DNA from: an uncultured Acidobacteriota bacterium
GTDB taxonomy: Bacteria > Acidobacteriota > Blastocatellia > RBC074
Assembly: GCA_963796275.1 (NCBI GenBank)
Contig: CAWCKY010000002.1
Location: 224,001-288,000, forward strand
Length of the DNA: 64,000 nucleotides
Direction of reading: 5' to 3'
Of this stretch, positions 1 to 64,000 are shown in pieces. Numbering within the stretch: the stretch's first letter is position 1; every line of letters begins with the position of its first letter. The notes beneath the pieces were generated by a model. It worked only from the letters and a program-made list of their open reading frames with translations, ran no database searches and had not been told where the DNA came from. The position numbers and the translations under genes were made by a program.

Positions 1-1317
1 GATCTCCCTCGCACGCGGCGTCAGCTGCGCGGCGAGTTCCCGTAACAACTCCATGCCGCCGGAGGCAAACAGCACACCTACCACAGCCGCAAGCCCCGCC
101 ATAATCAAGATTTCGGTGACCAACTGGCGGAAAAGACGACTGCTGGAGGCGCCGAGCGCCGAACGCAATAGCAACTCCCGTTCGCGTCGGACCAGACGGG
201 ACAGCGTCAGGTTCGCCACGTTTGCGCAGGCGATCAGAAAAACGAAAGTGGCGGAGCCCATCAGTAGCCATAACATCGGGCGCGCCCTGCGCGTGACCTC
301 GTCCTTTAATGGCGAGGAGATGACCTCATAGCCTCTCTCCGCCGGATAGGCTTCGGGATATTCTCGCACGAGATTTCGGGCGATTCCGGCCAGGTCCGCC
401 TGCGCCTGCTCGGGCGTGACGCCGGGTTTCAGCCGCCCGAAAAGTTTCATCATTCGACCTTCTCGATTGCCGACGAATCTCGACGCCGACCGAAAAGGGC
501 AGGCAGCCGTGGTCATAAACACATCGTTCTCATGCGGATACTGCGGCATCGGCGGCAACACCCCGATCACCGTATGCTCGCGGTCGTTCATCCGGAACAC
601 CTTGCCTACGATGTCGGGATCGCTTCCCTTCCTCTGCCAGTACTCGTAGCTCATCAGCAAAACCGCCGGCGCGTTCAATTGCTCGTCCGCGGCTCGAAAA
701 TCCCGGCCGAGCGCAGGCGTCACGCCGAACATGCCGAAGAAACCGGCGGAAACCACGCCCGTACGCACGCGCTCAGTATCGCCCTGGCCGAGGAGGGTAA
801 AAAGCATGGTGTGGTATTCGGCGAATTCCTCAAAAGTACTATTCTGCCGGCGGTAGTCATTGATCTCCGGAACTGAAAAATGCATCTCGGAGATCGTCGC
901 TTTCGGAGCGACCTGGTGGATATGCAGCAAAGCCTCCCCATGCGCGTATGGTAGAGGGCGCGCCAGGACGGCGTTAAGAACGCTGAAGACCGCGGTGTTC
1001 GCCCCGATTCCGAGCGCGAGAATGACCACTGCGATCGCTACGTAGCCGGGCTCTTTTGCCATGCGGCGGAGCGCGTAGCGCACATCCTGCCGAAGAATCG
1101 CAAGATGTTCTCGCGGGGCCGTCCGGAAAATACCCAAAATGGTCTCCGACCAGAGGACAAGCAGACCGGCCCCGCCGGCCCTACTTGAGGCTTCGGTCCG
1201 TTGATCCCGGAACACCTCTTCCATTTCGCCCCCGAAGTCGCCCCGGAAATCGAAGGGCAACATTCGCAGCAGCAGCCGATAGGCGCGTCCGGAGAAAGAT
1301 TTATCATATGAACTCAT
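1..1317 (-). CDS. ABC-type permease, acidobacterial duplicated orphan permease (ADOP/MacB-FtsX) family; 3' end runs off the window start
   Basis: Not in the ORF track (no stop in window). Manual translation from ATG 1317: MSSYDKSFSGRAYRLLLRMLPFDFRGDFG...QDVRYALRRMAKEPGY...LALGIGANTAVFSVLNAVL...FLIACANVANL; lies directly downstream of a PadR gene. Confidence 0.88.
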   Translation of the reverse strand, partial: MSSYDKSFSGRAYRLLLRMLPFDFRGDFGGEMEEVFRDQRTEASSRAGGAGLLVLWSETILGIFRTAPREHLAILRQDVRYALRRMAKEPGYVAIAVVILALGIGANTAVFSVLNAVLARPLPYAHGEALLHIHQVAPKATISEMHFSVPEINDYRRQNSTFEEFAEYHTMLFTLLGQGDTERVRTGVVSAGFFGMFGVTPALGRDFRAADEQLNAPAVLLMSYEYWQRKGSDPDIVGKVFRMNDREHTVIGVLPPMPQYPHENDVFMTTAACPFRSASRFVGNREGRMMKLFGRLKPGVTPEQAQADLAGIARNLVREYPEAYPAERGYEVISSPLKDEVTRRARPMLWLLMGSATFVFLIACANVANLTLSRLVRRERELLLRSALGASSSRLFRQLVTEILIMAGLAAVVGVLFASGGMELLRELAAQLTPRAREI

Positions 1318-1327
1318 CAGGGGATCC

Positions 1328-1699
1328 TTATGCGAGCCGGGTCTTCCTCACCAGCTTCCTGTCATGAGCGCGGGCGACCAATCTTTCCATTCGCTCCACT
1401 TCTGCCGTCGCGACCGCGCGGCCCTTCGGGGTGAGCCGGTAATAACGCCGCCGCTGATCGTCCTCCTCCGCCCGCGGCCGATTTCTGGATTCCACGATCA
1501 GCCCCTCAGCGAGCAAGCGCTTGATGATCGCGTAGAGAGTGCCCGTATTTAGCTGAACCTCTCCGCCGCTGTGCTCCTCGACATCCTTAAGGATCGCGTA
1601 CCCGTGCTTGTCGCCGACCGCCAGAGACAGGAGCACTTGAAACACCGGCGGTGTGAGCGGCTGTCGGTATGCTGCGGTCGGTTCTGGTGATTTCATCAT
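1328..1699 (-). CDS. PadR-family transcriptional regulator
   Basis: HGYAILKDVEE...GTLYAIIKRL...RRRYYRLTPKGR winged-helix motifs; PadR-ADOP pairing. Confidence 0.92.
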   Translation of the reverse strand: MMKSPEPTAAYRQPLTPPVFQVLLSLAVGDKHGYAILKDVEEHSGGEVQLNTGTLYAIIKRLLAEGLIVESRNRPRAEEDDQRRRYYRLTPKGRAVATAEVERMERLVARAHDRKLVRKTRLA

Positions 1700-1756
1700 C
1701 TGGCTCTCCCATATGGTTTTACTTAAAGCGAGCGGCTCGTTCCAACCGCCCGACCA

Positions 1757-1800
1757 ACTATATCAATAGCAACTATAGTGTGCTATTGAATACCTGTCAA
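1757..1800 (-). promoter_or_regulatory. sigma70-type promoter of padR overlapping a palindrome (candidate PadR operator)
   Basis: Minus strand TTGACA(1800-1795)-N17-TATAGT(1777-1772); palindrome ACTATA-N11-TATAGT at 1757-1779. Confidence 0.55.
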
Positions 1801-2085
1801 GCTATATAGAAGAACAATAGAGTATTGACAACTATAATACACAAAACTATATATTTTGCAGTATGACCGCCAAGGAGGTGAAGATTACCAGGTAGATGGC
1901 GGACGCTTGCGATATCCGGAGGATCGAATACTATAAATATTGAAGATGCGAGAGCCGTATGCAAGTTATCCTCTAATGCTCGTTCACCGTAGATATAGAG
2001 GATTACACTAACGCCTCGGCAATCCTCTTCTTCGGAGTAATCGGGCGCCCCCGGCACTTGCCACAAATTTTCCTCAGGAGCGAAT

Positions 2086-3516
2086 ATGTATAGAATTATC
2101 TTCACAGCATTTGTTCTGATACTGCTTGCCTGTTTGCCGATTCGAACATCAGCTCAATCTCAAGCTCAGACCGGAGCGGCGGGGAAATTGTCGACGGTTT
2201 CCGGCCGTGCGACCTCAAATGGCGTGGCATTCTCTGATTCAACGGTTTATCTGCGACCGGTGCAGCCTTCGAATTCTCAATCTCCGGATGCGGTTCACAA
2301 CGTGTCTCTGAACGGAAGTATCAATATCAAAATCACGGGTGCATCTGCGCCTCTCAAAGAGAGAATCGATGAGAACGGAAATTTCAAAATCACCGGCATA
2401 CCCGCAGGGCGATATCGGATATTCGCATTGCCGGCCACACTGTTCGGAGTAGAGGCTTATGACGATTTCGGAACTCCTCTCAGTATCGGAGAAGGGGAAA
2501 ATATCGAGAACCTGGAGCTCGAGATCAAACGTGGAGGCGTGATCTCCGGACGACTGACCGTTTCGAATCGTCCGGTCGTCGAAGAACAGGTTAACCTGTT
2601 TAAGCTCGATAAGAGCAACAACTCGGTTCCTATACGACCGGCCATGACTATGGGCAGAACGGACGATCGCGGCCACTATCGAATATATGGGTTGCCGGAC
2701 GGGCGTTACCTGGTCTGTGTAGGATCCGCGCCTTCTCACGGAAGGGTATTAACGGGATTTTGGAGCAACGGTCTCACGAGGACCTGCTACCCTGGTGTAA
2801 CCGATCAGAATGAGGCGAAAGTGGTCGAGGTGGTCGATGGTTCGGAAAACCTCGATATAGACATCGAAATGGGTGAACCGAAGAATGTCTATAACATTTC
2901 GGGACGCGTAGTATTTGCCGAAAACGGACAACCGGCGAGCGGAGTCGAGATCGCCCACAGCCCGATGGCGGAGGACGGGCGAGGTCTGAACAGTCTGAGA
3001 TCGGGCGCCGTCAGATCGAATGCAAAGGGTGAGTTCACAATTGCGGACGTGTTACCCGGTAAACACGGAATCTTCGCAAAACCGGATCAACAGATCGGGG
3101 TGTTCAGCGAAATCGAGGTCTGTGAAGTCAGCGATAGTGATGTCTCCGGGCTCGAAGTGAAGGTGCGTCCGGGCAGTATGATCACCGGTCAGCTGGTGAT
3201 CGAGGGAACGAACGACCCGGCTGTGCTGTCGAACCTGACTCAGATTCGACTCTCGTTCTTCACTAGATCGGGCGCTATCAGCGCTTCCACCAGACAACAG
3301 GTCATGGTGAACCCCGAAGGGGCATTTCGCGTCTACGCTCTGGTACCGGGCAGGGTAGAGATCGGATTGGTGACTGGATTGCGAGGATTTTCCGTCCGGC
3401 GCATCGAGCGGGACGGAGCACATATATTCCCGCAGGATGGATTGCAACTCGCCCCGAGTGAAAACATTTCAAACCTGCGAGTTATCGTCGGCTATAACCA
3501 GGGGGAGGTGAATTAA
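2086..3516 (+). CDS. Secreted protein with multiple carboxypeptidase-regulatory-like beta-sandwich domains
   Basis: N-terminal signal peptide; repeated ISGRV...TDDRGHYRIYGLPDGRYLV motifs. Confidence 0.8.
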   Translation: MYRIIFTAFVLILLACLPIRTSAQSQAQTGAAGKLSTVSGRATSNGVAFSDSTVYLRPVQPSNSQSPDAVHNVSLNGSINIKITGASAPLKERIDENGNFKITGIPAGRYRIFALPATLFGVEAYDDFGTPLSIGEGENIENLELEIKRGGVISGRLTVSNRPVVEEQVNLFKLDKSNNSVPIRPAMTMGRTDDRGHYRIYGLPDGRYLVCVGSAPSHGRVLTGFWSNGLTRTCYPGVTDQNEAKVVEVVDGSENLDIDIEMGEPKNVYNISGRVVFAENGQPASGVEIAHSPMAEDGRGLNSLRSGAVRSNAKGEFTIADVLPGKHGIFAKPDQQIGVFSEIEVCEVSDSDVSGLEVKVRPGSMITGQLVIEGTNDPAVLSNLTQIRLSFFTRSGAISASTRQQVMVNPEGAFRVYALVPGRVEIGLVTGLRGFSVRRIERDGAHIFPQDGLQLAPSENISNLRVIVGYNQGEVN

Positions 3517-5229
3517 TGAGAGATCATTATCTACTCGCCGCGGGGTTGCTTATCCTTCTCTTCGCAGCACCGGCCACTGCCGCCGCCCGGCAAACAGGGC
3601 AAAAGGCAAACAGGGCAAACGGGGCAAACAGGTGTAATCACCGGTCGCGTTGTAGCTGATGATGGGAGCGGCGTAGCACGCGCGAGGGTGAATATATCCC
3701 CGGTTCGCTCCGGGACGATTGTGCGAATTCCCGATGTCACCGAAGTGACGACCGATGTGGATGGTAATTTTCGTTTCACAGATCTGGACCCGGGGGTTTA
3801 CCAGTTCAACCTGAAACAAACAAGGGAGTATGTTTTAGCCTCCGAATCCGAGCGGACGTATTATCGGCTCGGCGATCACGTCACGATCGCTCTGATCAGA
3901 GGGGGTGTCATCACGGGCAAGGTTACGACGCCGGGAGGCGAGCCGGTGGCCGGCGCTTTCGTGGGTTCAAGCCTGGTGCGCGACGCCGGCGGCAAATCGG
4001 TCCAGCAAAGAGTCGAGCGTCTCTTTTTCACGGACGATCGCGGAATATATCGCATTTTCGGACTGCCGCCCGGGGGTTACGTCGTTTCCACGCCCATGGC
4101 CGGTACATTTGGTAAATCGACTTCGGGGAGGGCGATTCGGATATACCATCCATCGTCCACGGCGGAGACCGCTGCTGAAGTAACGGTCGTGAGCGGCGTC
4201 GAGGCAAGCGGGATCGATATCCAGCTTCGCCGTGACAGCGTCTATGCGATCAGCGGGACGGTGGTTGGCGGCGATCCATCTCCCTATACGAACGTGTTGC
4301 TAACCCACATCGCAACCGGTATGGAGACATTCGGCAGCGCTCGCCGCGCAGCTAACGGCAAAAACGTATTTGCAATCGATGGCGTGCAGGACGGCGAGTA
4401 TGAGATCGTCGCGCGGGTCAGCGGGTATGGAAATAAGGTCGATTTCGCCTCATCGCCGAGGCGGATAACGGTCAAGGGCGCGAATGTCGCCGGCATCGAA
4501 CTGAGACTCGCGGCGATGGGGTCTATCTCCGGTAACATCGTTATCGATCCGTCGCCCGGCGTCTGCCAGAACAAAACCGAGTCCAGCAAAGAAGAGGTGC
4601 TGCTGTTTTTCCGCCGCAAAGATAAATCGTCCATGCCCCTGCCGTCACAGGCTTCTATGAGATATTCCGGTGTGGATGAAGGCGGCGAATTCACGCTCGC
4701 GCCGCTCGAGGCGGGAACCTACCAGATCGTTCCGCAAATACCTGATGAAAACTGGTATCTCAGATCGATTACACTCGAGCCGGCGGCTCAGGCGTCCAGG
4801 CGCGCCACCAATAATCTGTCTTCGGGAATCGCCCTTAAGCCGGGAAACAAATTGAATGGAGTTACCTTGGCCATCGCCGAGGGCGCAGCCGGTTTAAAGG
4901 GAAAGATCGTGGCCGATCAGGGATCATTGCCTCAGTACCTTCGGGTTCATCTGGTTCCGAGTGAGATATCCGCGGCCAACGATCAATTGCGTTACGCCGA
5001 GACCGCGGCGAGCGACGATCGAACTTTCGCATTCAAAAACCTGGCTCCGGGAAAGTATTGGTTGCTGGCGCGCGCGGTCCCCGACCCTGATTCCGCCGAT
5101 CACCCGGCCCTGCCTGTGGCATGGGATGACGCGGAGCGCGCGAAGCTGAGAAAAGAGGCGGAAGCAAAGAAGAACGAAGTCGAGTTGAAACCTTGTCAGC
5201 GGGTTGCCAACCGGGAATTGGTTTTCTAG
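3516..5229 (+). pseudogene. Second carboxypeptidase-regulatory-like domain protein, frameshifted just after its signal peptide
   Basis: ATG 3516 overlaps the upstream TAA and follows GGAGG; MRDHYLLAAGLLILLFAAPATAAARQTGQK is out of frame with the 3688..5229 ORF (TDDRGIYRIFGLPPGGY); the shift lies in the QTG repeat at 3600-3606. Confidence 0.72.
3591..3633 (+). repeat. 9-bp tandem repeat (CAAACAGGG, encoding QTG) x5 with one 7-bp defective unit
   Basis: caaacaggg caaaagg caaacaggg caaacgggg caaacaggt. Confidence 0.85.
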
Positions 5230-5493
5230 ATCATTCAATCTGAGTATCCGCCTCGAGTTCGTCCCATATCCGATGATGATTCGGCTCCCTGAGCAGGAGC
5301 TAACCGACGATGAACGTGGTGCCAGCGACGGCCATCGGATAAACGAGTCCGGCGACGGATCAACTCGCGGTTTATCGAACGCCGCCGTTCGATCGTGCTC
5401 AGGTCGCCAAAGAATCTGACAGCCCTTTCGCAACCTGAGCCGATCCTCACAGTGAGACGCGTTTCATGCATTGAAGCGCGTTATGCTCCCTAC

Positions 5494-7722
<2,229 letters not shown>

Positions 7723-8089
7723 TTATTTCTCCTTGATCGAACGGAAGGGCAGTTCAATTTTAAGTGTAATGGGCGACGCCAGTATCTTGCTCATAGCCGG
7801 TCCTTTAGCAAGGATTAAAGCGTAATTACCGACGAGATTGACGCCACAAAATAGTGAAGTAGAGGCGGCTCATCTATTCGACGATCTTCTGTCTTTGCAA
7901 CGCCGGATCGGGGCCGGCGCAATCGGGTTTTCCTTATAATAAAGGTCTGAACTTTCCAGTGTCCAAAGGAAATAACACTCTAATAGAGGTTTTATTCCAA
8001 TCATGGGGAAAAAAATTATTTAGCCGGGAATAATCCACGATCTCCGTTGTTATTCTTTTCTTGAATCAAAGACAAAGGTTCCTCGCCTT

Positions 8090-8352
8090 TTGGCCGGCTG
8101 TTGCCGGACACAGCAGATTGTGACGATGCTGCCGTGTTCGGCCGGCAGGGTGATGTCGCGACTGAGACGCACCTGCAGGCAGCTGGACTACTAATTGCAC
8201 GACCGCGAATTGTCGGATTTCAAGCAGCATCTGGAGAGCTGCAACGAATGCCGATCGCTCGACCAGGAGCGCTGCATCATCGAAAGCGTGCGCGCCGCTC
8301 GGCCGATGCACGTGGCTATCCCTGAACTGCGGTGCACTCATCGCGCACATAG
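8090..8352 (+). pseudogene. Degenerate ECF sigma C-terminus / zf-HC2 anti-sigma remnant
   Basis: Fragments IVTMLPCSAGRVMSRLRR and LHDRELSDFKQHLESCNECR (HxxxCxxC) with stops and frameshifts. Confidence 0.35.
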
Positions 8353-8402
8353 TTGACAAATTTGACGGATTAGTTTTGGAACCCGCCTCTGAGACCTAAT
8401 GC

Positions 8403-10265
8403 TGTCGATGAGACGAAAAGTTACGCCGTCTTGATTAACTCTGGACCTAAATACACTCTCAACTGTTGGGCAGTCGATAGTTTCTTCTCTGATCTTTGAC
8501 AACTCCTGGTAGCTGAATCTATTGGCTCACGAATCCACAATGGGTCAAACAGCGTCATCTGTTTTGACTGGAATGGGTGAGCGTGGTGGACTGGCTGCGA
8601 GATCGCGGTCGGGCGGGTAGACCTCTCTCCCCATTTGCACTGGTACTCAGTCAGAATCTGGGATTGATATTCGGCACATAGTTTCCCATTCCCAAAAGAG
8701 AGCTGAAGGGGAGTGCGGGGTAACCCGTCCTCGATATAAATTCTCCAGCGTCCAATTCGGACGAAGCCGCGAGTGTCAGTCAGACGCTGACAGTAACGTT
8801 CTGTGAAAGCCCGCTCCAGATCGGCCGATTCAACTTGTTTGCCTCTGGCATCACCGAGAACAGCTAACGGCGAGTTCTTCCCGTCATTGCGACGACGATG
8901 CGCCCAATGCGGCAAGCGGTTGTAGTCGCGGATGAGCTCGCGATGAAATTCCTGAGCAGCTTCAATTGTCTTACACCTCTCCCAGCGATATTCGTCAAGT
9001 CGGCTTCGATCCCGAAATAACTCTCGATCAGATTTTGCCAGGGTCGGCCTTTGGGATACATTTCATGATGGATGCCGAGACGCTCATTGACACGGATCCA
9101 ATCGTGATCATTAAACTGGCCACCGTGATCGGAAATCGTCTCTTCCCAAAGTCCCCAACGCAGCAAAGCCTGAAAGTAGATGTGTAAAAGCACACCGGCA
9201 TTCTGATCCGTTGTCAGAGAACCGGCGAGGATAACTCGGGAGAAGCCTTCCAACAGCGTGCAGGAATACAATTGAACTCCTCCGGGTTTTGCATCGAGGT
9301 AGCGGAAGTCCACGAAAATTCGTTCAAAGGGAGAGCGACTTTTCTTCGGCCCTTCGCGTGGATCATGCTCTTCAATTACGGTGACGGGGCGCTGCGGAGC
9401 CAGGTGGACGCGTCGATTGAGCGCCATGATCTTTCTGACCGTAGTCTCGCCGAAATAAATTCCGTAGTCCTTTCCAAAAGACCTTTGATCCGCCATGCGC
9501 CGGCATAGCCGTATTTCTTCAGCAGTTTGAGCACGGCATGCATTGCGTTGAAGTCATATCTGCGCGAAGTCTGATGCCGCGCCCGTGAAAGGTCGAGCAG
9601 TCAGAGTTGCCTGTCGTCCGGTTGCGACTCGGCCTGGCGCGCGCGGCGCAGCCATTTCACGACGGTCTTGCGTGAGCACGCAGTAATTGCGCAATCCGTT
9701 TCTCCGTCCATCCCTGCTGCCGAAGCTTGACCATCTCCTCGCGCAACTTCTCCGGGTCCCCGGCGCTTGATACTGAATGAGGCGCTGAAAGTCCGGGTAG
9801 CGCCAGAGAGGATAACGTTCCAGCAATGCCTTGACCGTTTTGTTATGGACGCGGTGATCAGTGGTCGCGCTCAAGACTCGCGCCAGTTCCCGGTCGGAGG
9901 CCCGTGGCGCACAAGTCTTGTAAAAAAGCAGCGCCACAATGACATGTTCCGGGGTTTGTGGCTCGCGTGGATAGTCAGTTGCCGGAACAGTCCTGGCAGG
10001 CCATGTTCCCGAAACTGCCGCAGCCAACGGCAGATTGTGTTGTAAGAGAGCCCGAGCGCGTCCGCCTGTTCCTCCGCTGATCGCTTCCCGGCCAAGCAAG
10101 GAGCAATCGAATGGTATCGTTTTTGAGTTTCGCAGGTGATGGGCACTTCATCAAAACGTAATGCGAGCTGAACAGACATCGAGTAGACCTCCTCAAGACG
10201 ATGAAGGGCACTCAATTCCATACGCAACGGAAATCTTCATCCGATTGTCGGCGCTCATTCCTACA
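8403..10265 (-). mobile_element. Frameshifted IS481-like DDE transposase element (HTH + rve core + C-terminal domain)
   Basis: Overlapping pieces 9871..10227, 9554..10099, 8864..9496 and 8421..8915 give an HTH (LGLSYNTICRWLRQFREHG) and DDE core (VDFRY, SDHGGQF, LIESYF); candidate ends TGT(8403)...ACA(10265) are only weakly complementary. Confidence 0.75.
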
Positions 10266-10278
10266 AGTCTTTCCGAAT

Positions 10279-12945
10279 TCATTCGTTGCGGATAGCCTGT
10301 AGCGGATCAACCATCGTCGCGCGCCGCGCTGGAACATAACTCGAAATCAAGGCGACGCCGACCAGTAGCAAGGCGATCAGCGCGAAGGTCGCCGGATCGG
10401 TCGCGCTCACGTTGAAGAGCAGATTCCTCATGACTCGCGACAGGGCGAGCGCCGCTGCCACCCCTAACGTCACGCCAGCCAGCGTCAAGCGCATTCCCCG
10501 CCAGATCACCATTCGTAACACATCGCCGGCTTGTCCGCCCAGGGCTATCCGAATACCGATCTCCTGCGTGCGCTGGCTGACTGCGTAGGAGATGACGCCG
10601 TAAATTCCAACCGATGCGATGACGAGCGCAAGGACTGCGAAGACACCGAGCAGAATCATCTGGAAGCGCCGTTGCGCGATCGAATCCGACAGATGCTCAT
10701 TCATCGTGACGACCTGACTGATCGGCTCATTCGGCTCGATTGCTTGCGCCTGCTTGCGTATGGCCGCGGCAAGGTTGGAAGAACTGGCCAAGCTGGTTGA
10801 ATTGTTTTGACCGGAGGCTGCTCGCACGACCAGGCGCAAGCTCATCATTTCAGCAGGTCGTTGCACATACGGTAAGTAGACCTCAGGACGAATATTCTGA
10901 TCTAACCCGAGATGATGAGTGTCACCCACCACTCCAACAATCGTTGCTTGGTTTGGCGCCGAAAACAACCGGCGGCCTATTGGATTTTCATTGGGGAAGA
11001 AGCGCCGGGCGAATGTTTCGTTGATGATCACGACTTTGGGCGCCTCGGCCCCATCCTGTGCGGAGAATGGTCGTCCGTCGCGCATCGGTATGCCCATCGT
11101 CCGAAAATATTCGGGACTGATGTGATTTCCTTCAACAATCGGCTCCGTTCCCCCCTCAAACGGCGGACGCCCTTCGATCTGAAGGATTATGCGGACAGTC
11201 GGTCCGGTAAACGGAAGGAAACTGGTCAGGCAGGCGGACTCCACGCCGGGCAACGCCTGGACACGTGCGAGAGCTTCCTGGTAGTAAGCGAGGCGCTGCG
11301 GCGATCCCTGCGGGTATTTGTCGTAGCTGGGCCTGAGTAAAAGCGCCAATAGGCCATCAGGATTGAAGCCTTTTGGAACATCCAGCAAGCGTATGAAGCT
11401 TTTGGTCATCAGCCCCGCGCCAACAAGCAAAACCAGCGCCATGGCAAGTTCGGCGATCATCAAGGCAGGTAGCGCACGCCGCATACCGTCTTGCCCCAAC
11501 CGCGCGGCAGATTGCGCTTTGAGGGTTTCATTTACATCGGTCTTCGACGCATGCAGCGCGGGAAAGAGACCAGCTATCAGGCCGGTCAACACTGCGACCG
11601 CGCAAGTGAAGCAAAACACACGGCCATCCACACCGCTCTCATTGATTCGGGTGATTCCTGAGGGACTCATCGCCACTAACAGTTTGACGCCCCATTTTGC
11701 CGCGAGCAGTCCTGCGACGCCGCCTGCGGTCGAGAGTAGCAGGCTCTCGGTCAGTAACTGTTGAGCGAGCCGCAGCCGCCCGGCGCCAACCGCCGCGCGG
11801 ATCGCCATCTCCTTTTGTCTGGCCGTCGACCGCGCCAGCAGCAGGTTCGCCACGTTGGCGCAGGCGATGAGCAGAACAAAGGCGACCGCTCCGAACATCA
11901 CCAGCAAGGGTCTTCGTACATCGCCAATGAACTTCTCGCTCAGCTTGACTACCCTGACGTCTTGTACCAACGAATAGGGGCGAGGAGAGTCATGCCGTTG
12001 CCGATCGAGGATAACGGACATCTCCGCTTTGGCGCCTTCCGGCATTACACCCGGCTTGAGACGCGCGATCACATTCAATCTGCCCATGGATGGCTGCTGG
12101 CTTAACTGCCGATTGAGAATGGGCATGAGCGGCGCCCAGAGGTCAGACTCTCCCGGAAATCTGAATCCAGGCGGCATAATTCCTATAACCGTCAGGCTTT
12201 GACCTCTTAGCGTGATCGCCTTGCCAATCACCTGTGGATCACCGCCGAAACGGCGCCTCCACAAGCCGTCGCTCAGAATTACAACCGGCGCGGCGCCATC
12301 CGTGTCATCCTGGGGCGTGAAGTCGCGACCGAGCGCAGGCGCGACGCCGAGCGTCGCAAATAGTCCGGCGGAGACAGTCCCTGCAGTCAGTCGCTCCGGC
12401 TCTCCATTTCCTGTGAGGTCGGCGTCATCGGTTCTGTAGGCGGCGATCTGTTCAAAGGCTTTCGCCTGATCACGCCACGCCTTAAAATCCGCGATCCGGG
12501 CGTAATCGCCTCCAATCCCTCGATAATAGCTGGCCGCCACGAGACGATCAGGGTCCCGGTAAGGAAGTGACCGCAGCAATACGGCATTCACGACGCTGAA
12601 GATCGCGGTATTCGCGCCTATGCCCAATGCCAACGTCAGAACCGCAACGACTGTGAAGCCGGGATTTCTCTTCAGCATCCGCAGGCCGTACTTCAAATCC
12701 TGAACGATCGTCTCGATAAGTCTAAATCCACGCATGTCGCGACTGGTCTCCTTGAGTAGTGTGACGTTTCCGAACTGGCGGCGGGCAGCCCAAGCAGCAT
12801 CGGCCCCGGTCATCCCCTGGCGAACATATCGCTCGGTGAGCAAGCGCAGATGCGTCTCGATCTCGTTGTCCAGATCCTGATCCGCTCTGCGATCTCCTAA
12901 TAACCCACGAAGTCTTGCCACCAAGGCGCGCAAATGGTCGGTCAT
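10279..12945 (-). CDS. ADOP-family ABC permease (duplicated MacB_PCD/FtsX)
   Basis: Start moved to MTDHLRALVARL (GGAG RBS); QDLKYGLRML, LALGIGANTAIFSVVNAVLL, LLIACANVANLLL, EIGIRIALG, VPARRATMVDP. Confidence 0.93.
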   Translation of the reverse strand: MTDHLRALVARLRGLLGDRRADQDLDNEIETHLRLLTERYVRQGMTGADAAWAARRQFGNVTLLKETSRDMRGFRLIETIVQDLKYGLRMLKRNPGFTVVAVLTLALGIGANTAIFSVVNAVLLRSLPYRDPDRLVAASYYRGIGGDYARIADFKAWRDQAKAFEQIAAYRTDDADLTGNGEPERLTAGTVSAGLFATLGVAPALGRDFTPQDDTDGAAPVVILSDGLWRRRFGGDPQVIGKAITLRGQSLTVIGIMPPGFRFPGESDLWAPLMPILNRQLSQQPSMGRLNVIARLKPGVMPEGAKAEMSVILDRQRHDSPRPYSLVQDVRVVKLSEKFIGDVRRPLLVMFGAVAFVLLIACANVANLLLARSTARQKEMAIRAAVGAGRLRLAQQLLTESLLLSTAGGVAGLLAAKWGVKLLVAMSPSGITRINESGVDGRVFCFTCAVAVLTGLIAGLFPALHASKTDVNETLKAQSAARLGQDGMRRALPALMIAELAMALVLLVGAGLMTKSFIRLLDVPKGFNPDGLLALLLRPSYDKYPQGSPQRLAYYQEALARVQALPGVESACLTSFLPFTGPTVRIILQIEGRPPFEGGTEPIVEGNHISPEYFRTMGIPMRDGRPFSAQDGAEAPKVVIINETFARRFFPNENPIGRRLFSAPNQATIVGVVGDTHHLGLDQNIRPEVYLPYVQRPAEMMSLRLVVRAASGQNNSTSLASSSNLAAAIRKQAQAIEPNEPISQVVTMNEHLSDSIAQRRFQMILLGVFAVLALVIASVGIYGVISYAVSQRTQEIGIRIALGGQAGDVLRMVIWRGMRLTLAGVTLGVAAALALSRVMRNLLFNVSATDPATFALIALLLVGVALISSYVPARRATMVDPLQAIRNE

Positions 12946-12953
12946 CTCTGCTC

Positions 12954-13358
12954 CTAGCCTTCCAACTTCAACAGGCGTCCGATCACGCCGGCGATCCGCT
13001 CCCAATTCTCCGTCTCGCGCGCGAGCTGTCCTCGGCCGCTCTTTGTGATCGAATAGTTTTTCGCCTTGCGATTGTTTTCCGACGCTCCCCACTCTGAAGC
13101 GATCCATTTCCGCTGCTGTAGCCGCAGGAGCGAGGTGTAGACAGTTCCCTCATTCAGTTGCAGAACCTGATGGCTCACTTGCTCGATCCGGCGGGCGTTG
13201 CCATAGCCGTGCTGCGGCCCGAGCGCATCGAGAACCTTCAGGAACATCAGGTCGAGCGTCCCCTGGAGGACTTCAGATTTTGCGCTTCTGTTTCTGTTCT
13301 TTGGGCATGACAAAGAAGATATCTCTCTTCCACTGGAATGTCCATAGGTAAGCGGCAA
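12954..13358 (-). CDS. Acidobacterial PadR-family regulator (start uncertain)
   Basis: SEVLQGTLDLMFLKVL...HGYG...SEWGASENNRKAK; a plausible ATG at 13308 is out of frame. Confidence 0.87.
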   Translation of the reverse strand: MPLTYGHSSGREISSLSCPKNRNRSAKSEVLQGTLDLMFLKVLDALGPQHGYGNARRIEQVSHQVLQLNEGTVYTSLLRLQQRKWIASEWGASENNRKAKNYSITKSGRGQLARETENWERIAGVIGRLLKLEG

Positions 13359-13868
13359 AGTGCGGCGAGTCTCAAGGCATCTGGGAGATCTGCGGGACCA
13401 CCCAATTGGTGGGAACGTAGCTACCGACTTTATTACCCCAGTAAGGGCTGAAAGGGACTGTCGAGGTCGGTGGCAGCTCTCATTTTATTAACGATATTAA
13501 GTCTCGGGGATGGGTTCCAGAGCTGATCCGTCACATATGTCACCCATGTTCGCGATGGGTGCAAACTGCGTGATCGCATCGCGCGATATACTGGAACAGG
13601 CGTCAGAACCCTACCTTGCCGCCAGTCCCTCGCGCATCACACCCCGGCATGTTCATCCGCTACCCCGATTCGAATCATGGCGGCTGGACGCCGTGGAATG
13701 CATTGCATCGCTACCATCACGAATTGAATTGGTGGGAGAAGTAATTTGAGCGTTAAGTCATCTTCCGGGCATTAACACGCCAATGTATAGGTTTGCATAA
13801 TACCTCATACCGACATCGAACCAGCGGTGGGAGGTCAAATAGTTTTTCATATGCCTGGGCAAAACCAC

Positions 13869-14228
13869 TCAGCGGCGCCTACGCCTCTTGGGCGTTGGGG
13901 ATGGCTTCTCCTCGACCACCTTGCGCAGCCTATCAATCGCCTGGTCCCAGCTGGCCGAGATCATTTCGAGGAAAATTTTCGCTTCATCAAGTCGCCGCAC
14001 TTCAATCGCGTATAGCACTTCACGACCGCGTTTCTCGTGTGTAACTAAGCCAGCGCCCTCAAGCACCTGCAGGTGCTTCACGATCGCCTGCCTCGTCACC
14101 CCCGCACCGTCGGTGAGGACTGTGGCAGAAAATGCCCCCGCTCTGAGTTTGCTCAATATCGATAGGCGGGTTTCGTCACCAAGCGCGAAGAAGATATCGG
14201 CGACAACCGAATCAGATGCCTTCGACAT
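13869..14228 (-). CDS. ArsR/SmtB-family regulator
   Basis: IFFALGDETRLSILSKL...VTRQAIVKHLQVLEGAGLV..EKRGRE; overlaps the SRPBCC gene end. Confidence 0.9.
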   Translation of the reverse strand: MSKASDSVVADIFFALGDETRLSILSKLRAGAFSATVLTDGAGVTRQAIVKHLQVLEGAGLVTHEKRGREVLYAIEVRRLDEAKIFLEMISASWDQAIDRLRKVVEEKPSPTPKRRRRR

Positions 14229-14730
14229 ACTTCTCGATATTCTCCACCTGGCCGGCCCATCCGCCATCGTTCATGCGGAATGCACGTTCGCGCCGATGCG
14301 CAGGCACGCGGTCGAACCCAGATTCTACGATTGTTAGCCGCGTGCCCTCTTCGACTTTCTCCAGACGAAATTCGACCAGTGTAGTTGGTTCTGACTCCGG
14401 ATCCACCTCAGCATCGATACTGTACGGTATCCAACGGAAGCTGAAGTATCGCTCCGGTTCGATGCGCTCGACTGTGCAGAAAACTATACTGCTCTCCGGC
14501 AGTTTCACCTTTGAGGGCGAAAGTCCGAGCTTCTTTTGATAATCGAGGATAGCGGCTTCATTGAGCCGCGCGTCGAAGGTGCCTCTGATCGGCCGGCCCA
14601 CGACGAAATCATCTTCGAGATTAATGCCGAACCAACGCCCGAACTCCTTGGAGTTGGCGATGGCCTGCCAAACGCGCGATACTGGGGCGCGCAAGATAAC
14701 CTGCTTCTCTATTTTGTCGAACGAATTCAT
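14212..14730 (-). CDS. SRPBCC/AHSA1-like ligand-binding protein
   Basis: IEKQVILRAPVSRVWQAI...TLVEFRLEKVEEGTRLTIVESGF...GW; AGGAGG RBS. Confidence 0.9.
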   Translation of the reverse strand: MNSFDKIEKQVILRAPVSRVWQAIANSKEFGRWFGINLEDDFVVGRPIRGTFDARLNEAAILDYQKKLGLSPSKVKLPESSIVFCTVERIEPERYFSFRWIPYSIDAEVDPESEPTTLVEFRLEKVEEGTRLTIVESGFDRVPAHRRERAFRMNDGGWAGQVENIEKYVEGI

Positions 14731-14791
14731 ATGCAACCTCCTAGTTGCATATTAGCATTGGGGCGCCACACATGCAACCAGATGATTGCAC
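14729..14791. promoter_or_regulatory. Two palindromic operators (ATGCAACC-N4-rrTTGCAy), probable ArsR autorepression sites
   Basis: ATATGCAACCTCCTAGTTGCATAT at 14729-14752 (covers the RBS) and ATGCAACCAGATGATTGCAC at 14772-14791. Confidence 0.75.
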
Positions 14792-15065
14792 AATTTGGCA
14801 TGTTTCTTGATCAGACCTCAGAAAGCAGAGATATCGATCCTCGAATAGTACTCTTCCTCGCAGTCACATCTGCATACGCCGATTGTCCTCCCTCCAAATT
14901 CTGCCGTCACGCCGGAAAGCGGTCTTGCCACCGATCTCCTCAGCGTTTCCTCCGGTTTCTCCATGCTGGCATGTTAAGTTTCCGCCGAAGAGCCAAGCAT
15001 ATACAGCAGATCGGCAGATTCAGCAGTAATGAGCGGTCGAATACTCGAAATAAGAGCTTCATTCT

Positions 15066-15560
15066 TTAGCGTGTCTTTTCGGTCCACTGTTGTGCCTCGG
15101 TAGACTTCAACCACTCGCCCGCCACTTGTCTGGTGGCGGCGTTTACGCGGTTCCAGAAGTTGATCAGGGCGATGTTGAGGACCAGAACCGCAAGTTGCGG
15201 CTCGGCGTAATGACGTGCGGCTTCTGCCCAAATCTCATCGGACACCGCGTCGCCACGGTCGCTGAGCCGGGTGGCGGCTTCGGTGAGCGCTAACGCGGCC
15301 CGCTCGGCTTCAGTGAAGTAGGGCGCCTCTCGCCAGGCTGCTACTGCAAAAAGGCGTTCATCCGTCTCGGCGGCTTTCTTGAGGTCGCGAGCATGCATGT
15401 CAACGCAGACGCTACAGCCATTGATCTGGCTCGCTCGCAGATAGATGAGATCAAGAGTCCGGGACGGCACATCACCCGTTTTCGCGGCTGCCCCCAGGGC
15501 ATAGATGGCCTGCAGAGCTCCGGGGACGATCATCGCGGGATTTTTCATCCTTGATTGCAT
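15066..15560 (-). CDS. Carboxymuconolactone decarboxylase/AhpD-like protein
   Basis: LRASQINGCSVCVDMH and WREAPYFTEAERAAL motifs; divergent from an ECF41 sigma. Confidence 0.92.
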   Translation of the reverse strand: MQSRMKNPAMIVPGALQAIYALGAAAKTGDVPSRTLDLIYLRASQINGCSVCVDMHARDLKKAAETDERLFAVAAWREAPYFTEAERAALALTEAATRLSDRGDAVSDEIWAEAARHYAEPQLAVLVLNIALINFWNRVNAATRQVAGEWLKSTEAQQWTEKTR

Positions 15561-15577
15561 AAAATTATATATCTCCT

Positions 15578-15604
15578 TGTCACAAAGTCTGTATTTTGTT
15601 CGTC
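15578..15604 (+). promoter_or_regulatory. ECF41-type promoter facing the sigma gene
   Basis: Exact TGTCACA-N16-CGTC. Confidence 0.8.
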
Positions 15605-15612
15605 ACCACCAT

Positions 15613-15639
15613 GACGAATGGCGATGGGGAAATGTGACG
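15613..15639 (-). promoter_or_regulatory. ECF41-type promoter facing the CMD gene
   Basis: Minus strand CGTCACA-N16-CGTC. Confidence 0.8.
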
Positions 15640-15732
15640 GAAGGTAGGGTAGAGATAAGAGAGCAATCGCACACACCGCACAACTACGGCAGTCCGTAGA
15701 CTGGCGTGTTGGCTGGAGGCTAAAAGGCGTTA

Positions 15733-16629
15733 ATGAACGTGAACGATCAGGATTGGCTAGCGAAGCGATTTGAGGAGAACCGGAATCATCTACGAGCAGT
15801 GGCCTACCAGATGCTCGGCTCGTTAAGCGAGGCGGATGACGCTGTCCAGGAAACCTGGCTTCGGCTCAGCCGCTCTGACGTCGCTGCCATTGAGAATCTG
15901 TCCGGATGGCTAACGACAGTCGCGGCCCGCGTGTGTCTGGACATACTGCGCTCGCGTAAGTCGCGCGGCGAACTGTCATTTCACACCATGCCTGAGCCCA
16001 TTGTGAGCCGCGAGGATAGAGTCGACCCTGAGCATGAAATGCTGCTGGCCGACTCTGTAGGTCTGGCAATGCTCATTGTGCTCGAAATGCTGTCTCCCGC
16101 TGAGCGGCTTGCGTTCGTGCTCCACGACATGTTCGGCGTCCCGTTCGAGGAGATAGCGTCTATCGTGAATCGCTCCCCGGCTGCGGCACGGCAGCTCGCA
16201 AGTCGCGCTCGCCGCAGAGTACAGGGAGCAGCCACCGTTCCGGACGTCGATATGGCCCGTCAGCGGGAGATTGTCAACGCCTTTCTCGCCGCCGCGCGTA
16301 ACGGCGACTTCGATGGCCTCCTCGCCATACTCGATCCGGATGTCGTGCTGAGAGCCGATCACGGTGCGGAGCAGCCTCCGGGCGCCTTACGAGTGATTCG
16401 AGGCGCACAGGCGGTAGCCAGGCAGGCGCTGACCTTCTCGCAGATTGTCGAGTCTGTGCAACCGGTGCTCGTGAACGGAACGGCGGGAACCATTTCATGG
16501 CTTGCTGGAGGAAGACCGCTTTCCGTTATTGGCTTTACGGTCAGGGGTGGGAAGATCGTCGAAATGGATGTGGTCGCCGACCCTGAGTTGCTCGAGCAAC
16601 TCAGCCTAGGGAGACCTGAACAATTATAG
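15733..16629 (+). CDS. ECF sigma factor with C-terminal SnoaL-like domain (ECF41/SigJ type)
   Basis: AYQMLGSLSEADDAVQETWLR, ERLAFVLHDMF, ARQLASRARRRV, LDPDVVLRAD. Confidence 0.93.
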   Translation: MNVNDQDWLAKRFEENRNHLRAVAYQMLGSLSEADDAVQETWLRLSRSDVAAIENLSGWLTTVAARVCLDILRSRKSRGELSFHTMPEPIVSREDRVDPEHEMLLADSVGLAMLIVLEMLSPAERLAFVLHDMFGVPFEEIASIVNRSPAAARQLASRARRRVQGAATVPDVDMARQREIVNAFLAAARNGDFDGLLAILDPDVVLRADHGAEQPPGALRVIRGAQAVARQALTFSQIVESVQPVLVNGTAGTISWLAGGRPLSVIGFTVRGGKIVEMDVVADPELLEQLSLGRPEQL

Positions 16630-16861
16630 GTATCCACCTGTTGACTCACCTAGAAATCTATCTGAAATAAGTACCCCTTCAAATAGCAGAAATTTTTCGA
16701 TAAAATGAGGAGAGAGTTTCCCCCCACAGCATCAATTTGCATCTGAAATACTCCGTCCTCCTCCTGCTGGTAAAAGATTGATTTCCTCTCTACTTAAACG
16801 CTGAAGCGTTATAGGTGAGGAGTAGTCAATTGCTCGATTCATACGCCGAAAGGGGTCTCCG

Positions 16862-17239
16862 ATGAGCAAGAAAGATCCGAAATTAGTTGTTCTACAATTT
16901 AATGAATGCATAAATTATCGAGATATCCGAGGGCTGTCCTACTTAATGACTGAGGATCATGTTTTCATTGACAGCAATGATGATATTCATAGAGGCAAGG
17001 AATTGATGATCAAGAGATGGGATGAATTTTTCCATCAATTCCCGGATTACCAGAATCATTTTGCGATTGTAGAATCAAGGGAAGACCAGGTGTTCGTCAT
17101 CGGTCATTCAACCTGTTCGTTTAAACCATTAGACGGACCTGCTCTCTGGACAGCAAGGGTGGAAGATGGCATTGTCGCTGAGTGGCATGTTTACCTCGAC
17201 ACGGTTGAAAATCGGGAAAAATTGCACTTGAAAACCTGA
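16862..17239 (+). CDS. SnoaL/NTF2-like protein
   Basis: FNECIN...LMTEDHVFIDS...ARVEDGIVAEWHVYLD pattern. Confidence 0.8.
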   Translation: MSKKDPKLVVLQFNECINYRDIRGLSYLMTEDHVFIDSNDDIHRGKELMIKRWDEFFHQFPDYQNHFAIVESREDQVFVIGHSTCSFKPLDGPALWTARVEDGIVAEWHVYLDTVENREKLHLKT

Positions 17240-17472
17240 TCAGCGGACGACCGATCAATCACTATCACTCTTCTAGTTAACTCACAAGCCCTAATTACTC
17301 GATCAACCGATGCTTCGTCAAAGAGGCTCACAAGCAGTCGCGCTCCAGATGCGTGGATGGTTGATTTCGTAGTGACCCGGGTGACGATGATCAAATAGCT
17401 AGACATTCTGACATCCCCGCACCGAGCATTCCTTCGCGCATATCGTCATCGAAATTCTCACGTAACTGATGC

Positions 17473-17916
17473 GAGATTCTCTCAATCAATGATCATGAAT
17501 TTCTGGTCCTGGAACGAGACAACAGGTCTAACCTGCAAACGCCAACTCAGGCCCCAACGAGAAAAACGATCTACAAGATTGATATCACCGGCGCGACTGA
17601 TGTCTCAGGGATCGATTCCCTTCCTGGCGGCTCGTTGCCTGCGGATATAGTACCCGTCCAGAAGACCTTGTTCATTAACCTGCTGGATCCTACTTTCAAT
17701 CTTGCAGCGACAATTCCGGAGAAGATCGAAGGACTTGCCTGGGGTCCCAATCTTAATGACGGCAGGCATGTGCTCTACGTAATCAGCGACAACGATCTTA
17801 ACCCGAACCTGGATACTCAAATCTACTCTTTTGCGATTGCCCCCTCACTCATTGACTTCGAGAAGCAGTTCATTCCGTTTCCTGTGTATCCGCCGTGGCT
17901 GGTCCCAAGAAACTAA
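17473..17916 (+). pseudogene. C-terminal fragment of an esterase-like/phytase-like beta-propeller protein
   Basis: In frame EILSINDHEFLVLERDNR...IYKIDITGATDVS...PEKIEGLAWGP...VISDND; no 5' part. Confidence 0.75.
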
Positions 17917-17990
17917 TTTTGAATGATAAAGTGAGAACCGAAGAGATCGCTCCGTTCGATCGAAGGCTTCACAAATTCAGGGTGATAATC

Positions 17991-18158
17991 TTAACTATTA
18001 CGATATCGCCATGAGCACAGAACACGCAGTCTGTCGATTGCGGTATCTTTTCCAACCAATGAGGCCCGGTTCGAAGCGCCGGGATCACCGAAAGCGGCCG
18101 CAGTGAGAAATACAATCACGAGCAGGAGCGTAATCAATTTCCAGTCGTTGAGCTTCAT
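17991..18158 (-). pseudogene. Truncated secreted protein (signal peptide only) downstream of fur
   Basis: MKLNDWKLITLLLVIVFLTAAAFG...ASLVGK, then runs into unrelated sequence. Confidence 0.4.
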
Positions 18159-18187
18159 CAAAAAATCGTCCCTTCTTGAATATTCAT

Positions 18188-18628
18188 CTAACCTCGCTTT
18201 GCCTGCTGGCATAGCCGGCAGAGGCCGAAGATTCGCAGGCTGTGATGCGTCGCCTGAAATCCGAATTCATCGATGATTCGATCCTGTTCGCGCTCGATGA
18301 ATTCGTTGAAAAACTCGATCACCAACCCGCAGCCCTCGCAGATCAAATGATCGTGATGCTGCTGTTTGTAGTCGTACTCATAGCGTTTGTGGCTGTCACC
18401 GAATTTCTCTTCGCGAGCCAACCCCGCCTCGACCAGAAGCTTCATCGTGCGGTAGACGGTCGTAAAACCGAGTGTCGGGTCTTTGATTTTGGCTCGTTTA
18501 TGAATCTCTTCCACTGAGAGATGGCCTTCAGCGCCCTGAAAAACATCCAATATCAGATCGCGCTGACTCGTGACTTTGTTCCCTGTCCGTCGAAGGAAAC
18601 TGTGAAATATGTCCTTTTCTTCACCCAT
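18188..18628 (-). CDS. fur: Fur-family metalloregulator
   Basis: TSQRDLIL, HLSVEEI, TVYRTMKLL, HHDHLICEGCG, GLCRLC; metal specificity not determinable. Confidence 0.93.
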   Translation of the reverse strand: MGEEKDIFHSFLRRTGNKVTSQRDLILDVFQGAEGHLSVEEIHKRAKIKDPTLGFTTVYRTMKLLVEAGLAREEKFGDSHKRYEYDYKQQHHDHLICEGCGLVIEFFNEFIEREQDRIIDEFGFQATHHSLRIFGLCRLCQQAKRG

Positions 18629-18814
18629 CGCTATACTGCCTTTAATGCTCAGTCTCGCGTCCTGGCTACGTATAAAAATGCAGCCTTCTCTCTATATCGC
18701 TTACATTGGATGAAACGTGATCTGTGGTAATTGAAATTACGGATGGGAAATGTCAGGATGCTGCCTGCACATAGCCCGTAATGTTCGCCAGAACAGACCG
18801 GATGCTTGTGTTAC

Positions 18815-18855
18815 AAAGCCTTTAGCGTTGCCGCGCTGAAGGCTTTCTTGTTTTA
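18815..18855 (+). terminator. Intrinsic terminator-like hairpin with T-rich tail
   Basis: AAAGCCTTTAGCG / CGCTGAAGGCTTT stem followed by cttgtttt. Confidence 0.5.
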
Positions 18856-18952
18856 TCTTATCTTTAACCGATCGCGTGCTATTCCGAACTGCGAACCGTT
18901 TTTTCGATTAGATCGATCATCTAAACCTCAAAAGGTTATTTCCCCGATGATA

Positions 18953-18969
18953 TTGAAATCCATTTTCAA
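18953..18969. promoter_or_regulatory. Fur-box-like palindrome upstream of fur
   Basis: TTGAAA-TCCAT-TTTCAA. Confidence 0.55.
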
Positions 18970-19614
18970 GGTGGAAGGATAATATGGACGAATGATATTA
19001 AAGTCAAGAATTTAATAAGTGATCTAGAAATTCCTGGGCCGCTCGTTATGACGGCTGTGAAGGTGTGGGAGGGCACTTCAGCAATCAAAGAGAGTTAACA
19101 ATTAGCAGTTCCAGCCTGGGATGAGCTCGATAAACGCAATCACGTTTGAATAACTCATACGCATTTCCCAACATGATGACCTATGATTGCACTAGCAACG
19201 CCGAGGACGAGCAGTCTTAACTGTTTTGTAGCTGTTACGTAACCGTAAAGTCGTTGACACATCCAAGCATACTTCATCATTCTGTAGTTATGTGAGGAGT
19301 CTGCGAATTAAACCTGGGTCGATCCGATACACGAAGTTCGGCGAACAGCAGCGGCTACAACGCTTTCCAAGGTTCGTTAAAGATGCGTCAAGCCGCAGGA
19401 CTCCAAAGCTTTTCGGCTCTGGCTGATCTCAGTACATTCAATCAGCATCCATAGGTATATCCCTCTACCTATTAGTGTTCGCAAAACATGTTTGTGGCGA
19501 CAATATAAGTATAAGAGAAGATCGATCACTGCGTAGGGGTGGGCATGATTTCTTTGTGCCCCATTCATTAATCACTAAGTTCTATACGTCAGCTAACCCC
19601 AGTCAGGAGGAACC

Positions 19615-22515
19615 ATGCACCAGAAGCACCATTCAGTTCCATTCAGAATCGGCCGCACCATATTAGTTCTATTAACATCCTGCATCATATTCAGTACGGT
19701 GAGAGTCCAGACCGTATTGGTCGGTGCCGGCAGCTACAACACTGCTTGGCCTGGTAAATTTTCAGCTTCTCCACATGTCCAAACCTCCAACCTGATCTCG
19801 CAAGGACGCCCGGTCGTAGCCTCTTCGGCAGAAGGGCCCTTCGCGGCTGCCAATGCCGTCGACGGCAACGCCGGCACCCGCTGGGGCAGCGCCTTCACCA
19901 ACAACGAGTGGATATACGTCGATCTGGGCTCCACTTTCACCATCAGCCGCGTGGCCCTGAACTGGGAAGCCGCCTATGGCAGCGGCTATCAGATCCAGGT
20001 CTCAAGCGACGCGACGACCTGGACCACCGTCTTCACCACCACCACCGGCAACGGTGCCATCGATGATCTCTCCGTCTCCGGATCCGGTCGTTATGTCCGT
20101 ATGCTCGGGACCGCCCGCGCCACACAGTGGGGCTATTCCCTCTTCGAGCTCCAGGTCTTCGGCACCCCCGGTGGCGGCACCCTGCTCTCGCAAGGACGCC
20201 CGGTCGTAGCCTCTTCGGCGGAAGGACCCTTCGCGGCTGCCAATGCCGTCGACGGCAACGCCGGCACCCGCTGGGGCAGCGCCTTCACCAACAACGAGTG
20301 GATATACGTCGATCTGGGCTCCACCGCCACCATCAGCCGCGTGGTACTGAACTGGGAAGCCGCCTATGGCAGCGGCTATCAGATACAGGTCTCCAATAAC
20401 GCGACAACCTGGACCACCATCTTCACCACCACCACCGGCAACGGTGCCATGGATGACCTCTCCGTCTCCGGATCCGGTCGTTACGTCCGCATGCTCGGGA
20501 CCGCGCGCGCCACACCGTGGGGCTATTCCCTCTTCGAGTTCCAGGTCTTCGGCACCTCCGGCGGCGGCACGTGCGCCACGCTGCCAGGGGCGCCCACCGC
20601 CCTAAGCGCCGCGATCGTGAGCAGCACCAGTGTCACACTCAGCTGGACCGCTCCCAACCCCGGCGCCAACTGTACCATCACCAGTTACCGGGTGTTCCGG
20701 GACGGCGTGCAGGTGGCCACCCCCGCCGGCACCAGCGCGCTTATCAGCGGCCTGACCGCCAATACCACTTACTCCTTCACGGTCGTAGCCGTGAACGCCT
20801 TCGGAGCCGGCCCGCAGAGCGGCGCGCTCTCCGTCACAACCTCCGGCGGCTCCAGCAATCCCAACTTCGGACCCAATGTGGTCATCTTCGATACGTCGAT
20901 GCCGATGGGCACCATTCAGAGCCAGATCAACAGCATCTTCGCCGTGCAGCAGAACAACCAGTTTGGCACGCCGCGTACGGCCATACTCTTCAAGCCTGGC
21001 ACATACAACGTAGACATCCCCATCGGCTTTTTCACCCACATCAGCGGTCTGGGCGCATTCCCTGATGACGTCACCGTCTCGAACGTACACTCCGACGCGG
21101 TGCTGCCCAACTTTAACGGCACACAGAACTTCTGGCGAGGGGTGGAGAACTTCTCGGTCACCCCGACCGGCGCCGGCATGAAGTGGGCGGTCTCCCAGGC
21201 GTGTCCCTTTCGCCGCATGCACATTCGTGGTAACAACTTGAATCTCCACGATAACTTCGGCTGGGTGAGCGGCGGGTGGATATCCGACTCCGTCGTCGAC
21301 TTCGACGTGGGGTCCATCTCTCAGCAGCAGTGGATATCCCGCAACGCGCAGTGGGGCAGCTGGACTGGCAATGTCTGGAACATGGTGTTCGTGGGCATCC
21401 CCAACAACCTGCCCGGCGGAGTTTGGCCCACCGCCGCCAACACCTTCATCAACCCCACCCCCATCTCGCGCGAAAAACCGTTCCTCTGGCTCAACGGCGC
21501 GAACTACGAGGTCTACGTTCCGAACCTTCGCACCAACACCAATGGCATCACGTGGGGCGCTGGCCAGACCCCCGGCACCTCTATTCCGCTCGACCAGTTC
21601 TACGTGGCTCGGGCAGGCGTTGATACAGCCGCCACTATGAACGCCGCCCTCAACGCCGGCCGGAACCTACTCCTCACGCCCGGCATCTACGACCTCAACG
21701 TTCCCATTCAGGTCAATCGCCCCAACGCCATCGTGATGGGGATGGGCTATGCCACCTTGCGGCCCACCGCCGGCAATGCGGTCCTCACCACCGCCGACGT
21801 GGATGGGGTGAAGCTCGCTCACATCTTCGTCGACGCGGGCGCGATCAACTCGCCTGTCCTGGTCCAGATCGGCCCTCCGGGGAGCAACGCCAACCACGCT
21901 GCCAATCCGATCACGATCCACGACCTGTTCATCCGCGTCGGAGGAGCGACCGTTGGCCGGGCCAACGTCAGCCTTCAGATCAACAGCGACAACACCCTGC
22001 TCGACCACACCTGGCTCTGGCGCGCCGACCACGGCAATGCCGGAACGGTGGGCTGGGAGATCAACACTGCCGCAAATGGATTGGTGGTAAACGGCGACAA
22101 CGTCACCGCCTATGGCCTCTTCGTCGAGCACTTCCAGGAGTATCAAACCATCTGGAACGGCAACGGAGGCAGGACTTACTTCTACCAGTCCGAGATCCCT
22201 TATGATCCACCGCAAAACCGCCAGGATCTCTGGACCTCTGCACCAGGCGTTAACGGCTGGGCCTCGTACAAGGTGGCCGATTCCGTCACCAGTCACGAGG
22301 CCTGGGGAATGGGGATATACGCGGTGTTCCTCGTTACGGGCCAGCGGCTGACCCGCGCCATCGAGACCCCGGTCAACCCCAACGTGCGCTTCCATCACCT
22401 GGTGACCGTCAACCTGACCGTGAACGGCGGGATAGATAATGTCATCAACAACACCGGCGGCGGGACGGCTCCCGGGATCGCAGTCAACACGCCGCGCGTC
22501 ACCGACTTTCCATAA
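19615..22515 (+). CDS. Secreted modular glycoside hydrolase: 2x F5/8 type C (CBM32) + FN3 + GH55-like beta-1,3-glucanase
   Basis: AVDGNAGTRWGS...WIYVDLG repeats; FN3 (VTLSWTAP, YSFTVVAVN); catalytic region TQNFWRGVEN, WAVSQACPFRRMH, WLWRADHG, GLFVEHFQEY, FYQSEIPYD; AGGAGG RBS. Confidence 0.88.
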   Translation: MHQKHHSVPFRIGRTILVLLTSCIIFSTVRVQTVLVGAGSYNTAWPGKFSASPHVQTSNLISQGRPVVASSAEGPFAAANAVDGNAGTRWGSAFTNNEWIYVDLGSTFTISRVALNWEAAYGSGYQIQVSSDATTWTTVFTTTTGNGAIDDLSVSGSGRYVRMLGTARATQWGYSLFELQVFGTPGGGTLLSQGRPVVASSAEGPFAAANAVDGNAGTRWGSAFTNNEWIYVDLGSTATISRVVLNWEAAYGSGYQIQVSNNATTWTTIFTTTTGNGAMDDLSVSGSGRYVRMLGTARATPWGYSLFEFQVFGTSGGGTCATLPGAPTALSAAIVSSTSVTLSWTAPNPGANCTITSYRVFRDGVQVATPAGTSALISGLTANTTYSFTVVAVNAFGAGPQSGALSVTTSGGSSNPNFGPNVVIFDTSMPMGTIQSQINSIFAVQQNNQFGTPRTAILFKPGTYNVDIPIGFFTHISGLGAFPDDVTVSNVHSDAVLPNFNGTQNFWRGVENFSVTPTGAGMKWAVSQACPFRRMHIRGNNLNLHDNFGWVSGGWISDSVVDFDVGSISQQQWISRNAQWGSWTGNVWNMVFVGIPNNLPGGVWPTAANTFINPTPISREKPFLWLNGANYEVYVPNLRTNTNGITWGAGQTPGTSIPLDQFYVARAGVDTAATMNAALNAGRNLLLTPGIYDLNVPIQVNRPNAIVMGMGYATLRPTAGNAVLTTADVDGVKLAHIFVDAGAINSPVLVQIGPPGSNANHAANPITIHDLFIRVGGATVGRANVSLQINSDNTLLDHTWLWRADHGNAGTVGWEINTAANGLVVNGDNVTAYGLFVEHFQEYQTIWNGNGGRTYFYQSEIPYDPPQNRQDLWTSAPGVNGWASYKVADSVTSHEAWGMGIYAVFLVTGQRLTRAIETPVNPNVRFHHLVTVNLTVNGGIDNVINNTGGGTAPGIAVNTPRVTDFP
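19792..20565 (+). repeat. Near-identical 390-bp tandem duplication (two CBM32 domains)
   Basis: Units start at 19792 (ctgatctcgcaaggacg) and 20182 (ctgctctcgcaaggacg). Confidence 0.95.
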
Positions 22516-22546
22516 TGGACGTGCCGGAATCATAAGCGGTATCAGA

Positions 22547-22581
22547 GAGGGGCCCCGAGACTAGCGGTTTCGGGGCCCCTC
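22547..22581. terminator. GC-rich hairpin between convergent genes
   Basis: GAGGGGCCCCGAGAC-tagcg-GTTTCGGGGCCCCTC. Confidence 0.75.
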
Positions 22582-22662
22582 AAGATTCAGCCGGTCATCC
22601 GACGCCGTTGCCCCGTGCGCGGCTATCGGCATCTTCCTGAATTCTCTATCTAGATGCACTGC

Positions 22663-23328
22663 TCACCGGCATCTGGTCTTCTCCAGAAACTGCAGCAGGA
22701 CGTTGCCACCAACGGCATCCGTAAATCCGAATTGCGCGCGTACAGCCATTCCAAGCAACGCGCCGTCAACAGCTGATATAAGCTGCCCGCCGGATGCGCC
22801 GGGCACAACCGGAACCTTTGCTGTTACTTCCCCTGGTGGGGTTATGAGAACGCTACCCCAGGTAATCACCGAACGCTCTCCACGAGGATTACTGCCCACA
22901 GCAAACACTGGTTCGCCCGTGCTTGAGTTCGTTCTGATGGCAATATTGTCGGTAGTTTTGGGGAGCGGCACGAGCAATCGCAGCAAGTCTTGCTCTGGAT
23001 CCGCGCCCCGGATCTCCGCCTCTACGCCGTCTACTTGCACGACCTTGCTTTCGCGCTTAGCTCTACCAGACTTACAACGCATGAGGTGATAGGCGGTAAC
23101 TACCTCCGCCTTCCCTTCCTCTCGATAACCAGTAAGAAACCCGCTGCCGAGTTTGCACTCGCTGGTCACCAACACGAAGCGATCTTTGGCAGAGCTAACA
23201 TAGTCCGGTTTACTAAGGCTGATAGCTCTTTCCGGCATGTATAAGGTCAGTATAAGGGCCAAACCCAAGGCCACTCTTAACCCTCTTATTCTTCTCGTAA
23301 GTCCCGTCAGTTTCATCCGCATCGCCAT
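22663..23328 (-). CDS. Trypsin-like serine protease (no PDZ domain)
   Basis: GSGF, VTAYHL (His), QDLLRL (Asp), PGASGG (Ser); N-terminal hydrophobic segment. Confidence 0.82.
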   Translation of the reverse strand: MAMRMKLTGLTRRIRGLRVALGLALILTLYMPERAISLSKPDYVSSAKDRFVLVTSECKLGSGFLTGYREEGKAEVVTAYHLMRCKSGRAKRESKVVQVDGVEAEIRGADPEQDLLRLLVPLPKTTDNIAIRTNSSTGEPVFAVGSNPRGERSVITWGSVLITPPGEVTAKVPVVPGASGGQLISAVDGALLGMAVRAQFGFTDAVGGNVLLQFLEKTRCR

Positions 23329-23752
23329 AAACCTCCGTCATTACACAAAGCTCTTCTTTCCTGCGGGGCACAGCTCTGGTGTTCCCTTTCAGGCGTAGGT
23401 GTATCCGCTTTGGATTTTCCGATTAGTTAAAACCTCGTTAAATCGTGAGTGTGTCTTCTCCCCTTTGCTTGATAGTGACCGCAGTCGCCTTTCTACATCG
23501 CTAAGAGGGCAATTACCGTTCCGTGATTAATGAGATAGTGTTGGTAGATTGAATCGATATAGCTGTTGAAATGGCATTGATTGAATGGAGACCGAGTGTT
23601 CGATGTTCACAGCTCAACCTGAGAAAGATGAAAGGTATAGAATAACCTTGTGAAATATCGAAAAGATAAAGAGAATACTCATCGGTCCCAAGTAAAAACG
23701 AGCCGGACATCACCGTCACCTGAAGATATATAGTTTGGCAGGTCATATAAAA

Positions 23753-24991
23753 ATGGCAGATAAATATAGTCCGCACGCGCCTTTTACCGAAACGCGTTTC
23801 GTATCTATCGTCTGTTCCCTCCTCCTCATGGGGACCTGGGCGTGTAGTATCAAATCCCTATCACAACAGCCGCCGGCTGATCGCGCCGAGCGCGCACGGC
23901 GCATGTCAAAGGAGGCTGAAGACCGCGGTCTCGCCGATCCGTTCAAGGGCGTCACCACAGACGGCAATGTTGTCGCGGGTCTGTTTCCCATCCGCTCGAC
24001 CGGAGTCTCCACCGCACCCGTCCAGAAGGCGGCCCAGGCCTTCCTCGCCACTTTGACCCAGGAGCAGCGCGGCAAGACCATGTTTTCGGTCAATGATCCG
24101 GAATGGCGCAAGTGGATGAATCAACACTTCTACATCCGTCAGGGCACCGGTTTCAAGGAGATGGATGAAGCGCAACGTGAGGCAGCCATTGATCTCCTGC
24201 GCGCCTCACTCAGCGCAAAGGGATTGAAGTCGTCGCGTGACATCATGCGGCTCAACCACACGTTGGGCGAGCTGAATAACAACAACTTCGAAGAATACAA
24301 CGAGTTGTTCTATTGGATCACGGTAATGGGCACGCCTTCGGACAAGGAGCCCTGGGGCTGGCAACTCGATGGCCACCATCTGAACATCAATTATTTCGTG
24401 CTGGGCGACCAAGTTGTGATGACGCCGACCTTCATGGGGTCCGAGCCGGTGACGGCCGCCGATGGCAAATACAAAGGCACCACGGTGCTGCAGGAGGAGC
24501 AGAAGAAGGGTCTGAATCTGATCAACGCTCTCGATGAGGCGCAGCGCAAGAGAGCCATCATCGAGCTCTCCAAGACACGTAATAACAACTTGGGCGAGGC
24601 ATTTCGTGACAACATCGTCCTCGATTACGCGGGCATTCGCGCAGCGGAACTGACAGCCGGTCAGAAGAGGGTATTGATCGACTTAATTGCCGAATACGTG
24701 GGGAACATGCGCGACGGGCATGCGCGGGTGAAGATGGACGAAGTGCGTCGCTATCTTGATGATACCCGCTTCGCCTGGATCGGCGGAACGGAGTCCGGCA
24801 GTGTCTTCTATTACCGCATCCAGAGCCCGGTGATCCTGATCGAGTTCGATCATCAGACGCCGATCGCGCTGCGCCATATCGAGCGGGGCAAGCCCACGCG
24901 CGAGCATATTCATACGGTCGTACGGACGCCGAACGGAAATGACTATGGCAAGGACATACTCCGGCAGCACTACCAGCAGCATCCGCATTAG
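23753..24991 (+). CDS. DUF3500-family exported protein
   Basis: [52 protein letters not shown]. Confidence 0.88.
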
Positions 24992-25038
24992 CGCTGACTA
25001 GGTGGGGGAAACTCGGATAGGATGGTAGACTCGCTCCT

Positions 25039-25509
25039 ATGATTACCTGGTTAATTGATATGGGCTACATCACAAAAGCGAGCAAGGGCCGGTTCAAGCT
25101 CGATTACATAATTGCCAAGCAGTTTATTGAACAAAAACTGAAAGACATTTGCCAAGCGGTCATTTTCAATAGCGTGGACAACAAGCGCGGTGTAGATCGT
25201 AACCTCACGCAGTTTTACTACACAGTCCAACAAGCAGGATTTACCGTCAACCTTTACCAGATGGAAGGCGGGACACAAAAACAGGTCGATGTCGCTCTCG
25301 CATCCCACGCTGTTTGGCGAGCGACTCAGGGCGATACGATTATCCTCAGCTCAGGCGATCAAGACTTTCTGCCAGCCGTTAAGCTGATCACGGAGAATAC
25401 GCAACAGAGACTTGTCTTATTTACATATGACTTCGGAGTACACAAAGAACTGATCAGCGCATCTTCCGAGCATTGGATTTTCGAGAACTACCCACAACTT
25501 GAAAGATGA
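25039..25509 (+). CDS. NYN (PIN-like, LabA/DUF88) domain protein
   Basis: WLIDMGY, QKQVDVALA and ILSSGDQDFLPAV acidic motifs. Confidence 0.82.
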   Translation: MITWLIDMGYITKASKGRFKLDYIIAKQFIEQKLKDICQAVIFNSVDNKRGVDRNLTQFYYTVQQAGFTVNLYQMEGGTQKQVDVALASHAVWRATQGDTIILSSGDQDFLPAVKLITENTQQRLVLFTYDFGVHKELISASSEHWIFENYPQLER

Positions 25510-25633
25510 GACTGCTCTCGATTCCACTTGGCTGTGAAGAGCAAGGAAACGCAAGCATCCTGAAACGATCGGGTAATCGGATACCTGCAAACAAATGCTG
25601 CGTCGATCGATAACTTCTCCTTGAACGCGCTAA

Positions 25634-26831
25634 GTACTTTGGCAACTAAGTCTTCAGATATCTTGAATTATCGGGCAAAACGTTCTGATAATGACGATTC
25701 AATTTGTTTCTCGCAGACTCGATCGAAAATTGCCAGTTGATTTTGATCTTCTTTTCGTTACGTTCTTTGATAATCGCCGAGACATCTCTCTCCAGTTGCT
25801 TAATAGTCGGGATGCGCCGGTTTAAACACTGACGCGCCACCGCCGAGAATTCACACTCGATCATGTTGAGCCAACTGGCAGACTTGGGCGTATAGTGAAA
25901 CTCGAAACGTTGCGCCAGCGCAAAGGCCTCCGCCGCCGGCAAGTTTTGATAGAAGGAACCGGCGTGGTGGGTGTTTAAATTGTCCAGCACGAGTCGAATC
26001 TTTTTGGCCTCCGGATATGCTGCTGCCAGTCTCTGAGCGAACTGCGTGAACTCTTTCTTAGTACGTTGCCAAGAGACCTGCGCGAGTCTTTGCCCGGTCA
26101 GTGGTTCGATGGCAGCTAGCACTGCACACGATCCGTTCTTCTGATAAGCGTAATGCTCTTTGCGGACTTGGCCGCTTTGCATCGCCAGCGGTTCAACCTC
26201 CTCCCCGATCAAGAAGCACGGGCGCTCGTCGAAGCAGACCACCGGGTAGTTTGGATCATAGGCCAGCGCATACAACCGGAGAATCTCCTCCATTTGCGCG
26301 AGAAACTTCGCGTCGATCTTACCAAGACACCAAGTCTTGTTGAGGTGCGGTTTCAGTTCGTTTTTTTCAGGATGTTGCCAATATGGGTCTTGGATATCTC
26401 TTCGCAATAACCCATCTCGACCACCTTATCGGCCAACAACCGCAAAGTCCAACGCACATGCCCTTCGGGCGCTTCGCTGCAGGCCAAGGCTGTGATCTTC
26501 GCTCGCAACTTGCCGTCGATCTCCGGCGGACGTCCCGACCGCGGGGCATCTTCCAGGCACTTGAGGCCTTGCTCTTTGTACTTATCACGCCAGGCCATGA
26601 CCGTCACTCGGCTGACGCCGAGGGTTTCGGCTACCGCTTCGAGTGTCTTGCCGCGATCAAGTTCGAGCAAGCCCGTGGCTCGCTTGAAAGTTTTGGCCGG
26701 TAATTTCCCCTTGGAGATCAGGGACTCCAGATAGTCCCGGTCTTTTGCTTTTAATTTGACGTGCCGTTTTTTCATTTCCCATGCTCTGGGAATGGTGATC
26801 CGCGTGTCAAATCACATAGTTGCCAAAGTAC
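25634..26831 (-). mobile_element. IS630-family insertion sequence, apparently intact
   Basis: Perfect 15-bp terminal IRs GTACTTTGGCAACTA (25634-25648) and TAGTTGCCAAAGTAC (26817-26831), flanked on both sides by TAA. Confidence 0.93.
25646..26775 (-). CDS. IS630 transposase, two ORFs joined by a -1 frameshift
   Basis: HTH ORF 26353..26775 ends LKKTN*; DDE ORF has VCFDE, LVLDNLNTH, SWLNMIECEF; slippery CTGAAAAAAACGAA near 26357-26370. Confidence 0.92.
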
Positions 26832-27196
26832 TAAGGGCTTTAAGAATAATCACTGATTCGACTTTTTAAGAAGCGCCCGGCTTCGGTTGAATGCCCCCCC
26901 TCGTGCGATGCACTCCCTCATCATTTCAGCAGACGCTCCCACTTCGACGCTTATCCTTAATTGCCGTGAAAAACGTTGGATACTACATGTCGCTCTTAAA
27001 AAGCGAAGGCTCAGGGGTTACTTCGCCTTCGGCTCTGCCCTGGGCTAGAGTCTCCCGCCCGTTTCGATGCCGATTTGTTTTGTGAAAAGCTGGTTATCTG
27101 AAGATCAATGCGTAAGATAAAGTAATTATTTCTTAATAGCTAATCGTTATAGTCTTGATTGATACCTTTGGATTAACCGCACCATCTCGTTGAGTT

Positions 27197-27229
27197 AGTT
27201 TACTACACCAAAGATAAATAGAAGATAAA
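27197..27229 (-). promoter_or_regulatory. Direct-repeat promoter copy 1 (no clear downstream gene)
   Basis: TTTATC-TTCTA-TTTATC-N10-TAAACT. Confidence 0.65.
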
Positions 27230-27245
27230 TAGAGTGTAAATAGAA

Positions 27246-27716
27246 CCCAACGATCCCACCCGAATCGTGCAGACTGGCAGCCAGCGAAGCAATGGGTTTG
27301 AAATCGGTTTGAGTGGAAGCGTCACCCGAGCCTGGAGAATTGCCGGTGGGTATGCTTATCAAGACGCCTTTGTGACTAGCGACACCGCAGCCGCAAGGGC
27401 TGGGTTGCAAGTCGGTCAGGTGCCGCATAACAACTTCTCCTTATGGAACAGCTATCAGGTCCTCCCGAGATTGGGAGCCGGCCTGGGCATCATCCATCGA
27501 TCCGAGATGTTCGCGACGATCGACAATACGGTGACGTTGCCTGGTTACACCAGGGCTGATGCTGCGGTCTTCTTCACTATCACCGAGCGATTGCGTCTTC
27601 AGGCTAACGTGGAGAACCTGACTAACAAGCGGTACTACATCAATGCGGACAGCAACACTAACATCACGCCGGGAGCTTCTCGCGGTGTGCGGGTTGGGTT
27701 GGTCGCCAGATTTTAA
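27246..27716 (+). pseudogene. C-terminal fragment of a TonB-dependent (siderophore-type) receptor
   Basis: QTGSQRSNGFEIG...LPGYTRADAA...LQANVENLTNKRYY...terminal F; no 5' part. Confidence 0.85.
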
Positions 27717-28053
27717 GACACTGCAAAGCACGCAGCGCGTAGGTAGCATCGAGGCACTCCAATGAAACTGTTACTCACGCCTGAAATATCGGTGCCATTT
27801 ACGCGCTGCTTGAAACCAGGAGCGCCAAGTAGACTTCTCGAGTTCTAATGCATGCTGTTTCTCCCATTGATATAGCAAGCAAGAAAACAAGGGGTTTGGC
27901 GGGCAATTCTGAAGGAGGGGATGTTGATTACAACGTTGACAGTCTCTTAATCGGAGCACCGAATCAAACAAATAAATAACTCTCTATTCTTAGAAAGTTT
28001 GGCGTGAGTTGATGACGGTGTTGTTATCCCAGTTGAGGCTTACCGAGCGGGGA

Positions 28054-28539
28054 TCAGAAATAACTGATCTCGTTCTTAGCTTTCGCAACTAGCTCCCATA
28101 TCTCTTCTTTCCATGCCTCAGGTTCGTTGATGTCCCAGAGAACGAATTTGATTAGGCTATCTGTGTGGATCGTGAGGTTTCCAATATTGAATAGGCGCTG
28201 TAGCCTTCCTTGTGTGACGCTGATCGATATGACTGCATTGAGTTGGATACAATCATCGAATTCGGTGATTAGTCCCCAGCGGGCCCGGGCATCGTGTTCC
28301 GTGATCGTGTAAGTCGTGCTCTTCAGCCAGAGGTGAATTCCGATGACGATGGCAAGTATAAGCAAGCCCATGATCAACCCCGAAATACCGGCATTTTTGT
28401 CGAGGTGGATTTTCAGTGGGTTGGTGATCTCAATAATTGTAGCCACAATAAACAAAGCGATGATGAAGAGTGCAAAGCCATAGTGAACGGCCATAGTCAG
28501 AGTGCTTGGCTTGAGAATTATCGACCTTGTTTCCTGCAT
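28054..28539 (-). CDS. Membrane protein with bacterial PH domain (bPH_2/YdbS-like)
   Basis: Two TM helices, then TYTITE...WGLI...ISVTQGRLQRLFNIGNLTIHT. Confidence 0.78.
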   Translation of the reverse strand: MQETRSIILKPSTLTMAVHYGFALFIIALFIVATIIEITNPLKIHLDKNAGISGLIMGLLILAIVIGIHLWLKSTTYTITEHDARARWGLITEFDDCIQLNAVISISVTQGRLQRLFNIGNLTIHTDSLIKFVLWDINEPEAWKEEIWELVAKAKNEISYF

Positions 28540-28541
28540 TT

Positions 28542-28766
28542 CTACCTCATCACGTTGGCCAAGTAGTTTTGAGCATTGTCTCCGATTCCGGCATCACCGA
28601 AGGCGATGAACCGGACTGAGTTGTCCGATGTCGGTGTTTCAGTCAGAGGGAAAAAGCCGTTGCCGGCTTGTAACCTGTTCTCAGGCGTCTTGGCTGTGAC
28701 TCCCGTTGCGACTAAGACGTTCGCCGCGACTGCTGGTAAGAGTGCTAGGAAAGCCCTGCGGTTCAT
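28542..28766 (-). pseudogene. Truncated Tat-exported metallophosphoesterase (N-terminus only)
   Basis: MNRRAFL Tat signal; VRFIAFGDAGIGDNAQ matches VRFIAFGDMGTGENNQ of the intact paralog at 34617. Confidence 0.8.
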
Positions 28767-28829
28767 TTATCCTGTCTCCAGTATCAGGTCTCCAGTGGGA
28801 AGAGGTTGTTAAGGGGGAAAGATAGACAT

Positions 28830-28862
28830 AGGCTACCAGACGGAAGATAAACAGAAGATAAA
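28830..28862 (-). promoter_or_regulatory. Direct-repeat promoter copy 2
   Basis: TTTATC-TTCTG-TTTATC-N10-TAGCCT upstream of 28766. Confidence 0.75.
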
Positions 28863-28896
28863 TAGACAAACTGCGCGGTACCAATACGCTCGTTAT

Positions 28897-31800
28897 CTAG
28901 TCGAGATTCTTCGAGAGGGACTGCTTGCGGGCAATGCCGAAACGCAGATAGAGGGCCGGCATGAGGAGCAGGTTGAGCAAGGTGGAAGTTATCAATCCAC
29001 CTAGGATGACGACCGCCAGCGGATATTCGATCTCGTGCCCTGGCTTGTTGCCGCCGATGACGATGGGCAGCAGTGCGAGTCCAGTGGCAAGCGCCGTCAT
29101 CAAAATCGGGGCCAGGCGCTCTTCAGAGCCACGTAACACCAGCTCTTTTCCGAACGGATGGCCTTCTTCGGTTTCGAGGTGGCGATAATGGCTGACCAGC
29201 ATAATGCCATTGCGCGCTGCGATGCCGAGCACTGTGACGAAGCCGACGAGCGAGCCGAGTGAAAGGACGCCGCCTGCCAACACCGTGGCCGCGACTCCGC
29301 CAATCAGAGCAAACGGCAGGCTCACGAATATCAGTAGAACCACCCGTAGCGAGCGGAAGTCAGTATGTAGCAGGAGCAGGATGCCGAGCAGCGCCAGGGC
29401 CGAGAGTGCCAGCAAACGGTTCTTCGACTCCTGACGCGCCGCGTATTCGCCTAGGATTTCGGGATGATAACCGTGATCGAACGACAGCGTCTTGACCTTG
29501 TCTTCGATTGCGCGCGCCACGCTTCCCAGGTCGCGTCCCTTGGTATCGCAGGTCACATCGATGCGGCGCGACGCTCCTTCACGCTGAATCACATTGGGAG
29601 CCGGCGCAATCTGAATATCGGCCACGTCGCCGAGCGGTGCATCGCCGCCCGCCGGTAGGCTGATCCGCAACCTGCGCAATGCCTCCAGGTCGGTGCGCGT
29701 GTGCAGCGCGCCCCATACGACCACATCGTTTATTTGCTGTGCCTGGTATAACTCGCCGACCTTCGCTCCCTTGATGAGCGTCGTGGCAGCGCGGCGCACA
29801 TCGCCCGGCGTCAAGCCGAACCGCGATGCGGCGTCGGGTCGTAACCGGACTTCGATCTGCGGCACCGAGACCTGCTGCTCGACTTTAAGATTGGTCACTC
29901 CCGGTATCTCGCTAATCTCTTTGCTGACTTCGGACGCTTTAGACCGCAACCCTTCCAAATCGGGACCGTAAATTCTTACAACAATTGAGGCGCCCGCGCC
30001 GGTCAGCACCTCCTTGATGCGTTCTTTCAAATAAGTCAGCAGATCGCGCACAAGCCCCGGGTAGCCGTCCACAACTTCCTGAATCTTTGCCACCGTCGGC
30101 TCATAAGGGGCGTCGGGGTCGATGCTTATCCAGAGTTCGGTGAAGTTCGGGCCGACCACTTCGTCAGCGACTTCGGCGCGGCCGATGTGGGAGCCGAAAT
30201 TGCGCACGCCTGGGATGGCGCGCAGTTCCTTGCTCGCGCGTATGGTGATGCGGTTCATCGCCTCAAGCGACGTGCCGGGTTTTTCGACCCAATGCATCAG
30301 GAAGTCGGTCTCTTTGAAGTTCGGCAGGAACTCTTCGCCGAGAAACGGGACAGTCGCCGCCGTCAGGCCGAACAAGACGAGCATCGACGCGACGGCCGTC
30401 CTGTGTTTGTTGACGAACGCGAACAACAGGCGGCCGTAGTGGCGTTTGAGGAAGCGCGTGAGCGCGGGCTCAGGGCGCTCGCGGTTCGCCGCGCTCGGCA
30501 GCAGCAACAATGACATCGCCGGGGTGAGGGTCAGGGCGACGCCCAACGAAGCCAGGACGGCCAGCACGTACGATATGGCCAGGGGGCGGAAGAACGAACC
30601 CGACAAACCATCGAGGAAGAAGATCGGTAGGAAGACCAGGACTACGATCAGCGTGGCGAAGACGATGGCGCTCCGTACTTCGAGCGAGGCTTTGAGTACG
30701 ACCGAGAAGGCGGATTCAGGAGCGCCGGCTTCGCGGTTGAGCTTCAGCCGTCGCATGATGTTCTCGACGTCTATGATGGCATCGTCGACCACTTCGCCGA
30801 GCGCGATCACCAGCCCTGCGATCACCATCGTGTTGATAGAATAGCCGCGCCAGTAAAGTACCAGCGCCGCCGCGAGCAGCGAGAGCGGGATTGCCGACAG
30901 ACTGATGATCGCCGCCCTCCACTCGAAGAGGAACGCGACCAGCACTGCGATCACCAGCAGACAGCCGATGAACAGGGCGGTCCGCAGATTCTTCAGTGCC
31001 AGTTCGATGAAGGTCGCGGGGCGGAAGATGGTTGAATCGATCTCGACGTCCCTGAGGGCGGGTTTGAGCGCGCTGAGCGCGGCCTCGACCTCGCGCGTCA
31101 CGTCGAGCGTGTTGCCCTCCGGCTGCTTCTCGATGATCAGAAGGATGCCCGGTCCGTCGTTGATGATCGCGTCTCCGATGGGCGGCGGGAAGCCTTCGAC
31201 CACCTCGGCGACGGTGCTCAGTTGCAGCGGCGCGCCGTTGCGAAAGGCGACGGGGACGCGCGCCAGATCAAGGGGCCGCGTGATAGCGGCCATGTGCGCT
31301 ACAGGCAGGCGCTGATTGGGCGTGTCCACGAAGCCGCCCGCTACCACGGCGACGGCGTCGCGCGTAGAACGTTCGACATCTGCGAGCGTGACGTTGTGCG
31401 CGCGCAGGCGGTCGGGATCGACCAAAACCTGCAACTGGCGGTCGCGCTGTCCCCAGATCGCCACGTTCGCCACCCCGGGGACCGCCATCAGGCGCGGGCG
31501 AATGGTCCAGCGCGCCAGTGCGGAGAGGTCCATCTGCGAGAGATTCTTTGATGACATGCCGATCTTCAGGACGCGGCTGGTGGACGAAAGCGGCTGCAAA
31601 ATCACCGGGGGTCGAGCCGCTGCGGGCAGTTGCGTTGCAATCAGCGACAACCTCTCCTGTACACGCTGCCGCGCAGGCATCAAATCTGTATTCTGCTGGA
31701 AGATCAAAACGACCGACGAAAGGCCGAGTACGGACTTCGAGCGAAGCGTCTTAAGTTCCGCCGTGCCATTCAACGCGTTTTCGATTGGTACAGTGATTAG

Positions 31801-31986
31801 GCTTTCGACCTCGGTCGTGGAGAGGCCGGGAGCCTCGGTCTGAATTTCGACCAGCGGCGGAGCGAATTCCGGGAAGACGTCGAGCGGCGCTGTGCGCACT
31901 ACGCGCAATCCTGCGATCATCAGCAGTATTGCGATGGCGATGACAATGACGCGCAGTTGCAAAGAGGTTGAGACGAGCCAATTCAT
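28897..31986 (-). CDS. CusA/CzcA-family (heavy-metal efflux type) RND transporter
   Basis: [43 protein letters not shown]; 1029 aa. Confidence 0.93.
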
Positions 31987-31992
31987 TCAGAA

Positions 31993-33219
31993 TTATTTCC
32001 CTGTGCCGAACTCGGTGCCGAAGATTTCGGCGGCGCCGGCAGTGACGATGTTTGCTCCGACGGCGGGACCGCGCGCGAGCACAGCCAGCGAGCCGGTGAC
32101 GCGGCGCACTTCCACGCGGCGGCGAACATACTGCTGCGGCCCGATATTTTCGTAAACCCAGGTGCCACCGTGGATGTCGTGTAAGACTGCTGACCATGGC
32201 ACGACCAGGCTTTCTTCAGTCGCTTTTTCTGAAAGCGTCACTCCCATCTTCTGGCCGGGGCGTAGGGAGCCGTCCTGATTGGCCAATTCGAAGTACAGGT
32301 CGGCCGTGTCGTTCAGAGGATTGGCAGTGGGCGGAGCGTTGATGGGGCGAGCGGAGCGTGTTGCGGTGCCTGGCGCCTCATTCAGCGCATGAACTCGCGC
32401 AGTTTGACGGCGGTCAATCAAACTTAAGTCGCCGACGTACACCGGCACCCGAATCCAAACAGTGGCGAGGTTGACCACTTCGAAGAGGGCCCCGCCGCTG
32501 GGAACGGTCTGGCCCGGGCTAACCAAGACTCTCTGAATCAGGCCATCCTGCGGAGCTGTAATGGTGAATGCGGCATCACCAGAGACAGGCGCGTTGACAT
32601 AACGGTCAAGCCGCTCGCGCGCCGCCTTCAGATCGTTTTCGGCGAGGCTAAGTTCTTCGCGCGCCTGTTCAACGGCTTTCTCGCTGCCAGCGCGGTCATG
32701 CAAAAGTCGTTCGGCGCGCTTGAAGCGAGCGCCTGCGGCGTCAACCCGCGTCTGTGTATTGGTCACGTCGCGTTCCAATTGCACGCGTAGGTCGCGTTCG
32801 GGCGGAAGCAGGGGGGTTAGGCGAAAGAGCGCCTGCCCCTTGCTCACAAACAGCCCAACTACGAGCGGAGCATAGGCCGCGAGAGTGCCGCTCACCGGAG
32901 CCGCGACGCTGATGGCGCGATCGGGCGGGAGTACTATTTCACCGGCAAAAGTCCGAGTCTGGGCAACGGTTTTAACCGCGACAGGCGCGGTGGCGATTCC
33001 CAGGCGCTCTTCGGCCTTCGGAGAAAGTTTGACCCTCGCCAGTTCGGACTCTTTGACAGGGCTCTCGACTTTTGCTGCCGGTTCTGCCATCTGACTCCCT
33101 GCGGCCTGTGGCTTTGAACAGCTGCACAACGAGATCGATGAGACGGCGATGATGAAAAGCAGCAGCCCGATCATCGCTCCTGAGAATGGCGGGCGCACAA
33201 TCAGTTTAGCGGTTGGCAA
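31993..33219 (-). CDS. RND periplasmic adaptor (membrane fusion protein)
   Basis: ISVAAPVSG, ITAPQDG, LRPGQK, LVVPWSAV motifs. Confidence 0.92.
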   Translation of the reverse strand: MPTAKLIVRPPFSGAMIGLLLFIIAVSSISLCSCSKPQAAGSQMAEPAAKVESPVKESELARVKLSPKAEERLGIATAPVAVKTVAQTRTFAGEIVLPPDRAISVAAPVSGTLAAYAPLVVGLFVSKGQALFRLTPLLPPERDLRVQLERDVTNTQTRVDAAGARFKRAERLLHDRAGSEKAVEQAREELSLAENDLKAARERLDRYVNAPVSGDAAFTITAPQDGLIQRVLVSPGQTVPSGGALFEVVNLATVWIRVPVYVGDLSLIDRRQTARVHALNEAPGTATRSARPINAPPTANPLNDTADLYFELANQDGSLRPGQKMGVTLSEKATEESLVVPWSAVLHDIHGGTWVYENIGPQQYVRRRVEVRRVTGSLAVLARGPAVGANIVTAGAAEIFGTEFGTGK

Positions 33220-34630
33220 TCAGCCTCCTTCCGACGCTCCGTTCGAGTTGCGCTAATGCACGCGCGGTAGCGACCTGGTAATCAGCTTCGCGCAATCGTT
33301 CATCGGAGTAGCGGCGCGCGGTTTCGAGCACGAACAGGTAGGACACATCGCCCGAGCGGTAGGCCGTCTCGGCCAGGCGAATGTTCTGTTCCAGCGGCAG
33401 CAGCACGCGCGTCCGCCACAGTTGATGCGTTGCGCGCGCCTGCGTAAGTTGCAGATAAGCCTCGCGTACTCCCGATACGACTCGTTGCCGGGTGGCGATC
33501 AGTTGTTTGGCGGCGCGTTCGATCTCCGCCTCTGCCCGCGAGATGTTGCCCTGATTCCGGTTGAAGATCGGCAGATCGATCAGCAGGCCCGGCCCTTGCT
33601 CGAAGCCATTGGCGCCTCGCCCGTACTCCTTGGCGATGGCCGTGACATTGATGATACGCGAACGCTCCCACCTGGCGCGCGCTCCGGCTGCTTCGATGGC
33701 AAGCTCCCCGGCCTTCACCTCCGGCGCGGCCTCGAGCGCCTGTTTGATCAGTTCGTTGAGCGATTCTGATTCCGCTGCGGTATTTGAAGCAGTGGAAGGT
33801 GCGGCGATCCGCACAGTCGTCGCGCGCACACTGATGATCTGGCTGGCCGCCGGGGCATGCCGCGACGGCGCGGCGATGATATTCACTCTTACGTCGTCAT
33901 TGCCGAAGCCTAACAACGCGCGCAAATGCTCGCCGGCGAGCGCCGAATCTTGTATGAATCGCGCCTCCTGCTCTTCCGCCTGGCGCGCATCGATGACGGC
34001 GGCGTTGGTTTCCAATTCGCTGATGTCGCCCGCTCGCAGCCGGGCATTAACGATGACGGCTATTTCCCGGCGCTCGCGCGCGATCTCCCTGACGATGCCG
34101 GCGCGCGTGTTCGCCGCCGAATAGTCGGCGTAAGCTATACGAACATCGCGTACCAGATCGAGCGCGCGCCCCACCAGTGTTGCGCCGACACGCTCCTCTT
34201 CCAGTTTGGCCGCCGCTACGCGCCGAGGCCGCTGCCAGATAGTCTCAATCGGCCAGCTGGCGACTGCTTCCAGGATCCGAAAACTGAAGGGAAAGATCAT
34301 CGTCAGTTGCGGGTTGGCGAGCAGACCAGCCTGAATCACGTCGGCGCGCGCCAGCCCCAACGCCGTCATCTCGGCTTGCAACGACGGGTTGTTCCACAGC
34401 GCAATCGCGACGGCCTCGTCTTCCGTCACTCCGTCATCGAGAGAGACGCCTTCGGGCATCGCCAATGGTGTCGTCCCCGGATGCAGTGGATGGCCGGTCC
34501 TGCGTTCAACTTCTTTTGACACGCCGGCAGGCTGAGTCTTGGTTTGCGCCCAACCGCTCGTGATTGCTGCGGCGGGCAGGAGGAAGCTGGTGATGACGAT
34601 TAAAAAGGCTCTTGCCCTAATAGCCAGCAT
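33206..34630 (-). CDS. TolC/CzcC-like outer membrane factor
   Basis: ALWNNPSLQA, LPIFNRNQGNI, AYRSGDVSYL, LERSVG. Confidence 0.92.
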   Translation of the reverse strand: MLAIRARAFLIVITSFLLPAAAITSGWAQTKTQPAGVSKEVERRTGHPLHPGTTPLAMPEGVSLDDGVTEDEAVAIALWNNPSLQAEMTALGLARADVIQAGLLANPQLTMIFPFSFRILEAVASWPIETIWQRPRRVAAAKLEEERVGATLVGRALDLVRDVRIAYADYSAANTRAGIVREIARERREIAVIVNARLRAGDISELETNAAVIDARQAEEQEARFIQDSALAGEHLRALLGFGNDDVRVNIIAAPSRHAPAASQIISVRATTVRIAAPSTASNTAAESESLNELIKQALEAAPEVKAGELAIEAAGARARWERSRIINVTAIAKEYGRGANGFEQGPGLLIDLPIFNRNQGNISRAEAEIERAAKQLIATRQRVVSGVREAYLQLTQARATHQLWRTRVLLPLEQNIRLAETAYRSGDVSYLFVLETARRYSDERLREADYQVATARALAQLERSVGRRLIANR

Positions 34631-35585
34631 GAACGGTCTCCCTGGATGAAAGTTGGTTCATCCCTTGAGACAATGTAGCCGCGCGATTCCTTGTCAATAC
34701 GCCGCTGTCAATGACATTGCCCGCGGCATCTATCGTGGAGAAGGATATCTTGTCGGGCATAGCCTCAAAATAGATGAAACTGTTGACTGCGTCGTTGCCG
34801 GCGGCGAAGAAGGGGGTGCGCCGGTCCAGATCACCCTTTCGCAATTGGCCGCCCGTTCCGGAAGTGAAGTATTGCACGCCACGCCGCGGCTTGGTTCGCT
34901 CGTAAACGTGATCGTGTCCGGACAAGGCTGCCGTCACGCCGTATTTTACAAACAATGGCTCGAGCTGCGCACGCAGCTTCAGATCTGATCCATGGGGAAT
35001 GCCGGAGGAATAGATCGGATGGTGAAAGTAGGCGATCTTCCACCGCGCCTTCGAAGCCGCCAGCGCACCATCCAGCCAGCGTGCCTGCGGCGAGTCGAAT
35101 TTGGTCGAATCGAGCGCGAAGAATTCAATCAGCCCATCCCCCTTCACAAACGAGTAATAGGCCTTACCGTTCATGTTGAAGTTCGGGTAGTTGATCTCCG
35201 CTTCTCGCCCCCGCCTCACGTCGTGATTTCCGAGCACGGCGTAAAAATGCACGCCGCGGTTCAGCAATTCGGCGTAAGGCCGCTCGAACCTGTCCTTGAT
35301 GAGAGCTGGATTGCCGTCCGGGTAGATGTTATCGCCGAGCATCAAGGCGAAATCAAACGGATGTTTGCTATGGAAGTCAGCCATCTCGGCAGCGAGCGAG
35401 TATTGGTTGTTTTCGCCGGTCCCCATATCGCCGAATGCGATGAACCGCACCATCCCAACGGGGCCTGTGTCGGACGGATTGGGAGTTTCCTTCAACTGTT
35501 GGGCTCTGCTGCTAAACGAAGCCGCGGCGGCGATGATAACAGCGAGCACAAAGATCAAGAACAAAGCCAGCCATCTGCGTGTCAC
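34617..35585 (-). CDS. Exported calcineurin-like metallophosphoesterase (purple-acid-phosphatase-type motifs)
   Basis: GDMG, GDNIY, GNHD, FHHP, GHDH; probable GTG start at 35585 (MTRRWLAL, twin-Arg-like); 3' end overlaps the TolC-like gene. Confidence 0.9.
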   Translation of the reverse strand: MTRRWLALFLIFVLAVIIAAAASFSSRAQQLKETPNPSDTGPVGMVRFIAFGDMGTGENNQYSLAAEMADFHSKHPFDFALMLGDNIYPDGNPALIKDRFERPYAELLNRGVHFYAVLGNHDVRRGREAEINYPNFNMNGKAYYSFVKGDGLIEFFALDSTKFDSPQARWLDGALAASKARWKIAYFHHPIYSSGIPHGSDLKLRAQLEPLFVKYGVTAALSGHDHVYERTKPRRGVQYFTSGTGGQLRKGDLDRRTPFFAAGNDAVNSFIYFEAMPDKISFSTIDAAGNVIDSGVLTRNRAATLSQGMNQLSSRETVHAGY

Positions 35586-35678
35586 TACTCTCTTTACCTC
35601 ATTGTACCTGGTTGCCTTTTGTTTTTTTTGGCGAATCGGAGCGGCCACCAATCGGCCGACGAAATACGCCAATGATTC

Positions 35679-35711
35679 ATTGTAACGAAGAGCGGATAAA
35701 CAGGGGATAAA
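35679..35711 (-). promoter_or_regulatory. Direct-repeat promoter copy 3 (phosphatase-RND operon)
   Basis: TTTATC-CCCTG-TTTATC-N10-TACAAT. Confidence 0.78.
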
Positions 35712-35748
35712 TGGGGCAGGAAAAGAGATTTCGCGTGCGCTCCGTCAC

Positions 35749-37182
35749 TCAACCGGCCTGATTCGCAGGTAGAGTGACGCGGAATTGGCTACCGGTATGG
35801 TCAGAATAATGTAAGATCAACGATCCGCCGTGCGCCTCGGCAACCCAGCGTGCGATGGAGAGCCCCAATCCAGCGCCACTGCCGCTATTCCCATTCGCCG
35901 CACGAAACCGGGCTTTATCGGCTCGATAGAAACGCTCGAAGATATGCGGCTGTGCTTCGGCGGGGATACCTGTTCCGGTGTCAGACACGACGACATAATA
36001 GATTGAGTCCGTTTGTCCGAGTTGAAGCACGACCTGCCCGCCGGCGGGCGTATGTTTGATGGCATTATCGAGGAGGTTGAGCAGCATCTGGCGCAGCAGC
36101 GCCTCATCGCCGCGATACGGAGCCTCAACTGCCTCCTCAAACTCGACCGAGACAAGTTTACGCACGGCTAGCACGCCTACGGCGCGCGCAGTTTCGGCAA
36201 CCAGTTCATCCAGATAGAAATCATGCAGCTCCAGCCTGCGCTGCCCGGAATCGGCGCGCGCCAGGGTGAAGAGGTCATCTACGATCTTGTTCAAGCGGCG
36301 GCTCTGTTCGTTGATGATCGCCAGCGTTTCGTGGTATTCGCCCACTTCGCGCCGCGGGCTCTCCATTATCACTTCCGTCGCGGTGTGAATGATGTGGAGC
36401 GGCGTTCGCAGTTCGTGCGAAGCGTCCGCCACAAATTGCCGCTGCTTAGAGAATGATTCCTGCAGGCGAGCCAGCAACTCATTGAATGTCGCGGCCAACT
36501 GACCCAGTTCGTCGCGCGAATTGGTGATTGGCAGACGTTGTTCCAACCTTTCGGCGCTGATGCGCCGCGCGCTGTTTGCCATCTCCATAACCGGCGCCAG
36601 ACTTTTACGGGCCAAAAACGATCCGCCGATCCAGGCCAGCAGCATTGCCGCCGGCACCGCCATCAGAAAAATGACGCGCAAACCGGCCAGGTCTTGTGAC
36701 ACCGCTGCGAGACTTTGGCTGACTACAATTAAATAGCCTTTGTTTTCGCGCTGATACCTCACGCGCCGCGTGGCGACTCGCAATTCTTCTTCCTTACCAT
36801 AGATTCTGCCGATGGTGTGCAAAAATCGAATTTCGTCATCGGTAGGGAAAAGTCGCTCATCCGGCAGATCGGCCTGAAGGTCATTCGACAATACCTTCTC
36901 TTCCAGCAGACGCCCTTGCGCATCGAAGATTGCTGCCGCCTGGTCGGGAAAGTAATGCTCATTTAGAGCGCTGTGTATAGCTTGCGTTTCGCTCTCGCCC
37001 TCATCCAGCTCATAGACCAGGAGTCGCGATATCCCTTCCACGGTTGTTTGCACGCCGGCGTCCAATCGACGGTGAAGCTGGTTCGCCGCCAGCAGGTATA
37101 CGCCAACGCTGAACACGATCAACACGAATGCCAGTGTCCCTGTGTGCCACAGCGTCAATCTAGTTCGCACCGAATCCAGCAT
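35749..37182 (-). CDS. Membrane sensor histidine kinase (2TM-HAMP-HisKA-HATPase, CusS/QseC-like)
   Basis: FVADASHELRTP, NLLDNAIKH, DTGTGI, IFERFYR, GAGLGL. Confidence 0.95.
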   Translation of the reverse strand: MLDSVRTRLTLWHTGTLAFVLIVFSVGVYLLAANQLHRRLDAGVQTTVEGISRLLVYELDEGESETQAIHSALNEHYFPDQAAAIFDAQGRLLEEKVLSNDLQADLPDERLFPTDDEIRFLHTIGRIYGKEEELRVATRRVRYQRENKGYLIVVSQSLAAVSQDLAGLRVIFLMAVPAAMLLAWIGGSFLARKSLAPVMEMANSARRISAERLEQRLPITNSRDELGQLAATFNELLARLQESFSKQRQFVADASHELRTPLHIIHTATEVIMESPRREVGEYHETLAIINEQSRRLNKIVDDLFTLARADSGQRRLELHDFYLDELVAETARAVGVLAVRKLVSVEFEEAVEAPYRGDEALLRQMLLNLLDNAIKHTPAGGQVVLQLGQTDSIYYVVVSDTGTGIPAEAQPHIFERFYRADKARFRAANGNSGSGAGLGLSIARWVAEAHGGSLILHYSDHTGSQFRVTLPANQAG

Positions 37183-37186
37183 AGAA

Positions 37187-37882
37187 TCAGGTTGGAAGTT
37201 GGTCGTTTCCCGCCGCCAGCAGATAGCCCTCGCCGCGTAGCGTGCGAATCAGTTTCGGCTCTCGCCCTTCGTCAATCTTGCGTCGCAACCGTTGAATGTA
37301 AACCTCAATCAGGTTCGAAAACGGATCGAAGTTCTCGTCCCAGACGTGTTCGGCGATCTCCGAACGGGAGACAATCTGACCGGCGCGCCTCGCCAGGTAT
37401 TCCAACAAAGCATACTCTTTGGCAGTCAACGCGATCGGTTGACCCGCGCGCTGAACTGCGTGTGAACGAGTATTGATTTTCAGGTCGCCGGCTTCAATTG
37501 TCTCCGGCTGCAAGGACTGGCTCCGCCGCAACAGCGCCCGCACGCGCGCCAGAAGTTCGTGAAAATCGAAGGGCTTGATCAGGTAATCGTCCGCGCCGGA
37601 ATCTAATCCGGTGATGCGATCGCGCACATCATCTAAAGCCGTCAGCATCAGCACAGGTACGCTCGTCCCCCCGGCGCGAATTTCGCGGCAAACCTCAAAA
37701 CCATCTTTCAATGGAAGCATTACGTCGAGGATGATCAGGTCATAGTTGTTGATGCTCGACAGATAAACAGCTTCTTCACCTTCAGCCGCGATATCGACAG
37801 CGAAAGACCGCTCGCGCAACCCTTTCGCCAGCACACGCGCCGCATCAAGTTCGTCTTCAGCCAGCAAAACACGCATCTTCAT
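37187..37882 (-). CDS. OmpR-family response regulator
   Basis: REC (LLAEDE, LDVMLP, KPF) plus winged helix (NLIEVYIQRLRRKID, TLRGEGY). Confidence 0.95.
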   Translation of the reverse strand: MKMRVLLAEDELDAARVLAKGLRERSFAVDIAAEGEEAVYLSSINNYDLIILDVMLPLKDGFEVCREIRAGGTSVPVLMLTALDDVRDRITGLDSGADDYLIKPFDFHELLARVRALLRRSQSLQPETIEAGDLKINTRSHAVQRAGQPIALTAKEYALLEYLARRAGQIVSRSEIAEHVWDENFDPFSNLIEVYIQRLRRKIDEGREPKLIRTLRGEGYLLAAGNDQLPT

Positions 37883-37941
37883 CCCTTTACATCAGAATCC
37901 TGGCTACTTCAGAGACAATCTCAGAGTGCCGTCCAGCAACT

Positions 37942-37974
37942 ATCATATTATGCGCCAGATAAATACATGATAAA
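37942..37974 (-). promoter_or_regulatory. Direct-repeat promoter copy 4 (autoregulatory position, upstream of the regulator)
   Basis: TTTATC-ATGTA-TTTATC-N10-TATGAT. Confidence 0.78.
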
Positions 37975-38199
37975 CCCGGCGATCTGGCCGCTACCACTTG
38001 TAATTGTCCGTAGTTTGGCTCTGGCATCTGGCGCATTGGATCAGGCAGTTGTAATATTGAAGCGACATTGGAAGACTTCATAAGTGATAGCGGCCACTCA
38101 TTTGCGGTAAGCTCGACCTCGCCGATCACGAACATCCAATGCCGCACAATATGGGCGGCTTTCTTTTTGCGACAGGTTCACTTAGGTCACCCCGCCACT

Positions 38200-38755
38200 G
38201 CTCGCACATGCGTCTGTAACTCATTAATTCTCACAAGGCTGAGATAGGCGCAATCCAATTGGATCGCAGGTGAGTGGTAACCATAGGGTCGACAGAGATA
38301 GCATCAGACGCATCCGACGTATCGCATGCGACGCGCGCTGATTGCCGCATTCGCCGAAGAACTTGTCCGCGCGCTCAGGCGACTGTCCCGAACGATTCCT
38401 CCACATCAAGATCGCGGCTCATGTGTTGCGCGCCTTCCAGGGACACTTCTCTGCGCCTCAATCACATGCGGTTGATGTTGATCTGCACCTATGGCACACC
38501 GACCTACGGCTCGATCAGCAAGTCCACGCGCCGGAGACGGTCACCATTGCGTCGCGTATTTCGTTCGCTTTGTGCGCAACGCGGCCAGGTCGGGACCGAA
38601 GAGCTTGATCGCGATCTGTACGCGCGTGCCGGAGAGCAGGTGGTCAGTGCGGTGCGAGATCGGTTGGTCGACCTTCAGGCCCACGCCCTGGATTGTGGCG
38701 AGCCTCTGCCTCAAGTCTTCCAGCACTTCGGTGTGCTTGCGACCGCCCTCTTTCG
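38200..38755 (-). pseudogene. Degenerate internal fragment of a second CusA/CzcA-type RND gene
   Basis: [14 protein letters not shown]...[31 protein letters not shown], followed by stops and frameshifts; lower boundary approximate. Confidence 0.72.
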
Positions 38756-38756
38756 T

Positions 38757-39779
38757 TCAGAAACCATAAACCCTACGCCTCGCGCGAGCAGCCAGCCCGA
38801 CCATACTCCGCGCCAACGGACCAGGTATGGCCGCCAACAAACGAAGGGGCAACGGCCCGCTTCCCGCCAGCCGCAATTCTTCTCGGGCTTCCATCCGCTT
38901 CCCTTTGCGAATCAAACAGCGGGCCCTCGTCAGATACTCGTCCTTCAGCGCCGCTTGATAGCGCTCCTTGTGCTGGGCGAGAAATTGCGCGTCGGCCCCG
39001 AACGTTCGCTGAAGCATCGTGATGCGGCACGTCGCCCTGTGCAACGCATCGCAATGTGAGAGTCGATGCCCTTCATGGTCACACTGCCAGACAGTTTCGC
39101 AGTCGAAGTAAGCCGCCTTGCCGATCCTCGCCAGACGCGTGAAACACTCGTGATCATCGTAAACACTGATGTCTTCGCTGAAATGGAGCGCGTCCCCGGC
39201 CTGCTCACGCCGCACAACCGCGGTCTGTGACGACACATAATTTTCCCTTAGCATTGTTTCGTACAGACTGCCGATATGGACGTTGAAGTCCGCCCGGCCC
39301 GGCGGCAGGGAGGCAAGGGACGAATAAGCTACGGGCGGGCCGAGGATATCATCCCAACTCCGCGGGTCGCGATGCCAGCCAAACAAGCCGTTGTATGTTT
39401 CGGTCCCGTCCATGTCCCTCAGGCCGAGATCGCTGAAACAGAACAAGACATCCGGTCGCGCCCGCATAAAAGCTCGCTGCAAGACTAGCTTGTCGGCGAA
39501 CCATTCGTCGTCAGAATCATTAAACGCCACGAGCGGGTTGCGGGCTTCAGCGATGCCGCGGTTGCGCGCCGCGCCGACGCCGCGGTGTGATCCGAGCACA
39601 TAGCGGATCCGATCGCGATATGACTCGAGCGCCTGCTTGGTGTTATCAGTGGATCCATCATCCACGACGATGACCTCGTCTCCGGGAGACATCATCGCCA
39701 GAACGGATCGCAACGACCGGCCAATGTGTTTGGCCCGATTATAAGTGGGGATAATTACGCTGACCGATAATTCATTCAT
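38757..39779 (-). CDS. Glycosyltransferase family 2
   Basis: VSVIIPTYNR, IVVDDGSTD, ARNRGI, AFNDSDD. Confidence 0.92.
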   Translation of the reverse strand: MNELSVSVIIPTYNRAKHIGRSLRSVLAMMSPGDEVIVVDDGSTDNTKQALESYRDRIRYVLGSHRGVGAARNRGIAEARNPLVAFNDSDDEWFADKLVLQRAFMRARPDVLFCFSDLGLRDMDGTETYNGLFGWHRDPRSWDDILGPPVAYSSLASLPPGRADFNVHIGSLYETMLRENYVSSQTAVVRREQAGDALHFSEDISVYDDHECFTRLARIGKAAYFDCETVWQCDHEGHRLSHCDALHRATCRITMLQRTFGADAQFLAQHKERYQAALKDEYLTRARCLIRKGKRMEAREELRLAGSGPLPLRLLAAIPGPLARSMVGLAARARRRVYGF

Positions 39780-39937
39780 CTAAACCTCAAAGGATACTCC
39801 ATCCATAGCGAGCATCTGGGCGAGCTTGGATGGAGAGGAATTTTGAGACCCCGCGACTTAGGGTAAATCACTTCAAGTATAGAATGACATGTAGTATCAT
39901 TCGTTCCGTGAAATTGACATGTGCTAGACCCTGACCT

Positions 39938-41113
39938 TCATATTGCTCCCTTCTCACTCGCGAATAATTCGTTGCGTAGCGGGCGCAGACGGAACTTGTA
40001 GGTGTGGAGCGCCCATCCGATAAAGCTGCGGGCAAAGATGTAGCAGAATGCGTGCGGGCGCGCTGCCGTCGCCCATTCGAGCTTCCAATCCATTTGCGGC
40101 ATTAAGAAGTCAAATTCCTTCGCCCCCTGCGCCAGAAGTTCGCGCAAGACTTCGGAAGTGATGACATGGCCGGGCGCTCCATGACTAAACTGTTCGTCGT
40201 AGGCGGGTTTGAGGAGAAAATATCGCCCGTCGTAAGTCAGACCGTAGTGCATCGCTACGGTGCGGTCGCCGATATCCAGCCGGTAAAGCGAGAGATAGCC
40301 AAATCGCGTCGCTGACCGCGCGACCTCATCGTAAAACTTCCGCGTCTCGGCGGCGCATGCGATGGCCGTTCCTTCCTTGCCTTTCCAACCGGCGCGTTCG
40401 AGCTGGTAGAAACGCTCCAACTCCGTCGGATCGGCCTCCGTCGTGCTGGTAAGCCGCAGGTCGCCTTCTTCTTCCAGCTTACGTTGGCGGCGGCGCACCG
40501 AATAGCGGAACTTCGAGGTGGTGTGCTTGAGGGCCGCCTCCAGCGTCGTGACCTGTCCGGGTAGCGCGATGTAGGGGCCGGGCGACATCTTCCACTGTCC
40601 AGTCAAATGGCCGTCCGAGCTTGCAAGACTGAGCAGGCTTTCGCTCGCCCCGCCCTCCGGCACTAACCTTAACTCGATCAGGTCCCAGCCGCGCCTCTCT
40701 CTCAACAATTGCCAGACGGCCCGCACCGCCGTCGGAACGTCCTGACCCGCGCCATGAGCCAGATCGAAGCGACACGAGTGCACGTTCGTCGGACTGCGCA
40801 ACATTCTGACCGGCAAGCCGTGAAAGAGCGCCCGCCCCTCGATGAGCGGCAGCAATGCGCGTAAACGTCCATTCACACGTGCCGTAACGATCAAAAGTCT
40901 CTTTTGCGGCGCAAAGGCGCGCATATAAGATTCGATCCACTCCGGGCGGAAGAATGGCTGATCGCAAGGCCCTTCGGCACATAACTCGCGCCACTCGTCA
41001 GCAAACCGCTCGATGATTTCGACGCCGCCTGAGAACGCCTCCGCCACAATCTTCGCCTCGGCTACGGTTTTCAAATTCACGATTGAAGAACTGTCCAAGC
41101 TACTGGTTAACAT
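39938..41113 (-). CDS. GNAT-family acyltransferase, CelD/BcsL type
   Basis: PFFRPEWI, LERAGWKG, KPAYDEQF..GAPG, FDFL....WKLEW; start set at MLTSS after AAGGA. Confidence 0.85.
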   Translation of the reverse strand: MLTSSLDSSSIVNLKTVAEAKIVAEAFSGGVEIIERFADEWRELCAEGPCDQPFFRPEWIESYMRAFAPQKRLLIVTARVNGRLRALLPLIEGRALFHGLPVRMLRSPTNVHSCRFDLAHGAGQDVPTAVRAVWQLLRERRGWDLIELRLVPEGGASESLLSLASSDGHLTGQWKMSPGPYIALPGQVTTLEAALKHTTSKFRYSVRRRQRKLEEEGDLRLTSTTEADPTELERFYQLERAGWKGKEGTAIACAAETRKFYDEVARSATRFGYLSLYRLDIGDRTVAMHYGLTYDGRYFLLKPAYDEQFSHGAPGHVITSEVLRELLAQGAKEFDFLMPQMDWKLEWATAARPHAFCYIFARSFIGWALHTYKFRLRPLRNELFASEKGAI

Positions 41114-41199
41114 GCGCCATATCCTTATGTGAAAACTTGATTGCGGAGAATGCCGTCTGAGTTCGAAGCTCAAGTAATGCGCCAAATCGAGTTAATAAC

Positions 41200-41339
41200 G
41201 AACGCCTGGCGCACGAGAGTTTTCTGGCTGGATACTCTTCCGCACGTCCGGCGAGTTTCCGCAGAATGTTGTAAAAGCGAATCTTGCCGCCTGTATCTAC
41301 CAGAACCAGTTTGCGCATTTTGACCCACAGGATTTTCAT
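41200..41339 (-). pseudogene. N-terminal remnant of a family 4 glycosyltransferase
   Basis: MKILWVK...VDTGGKIRFYNILRKLA; lower boundary approximate. Confidence 0.6.
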
Positions 41340-41497
41340 TGCCTTTTCCCTGAACTCCCGCTGAACGAAAACTCTTGAATTGCCGCGCTCGCGGCGTCCG
41401 GCGCCTCGCCGTCGAAGAAGCGCCGCTGCCAGGTTTCAAAATTGACGAGCATCCACAATCGCTCCGCGTGGCGCTCGCCCGCCGCGTGGCGCGCCGC
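41336..41497 (-). pseudogene. C-terminal remnant of an asparagine synthase (AsnB-like) gene
   Basis: HAAGERHAERLWMLVNFETWQRRFFD; stop overlaps the GT4 remnant ATG. Confidence 0.65.
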
Positions 41498-41499
41498 GA

Positions 41500-42146
41500 G
41501 CACGAGCACGTAAGCCATCGTCGCCACTATCGCCGCCGCGCCCGCCGTCGCTTCGGAAACCGAGAGCGAGCGCTGACGCAACGACACGAGAGCGGTGGCA
41601 CCTCACCTCGCGCGGGACGAGGGCCGCTGCGACGAGCAGCGCAACCAACAGACCGGCAACCGCTGGTCTGGCGATGGCCTCGACGTCAGCCGCCACGCGC
41701 GAATACGAGAGCGCCTGGACGTACTGTTCATTGCCAACGACTTGGGGGATCCTGGCTTCGAAGGTTGGCGTGAAGAAAGCCGTTACCGCGTTGATGGCGA
41801 AATCAGCGCGTAAATCTACCAGACGGCGGTGATGAACGGAAAGAGCATGAGCAGGCCGAAGCGCACGGGGTCGGCGGCGATCAGAATCTTTTTGCGGCTG
41901 AGGCGGTCCGCAATCACGCCCGCCGGTTGCGAGAATAGAATGAAGGCGAGGATGCGCAGCATCAGAGCGTTGCCGATGACTGCGGTCGCCGACGCCCCGC
42001 CTGAGCTGATAGGTGAAGAGCGCCAGACCAACTATCGTCACGCCGCTGCCGAGCAACGAGACGATCTGCGCGCCGAACAACAACTTGAAATCGCGATTGC
42101 GCCAAAGCGATAAAGGCGCGATGGGATGCTGTGGTATTTCGTTCAT
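41500..42146 (-). pseudogene. Frameshifted NreB-like MFS transporter remnant
   Basis: LWRNRDFKLLFGAQIVSLLG...GVIADRLSRKKIL...AFFTPTFEARIP...YVQALSYSR spread over shifted frames. Confidence 0.72.
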
Positions 42147-42178
42147 CAGTTGACAGTGAGTCAATAACGTTAGTCTTT

Positions 42179-42238
42179 AGTCCCGCCTTCAGGAGGAAGG
42201 ACTTGAAATTCCAGATACTTCCTCCTGAAAGCGGGACT
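42179..42238. repeat. REP-like inverted repeat
   Basis: AGTCCCGCCTTCAGGAGGAAG ... CTTCCTCCTGAAAGCGGGACT. Confidence 0.75.
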
Positions 42239-42456
42239 GCAAACCACTCTCGGCTATGCCGTTATCCATTGGTTATTTCTGCTCCGGCTTTGTGCCGGGG
42301 GGGATTCGCAATCTCGCCGAGATTCACGGCGGGGCGATTTCGCTTGAGAAATCGCTGTAGGGGGGAGCGCGCGCAACTCACGCTGCCTGCTTAGGGCGTG
42401 GTGTAGTGGCAAAAATGAGCGAAATCAAAACCGCACTTACGGAGAAAACTTCCGGT

Positions 42457-42971
42457 TCGGCGCCAGTAGCGCCGCGTGCTGTTTCTAATCTCCAAAACCG
42501 GCGCCAGGCTTTTTACGGGCCAAAAACGATCCGCCGAACCAGGCCAGGAGCAAGGCCGCAGGCACTGCCGCCAGAAACCGCGGCGCAAGCCGGCCAGATC
42601 TTGTGAGACAGCTGCGTGACGCTGGCTGAATACACCATATAGCTTTTGTTTTCCCGTGTAAACGTCACGCGTGGCGACTCGCAATTCTTCTCGACAGATA
42701 AACAGCTTCTTCACCTTCAGCCGAGATATCGACCGCGAAAGACCGCTCACGCAACTCTTTCGCCAGCACGCGCGCCGCATCAAGTTCGTCTTCAGCCAGC
42801 AAAACACGCATTCTCAGGCCCTAACATCAGAGTCCATCGTTAACCTGGCTACCTCAGAGACAATTTCAGAGTAGCCTGTTCAGCTTCCATTATACTATGC
42901 GTCAGATAAATACAGGATAAACCGATGATCTGCCTGCTACTAGTGCTTTGTCGTGACCCGGCTCTGACATC
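42457..42971 (-). pseudogene. Decayed duplicate of the response regulator/kinase locus with an internal deletion
   Basis: 42691-42971 aligns to 37756-38028; 42457-42690 aligns to about 36551-36789. Confidence 0.88.
42889..42921 (-). promoter_or_regulatory. Direct-repeat promoter copy 5
   Basis: TTTATC-CTGTA-TTTATC-N10-TATAAT. Confidence 0.75.
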
Positions 42972-43230
42972 GACTCCTACAGCCAGACCGGAAAGCCTCC
43001 ACGCTACATTATTTTAGGGCGCCCATGCCAGCCACATCCGCGCCGTACTTTCAACCCTCGCACTTACTGGGGGAATATGAACTAGTTAATACACTTCTAT
43101 TTGCCACCGGACGCTTATTTCAGTAAGCTTACACATAATAGTAATGTCGGATGGGACTATCACACTTGACTTCGCTCTGATCAAAAAATTCAAAATCTTT
43201 TTTCAAATGTCAAATTTGAGATCATGAGAG

Positions 43231-44640
43231 GTGTCACCAATGAAACGTGTTTTAGTCTTCGTGTTTTTGCTCTCGAGTCTGGCTTCTACTGTGTCGTCGC
43301 ATGGCTCGCCTGATGTGAGTCTGACCTGGATTGGACAATCCGGGTTTCTAGTAGAGACTGAAAGAGGACCTAAGGTCATTTCGGATCCTCCCAGCAACAA
43401 TCTTGGCTTTCTCTTTCCGACAACCCCCGCTGATGTTGTGACTGTCAGCCATACCCATGGCGATCACACCAACATTGCCGCGGTTCAGGGCGATCCGGCC
43501 CTGGTTGACGGACGCAACGTGGCTGAGCGACAGGAGGTCCTAGCAGCAGGCATGGCCTTCGTCGTGGTTCCCGGTTTTCATGACATCAATGGGGCCACGC
43601 GCAACTCGATCGTGACCTGGACGCAGGGCGGCATTCGCTTCGCGCAATTTGGCGATTACGGTCAAGCGACATTAACCGAAGCCCAGTTGAACGATCTGCG
43701 CGATGTCGATGTCGCTTTTATCGCGGTCAGCACTCCTACCACGCCTCCGGCACGGATGAAAGACCTCATCGATCAGTTGCGGCCGCGAGTCGCTATTCTC
43801 AGTCATTTTCGTGGGCCATTGGGCGGAGCCTCTGTGACACTGCCCTTCCCTAATATCATCGCTCCATTCACCGATCTGGTCTACAAACCGACCAACGTCA
43901 CGTTGAACCGGGACCGGTTGCCCAAGACACCTGAGGTCTGGGTTATGGAACCGATCGCCAATACCAATACGGTCAATTCCGCGAGTCAAAACCGAGGTAT
44001 TCCGGTTGCGCCGGGATCGCTGGCAAATCTCTCGGGAGATTTTACGAACGCGTCGACAGCGATAGCCAGGTCATCCCCGCTGCCAACGACGCTGGGTAAC
44101 GTGGAAGTCACAGTTGGTGGACAGGCCGTCCCGCTTTTATATGTTTCGCCAACCCGGATCAATTTTCAGGTCCCGAGTCAATTGGAAACACCGGGGCAGG
44201 CTTTAGCAGAAGTCAGAGTCGACGGAACAACGGTAGGGCGTGCGCAGGTCACAACTTTGCCAGGCGCTCCCGGCCTCTTCACCGTGACCAATCGATACTA
44301 CCTGCCTATTTCACGCCATTTGCCGGTACAGCGCGGCGATTCGATAACTATTTGGGCGACGGGGCACGGCGAACTTTCTGAGTTAATTGCAGACGGACAA
44401 CCTGCCCCTTTTAACGAATCGATAACCACCAAAGAGGAACCGAGGGTGACCATCGGCGGGGTCGATGCGGATGTATCGTTCAGCGGTTTGGCACCTGGGT
44501 TGGTTGGGGTCTGGCAGATCAAGGCCGTGGTCCCGGCCAATGCTCCTGCCGGCAACGAGGTGCCAGTGGTAGTTACGCAAGGGTTGATCAGTAATACATT
44601 GCCGATCGCGATTAGAGTCAAACGCAGGGGCAGGGATTAA
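43231..44640 (+). CDS. Secreted MBL-fold metallohydrolase fused to a TIGR03437-like C-terminal domain
   Basis: WIGQSGFLV, TVSHTHGDHTN; C-terminal VNSAS...APGSL...PLLYVSPTRINFQVP...FSGLAPGLVGVWQI. Confidence 0.82.
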   Translation: MSPMKRVLVFVFLLSSLASTVSSHGSPDVSLTWIGQSGFLVETERGPKVISDPPSNNLGFLFPTTPADVVTVSHTHGDHTNIAAVQGDPALVDGRNVAERQEVLAAGMAFVVVPGFHDINGATRNSIVTWTQGGIRFAQFGDYGQATLTEAQLNDLRDVDVAFIAVSTPTTPPARMKDLIDQLRPRVAILSHFRGPLGGASVTLPFPNIIAPFTDLVYKPTNVTLNRDRLPKTPEVWVMEPIANTNTVNSASQNRGIPVAPGSLANLSGDFTNASTAIARSSPLPTTLGNVEVTVGGQAVPLLYVSPTRINFQVPSQLETPGQALAEVRVDGTTVGRAQVTTLPGAPGLFTVTNRYYLPISRHLPVQRGDSITIWATGHGELSELIADGQPAPFNESITTKEEPRVTIGGVDADVSFSGLAPGLVGVWQIKAVVPANAPAGNEVPVVVTQGLISNTLPIAIRVKRRGRD

Positions 44641-44956
44641 TCCAAACAAGTTGCTTTCTAAACCGGTCTGATAATTTCGAACTTGTCGAGCGTCGGCGCG
44701 TAAAATCGCCACCAGATGATCACGCTTCGATCTGTCCTTGGTCGAATCGAAGAGGCGTGTATCTGCCTAACCATTACGCGGCAGAGGTTCCGCACGCTCG
44801 CCGATGTGATCGGGAAAGTCGCCGGTGACATGCAAGAAGCTCGGATCGCCAACGCTAGTGAGAAGTCGCTGGATGTTGACGCTGAGCGGACGACTGTAAT
44901 CGGCGACGACGAGCATAACCCCGACTATCAGGTGAAATGAGCAGGTGCTGTTAGAG

Positions 44957-46195
44957 ATGATAAGAACTCTTCTGATCTTGTTGGTACTGATGATTACGGC
45001 CGCCACCGATTCGACTCCGGCCAGGTCTTGGCCGGGATTTCGCGGCAAGGGCGACAGCCATACTTCAGATAAACGATTGCCGCTTGAATGGGCTGATGAC
45101 AAGAACGTCGCATGGAATACTTCCTTGCCCGGATACGGGCAGTCAAGCCCGGTCATCTGGCAGGACCGGGTCTTCTTGACCGCCACCGATGGAGAGAACA
45201 AAGAGAAATTGATAGCTGTCTGTCACAACCGTAAGACGGGAATCCGCCTTTGGCTGAAAGAATTTCCGGCATCTTTCATAATGAAAGATGCAAAAACGGT
45301 GAGCAAGGCCGCTCCGACGCCGATTGTAGACGAACGGCGCGTCTACTTCTTCTTTGAGAGCGGGGACCTGCTCGCTCTTGATCATAATGGAAAATTGCTA
45401 TGGCAGCGCAAGCTTTCGGAAGAGTACGGCGGTTACAAAACCAATCACGGACTGGGCAGTTCGGTCGCGCAGACCGTCAAGGCAGTCATCGTGCTGGTCG
45501 CGCATTCCGGGCTTTCTTATCTGCTCGCCGTCGACAAACAGACGGGCCGTAATCTGTGGAAGACCGATCTCAAAGAGGGCGGCGGTTGGAGCACTCCGCT
45601 TGTCGCAAACATCAACGGTCATCAACAAATCATCGTAAGTATCAGCGGCGCGGTGAAGACATATGACGCTGATCAAGGCCAGGTCATTTGGTCGGTCAAC
45701 GGACTTAAGGGAAACAACATTCCCTCGCCCACGCTCGCGCTCGAGCAAAACTTCGTTATTGCCGGTTCGAGCGATAAGGGGATGAATGTCGCCATCAAGC
45801 TCGGCGGAGATGGCGACGTCACAGCCACACACATCGCCTGGCGCGCTCAGGAAGCGACCGCCTACTTTGCATCGCCGCTCGTTCATCAAGGTCTCGCCTA
45901 CTTCGTCAATAAAATCGGAGTCGCGTTTTGTCTGGATTTAAGGACGGGCGAGGAACGATGGCGCGAGCGGTTGGGCGGCGAAGTGTGGGCCTCGCCATTG
46001 GCTGCCGGAGACCGCATCTATTTTTTTGGCGTGGACGGTAAGACGCACGTGCTGCGCGCGGGCGCGAAGTTCGAACAACTCGCCGTCAATACGCTCACGG
46101 AGGTCGAGCGAGTATACGGCGTAGCCGCTATGGATGGCGCGCTGTTCCTGCGGTCAGGACGCAAACTGATTAAACTCAGACAAATGAAGGGATAA
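44957..46195 (+). CDS. PQQ-binding-like (BamB-type) beta-propeller protein
   Basis: WPGFRG, PGYGQSSPVIW..RVFLT; repeated ALD..GKLLW and ASPL motifs. Confidence 0.88.
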   Translation: MIRTLLILLVLMITAATDSTPARSWPGFRGKGDSHTSDKRLPLEWADDKNVAWNTSLPGYGQSSPVIWQDRVFLTATDGENKEKLIAVCHNRKTGIRLWLKEFPASFIMKDAKTVSKAAPTPIVDERRVYFFFESGDLLALDHNGKLLWQRKLSEEYGGYKTNHGLGSSVAQTVKAVIVLVAHSGLSYLLAVDKQTGRNLWKTDLKEGGGWSTPLVANINGHQQIIVSISGAVKTYDADQGQVIWSVNGLKGNNIPSPTLALEQNFVIAGSSDKGMNVAIKLGGDGDVTATHIAWRAQEATAYFASPLVHQGLAYFVNKIGVAFCLDLRTGEERWRERLGGEVWASPLAAGDRIYFFGVDGKTHVLRAGAKFEQLAVNTLTEVERVYGVAAMDGALFLRSGRKLIKLRQMKG

Positions 46196-46275
46196 TTGTT
46201 ATGAAAAACATCAGTTTGAATTCTATGTTTCAACCGTAAATTGGTCACTCGCAGAAAATAAAATTACAAGCGAGC

Positions 46276-46713
46276 ATGAAACCGTTACTGCTCACTGTCA
46301 CATTATCGCTGATCTCTATATCGGCTATCTCTGCGATGAAGGTCTCTCCTCTTACGCCCGTAGCTCCAACGCCATCGCCCGGCAAACGATCATCGGAGAC
46401 AAACGCATCCTGCGCTTTCCCACAGTCAAACCGCCAAACTGAAGTTCAATATCGAAGCATCCAAGGCCTGCCCGACCATCACGAATATCGAAATCTACAA
46501 CTCGCCATCGCCATGAACCATGCGCATGGATTGAGCTTCTCAAGAAGCGGCCGACGACCGCAACGGCTATCGGTGAGCGGAGCGAGCTTCGAAATCAAGA
46601 AAAGCGGAAGGCCCGGCTCCGGTCGGCGGAGCGACCAGGAACTCCAGAGACTCGAACTCTCTCGCCATGGCCTTGAATTTTGCGGTTGCATCCGGCAAAC
46701 TGCGAATCCGTAA
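46276..46713 (+). CDS. Hypothetical secreted protein, possibly degenerate
   Basis: Signal-peptide-like start MKPLLLTVTLSLISISAISA; remainder not recognised. Confidence 0.35.
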   Translation: MKPLLLTVTLSLISISAISAMKVSPLTPVAPTPSPGKRSSETNASCAFPQSNRQTEVQYRSIQGLPDHHEYRNLQLAIAMNHAHGLSFSRSGRRPQRLSVSGASFEIKKSGRPGSGRRSDQELQRLELSRHGLEFCGCIRQTANP

Positions 46714-46890
46714 CACAAATTCACATTTCGTGTGAACATCGTCAGACCCGTGTGGATGCCCGCTCGGCCGCACTTTGGACAACGAAGATTTCCAGACTAC
46801 AAACTTCCAGTAATCAAACGGGCGGATAATTTATGTTCCTACAAGAATCTATACAAACCGAATGTCCGAAATAACACCCAGGAGGATTCG

Positions 46891-49245
46891 ATGAAGCCCG
46901 TTTTCATCCTGTTATTGGCCATCCTATTACAGATATGCCCGCAAATAGCGGCGCAGACGCAACGCACTCTTTCCGGTGAGATCATTACCGGCAGAAATGA
47001 AGCGGTCGCCGGAGCAACGATAACCGTTCGATCCTCCGCCGGTGAGCTTTCCGCAACGAGCGATAGCGAGGGCAATTTCACACTGATCGTTCCCGCCGAA
47101 GCGCTGATAGTGAAGATCACCGGGAAAAACATCCTCGCATATGAACGCACGATCGACGCGCGTGAATTGAATGGACAACTGCGTTTTGCGGTTCGCTACC
47201 GCGTCCCTCCGATTCATGACAGCCTGGTGATCTCCGCGTCACAACTTGATCCGGTGATCGATCGTCGCAATGAGGCCATCTACCGCGACACCCTCTTTTC
47301 TCGCGACGATCAGGTTTTCCACACACTTGATGCGGGCATCAATGCGGGGCAGCACGAGGGCGGCGGCAAATCCCTCGAAATTCGCCGCTTTGGATTCAAC
47401 CTCGATCACGGGGGCGTCAACGGCGGGCTGAAGGTCCTGGTTGACAATGTGCAGCAAAATCAGGGCACGCAGGGGCACGGGCAAGGCTATCTCGGCCAGT
47501 TGAAATCGCTCACTCCCGAACTCGTCCAGGAAGTGAACATCCTCAATGGGCCGTTCAGCGCGGAGTATGGCGATTTTTCAGGGCTTGGCGTCGTTCACAT
47601 CCGGTTGAAGGAATCATTGCCGGATTATGTCACTGCGCGTTTCCAGGGCGGGTCGTTCGAAACGTTTCGTACGTTTCTGGCCTACAGCCCCGAGCTTGAG
47701 CATGGCGATGCGCTGGTTGCTTACGAAGGTTCGCGGACCGATGGGCCGTTCGAGAATCCGCTCGACTACAAGCGCGATAACATCACCGGCAATTACATAC
47801 GCCGGCTGAACGAAAATCGGCAGCTCGGTTTCAAGTTCAACTTGGGACGCAACGACTTCTTCTCCTCGGGACAGATTCCGCTCGACGAAGTCTTCGAGGG
47901 TCGGCTGGATCGCTTCGGGTTCATCGATCCTCAAAACGGCGGGCGCGCGCGGACCGGTGTATTAAGCGCATATTACCGGCAGAACCTGGCCGACGGGAGC
48001 GTCTTCAAGATCGACGGTTTTCTGGGACGCTCGATCTTCGATCTGTGGTCGAACTTCACTTTCTTTCTGATCGATGAAACGTTCGGCGATGAAATCCAGC
48101 AGCATGATTCGCGCCTGCAGGAAGGCGTAAACACGCAATACCTGAAGCCCCACACCATCGCGGGCCAGCGGGCGATGCTCAATATGGGCGCGAACTACTA
48201 CGACAATCAGATCAACGTCGGCCTCTTCCCTTCTATCGCCCGGGCGCCGAGCCGCAAATTCATCTCGCCGGAGAATCTGGCCCACCCGGACGTTCTGCTC
48301 ACCAGCGCGCGGGCACGCGTGGCAAATGTGGCGGGTTACGTTCAGCAAGGAGTGGACCTGTTCAGCGGCCGACTTCACCTCGAAGGCGGGATTCGCTACG
48401 ATTATTTCCATTTCAAGGTCGCTGACCGCATCGATCCGGCGACATCGGGCGCTCAAGGAGGCGCGCGTGCGCAGCCGAAGTTCAATCTGGCCCTGACGCC
48501 TAGCGGGCGCGTTCCGATGACGTTCTATTTAAACTACGGTCGCGGCATCTCCAGCCAGGATGCGCGGGGCGTCGTGCAACGACCCGATAGGCCGAATATC
48601 TCGACGACGGACTTCTATCAGGTCGGGATCTCGCAGAACTTCGATCGAATGAGCATGAGCGCTGATCTATTCCTGATCGATCGCTCAAACGAACAGGTTT
48701 ACATTCCCGATGACGGCAGTTTTGAATTCAAAGGGCCGAGCCGAGCCTACGGTTTCGAAGTGAAGAGCGCGATGAGGGTGACGCGATTCTTGAGCTTCAA
48801 CGCGGGCGTAACGAGAGTCGCTAATGCCTTCTACCGCGACTACTTCTTTGAGGAGGACGATCCCGCGCCGGGGAAGAGAAAGTACATCGACAGCGCCCCC
48901 CATATCGTCTCCAACGCAGGTTTAACAATCTCCGGGTGGCGAGGCTTCAGCGGGTCGCTACGCTGGCGTCATACCAGCAACTATCGCCTCGATCCGGTCG
49001 ATCCCGCAATTCGCGCCTCGGGGCTGGACGTGCTCGACCTGAGTATTGTCAAGCAACTTCGTCATTGGATCGAGCTCAACTTCTCGATCGACAATCTGAC
49101 AGACAAACGCTACTTCGAGACGCAGAACTATTTTGAATCGAGGATCAGGCCAGGCGACCCGATCATTTCGCGGATTCACGCCACACCAGGTTATCCGATC
49201 ACGTTGACTGGAGGAGTGACGTTTCGCTTTTCGAGGAAGGGCTAG
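46891..49245 (+). CDS. TonB-dependent receptor with His-containing plug, probable Ni/Co uptake
   Basis: AGGAGG RBS then MKPVFILL; carboxypeptidase-like N-domain; GQHEGGGK, LDHGG, GHGQGY, GPFSAEYGDF; barrel end NLTDKRYF; adjacent nikR. Confidence 0.88.
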   Translation: MKPVFILLLAILLQICPQIAAQTQRTLSGEIITGRNEAVAGATITVRSSAGELSATSDSEGNFTLIVPAEALIVKITGKNILAYERTIDARELNGQLRFAVRYRVPPIHDSLVISASQLDPVIDRRNEAIYRDTLFSRDDQVFHTLDAGINAGQHEGGGKSLEIRRFGFNLDHGGVNGGLKVLVDNVQQNQGTQGHGQGYLGQLKSLTPELVQEVNILNGPFSAEYGDFSGLGVVHIRLKESLPDYVTARFQGGSFETFRTFLAYSPELEHGDALVAYEGSRTDGPFENPLDYKRDNITGNYIRRLNENRQLGFKFNLGRNDFFSSGQIPLDEVFEGRLDRFGFIDPQNGGRARTGVLSAYYRQNLADGSVFKIDGFLGRSIFDLWSNFTFFLIDETFGDEIQQHDSRLQEGVNTQYLKPHTIAGQRAMLNMGANYYDNQINVGLFPSIARAPSRKFISPENLAHPDVLLTSARARVANVAGYVQQGVDLFSGRLHLEGGIRYDYFHFKVADRIDPATSGAQGGARAQPKFNLALTPSGRVPMTFYLNYGRGISSQDARGVVQRPDRPNISTTDFYQVGISQNFDRMSMSADLFLIDRSNEQVYIPDDGSFEFKGPSRAYGFEVKSAMRVTRFLSFNAGVTRVANAFYRDYFFEEDDPAPGKRKYIDSAPHIVSNAGLTISGWRGFSGSLRWRHTSNYRLDPVDPAIRASGLDVLDLSIVKQLRHWIELNFSIDNLTDKRYFETQNYFESRIRPGDPIISRIHATPGYPITLTGGVTFRFSRKG

Positions 49246-49499
49246 GTGAAGAATGTGAATACGATGCGCTGTAACTTCGGATCAGCGAGCGTTCTATCCT
49301 CTCTGGCTCGGAAGGCTCCCGGATACGCAATGAGCCATCTAAACGAACGCCCCCCTTCGCCGACGACGGTGACGCGGGCCGCACTTATATCGATTCTAAC
49401 AATACCGCAATCTATTGCCCGAGGTGCTTCCCAAACACGCTCAGGCAAACCTATACTGGGTAGATCGTTATTTCGATTGCTACTGACAAGGAGAAATCG

Positions 49500-49973
49500 A
49501 TGGGTGATCTGGTTCGCTTCGGCGTGAGCGCCGAGGAAGAGTTGATGACCAATTTCGACCGGCTATCAACGGACAAAGGCTACAGCAACCGTTCCGAGGC
49601 GTTGCGAGATCTGATGCGCGACGCGCTGGTACAAGAGCGCCTGGAGAAATTCCCCGATACTGTCAACGTGCTGGGCAGTTTGACGCTGGTTTATGACCAT
49701 CATGCGCGCGAGCTTTCCGAGCGAATGAATGAGATACAGCACGAGCGGCATGCGATGGTGGTTTCAGTTCTGCATGTCCACATCAGTCACGACGATTGTA
49801 TGGAAGTGATCGCATTGCGCGGCAGGGCGCGTGACATCCGCGAACTCGCCAACGCGCTGCTCAGTCTGAAAGGCGTCAAACATGGGAAACTCTTTCTGAC
49901 GCTCCCCACGCGGGAAATCGTCGGAAGGAAAGCTCCACATTCACAAGCGCATCGGAAAAACAAACCGGCATGA
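49500..49973 (+). CDS. nikR: Nickel-responsive regulator
   Basis: RFGVS, GYSNRSEALRDLMR, LVYDHH, LHVHISHDDCMEVI, KGVKHGKL. Confidence 0.95.
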   Translation: MGDLVRFGVSAEEELMTNFDRLSTDKGYSNRSEALRDLMRDALVQERLEKFPDTVNVLGSLTLVYDHHARELSERMNEIQHERHAMVVSVLHVHISHDDCMEVIALRGRARDIRELANALLSLKGVKHGKLFLTLPTREIVGRKAPHSQAHRKNKPA

Positions 49974-50156
49974 CGGCATGAAACACTTCTCCCCGAGACG
50001 TCACGCTTCCTATCGCCGAAAAAGAAGGCCTGGATCAGCGACGTTTCACACCGAGTACAGTCAACCTGCCCCCACGTCAGCGGTCATGATCGCCTGCGAT
50101 GGCCGCATCCTAAAGAACGGCCGCCGCGGCGAATTTTCACAAGTTTCAGCTTGATC

Positions 50157-51722
50157 TCAACCTTCACAGCCACTTAGAGTCTCGCCTAAAGGACGCCATC
50201 TGTGACCGTTTCGCGCAACCAATTCACGAGCTGCCGCTGGCCCCTCGCTTCCAGCCGCATAGTTAGGAAATTCCGGAGGATTCTGTTCAGCCCACGCCTC
50301 TCCGATTGGGGTGATCAATCTCCACTGAGCTTCTACCTCATCATGCCGAATAAAAAGTGTTGCGTCGCCCTGCATCAAGTCAAGCAGGAGGGTTTCGTAG
50401 GCGGAAGGCAAGCGCACGCCAAATGCAGTCTGGTAACAGAAATCCATGTGCACGGACGCTGTGTACATCTCTGCCCCGGGACGCTTGGCTGCGAAGGTGA
50501 CGATAATTCCTTCATTGGGGTGAATGCGTATGACGATCACATTCGGTTCGATCATGTCTTCTGGCGCGCGAGCGAACAGCGCCTGCGGCGTTCGCTTGAG
50601 ATGGACGGCTATCTCTGTAATTGAGTGCGCCAGCCGTTTGCCTGTGCGGGCATAAAATGGCACGCCTCCCCATCGCCAATTCTCGACTCGAAACTCGACA
50701 GCCGCGTAAGTCTCAATTAGCGAATTGCTCGCCACACCTTTTTCATCCCTGTAGGCCGGCACGCTCTCGCCATCGATCTCTCCTCCGCCGTACTGCCCAC
50801 GCACTGTACGCACTGCCACCTCTCCGGGTGTCATCGGATGAATCGAGCGTAAGACCTGTACCTTACTATCACGCACCGAATCGGCATCGAACGTAACTGG
50901 CGGCTCCATCGCTGTGAGCGCCAGAAGCTGTAAGAGATGATTTGCCATCATATCGCGCCGGGCACCAGCCTCTTCGTAATAAGATCCGCGCTGGCCTACG
51001 CCCAGCGTTTCACCCGCAGTAATTTCGACGAAATCGATATAGTTGCGATTCCAGACGGGCTCAAAAAGGGAGTTGCCAAAACGAAATACGAGGATGTTCT
51101 GTACCGTCTCTTTGCCGAGGTAGTGGTCTATGCGATAGACCTGATGCTCGTCGAAGACACGTGCGATGGCTGCATTAAGAGAGCGCGCAGAGTCGAGGTC
51201 GCGTCCGAAAGGTTTTTCGATCACGATGCGGGACCAGCCTTTTTGTTCGGACGCAAGCCCTGCCGCGCCGAGCCCATTCACGAGGACAGAGGCGATCGAT
51301 GGTGGCGTTGCGCAATAGAATAGGTGGTTAGCGCTTGCGCCTTCTCGCATAGTCATCTGTTCGAGACGCGCGGCCAGAGAGCGATACGTCTCGGCATCTG
51401 TAAAATCGCCAGACATGTAATGCAGTCGCGTCGCAAATTCCCCCCACTGTACATCGCTGATTTCGCCCATATCCGCCGACCCAGTCGCGCCGGCACGTAT
51501 CTCCTCGCAGAACTCATGATCGCTCATCTGCCTTCGTCCGATGCCCAGCACACTGAAATCGTCTGATAGATACCGCTCGCGCACCAGATGAAAGAGTGCT
51601 GGAACCAGCTTGCGTTTAGTCAGATCGCCGAATGCGCCGAGGATCACGATCGTACACGGATCAGCCTTCGGAAGCTTTGGTTTAGTTATCGGGAATGGAG
51701 TGGCCTCGACAATTACTGACAC
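50157..51722 (-). CDS. zwf: Glucose-6-phosphate 1-dehydrogenase
   Basis: GDLTKRKLVPAL, IVIEKPFG, RIDHYLGKETVQN, RWGGVPFY.RTGK. Confidence 0.96.
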   Translation of the reverse strand: MSVIVEATPFPITKPKLPKADPCTIVILGAFGDLTKRKLVPALFHLVRERYLSDDFSVLGIGRRQMSDHEFCEEIRAGATGSADMGEISDVQWGEFATRLHYMSGDFTDAETYRSLAARLEQMTMREGASANHLFYCATPPSIASVLVNGLGAAGLASEQKGWSRIVIEKPFGRDLDSARSLNAAIARVFDEHQVYRIDHYLGKETVQNILVFRFGNSLFEPVWNRNYIDFVEITAGETLGVGQRGSYYEEAGARRDMMANHLLQLLALTAMEPPVTFDADSVRDSKVQVLRSIHPMTPGEVAVRTVRGQYGGGEIDGESVPAYRDEKGVASNSLIETYAAVEFRVENWRWGGVPFYARTGKRLAHSITEIAVHLKRTPQALFARAPEDMIEPNVIVIRIHPNEGIIVTFAAKRPGAEMYTASVHMDFCYQTAFGVRLPSAYETLLLDLMQGDATLFIRHDEVEAQWRLITPIGEAWAEQNPPEFPNYAAGSEGPAAARELVARNGHRWRPLGETLSGCEG

Positions 51723-51953
51723 GCCATTAACCTTTCAGGCTGACATTCAACCATACTCAATTGTGGGCAATTTAAATTTCAGTAAGCAAAGTAGGATATT
51801 TACGGCTGAAATACTATTGGGATGTTAGGAAACGATATCGGAATATAAGTAAGCCGTTTAGGAAGTTAGCGTATTCGTATGGGAATTAATCGACCATGCC
51901 TAGGAAATATGACTAGGCATTCAGGATATTTACGTCTTCCCTTTCGGCAACCT

Positions 51954-53600
51954 TCAAGTTGGAAGAATAAACTGGATTGTTGCGCCTTTCTCCTCGTTTG
52001 GTGTAGCACAAAGACTTCCGCCGTGAGATTCGATTATCGTTCGACTGATTGAAAGTCCCAGGCCCATCCCTTCTGATTTCGTGGTAAAGAATGGATCGAA
52101 TATCCGTTCACTATCACGCGGATCAATGCCAGTCCCCGAGTCTCGAAACGCTACCAGCACCTCACCCGGGATACGGCTCAGCGTAGTGATCAGCAAATCA
52201 CGCGGATAACATCCAACTCCGCTCATGGAATCCTTGCTGTTCAGAATGAGATTTAAGATCACTTGCTGCAACTGTACCCGGTCACCCACTACCTGGGGGA
52301 GATCGGCTGCCAGGGCTGTTTGCAGGTGTATCTCACTCTTATTCAACTCGGTTATTGTCAAGGCGATAACTTCTCGAATGATCTCGTTGAGGCTCAGCAC
52401 CGCCCTTTCGGAATCTTTTCTCTTCAACAGGGCGCGAATCCGTGTAACCACTTCACTCGCACGCATGCTATCGCTGATCATCCGCTCGGCCACCTCACGC
52501 AACTTTCCAATATCCGGCGGCTCGCGATTCAGCAGGCGCAGACAAACCTGCCCATTCGTGACTAGAGCGCCGAGCGGCTGGTTTATCTCGTGCGCAATCG
52601 AGGCGGTCAACTCACCCATCGTCGTCACGCGCGTGACGTGCGCGAGTTCTGCCTGCAATTTCTGCAAGGCAGCTTCCACTCGCTTACGCTCGATCATCTC
52701 CGCACCCTGCATGGCATAGAGATCGGTCAACCGCAGCTCACGCTCTGATGGACGATGAGGTTGACTAAAGTGCGTTGAGATCACACCAAGCGGTTCGCCG
52801 TTGCGGTTGAACAAGGGCGTGGACTGCATCGCCCGATATCCGGCAGAGGCGGCGATCTGCTGGTGTGGCTCAAAGTCCGGATCAGTCGATACATCTTCGA
52901 TGATGATGCGCTCCTGCCTTAGCAGAGCCCGGCCACAGGCTGAGCTATCGTCGCAGCTGCCGCTGAAGTGATCCAGGAAATCCTGTTTAAAGCCGCAATC
53001 CGCAACGATCTCTAACGCCTTGGTCTCATGGTTGTAAAGTTGAACATGGCCGAAGTCTGCCTTCTGCATCTCTATTGTAGCCTGAAGGACTTCCTCCAGC
53101 AGCGGCTGGAGTTGAGTGTTCGATAGTAACCGAGTGCTAAGCTCGTGGAGGCGCGTCATGGCTATCAGTTCAGCCGCCAATTCATCTTTCAGGGCATGTG
53201 ATTCGGCCTCAGCCTTTTTGCGTTCGGTGATATCTTCGACGATTCTCACAAGCATCGGATGCGTGGTCTCGGTTCCAGGAATAATTGAGACACTTGTGTT
53301 CGCCCAGATGACGCCTCCATCTCTGCGAAGGTAACGCCGCTCCAAACGATAATTGTGGAGGCTACCCACCTGGAGCTGGGCGAGACGCGACCACGCGTGT
53401 TCACGGTCTTCCTCGAGCGTGACATCAATAATAGAGATTGCCTGCAACTCTTCTGCGGAATAACCGAGCATTCTTTGCAGGACGGGGTTTGCCGCGAGGA
53501 ACCTTCCGCTCACATCGGTCAAACCGATGCCGACCGCCGAGTTTTCAAATACTGCTTGCCACCTCTGCTGGGTAAACGTCTGAGGGCTAATAAACGACAT
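51954..53600 (-). CDS. Cytoplasmic PAS-GAF histidine kinase (FixL/TodS-like transmitter)
   Basis: PAS (FENSAVGI...IVEDITERK), GAF (MQSTPL), ASIAHEINQPL, GDRVQLQQVILNL, GMGLGL; no TM segment. Confidence 0.93.
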   Translation of the reverse strand: MSFISPQTFTQQRWQAVFENSAVGIGLTDVSGRFLAANPVLQRMLGYSAEELQAISIIDVTLEEDREHAWSRLAQLQVGSLHNYRLERRYLRRDGGVIWANTSVSIIPGTETTHPMLVRIVEDITERKKAEAESHALKDELAAELIAMTRLHELSTRLLSNTQLQPLLEEVLQATIEMQKADFGHVQLYNHETKALEIVADCGFKQDFLDHFSGSCDDSSACGRALLRQERIIIEDVSTDPDFEPHQQIAASAGYRAMQSTPLFNRNGEPLGVISTHFSQPHRPSERELRLTDLYAMQGAEMIERKRVEAALQKLQAELAHVTRVTTMGELTASIAHEINQPLGALVTNGQVCLRLLNREPPDIGKLREVAERMISDSMRASEVVTRIRALLKRKDSERAVLSLNEIIREVIALTITELNKSEIHLQTALAADLPQVVGDRVQLQQVILNLILNSKDSMSGVGCYPRDLLITTLSRIPGEVLVAFRDSGTGIDPRDSERIFDPFFTTKSEGMGLGLSISRTIIESHGGSLCATPNEEKGATIQFILPT

Positions 53601-54349
53601 GACTCCTCCTCCACACTATGATTCATCGGTAGTCTCTAAAACCAATTCTTAAATGATGAATGGAACAGCTTGCATGTCGCCACTTGGTTTACCGATGTGC
53701 CACCGCGGAATGCTCAGTGTCCAATGCCTTTCATCGCAAGCACGGCATTGGTGAGGATAAGGATATCTATGCGAACGCATTTTGAAGACGCTGATGACTC
53801 CTGACTGATGTTGGGGAGGATGTAATATCTGACGAAATGCCCGTTCCCGGATATTTCGGGATAATATTAGAGATTTCACTTTCTCGGATCAAGGCGTCGT
53901 GTCTCCTCCTCCAGTTAGCAAACCGAGTGCCGTACCCCTCTATTGCCCTTAGCACGGGAGTCAATTGGTTAATGAATGGTTTATCTCGGCCGGCAGCACT
54001 CTGTGAGTTAAATTGCCTCGGATGATCGCTCCAAAATTGTGATGACCGCCGGATAAGTTGGCGCTCTTCATTGTTGAGAGGGAAAAGCGATGCCTCTTGA
54101 GAAACTGGCAGAATCGGTCGTCCGAACCTGAGGCATCTTGGCAGAAACGCGAGCTCAAGCTCGCCACACAACGCTGTCCCGCCCCACTGCTCGGTCATTG
54201 AATGCCTGGTGCCAAACAATCTGGCAACGCTAGATACTACCAGGTTACGACTTTCCATGGGAGAGAAAAGACAATTATCGAGGAACGCGTTGATCAATAG
54301 CGGAGAAGTATTACAGCGAAGCATTGATTAAGCGGTTCAATGGTTCCAG

Positions 54350-54451
54350 ACAATTTTCGTGTACGAACCGGAAACAGCTAAATAAAGATGTATTTTATCG
54401 CCTCACACAGCCTTCTCATCTCCTGCACTCACCACGTGGCATACAGATTGA
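54350..54451 (+). promoter_or_regulatory. Candidate enhancer (TGT-N11-ACA) and sigma54-like promoter upstream of dnaK
   Basis: TGTACGAACCGGAAACA at 54360-54376; TGGCATACAGATTGA at 54437-54451 (-12 is GA, not GC); both blocks recur at 63797-64000. Confidence 0.6.
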
Positions 54452-54646
54452 AACACAGAAAGAAGAGCCCGACGGCTAAATCACCCTTAGTCAAAAGGGA
54501 GGAGTCGTTCACGTAAGTCAGGGACGACATTTTAAAACAATTATCAACTGCTGAGAGCGAGAGAGGTCACAGTAGTTGAACGCAACGACGCTTGGAAATG
54601 CAGCTCCACGCAGATTGCAGCATTTTATCAATGGGAGAGGCAAGTT

Positions 54647-56554
54647 ATGGCAAAAGCAGTAGGCATAGATCTCGGCACTACCAATTCGGTAGTCGCAGTC
54701 ATGGAAGGCGGCAAACCCGCTGTAATCGTCAACAGCGAAGGCAGCCGCATCACGCCATCCGTCGTGGCTTATACTAAGACCGGAGAGCGGCTTGTCGGCC
54801 AACTGGCCAAACGACAGTCGGTCCTCAATCCTGAAAATACTATCTACTCGGCCAAACGCTTCATTGGCCGCCGTTACGCAGAGGTGCAGTCGGAGATCAA
54901 GAACGTTCCCTATAAAGTAGTGTCTGGTCCGAACGATGCCGTCCGGTTCGATATCCAGGGAAAACAGGTCTCACCGGAGGAAGTATCCGCCCAGATATTG
55001 CGGAAGCTAGCTGATGACGCGGCCAAGTATCTCGGTGAGAAAGTGACGGACGTAGTGATCACAACACCGGCTTATTTCAACGACGCGCAGCGTCAGGCGA
55101 CCAAAGACGCGGGTCAGATCGCCGGTCTCAATGTGCTGCGCATAATCAACGAACCGACGGCCGCTGCGCTGGCTTACGGCCTTGATAAGAAGACGAATGA
55201 AACGGTCTTGGTCTTCGATCTAGGCGGCGGCACTTTCGACGTCTCAATCCTGGAAGTCGGTGACGGTGTCTTCGAGGTCAAATCAACCTCGGGCGATACT
55301 CATCTGGGTGGCGACGATTTCGACAAGCGGATCGTCGATTGGCTGGCCGAAGAGTTTTTGCGCGACCAGGGCATCGATTTGAGAAAGGACCGCCAGGCAC
55401 TGCAGCGGCTGACCGAAGCGGCTGAGAAGGCCAAGATCGAGTTGTCGAGTGTGGTCGAGACCAACATCAGCCTGCCCTTCATCACGGCTGACGCGAGTGG
55501 GCCGAAGCATCTCGAGTATAAACTCACGCGGGCGAAGTTCGATCAACTGACGGCTGATTTGGTCGAGCGTTGTATCGGGCCGGTCAAGCAGGCGCTCTCG
55601 GATGCAAAGCTCACCGAACGCGATATTGATGAGGTGGTGTTGGTCGGCGGCGCAACCCGCACACCATCGGTGCAAGCTGTCGTGCGTCGGTTGACCGGGG
55701 GCAAAGAGCCGAACCAATCGGTCAACCCTGACGAAGTGGTGGCGATCGGCGCGGCGATCCAAGCCGGCGTACTCGCCGGTGAGGTCAAAGACGTGGTGCT
55801 GCTTGACGTGACGCCCCTCTCATTGGGCGTCGAAACGCTGGGCAGCGTGATGACCAAGCTCATCGAACGTAATACGACCATTCCGGTGCGCAAAACCGAA
55901 GTCTTCTCGACGGCGGAAGACAGTCAAACTGCAGTCGACATTCACGTGCTGCAGGGCGAGCGTGAACTGGCGCGTGACAATCGCACACTCGGCCATTTCC
56001 GGCTCGAAGGCATCCGGCCTGCTCCACGAGGCCTGCCGCAGGTGGAGGTCACCTTTGACATTGATGCGAACGGCATCCTGACAGTCACAGCGCGAGACAA
56101 AGAGACAGGCAAGGAGCAGAAGATCACCATCAGCGGCTCAACACAGCTCTCGAAAGATGAGATCGACCGAATGGTGACAGACGCACAGAGTCACGCTGAC
56201 GAGGATCGGCGGAGGCGAGAAGAAGTTGAAGCGCGCAACCACGCCGATTCGATCGCCTATCAGGTAGAGCGCCAGCTCCAGGAGTTGGGCGACCGAGTAC
56301 CGGCGAATGAAAAGGCGCGGGCCGAGCAATTGATCTCGGAGATTCGCCAGTTGGTCAAGAACAACTCATCAGACATCGCCCGGCTACGCCAGTTGGCGAG
56401 CGACTTACAGCAGTTGGCCCATGGGCTGGCTTCGGCTAGTTATAGTCAGGCCGCGGCCGGCGGGGGCGGCGAAAGACCTCAATCAGGCCCGGGCGGCACG
56501 AGCACGGGAAGCGGCGATGATGTAATAGATGCTGAATTTCGGCAGAGCAAGTAG
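54647..56554 (+). CDS. dnaK: Hsp70 chaperone DnaK (no adjacent grpE/dnaJ)
   Basis: [53 protein letters not shown]. Confidence 0.97.
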
Positions 56555-56559
56555 TTTGA

Positions 56560-56603
56560 CGATGTCACATTTCAGCGGCATTAGCGGCCGAAATGTGACA
56601 TCG
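56560..56603. terminator. Inverted repeat between convergent dnaK and the bactofilin-like gene
   Basis: CGATGTCACATTTC-N16-GAAATGTGACATCG. Confidence 0.6.
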
Positions 56604-56698
56604 CCGAGGTATAAGTCTTTTGCAATTGGATGAGAAACAAAATTTATCGCTGAACAGATAGATGTCGGCACTGTTTCCAGGCCTCACATCTGATCGCC

Positions 56699-57853
56699 TC
56701 AATGCGCAAGACCCGCTTCTTCAACACGCAACCCGCGCCAGGAGTCTCTCCGCTCCAGGATGAGCGCACCAAAACCGAGGATCAGCACCAACGACTGCAT
56801 AACCCAGCCGATCCAGGGCAGCGAAACGAAGAAGGCAACCACCAGCGCCCCCGCTGCTAACCGGGTATAGGGTGAGGTCGCAGTTTGTTTCAGTCGTCCG
56901 AGTACCCATCCACCGATCAGGTATGAGACAAAAACGCCTGACAGTAACAGTGCTACGCAGTAAAGCGCGAACAGGACTACGGCGAGAGGAATACCGATGA
57001 CTGTGATCGCCAGCAGCACACAGATCAGCGGGATCAGGATCATCCCCAGCAAGCCGGCAAGCAGCACATGTCCTGGTTGCTGCATCATTCTATCGGCGAT
57101 GCGGCGGGGCCACCGCGCGGAAAGCGCGATCGTGGCTGCTCCGAGGATCAGTAACACCAGGAAGATAAAAAGCAATTGCCATAACCAGTTCACTAAGTTC
57201 CACTCCCTAGGACTTCCTTCCTGATTGAATTGAATTCGACCGAGTATCTGCGCCTGCGGCGATATTTCAGGCGGGGTCGGGGCATGAACGACCAGATCGC
57301 CGCGGATTACCGCGCCGGGCAGCACTCTCAAGACGTTGGTGTGAGCTTGCACCGATCCTCCAATTTCTGATGCGAGTCTCGTCTCCGTGGCATTCACCGA
57401 CAGATTGCGCTTCACCGGTCCCAACACTTCAACGGAACTGCCCATCAGATAGGCGTCGCGCCCAACGCTAGCTTGCGGTTGCAGAATGACGGAATTCCCC
57501 GCAAGCCTGGCATTATCGGTTACCGGAGCATTAACGCTGACGTTCGCTCCCGCCGCCCACAGATCATTTCCGACCGTGCCATTGATGTTGACATTTGAAC
57601 CAGCCGCCAGGACATACCCTTGAACAGGACCCGCCATCGTCACGTTCGTTCCAGCGGCAGTCAAGTCTCCCTTTATATCTTTCGCCACATTCACATTACG
57701 TCCTGCGATGACGAGATCACCGTCCATATCGCTTCCAGACTCTACAGTCAGATCGGCGCCGGCGGCCGGCGTCGTCGAGCGAAAGGCGCCCCACCAGAAA
57801 AAGCAGGCCAGCGCTATCGCAGCTATTGCAATCAGAATCCACATTGCTTTCAT
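56699..57853 (-). CDS. Bactofilin-like (polymer-forming) beta-helix protein with C-terminal multi-pass membrane domain
   Basis: Repeats GDLVIAG.NV.V / GDLTAAG / NDLWAAG; C-terminal LAITVIGIPLA and LPWIGW. Confidence 0.8.
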   Translation of the reverse strand: MKAMWILIAIAAIALACFFWWGAFRSTTPAAGADLTVESGSDMDGDLVIAGRNVNVAKDIKGDLTAAGTNVTMAGPVQGYVLAAGSNVNINGTVGNDLWAAGANVSVNAPVTDNARLAGNSVILQPQASVGRDAYLMGSSVEVLGPVKRNLSVNATETRLASEIGGSVQAHTNVLRVLPGAVIRGDLVVHAPTPPEISPQAQILGRIQFNQEGSPREWNLVNWLWQLLFIFLVLLILGAATIALSARWPRRIADRMMQQPGHVLLAGLLGMILIPLICVLLAITVIGIPLAVVLFALYCVALLLSGVFVSYLIGGWVLGRLKQTATSPYTRLAAGALVVAFFVSLPWIGWVMQSLVLILGFGALILERRDSWRGLRVEEAGLAH

Positions 57854-58106
57854 TGTTTTGCCCTCCCCTCAGCACGCCAATCTCAGCCCACGGGCGGCAA
57901 CAGAATGGTGTCGTATATCTAGATCCCCTGCCCCTTGATATCCGTCATCACAGAGCAGTTAAGGAGTCAGTGACGGATTGCAAATCCTTCTTCTACCAAT
58001 CAACCGCAGCCCTTCATGCGGAGGGTTCGTCGTGAACGCTGACGTCTCTCAGTTCAAAACCATCCAGTCATTCTGCGCCCTGCTATTAATCGGCATTAAA
58101 TCGAAC

Positions 58107-59237
58107 CTACGCGGTGGCGCTGCTTACCATCTGCACTTTGTATTTATCAAGCTTCCGATAAAATGTGCGACGGTCAATGCCGAGTATCTTGGCTGCCCGG
58201 GCATGATTGCCGCCCGTCTCTTCCAATATGCGCAGAATGTGACGGCGTTCGACCTCCTTAAGTGTGCGCTCACCACCCACAGGCTCACTCGATCCCAACC
58301 TCCCCATCAAACCGCTGATATGTAACGGCAGGTCGGGAATTCTCAGCGTCGGCTCGACACCTATCGCCAGCGCGTGTTCGACGGCGTTCTCCAGCTCGCG
58401 CACGTTGCCCGCCCAGTCAGAGCCGATCAGCAGTCGCATCGCTTCCTTTGAAAAATGACGCGCCTCTTGATTGTTCGCCTCCGAGTTGTTACTCAAGAAA
58501 TAGTCGATCAAGAGCGGAATGTCTTCGCGCCTCTCGCGCAGTTCTGGGAGGTAGATATTGACGACGTTAAGGCGATAGTAGAGGTCCTCTCGAAATTCGT
58601 TTCTGCGGATCGCTTCGACGATATCCTGATTGGTGGATGCGATCACCCGCACATTGACCTCCATGTTCTCGCGCCCGCCAACCCGGCGAATCACTCTCTC
58701 CTGCAGAGCGCGTAGCAATTTCGCCTGCAAATCAGGCTTGAGCGCCTGCACTTCATCAAAAAACAGTGTGCCGCCATGCGCCGTCTCAAATAAACCTCGC
58801 TTGCTCTCAGAGGCTCCGGTGAACGCGCCCTTCTGATGGCCGAAGAGTTCAGATTCTGCGAGTTGCTCGGGCAGCGCGCCGCAGTTGATATCGACGAACG
58901 GCATAGATGCGCGCGAACTGTTGTGATGAATTGCCCGGGCCACCAGCTCCTTGCCCGTTCCTGTGCGCCCGCTTATGAGTACAGTGGCATTGGTTGGCGC
59001 TACTCGCTCGATTATCTGAAAGACGCGCTGCATAGCTTGCGAGCGTCCTATCATTTGACCGGCGCGTCTGCCGTTGCGCGACTGCTTTTCAGATGATGGA
59101 GATACTTCACGGAATGGGGGAAGCGCATTAGAAGCCCCCTGGTGAACTGGTTTCCAGAGAAAGTGATTAACCACAACAACCCTTTCTTGTGACTCCCCGT
59201 TTTGATGACAACCGAGTTTTTTTGCGCTCGCGGGCAT
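58107..59237 (-). CDS. Sigma54-dependent enhancer-binding protein (AAA+ plus Fis-HTH) without a recognisable input domain; start uncertain
   Basis: GRTGTGKE, ESELFGHQKGAFTGA, FFDEV, FREDLYYRL, WAGNVRELEN, AAKILGIDRRTFYRKL. Confidence 0.92.
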   Translation of the reverse strand: MPASAKKLGCHQNGESQERVVVVNHFLWKPVHQGASNALPPFREVSPSSEKQSRNGRRAGQMIGRSQAMQRVFQIIERVAPTNATVLISGRTGTGKELVARAIHHNSSRASMPFVDINCGALPEQLAESELFGHQKGAFTGASESKRGLFETAHGGTLFFDEVQALKPDLQAKLLRALQERVIRRVGGRENMEVNVRVIASTNQDIVEAIRRNEFREDLYYRLNVVNIYLPELRERREDIPLLIDYFLSNNSEANNQEARHFSKEAMRLLIGSDWAGNVRELENAVEHALAIGVEPTLRIPDLPLHISGLMGRLGSSEPVGGERTLKEVERRHILRILEETGGNHARAAKILGIDRRTFYRKLDKYKVQMVSSATA

Positions 59238-59431
59238 AACTTCAATATCAAAGGCTGAATGGAGTGAGACAGGTTTATAGCTGCACTCTTTGCATACTCT
59301 TTCGAGCGGGGAGAATAATTCACAAAGCAGAGTAGTAGATATACTGCGAAAAAACTATTGGAAGATCAGGTAATAGTATTGGTATATAGAGAAGTCATCT
59401 AAGAAGTTGACGCATTCATATTGGAATTGGT

Positions 59432-60076
59432 TCAGCGCGGGTGGGTGCTCGGGGGGTTGATGCCTAACTTTTCGGCCATACGAATCAGTTCAGCTAACGA
59501 TTTAGCCTGCATTTTTTGCATAACATGGCTACGATGGACATTCACTGTCTTCTCACTGGTGCCAAGTTCTGAGGCGATCTGTTTATTAAGCAGCCCTGCG
59601 ACGACTAAACACATCACCTCGCGCTCGCGGACGGTAAGCGTCTCATGGCGTCTTCTGAACTCAGCTATTTCATCCCGCTGACTTCGCGATGCGCGATCGA
59701 GCTCGATTGCCTGCTCTATCGCGTCAAGCAAGTCCTGGTCTCGAAAAGGCTTGGTGAGAAACCCCACTGCCCCGGCTTTCATCGCCTGCACTGACATCGG
59801 GATGTCCCCGTGCCCTGTTACAAAGATAATGGGGATCTGAATTTGCCTCTCCGATAGTTCGCGCTGGAGATTTAAGCCGCTCAAGCCGGGCAAACGGACA
59901 TCGAGCACCAGGCAACTCGGCACACCCGGCGGCAGATCGCTTTGCAAAAACTCCTGCCCTGAGCTGAAAGTTATACCTTTGATCCCTACTGTTTCGACGA
60001 GTGTTTTGATGGCTTGAAGCATCGATGGATCATCATCGATGATAAAGACAACTTGATCTACTCCCTTTATTTCCAC
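59432..60076 (-). CDS. FixJ/TodT-family response regulator (REC + LuxR HTH)
   Basis: [49 protein letters not shown]. Confidence 0.94.
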
Positions 60077-60583
60077 TATCGTTGCCTGCAGTCAGGGTAA
60101 ATATGCCATATGCAGCATGCCTGGCAATCTATGCGAGCAGAGTCCCGGCAAAATGCGATGAAACGCGCCATGATGCCAAATATATGGAAGAGGTAAGATT
60201 CTGATTGCAACTTCGACAAGAAGTTACGCTGCGTCTGTTGTTGGGCGGGAAGTAAAGATAATAACATCCATCTACTACAGTCATCAAGAAATGAAGACGC
60301 CGCTTAAAAGTTGACCGAACGTGTACCGTATCGGAGGCCTAGTCCTCGGCACCACTATGAAGCGATGTTAAGTCAGAAGCAGATTCATGTTCTTGTACGC
60401 CGGTAATGCGATGAGGCATCCGATGAGTTTCGAGCATATTCTTTGCCCGAACCGCCGTCAGCGAGTCCCCCTGATGAGCAGGTAGTGGTCGACAGCTTAC
60501 CCGGTGCTTACCATCCGGTTGCCGCGGCAATAACTCAGAACACTTGCGGCGGCGGGTCTTTTAATCTCACAGGCGGCAGCGAC

Positions 60584-60841
60584 TCACGCAGCGGCGGGTC
60601 GGGTTTGCTCTTTCCCACGCGCATTATTCGACTTGATCCTAGGGTTAGCTGAAGGCGGAAGCCCCAGTTCGTCGCCGATAAATCCTGTCCCCCGGCAATC
60701 GAGACACCGTTCAACGCGCCCCCCCTTGCACTTCAGACAATCTTCGTCGAGCAGACTGACATTCGGCATGACGCCCGTCCCACCACAAACCTGACAGTTG
60801 ACTGTGCCATTCCCATAGCAGGTAAGACACATCTCTTTCAT
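60584..60841 (-). CDS. Stand-alone DnaJ-type zinc-finger miniprotein (85 aa)
   Basis: GAGGAGGAG RBS before ATG 60841; CLTCYGNG, CQVCGGTG, CLKCKGGR, CLDCRGTG. Confidence 0.78.
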   Translation of the reverse strand: MKEMCLTCYGNGTVNCQVCGGTGVMPNVSLLDEDCLKCKGGRVERCLDCRGTGFIGDELGLPPSANPRIKSNNARGKEQTRPAAA

Positions 60842-61408
60842 ACTTCTCCTCCTCAATAAATCTATTCCACCTCGCGTTCGGGGGCAACCATAAAGTGCGC
60901 GGATAATATCTGTACGATCTGGGCAAAGGGCAAGCACGAGCCCAACGCCAAGCAAAACATTTGGATTAGGTGTGTGGCGAATTTGTGGTACCTGAAGAGC
61001 AAAACTGTCATCCCCTCTCTCAAATAGAGAGGCGTTCAGACAACGAATCCTGCGGAACCGATCGTGAGCACGCGTTGGGTTTCTGACAGCTTGCTTTTTG
61101 TTGTGGAGGATTGAGAGTAACTCGAGAAACTGAATGTAAATGGCGCGCTTCGCGCTGAACATAAGTTGATCAAGGTATGTGGTTTGCACTCCAATCGCCG
61201 GGACCTTATTAGATGGTTGCCTCGATCTTGATCAGGTCGCCAGCGCAGTCTTCAAGTGGCCTGCGAATCGATTTCTCCTTCGGAGAAATCGATAACGCCA
61301 AGCACCTAATACCGGCCGAGATACGGGATATTTGGCCACCAACTGGAACCCGAATAGGTATGTGATGCTTAGGCAAAATCCACAGAGCCACCAGTGAAAA
61401 GAGGTGAA

Positions 61409-62074
61409 ATGAAGCTACCCTTTCGTAATCGCCGCGAAGCGGGGCGGTTGCTTGCTGCGAGGCTCGATGCTTACGCCAATCGCCCGGACGTGCTCGTGCT
61501 GGCTCTACCACGCGGCGGCGTGCCCGTCGCATATGAAGTAGCCCGCGCGCTCAGAGTTCTCCTGGATATCTTTCTCGTGCGCAAGCTGGGCATCCCCGGC
61601 TACGAGGAACTGGCGATGGGTGCCATCGCGACAGGCGGCGTGCGAGTGCTCAACGATCAACTCGTGCGCGCTCTGCACATCTCGGACCAAATGATCGAGG
61701 CGGTCGCCGCAAGGGAGCAAAAAGAGCTGGTGCGGCGGGAACATATCTACCGCGGCGATCGTCCGCCTCGCGAATTGCGTGGTCGAACCGTGATTCTCGT
61801 GGATGATGGCCTGGCGACCGGAGCCACCATATACGCCGCCATAAAAGCGCTGCGAGAGCAACAGGCTGCCCGTATCGTCGTAGCGGTCCCAATCGCATCG
61901 CCCGAGTCATGCGAGGAGATGAGGAAAGAAGTCGACGATATCATCTGTGCCATCACACCAGCTCCATTTCATGCGGTCGGGCTCTGGTATGAGGATTTCT
62001 CACAAACAACGGACGAAGAGGTGCGCGATCTACTCGCGCGTAGCGCGCGGGCAGACAGCAGCTATGAATCCTGA
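61409..62074 (+). CDS. Phosphoribosyltransferase-like protein
   Basis: FRNRREAGRLLA, ALPRGGVPVA, ILVDDGLATGAT, AVGLWYEDFSQ. Confidence 0.92.
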   Translation: MKLPFRNRREAGRLLAARLDAYANRPDVLVLALPRGGVPVAYEVARALRVLLDIFLVRKLGIPGYEELAMGAIATGGVRVLNDQLVRALHISDQMIEAVAAREQKELVRREHIYRGDRPPRELRGRTVILVDDGLATGATIYAAIKALREQQAARIVVAVPIASPESCEEMRKEVDDIICAITPAPFHAVGLWYEDFSQTTDEEVRDLLARSARADSSYES

Positions 62075-62117
62075 AAGCAGAGTGAAATTCGTCTAAATTA
62101 CAAACAGGTTTGGCCTT

Positions 62118-63150
<1,033 letters not shown>

Positions 63151-63796
63151 CTTTCAACATCTCTGTACGACACCGAGGCGCAAAAGATCTCGCAGGTTCT
63201 CCAAAACCCGCATATGCCACCATGGCTTAAAACTATTGGTCGGATACTCGTGACAAAGTTGACAATAACTTGCGATCCACACCAACTACACTCGGGCACT
63301 CGGATCGAATTTACACGCCTTCCGCTTGATCATCTTCAATTGATCATTCGGACTTCTCTTCCTTTCGCGCTTCTTTTCAGTTCGTCGCAGATCAGTCGAG
63401 TTACTTTTTTTATTTCAGATTTTTTCAATTGGGCGCCTCTTCCCCTCTTCCCAAAGGCTTTTTAACTCATCCCATCGCGAGACACTCCTGGAATAATCTG
63501 TGTCAGTGGGCCTACAGACATTTAGTACTAATAATAAGGACTGGCGTAATGATTTTCACCCACTCTTTGGCTCAATTCTCTCTTAGAGTATCACAAGCTT
63601 GGCGACCGTTTCCGCTCGATATTATCGCAGTTGATTGCTAACTTCTGTCATTCTACAAGTTGAATCTACGTCCGAATCTGAGGCAACTTGGCCGAATCGC
63701 GAGCCACAACCTCGCCACACTATTGCTGAGCAACTCCAATATGGGCGGCAGAAAACAACCAAACTGCTCACTTCGAGGGAGACCGGGCACCAGCGA

Positions 63797-64000
63797 ACAA
63801 TTTGCGTGTATGAACCGGAAACAGATCAAAAACAGCGTAGACATTGAAACATCGAATTCATACCATTTTCACGGATGCCACGGATAATCGCGGATTACCG
63901 TGATTGCTTCCGTTTCTATCACTCATTTTTCGGTTAGCCAGACAATCAATTCTTCGCTTCCTGCCCAATCATCTCCCGCACTCACAGCGTGGCATACCGA
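63797..64000 (+). promoter_or_regulatory. Second copy of the enhancer + sigma54-like promoter module; target lies beyond the window
   Basis: 63797-63824 is 26/28 identical to 54350-54377; 63969-64000 is 28/32 identical to 54416-54447. Confidence 0.65.

Follow-up and report, generated by a model that had tools for sequence, protein, structure and literature searches.

The window, as we call the whole 64,000-nt stretch of DNA analysed here, belongs to a Blastocatellia genome of 9,456,497 bases in 7 contigs. Blastocatellia are abundant soil Acidobacteriota that are mostly known from metagenome bins, and to our knowledge almost nothing has been described of their transcriptional control. The window contains a two-component system next to an efflux operon, together with gene remnants and an insertion sequence. 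All of these features lie on the minus strand:

42391..42811, minus strand: decayed copy that keeps about 43 codons from the start of the regulator, fused to frameshifted pieces of the kinase, and has lost about 1.1 kb internally
37187..37882, minus strand: response regulator of 231 aa with receiver and winged-helix (Trans_reg_C) domains (Pfam)
35749..37182, minus strand: sensor histidine kinase of 477 aa with HAMP, HisKA and HATPase_c domains (Pfam)
34617..35672, minus strand: secreted metallophosphatase of the purple-acid-phosphatase type (Pfam Metallophos; purple acid phosphatases in the PDB, E = 2e-21)
33206..34630, minus strand: outer-membrane efflux protein (OEP, TolC-like; domain search)
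31993..33219, minus strand: periplasmic adaptor (membrane fusion protein, MFP; domain and NCBIfam search)
28897..31986, minus strand: RND transporter of 1029 aa (Pfam ACR_tran)
28542..28766, minus strand: decayed gene for a second purple-acid-type phosphatase, of which a 74-aa stub with a Tat-like signal peptide and the first metal-binding motif is left
28054..28539, minus strand: bPH_2 (bacterial PH domain) membrane protein of 161 aa (Pfam)
25637..26833, minus strand: insertion sequence with two transposase ORFs and 12-nt terminal inverted repeats, downstream of site 1 (see below)

Regulator and kinase look functional: the receiver and winged-helix domains of the former and the HAMP, HisKA and HATPase domains of the latter are all present. 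Together with the RND transporter they are best matched by curated heavy-metal families, yet all three stay below the respective cutoffs: the regulator reached 262.5 bits for cztR_silR_copR (cutoff 279.2), the kinase 275.9 bits for cztS_silS_copS (cutoff 292.55) and the transporter 606.7 bits for CusA/CzcA (cutoff 701.45) among the NCBIfam models. The nearest solved structure to the regulator is DrrD (1kgs, 210.6 bits), while KdpE scored 111-112 bits. The metallophosphatase probably starts at GTG 35594, with a signal-peptide-like N-terminus. Over 38 aa the phosphatase stub is 50% identical to the intact phosphatase of the window, and a full-length homologue with a Tat signal was found at locus L059 (7565-8512). 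From a reading of its protein, we take the insertion sequence to be of the IS630 type.

A short sequence element recurs between these genes. Using a pattern search of the 64,000-nt window, TTTATCNNNNNTTTATC was found five times, every time on the minus strand. The full unit comprises 33 nt and reads RTTTATC-N4-RTTTATC, 10 nt, TAnnnT, that is, two 7-nt half-sites form a direct repeat with an 11-bp period in front of a -10-like hexamer. The five sites are as follows:

42889..42921, minus strand: site 5, GTTTATC-N4-ATTTATC, 10 nt, TATAAT; a paralogous copy of site 4
37942..37974, minus strand: site 4, GTTTATC-N4-ATTTATC, 10 nt, TATGAT; about 60 nt before the regulator ATG
35679..35711, minus strand: site 3, ATTTATC-N4-GTTTATC, 10 nt, TACAAT; 38 nt past the kinase stop
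28830..28862, minus strand: site 2, ATTTATC-N4-GTTTATC, 10 nt, TAGCCT; 35 nt past the RND stop
27197..27229, minus strand: site 1, ATTTATC-N4-ATTTATC, 10 nt, TAAACT; an orphan with no gene downstream

A first-pass annotation of this DNA had listed five copies of TTTATC-N5-TTTATC, each followed after exactly 10 nt by TAnnnT, and we confirmed all of them including their coordinates. The 17-mers of sites 1-5 are located at 27213-27229, 28846-28862, 35695-35711, 37958-37974 and 42905-42921, the low ends of the hexamers at 27197, 28830, 35679, 37942 and 42889, and the spacer is 10 nt at 5/5 copies. In 100 dinucleotide-preserving shuffles of the window the 17-mer occurred with a mean of 0.00 (versus 5 observed). 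Within the entire genome it was found 11 times, 5 of them within a 16-kb stretch, and none of the remaining 6 carries TAnnnT at +10. Allowing up to one mismatch in the composite gave 6 genomic matches, namely the five window sites and C2:207968, 16 kb to the left of the window. The latter is situated upstream of a multihaem cytochrome gene and is probably a chance match, with a second repeat that lacks the conserved purine and no other support. At 0 of the 5 window sites was a canonical -35/-10 promoter called in register. We found no published description of the element in the literature on TTTATC direct repeats and response regulators or on Acidobacteria two-component and RND promoters, which does not prove that none exists.

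The fixed distance to a -10-like hexamer would also suit an alternative sigma factor that reads TTTATC as a -35-like element. However, direct repeats in tandem at an 11-bp period point to a winged-helix dimer, not to a sigma -35 element, TAnnnT is a -10 of the housekeeping type, and we saw no sigma factor gene among the cluster genes that we read. We consider this explanation hardly credible.

Intact operons follow only two of the five sites. Site 4 is the putative promoter of the regulator-kinase operon, and site 3 that of the phosphatase-OEP-MFP-RND operon. Site 2 precedes the 74-aa phosphatase stub and the bPH_2 gene, while site 5 precedes the decayed regulator/kinase remnant and, like site 1, is an orphan. 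Downstream of site 1 we found AT-rich DNA, a short dispersed repeat and the IS630-type element. The genes assigned to the copies in the first-pass annotation were right for the regulator-kinase pair, the phosphatase-RND operon and the decayed regulator copy, but its 'second phosphatase' is the 74-aa stub, and site 1 has no gene. The shared ancestry it had proposed for copies 4 and 5 was borne out: the two have in common about 85 nt of upstream sequence, the 5' leader and roughly 43 codons at the start of the regulator gene.

Pattern searches provided the family-wide and genome counts. Among 81 genomes of the same family, the exact composite was matched 35 times in 22 genomes (59 genomes were without it). 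One unpublished genome, G004, contributed one of these 35 matches and one of the 14 orthologue loci described below. As controls, we searched the 81 genomes for the reversed pattern (0 matches), a 9-nt spacer (0 matches) and an 11-nt spacer (2 matches, both at a single locus in two genomes of one genus). At the 14 loci with kinase orthologues of 51-79% identity, a site was present in 10 at up to one mismatch and in 13 at up to two, always directly upstream of the regulator or directly after the kinase. The sites of these relatives (Acidobacteriota, Blastocatellia) keep their position while the flanks diverge.

Among named MAG loci, the element was found at 18 of the 41 orthologue loci (L051-L091) versus 0 of the 39 non-orthologue loci (L092-L130) when up to one mismatch was allowed, and at 33 of 41 versus 2 of 39 with up to two mismatches, although such cross-genome counts overstate independence because the compared genomes are related. 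Eight of the 41 orthologue loci were without a site even at two mismatches. The near absence from loci with non-orthologous kinases supports the claim, made in the first-pass annotation, that the element belongs to the adjacent regulator. Within genomes G001-G024, the exact composite occurred in 9 of the 14 whose kinase orthologue reaches 50% identity or more versus 1 of the 10 lacking one. G005, a genome of 92% completeness that was searched except for 16 kb, has an exact site (L026) despite a best kinase match of only 36% identity. In all 50 rows of our site alignment (A1, 45 distinct rows), each repeat has a purine directly before it; this column was not used for selection, and the outer flanks are unconserved, whereas the pattern columns are invariant of necessity, since the aligned sites were chosen by pattern.

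This distribution bears on another explanation, that the five copies descend from one promoter cassette which was duplicated in a rearranging region and has no regulatory meaning. Copies 4 and 5 are clear duplicates, the region contains an IS element, gene stubs and remnants, and sites 2 and 3, which both precede purple-acid-type phosphatase sequences, may be old duplicates. But sites 1, 2 and 3 have nothing beyond the motif in common, the element is found at orthologous loci in many genera, amid unrelated flanks, and the reversed and spacing controls were essentially empty. We therefore attach next to no probability to a meaningless cassette. Rather, its retention at matching positions in many related soil bacteria makes the element look like a real and fairly ordinary local switch.

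The genes behind the element recur as well. Across 30 sites, the first downstream gene encoded the regulator (10), a truncated kinase (1), a TpbA-like phosphatase (4), a purple-acid-type phosphatase (4), an OEP (4), a PepSY or PepSY-like protein (3) or a TonB-receptor-like protein (1), with no gene or a contig end in the remaining 3 cases. The regulator-kinase pair, the outer-membrane, adaptor and RND components of efflux, secreted phosphatases and PepSY-like proteins are found repeatedly downstream.

We propose, with a probability of roughly 75%, that the unit is an activator-dependent sigma-70-type promoter in which the -35 element is replaced by a repeat bound by the adjacent regulator, an OmpR-family protein of the CusR/CzcR-like kind, and that the regulon is strictly local. 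The sequence features expected of such a promoter are present together: a winged-helix regulator with a partner kinase, direct repeats with an 11-bp period, overlap with the -35 position, a fixed phase to the -10 hexamer and absence of a -35 consensus. A phosphorylated dimer of the regulator (37187-37882) would bind the half-sites head to tail and recruit RNA polymerase to the -10 hexamer in the class II manner of PhoP or PhoB. It would thereby raise expression of its own operon (site 4) and of the directly downstream phosphatase-OEP-MFP-RND efflux operon (site 3). Site 2 would now drive the phosphatase stub and the bPH_2 gene only, and sites 1 and 5 would be orphan promoters that remained from duplication, deletion and IS insertion. 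We infer the binder, the positive sign of control, the start sites and the signal; the adjacent regulator is the presumed binder by adjacency and co-occurrence. For window positions 34600-38100, the sequencing runs listed were soil DNA runs with a small share, with no RNA run among them. The rarity of the element, its rigid 10-nt spacing and its positional conservation lend support to what the first-pass annotation had put forward at its core, an activator site in place of the -35 element, recognition by the adjacent regulator, autoregulation and a small local regulon. In kind, this would be textbook two-component biology, with autoregulation and control of a neighbouring operon.

The closest precedent for such an architecture is found in enterobacteria. 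As described in the available part of PMC3335776, the PhoP box reads (T/G)GTTTA-5 nt-(T/G)GTTTA in direct orientation, lies about 12 nt from the -10 hexamer and works in a class II manner. With architecture I of Salmonella and E. coli PhoP (phoP, mgtA), the element has in common the hexamer direct repeats, the 5-nt gap, the overlap with the -35 position and the regulator's own operon as a presumed target; read in the xRTTTA register, it agrees in the RTTTA core and ends 12 nt from the -10 hexamer, which fits the PhoP box distance (PMC3335776). It differs in its conserved half-site, RTTTATC, which has an extra TC, in the varying base at the first position of the PhoP consensus, in its targets (efflux and other phosphatase families) and in its host, an acidobacterium. 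The resemblance to the PhoP box noted in the first-pass annotation holds for the architecture (as far as PMC3335776 could be consulted) but not for the protein: the regulator is no PhoP orthologue, with 141.8 bits for the NCBIfam PhoP model NF008078 (cutoff 336), which ranked 22nd among the 25 families listed. Likewise, the analogy drawn with the acid phosphatase PhoN is one of function only, since the phosphatases here belong to other families.

A site that overlaps the -35 position could also serve as an operator at which the adjacent regulator represses by occluding RNA polymerase, and OmpR-family proteins are capable of this. Yet the repeats neither cover nor adjoin a -35-like hexamer (none of the 5 sites was called in register), and the promoters should therefore be weak without an activator. 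The geometry also equals that of the activating PhoP architecture I, as far as it is set out in the accessible portion of PMC3335776, and a rigid 10-nt spacing is expected for productive polymerase contact but is not needed for occlusion. Repression is thus very unlikely, and activation remains our preferred reading.

We also considered that a different OmpR-family regulator, such as the KdpE-like protein of the same genome, binds the repeats and that the adjacent regulator is a bystander. The KdpE box of kdpFABC, TTTATA-N5-TTTACA, has the same period and differs from the element by 1-2 bases per half-site (matches to TTTATC at 5/6 and 4/6 positions); judged from the part of PMC3264566 at hand, it is at least as close to the element as the PhoP box. 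A KdpE-like regulator is encoded at about 206.6 kb on contig C2 (best NCBIfam match KdpE, 221.5 bits, cutoff 325), and C2:207968, the sole extra genomic site at one mismatch, is located about 680 nt downstream of it. However, the element travels with orthologues of the regulator-kinase pair across genomes and fronts the regulator gene itself. Furthermore, neither the window genes that we read nor those identified behind the relatives' sites included kdp genes, and the element is set apart from KdpE half-sites by its conserved purine ahead of the TTTA core and the TC behind it. Binding by another regulator is accordingly quite improbable, and we retain the adjacent regulator as the candidate.

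The CusR box is a different, palindrome-like sequence. The closest families for regulator, kinase and RND pump are shared with E. coli CusRS-cusCFBA. Here the operons are co-directional and each has its own copy of the promoter, in contrast to the one shared divergent region of cus, and the unit also takes in phosphatases and PepSY-like proteins, unlike in cus. As in CusRS, the two-component pair stands beside an RND efflux operon and its targets are essentially confined to one local region; in the portions of the sources available to us, CusR gives one genome-wide peak (bioRxiv 10.1101/2020.08.17.251918; PMC10920338).

Our best guess for the kinase signal, still a tentative one, is too much of a hard metal cation or an envelope stress of a related kind. 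In the periplasmic loop of the kinase, E58 is kept in at least 90% of 18 orthologues (alignment A3) and is followed three positions later by an acidic residue in most rows, judged by eye. No His, Met or Cys column of the loop is listed as conserved in A3, and only this E58-x-x-E/D stands out. According to the available part of PMC4074579, a periplasmic ExxE motif of ColS senses Fe(III) or Zn, and ExxE is also implicated in PmrB. The E58-x-x-E/D motif recalls these, as a lead only, being short, in another place of the loop and without orthology (PMC4074579). The regulons of ColRS and PmrAB remodel the envelope. On a wider and rather doubtful view, the element might be a Blastocatellia-wide cis-code for cation-responsive envelope defence. 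Secreted phosphatases whose folds are unrelated (purple-acid-type and TpbA-like Cys-phosphatases), PepSY-like periplasmic proteins and the RND exporter would then be deliberately co-induced, possibly freeing phosphate and immobilising or expelling toxic hard cations of the soil, for instance Fe(III) or Al(III), sensed via the conserved periplasmic ExxE/D of the kinase. In any case, the link of RND efflux to secreted phosphatases and PepSY-like proteins gives a concrete start for the search for the signal. The element itself can serve as a compact regulatory code: its geometry is rigid and testable, its candidate regulator is clear, and regulon membership can be read directly from metagenome-assembled genomes.

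A PAP2 phosphatase was examined as a third conserved cargo. In a genome of the same genus (G001, L064), a PAP2 gene follows two imperfect sites. We rejected this candidate: at 4 other homologue loci (61 family genomes) there were 0 sites within 1.5 kb at up to two mismatches, and a PAP2 homologue is absent from the source genome (G000) at E <= 1e-30. A small RNA expressed from the orphan site 1 was rejected as well. The 201 nt that follow the site showed no better folding than shuffled sequence (z = -0.93), no terminator was predicted after site 1, and the downstream stretch is unconserved in 25 relatives and in part consists of a dispersed repeat with 8 other genomic copies. The promoter core of site 1, in turn, has a near-identical counterpart in G001 (L064, 907-939).

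A pattern search of the window found five copies of the direct repeat TTTATC-N5-TTTATC, all on the minus strand, where shuffled sequences led us to expect 0.00:

27213, minus strand: site 1
28846, minus strand: site 2
35695, minus strand: site 3
37958, minus strand: site 4
42905, minus strand: site 5

Exactly 10 nt 3' of each copy (minus strand) stands a hexamer, reading TAAACT, TAGCCT, TACAAT, TATGAT or TATAAT. The first-pass annotation had claimed both the copies and the spacing, with coordinates that are the low ends of these -10 hexamers; our search reproduced them, and the shuffles show the repeat to be rare against random DNA. Across the host genome (9.46 Mb on 7 contigs, G+C 53-55%), of which the window covers G000:C2:224001-288000, the 17-mer has 11 matches, and none of the six outside the window is followed by TAnnnT at +10. 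Two of the eleven belong to a short tandem array of TTTATCTTAC-like units (G000:C3:478560-478620, in the host genome). The 33-nt composite of repeat, 10-nt spacer and TAnnnT, at up to one mismatch, occurs at six places genome-wide, namely sites 1-5 and C2:207968. This sole other match (L134 1501-1533, that is G000:C2:207968-208000, plus strand) reads TTTATG...TTTATC with TAGATT and is flanked by the genes of a KdpE-like regulator and of a 219-aa multihaem cytochrome c, the latter with a Tat-signal protein next to it; from reading, we take this last pair to resemble an alternative-complex-III type operon.

The element consists of two direct half-sites one helical turn apart, ending 10 nt (12 nt in the RTTTA register) from a housekeeping-type -10 hexamer. 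There is no -35 consensus, and none of the five window sites was called as a promoter in register. Such geometry is that of an activator-dependent promoter. The pho box has an equal placement. PhoP architecture I, class II activation according to excerpts of the source, likewise has an equal geometry (PMC3335776). By analogy, the working mode would be like that of PhoP or PhoB class II promoters, a mode already known. The first-pass annotation had likened the sites to PhoP boxes; membership in the PhoP regulon failed at the regulator, and for this reason we place the system outside that regulon.

Site 4 precedes a two-component pair and site 3, located 38 nt past the kinase stop, a phosphatase and efflux genes:

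37882-37187, minus strand: response regulator with receiver and winged helix, behind site 4
37182-35749, minus strand: histidine kinase (HAMP, HisKA, HATPase), after the regulator, behind site 4
ORF from 35672, likely start 35594, minus strand: secreted metallophosphatase, first gene behind site 3
34630-33206, minus strand: outer-membrane efflux protein (OEP), behind site 3
33219-31993, minus strand: adaptor, behind site 3
31986-28897, minus strand: RND pump, behind site 3

The nearest solved relatives of the metallophosphatase are purple acid phosphatases (E = 2e-21). For the regulator (cztR_silR_copR), the kinase (cztS_silS_copS) and the pump (CusA/CzcA) the best families are heavy-metal ones; none of the three reaches the curated cutoff, each scoring lower. 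The system narrowly misses the curated heavy-metal families. In an alignment of 18 kinase sensor domains, none of the columns listed as conserved is His, Met or Cys; E58 was nearly invariant, with an acidic residue three positions on in most rows (by eye). Together they recall the ExxE metal-sensing motif of ColS and PmrB, as excerpts of PMC4074579 present it, and this resemblance may serve as a lead.

Many genera of the host's family have orthologues of the kinase (51-79% identity), and the named public records of these are from Acidobacteriota, for the most part metagenome bins of Blastocatellia or Pyrinomonadaceae. At 14 orthologue loci (L002-L015) we found the composite in 10 at up to one mismatch and in 13 at up to two; L014, a 3.1-kb contig, had none at up to two mismatches. 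Without exception, these sites lie directly 5' of the regulator or directly 3' of the kinase. In a public-collection set of 80 loci, a site with at most one mismatch was present in 18 of the 41 orthologue loci (L051-L091) versus none of the 39 loci of unrelated kinases (L092-L130), and at up to two mismatches in 33 versus two. A few of these sites are directed away from the regulator, suggesting that the operons there are divergent.

Scanning 81 family genomes for the exact composite gave 35 matches in 22 genomes, versus none for the reversed composite and none with a 9-nt spacer; an 11-nt spacer gave two, both from a single locus that two genomes of the same genus share. Among related genomes G001-G024, the exact composite occurred in 9 of the 14 with a kinase orthologue of at least 50% identity versus 1 of the 10 without (G005), counts made, like the others here, across genomes that are relatives of one another. 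The unpublished genome G004 supplies one composite match and one orthologue locus. We aligned 50 sites (45 distinct, as L056-L060 duplicate L041, L031, L005, L033 and L004). They were chosen by pattern, so that the pattern columns are invariant by construction; in columns outside it, a purine precedes each repeat in 50/50 rows and a pyrimidine mostly follows. The consensus is ATTTATCTTnnGTTTATCTnnCnTnnGnTAnnnT, with G frequent two bases 5' of the -10 hexamer, and the outer flanks of the 50 rows showed no conservation.

Based on adjacency, autoregulatory position and co-occurrence, we assign the adjacent regulator as the putative binder. The half-site is also close to the KdpE half-site TTTATA/TTTACA (in excerpts of PMC3264566), and a KdpE-like regulator is encoded elsewhere in the host genome; binding by such a protein is nevertheless improbable, since the element goes with the CusR-like regulator-kinase pair and, among the genes read in the window and at relatives' sites, not with kdp genes. 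With the adjacent CusR-like regulator as candidate binder, the organisation is like that of CusRS with cusCFBA, where a two-component pair beside an efflux operon is already known and where, in the excerpted sources, the regulator too has a single local target region (bioRxiv 10.1101/2020.08.17.251918; PMC10920338).

First downstream gene at 30 fetched sites of the 81-genome exact-composite scan
Regulator, kinase next: 10/30
Truncated kinase: 1/30
Secreted Cys-phosphatase of ~210 aa, nearest solved relative TpbA: 4/30
Purple-acid-type phosphatase, including the stub in the window: 4/30
Outer-membrane efflux protein: 4/30
PepSY or PepSY-like protein: 3/30
TonB-receptor-like barrel: 1/30
None, or contig end: 3/30

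Longer loci contain these kinds of parts in varied order. L051, L052 and L055 read phosphatase, PepSY-like, OEP, adaptor, RND, and L059 holds both phosphatase types. At L056 (4477-7458) the TpbA-like Cys-phosphatase gene lies between regulator and kinase, with the element 5' of the phosphatase and not of the regulator; just 5' of the regulator ends a gene that is presumably Ser/Thr-kinase-like and encodes TPR-like repeats. L081 has three sites, with the variant first half-site GTTAATC, and two PepSY genes with one site apiece; a 643-aa P-type ATPase (2906-4837) is encoded there directly 5' of the distant orthologous regulator-kinase pair. We rejected PAP2 phosphatase as conserved cargo: it lies behind two imperfect sites in the same-genus genome G001, and 0/4 other homologue loci have a site. 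Our literature search found no description of the box sequence, the rigid architecture or a cargo of secreted phosphatase and PepSY-like protein beside an RND pump; the first two, and the recurrence of this cargo, may be new.

The remaining three sites of the window precede no intact operon. Site 2 lies 35 nt past the RND stop and precedes two minus-strand genes:

behind site 2, minus strand: 74-aa stub with Tat-like signal peptide and the first motif of a second purple-acid-type phosphatase
behind site 2, after the stub, minus strand: intact bPH_2 membrane protein

Thus, of the second phosphatase and PH-domain gene previously proposed here, the latter stands and the former is reduced to the stub. 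Site 5 stands before a decayed duplicate, which matches site 4 almost base for base over ~85 nt on the 5' side, over the leader and over ~43 codons of the regulator, upholding the suggested shared ancestry of copies 4 and 5; a deletion then leads into frameshifted kinase fragments. Further 3', the same strand (38757-42164, minus) carries weak MFS_3 fragments that look frameshifted, a GNAT protein (Acetyltransf_6) and a glycosyltransferase of family 2. Behind site 1 there is no gene; AT-rich DNA, an ~85-nt dispersed element and an IS630-type element are found instead:

25637-26833, minus strand: IS630-type insertion sequence, two overlapping transposase ORFs (140 aa, 253 aa), 12-nt terminal inverted repeats

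The insertion sequence lies ~360 nt 3' of this orphan site. The ~85-nt element (about 27021-27109) has eight further copies at 77-97% identity on contigs C1, C2, C4, C6 and C7, was found in 0/25 relatives and is perhaps a REP-like repeat or a miniature mobile one. On the opposite strand (27267-27716, plus), a TonB-dependent receptor remnant retains only the C-terminal 149 aa, its truncation adjoining site 1.

As read, the regulon in the host genome comprises two operons that are intact, a unit that is half decayed and two orphan promoters, which fits module duplication and decay. Relative G020 has three paralogues of the kinase, and three sites, on a single contig. In G001 (L064 2591-3825, contig C667), an exact promoter copy precedes a truncated kinase paralogue of 354 aa without catalytic domain, which parallels decayed copy 5 of the window.
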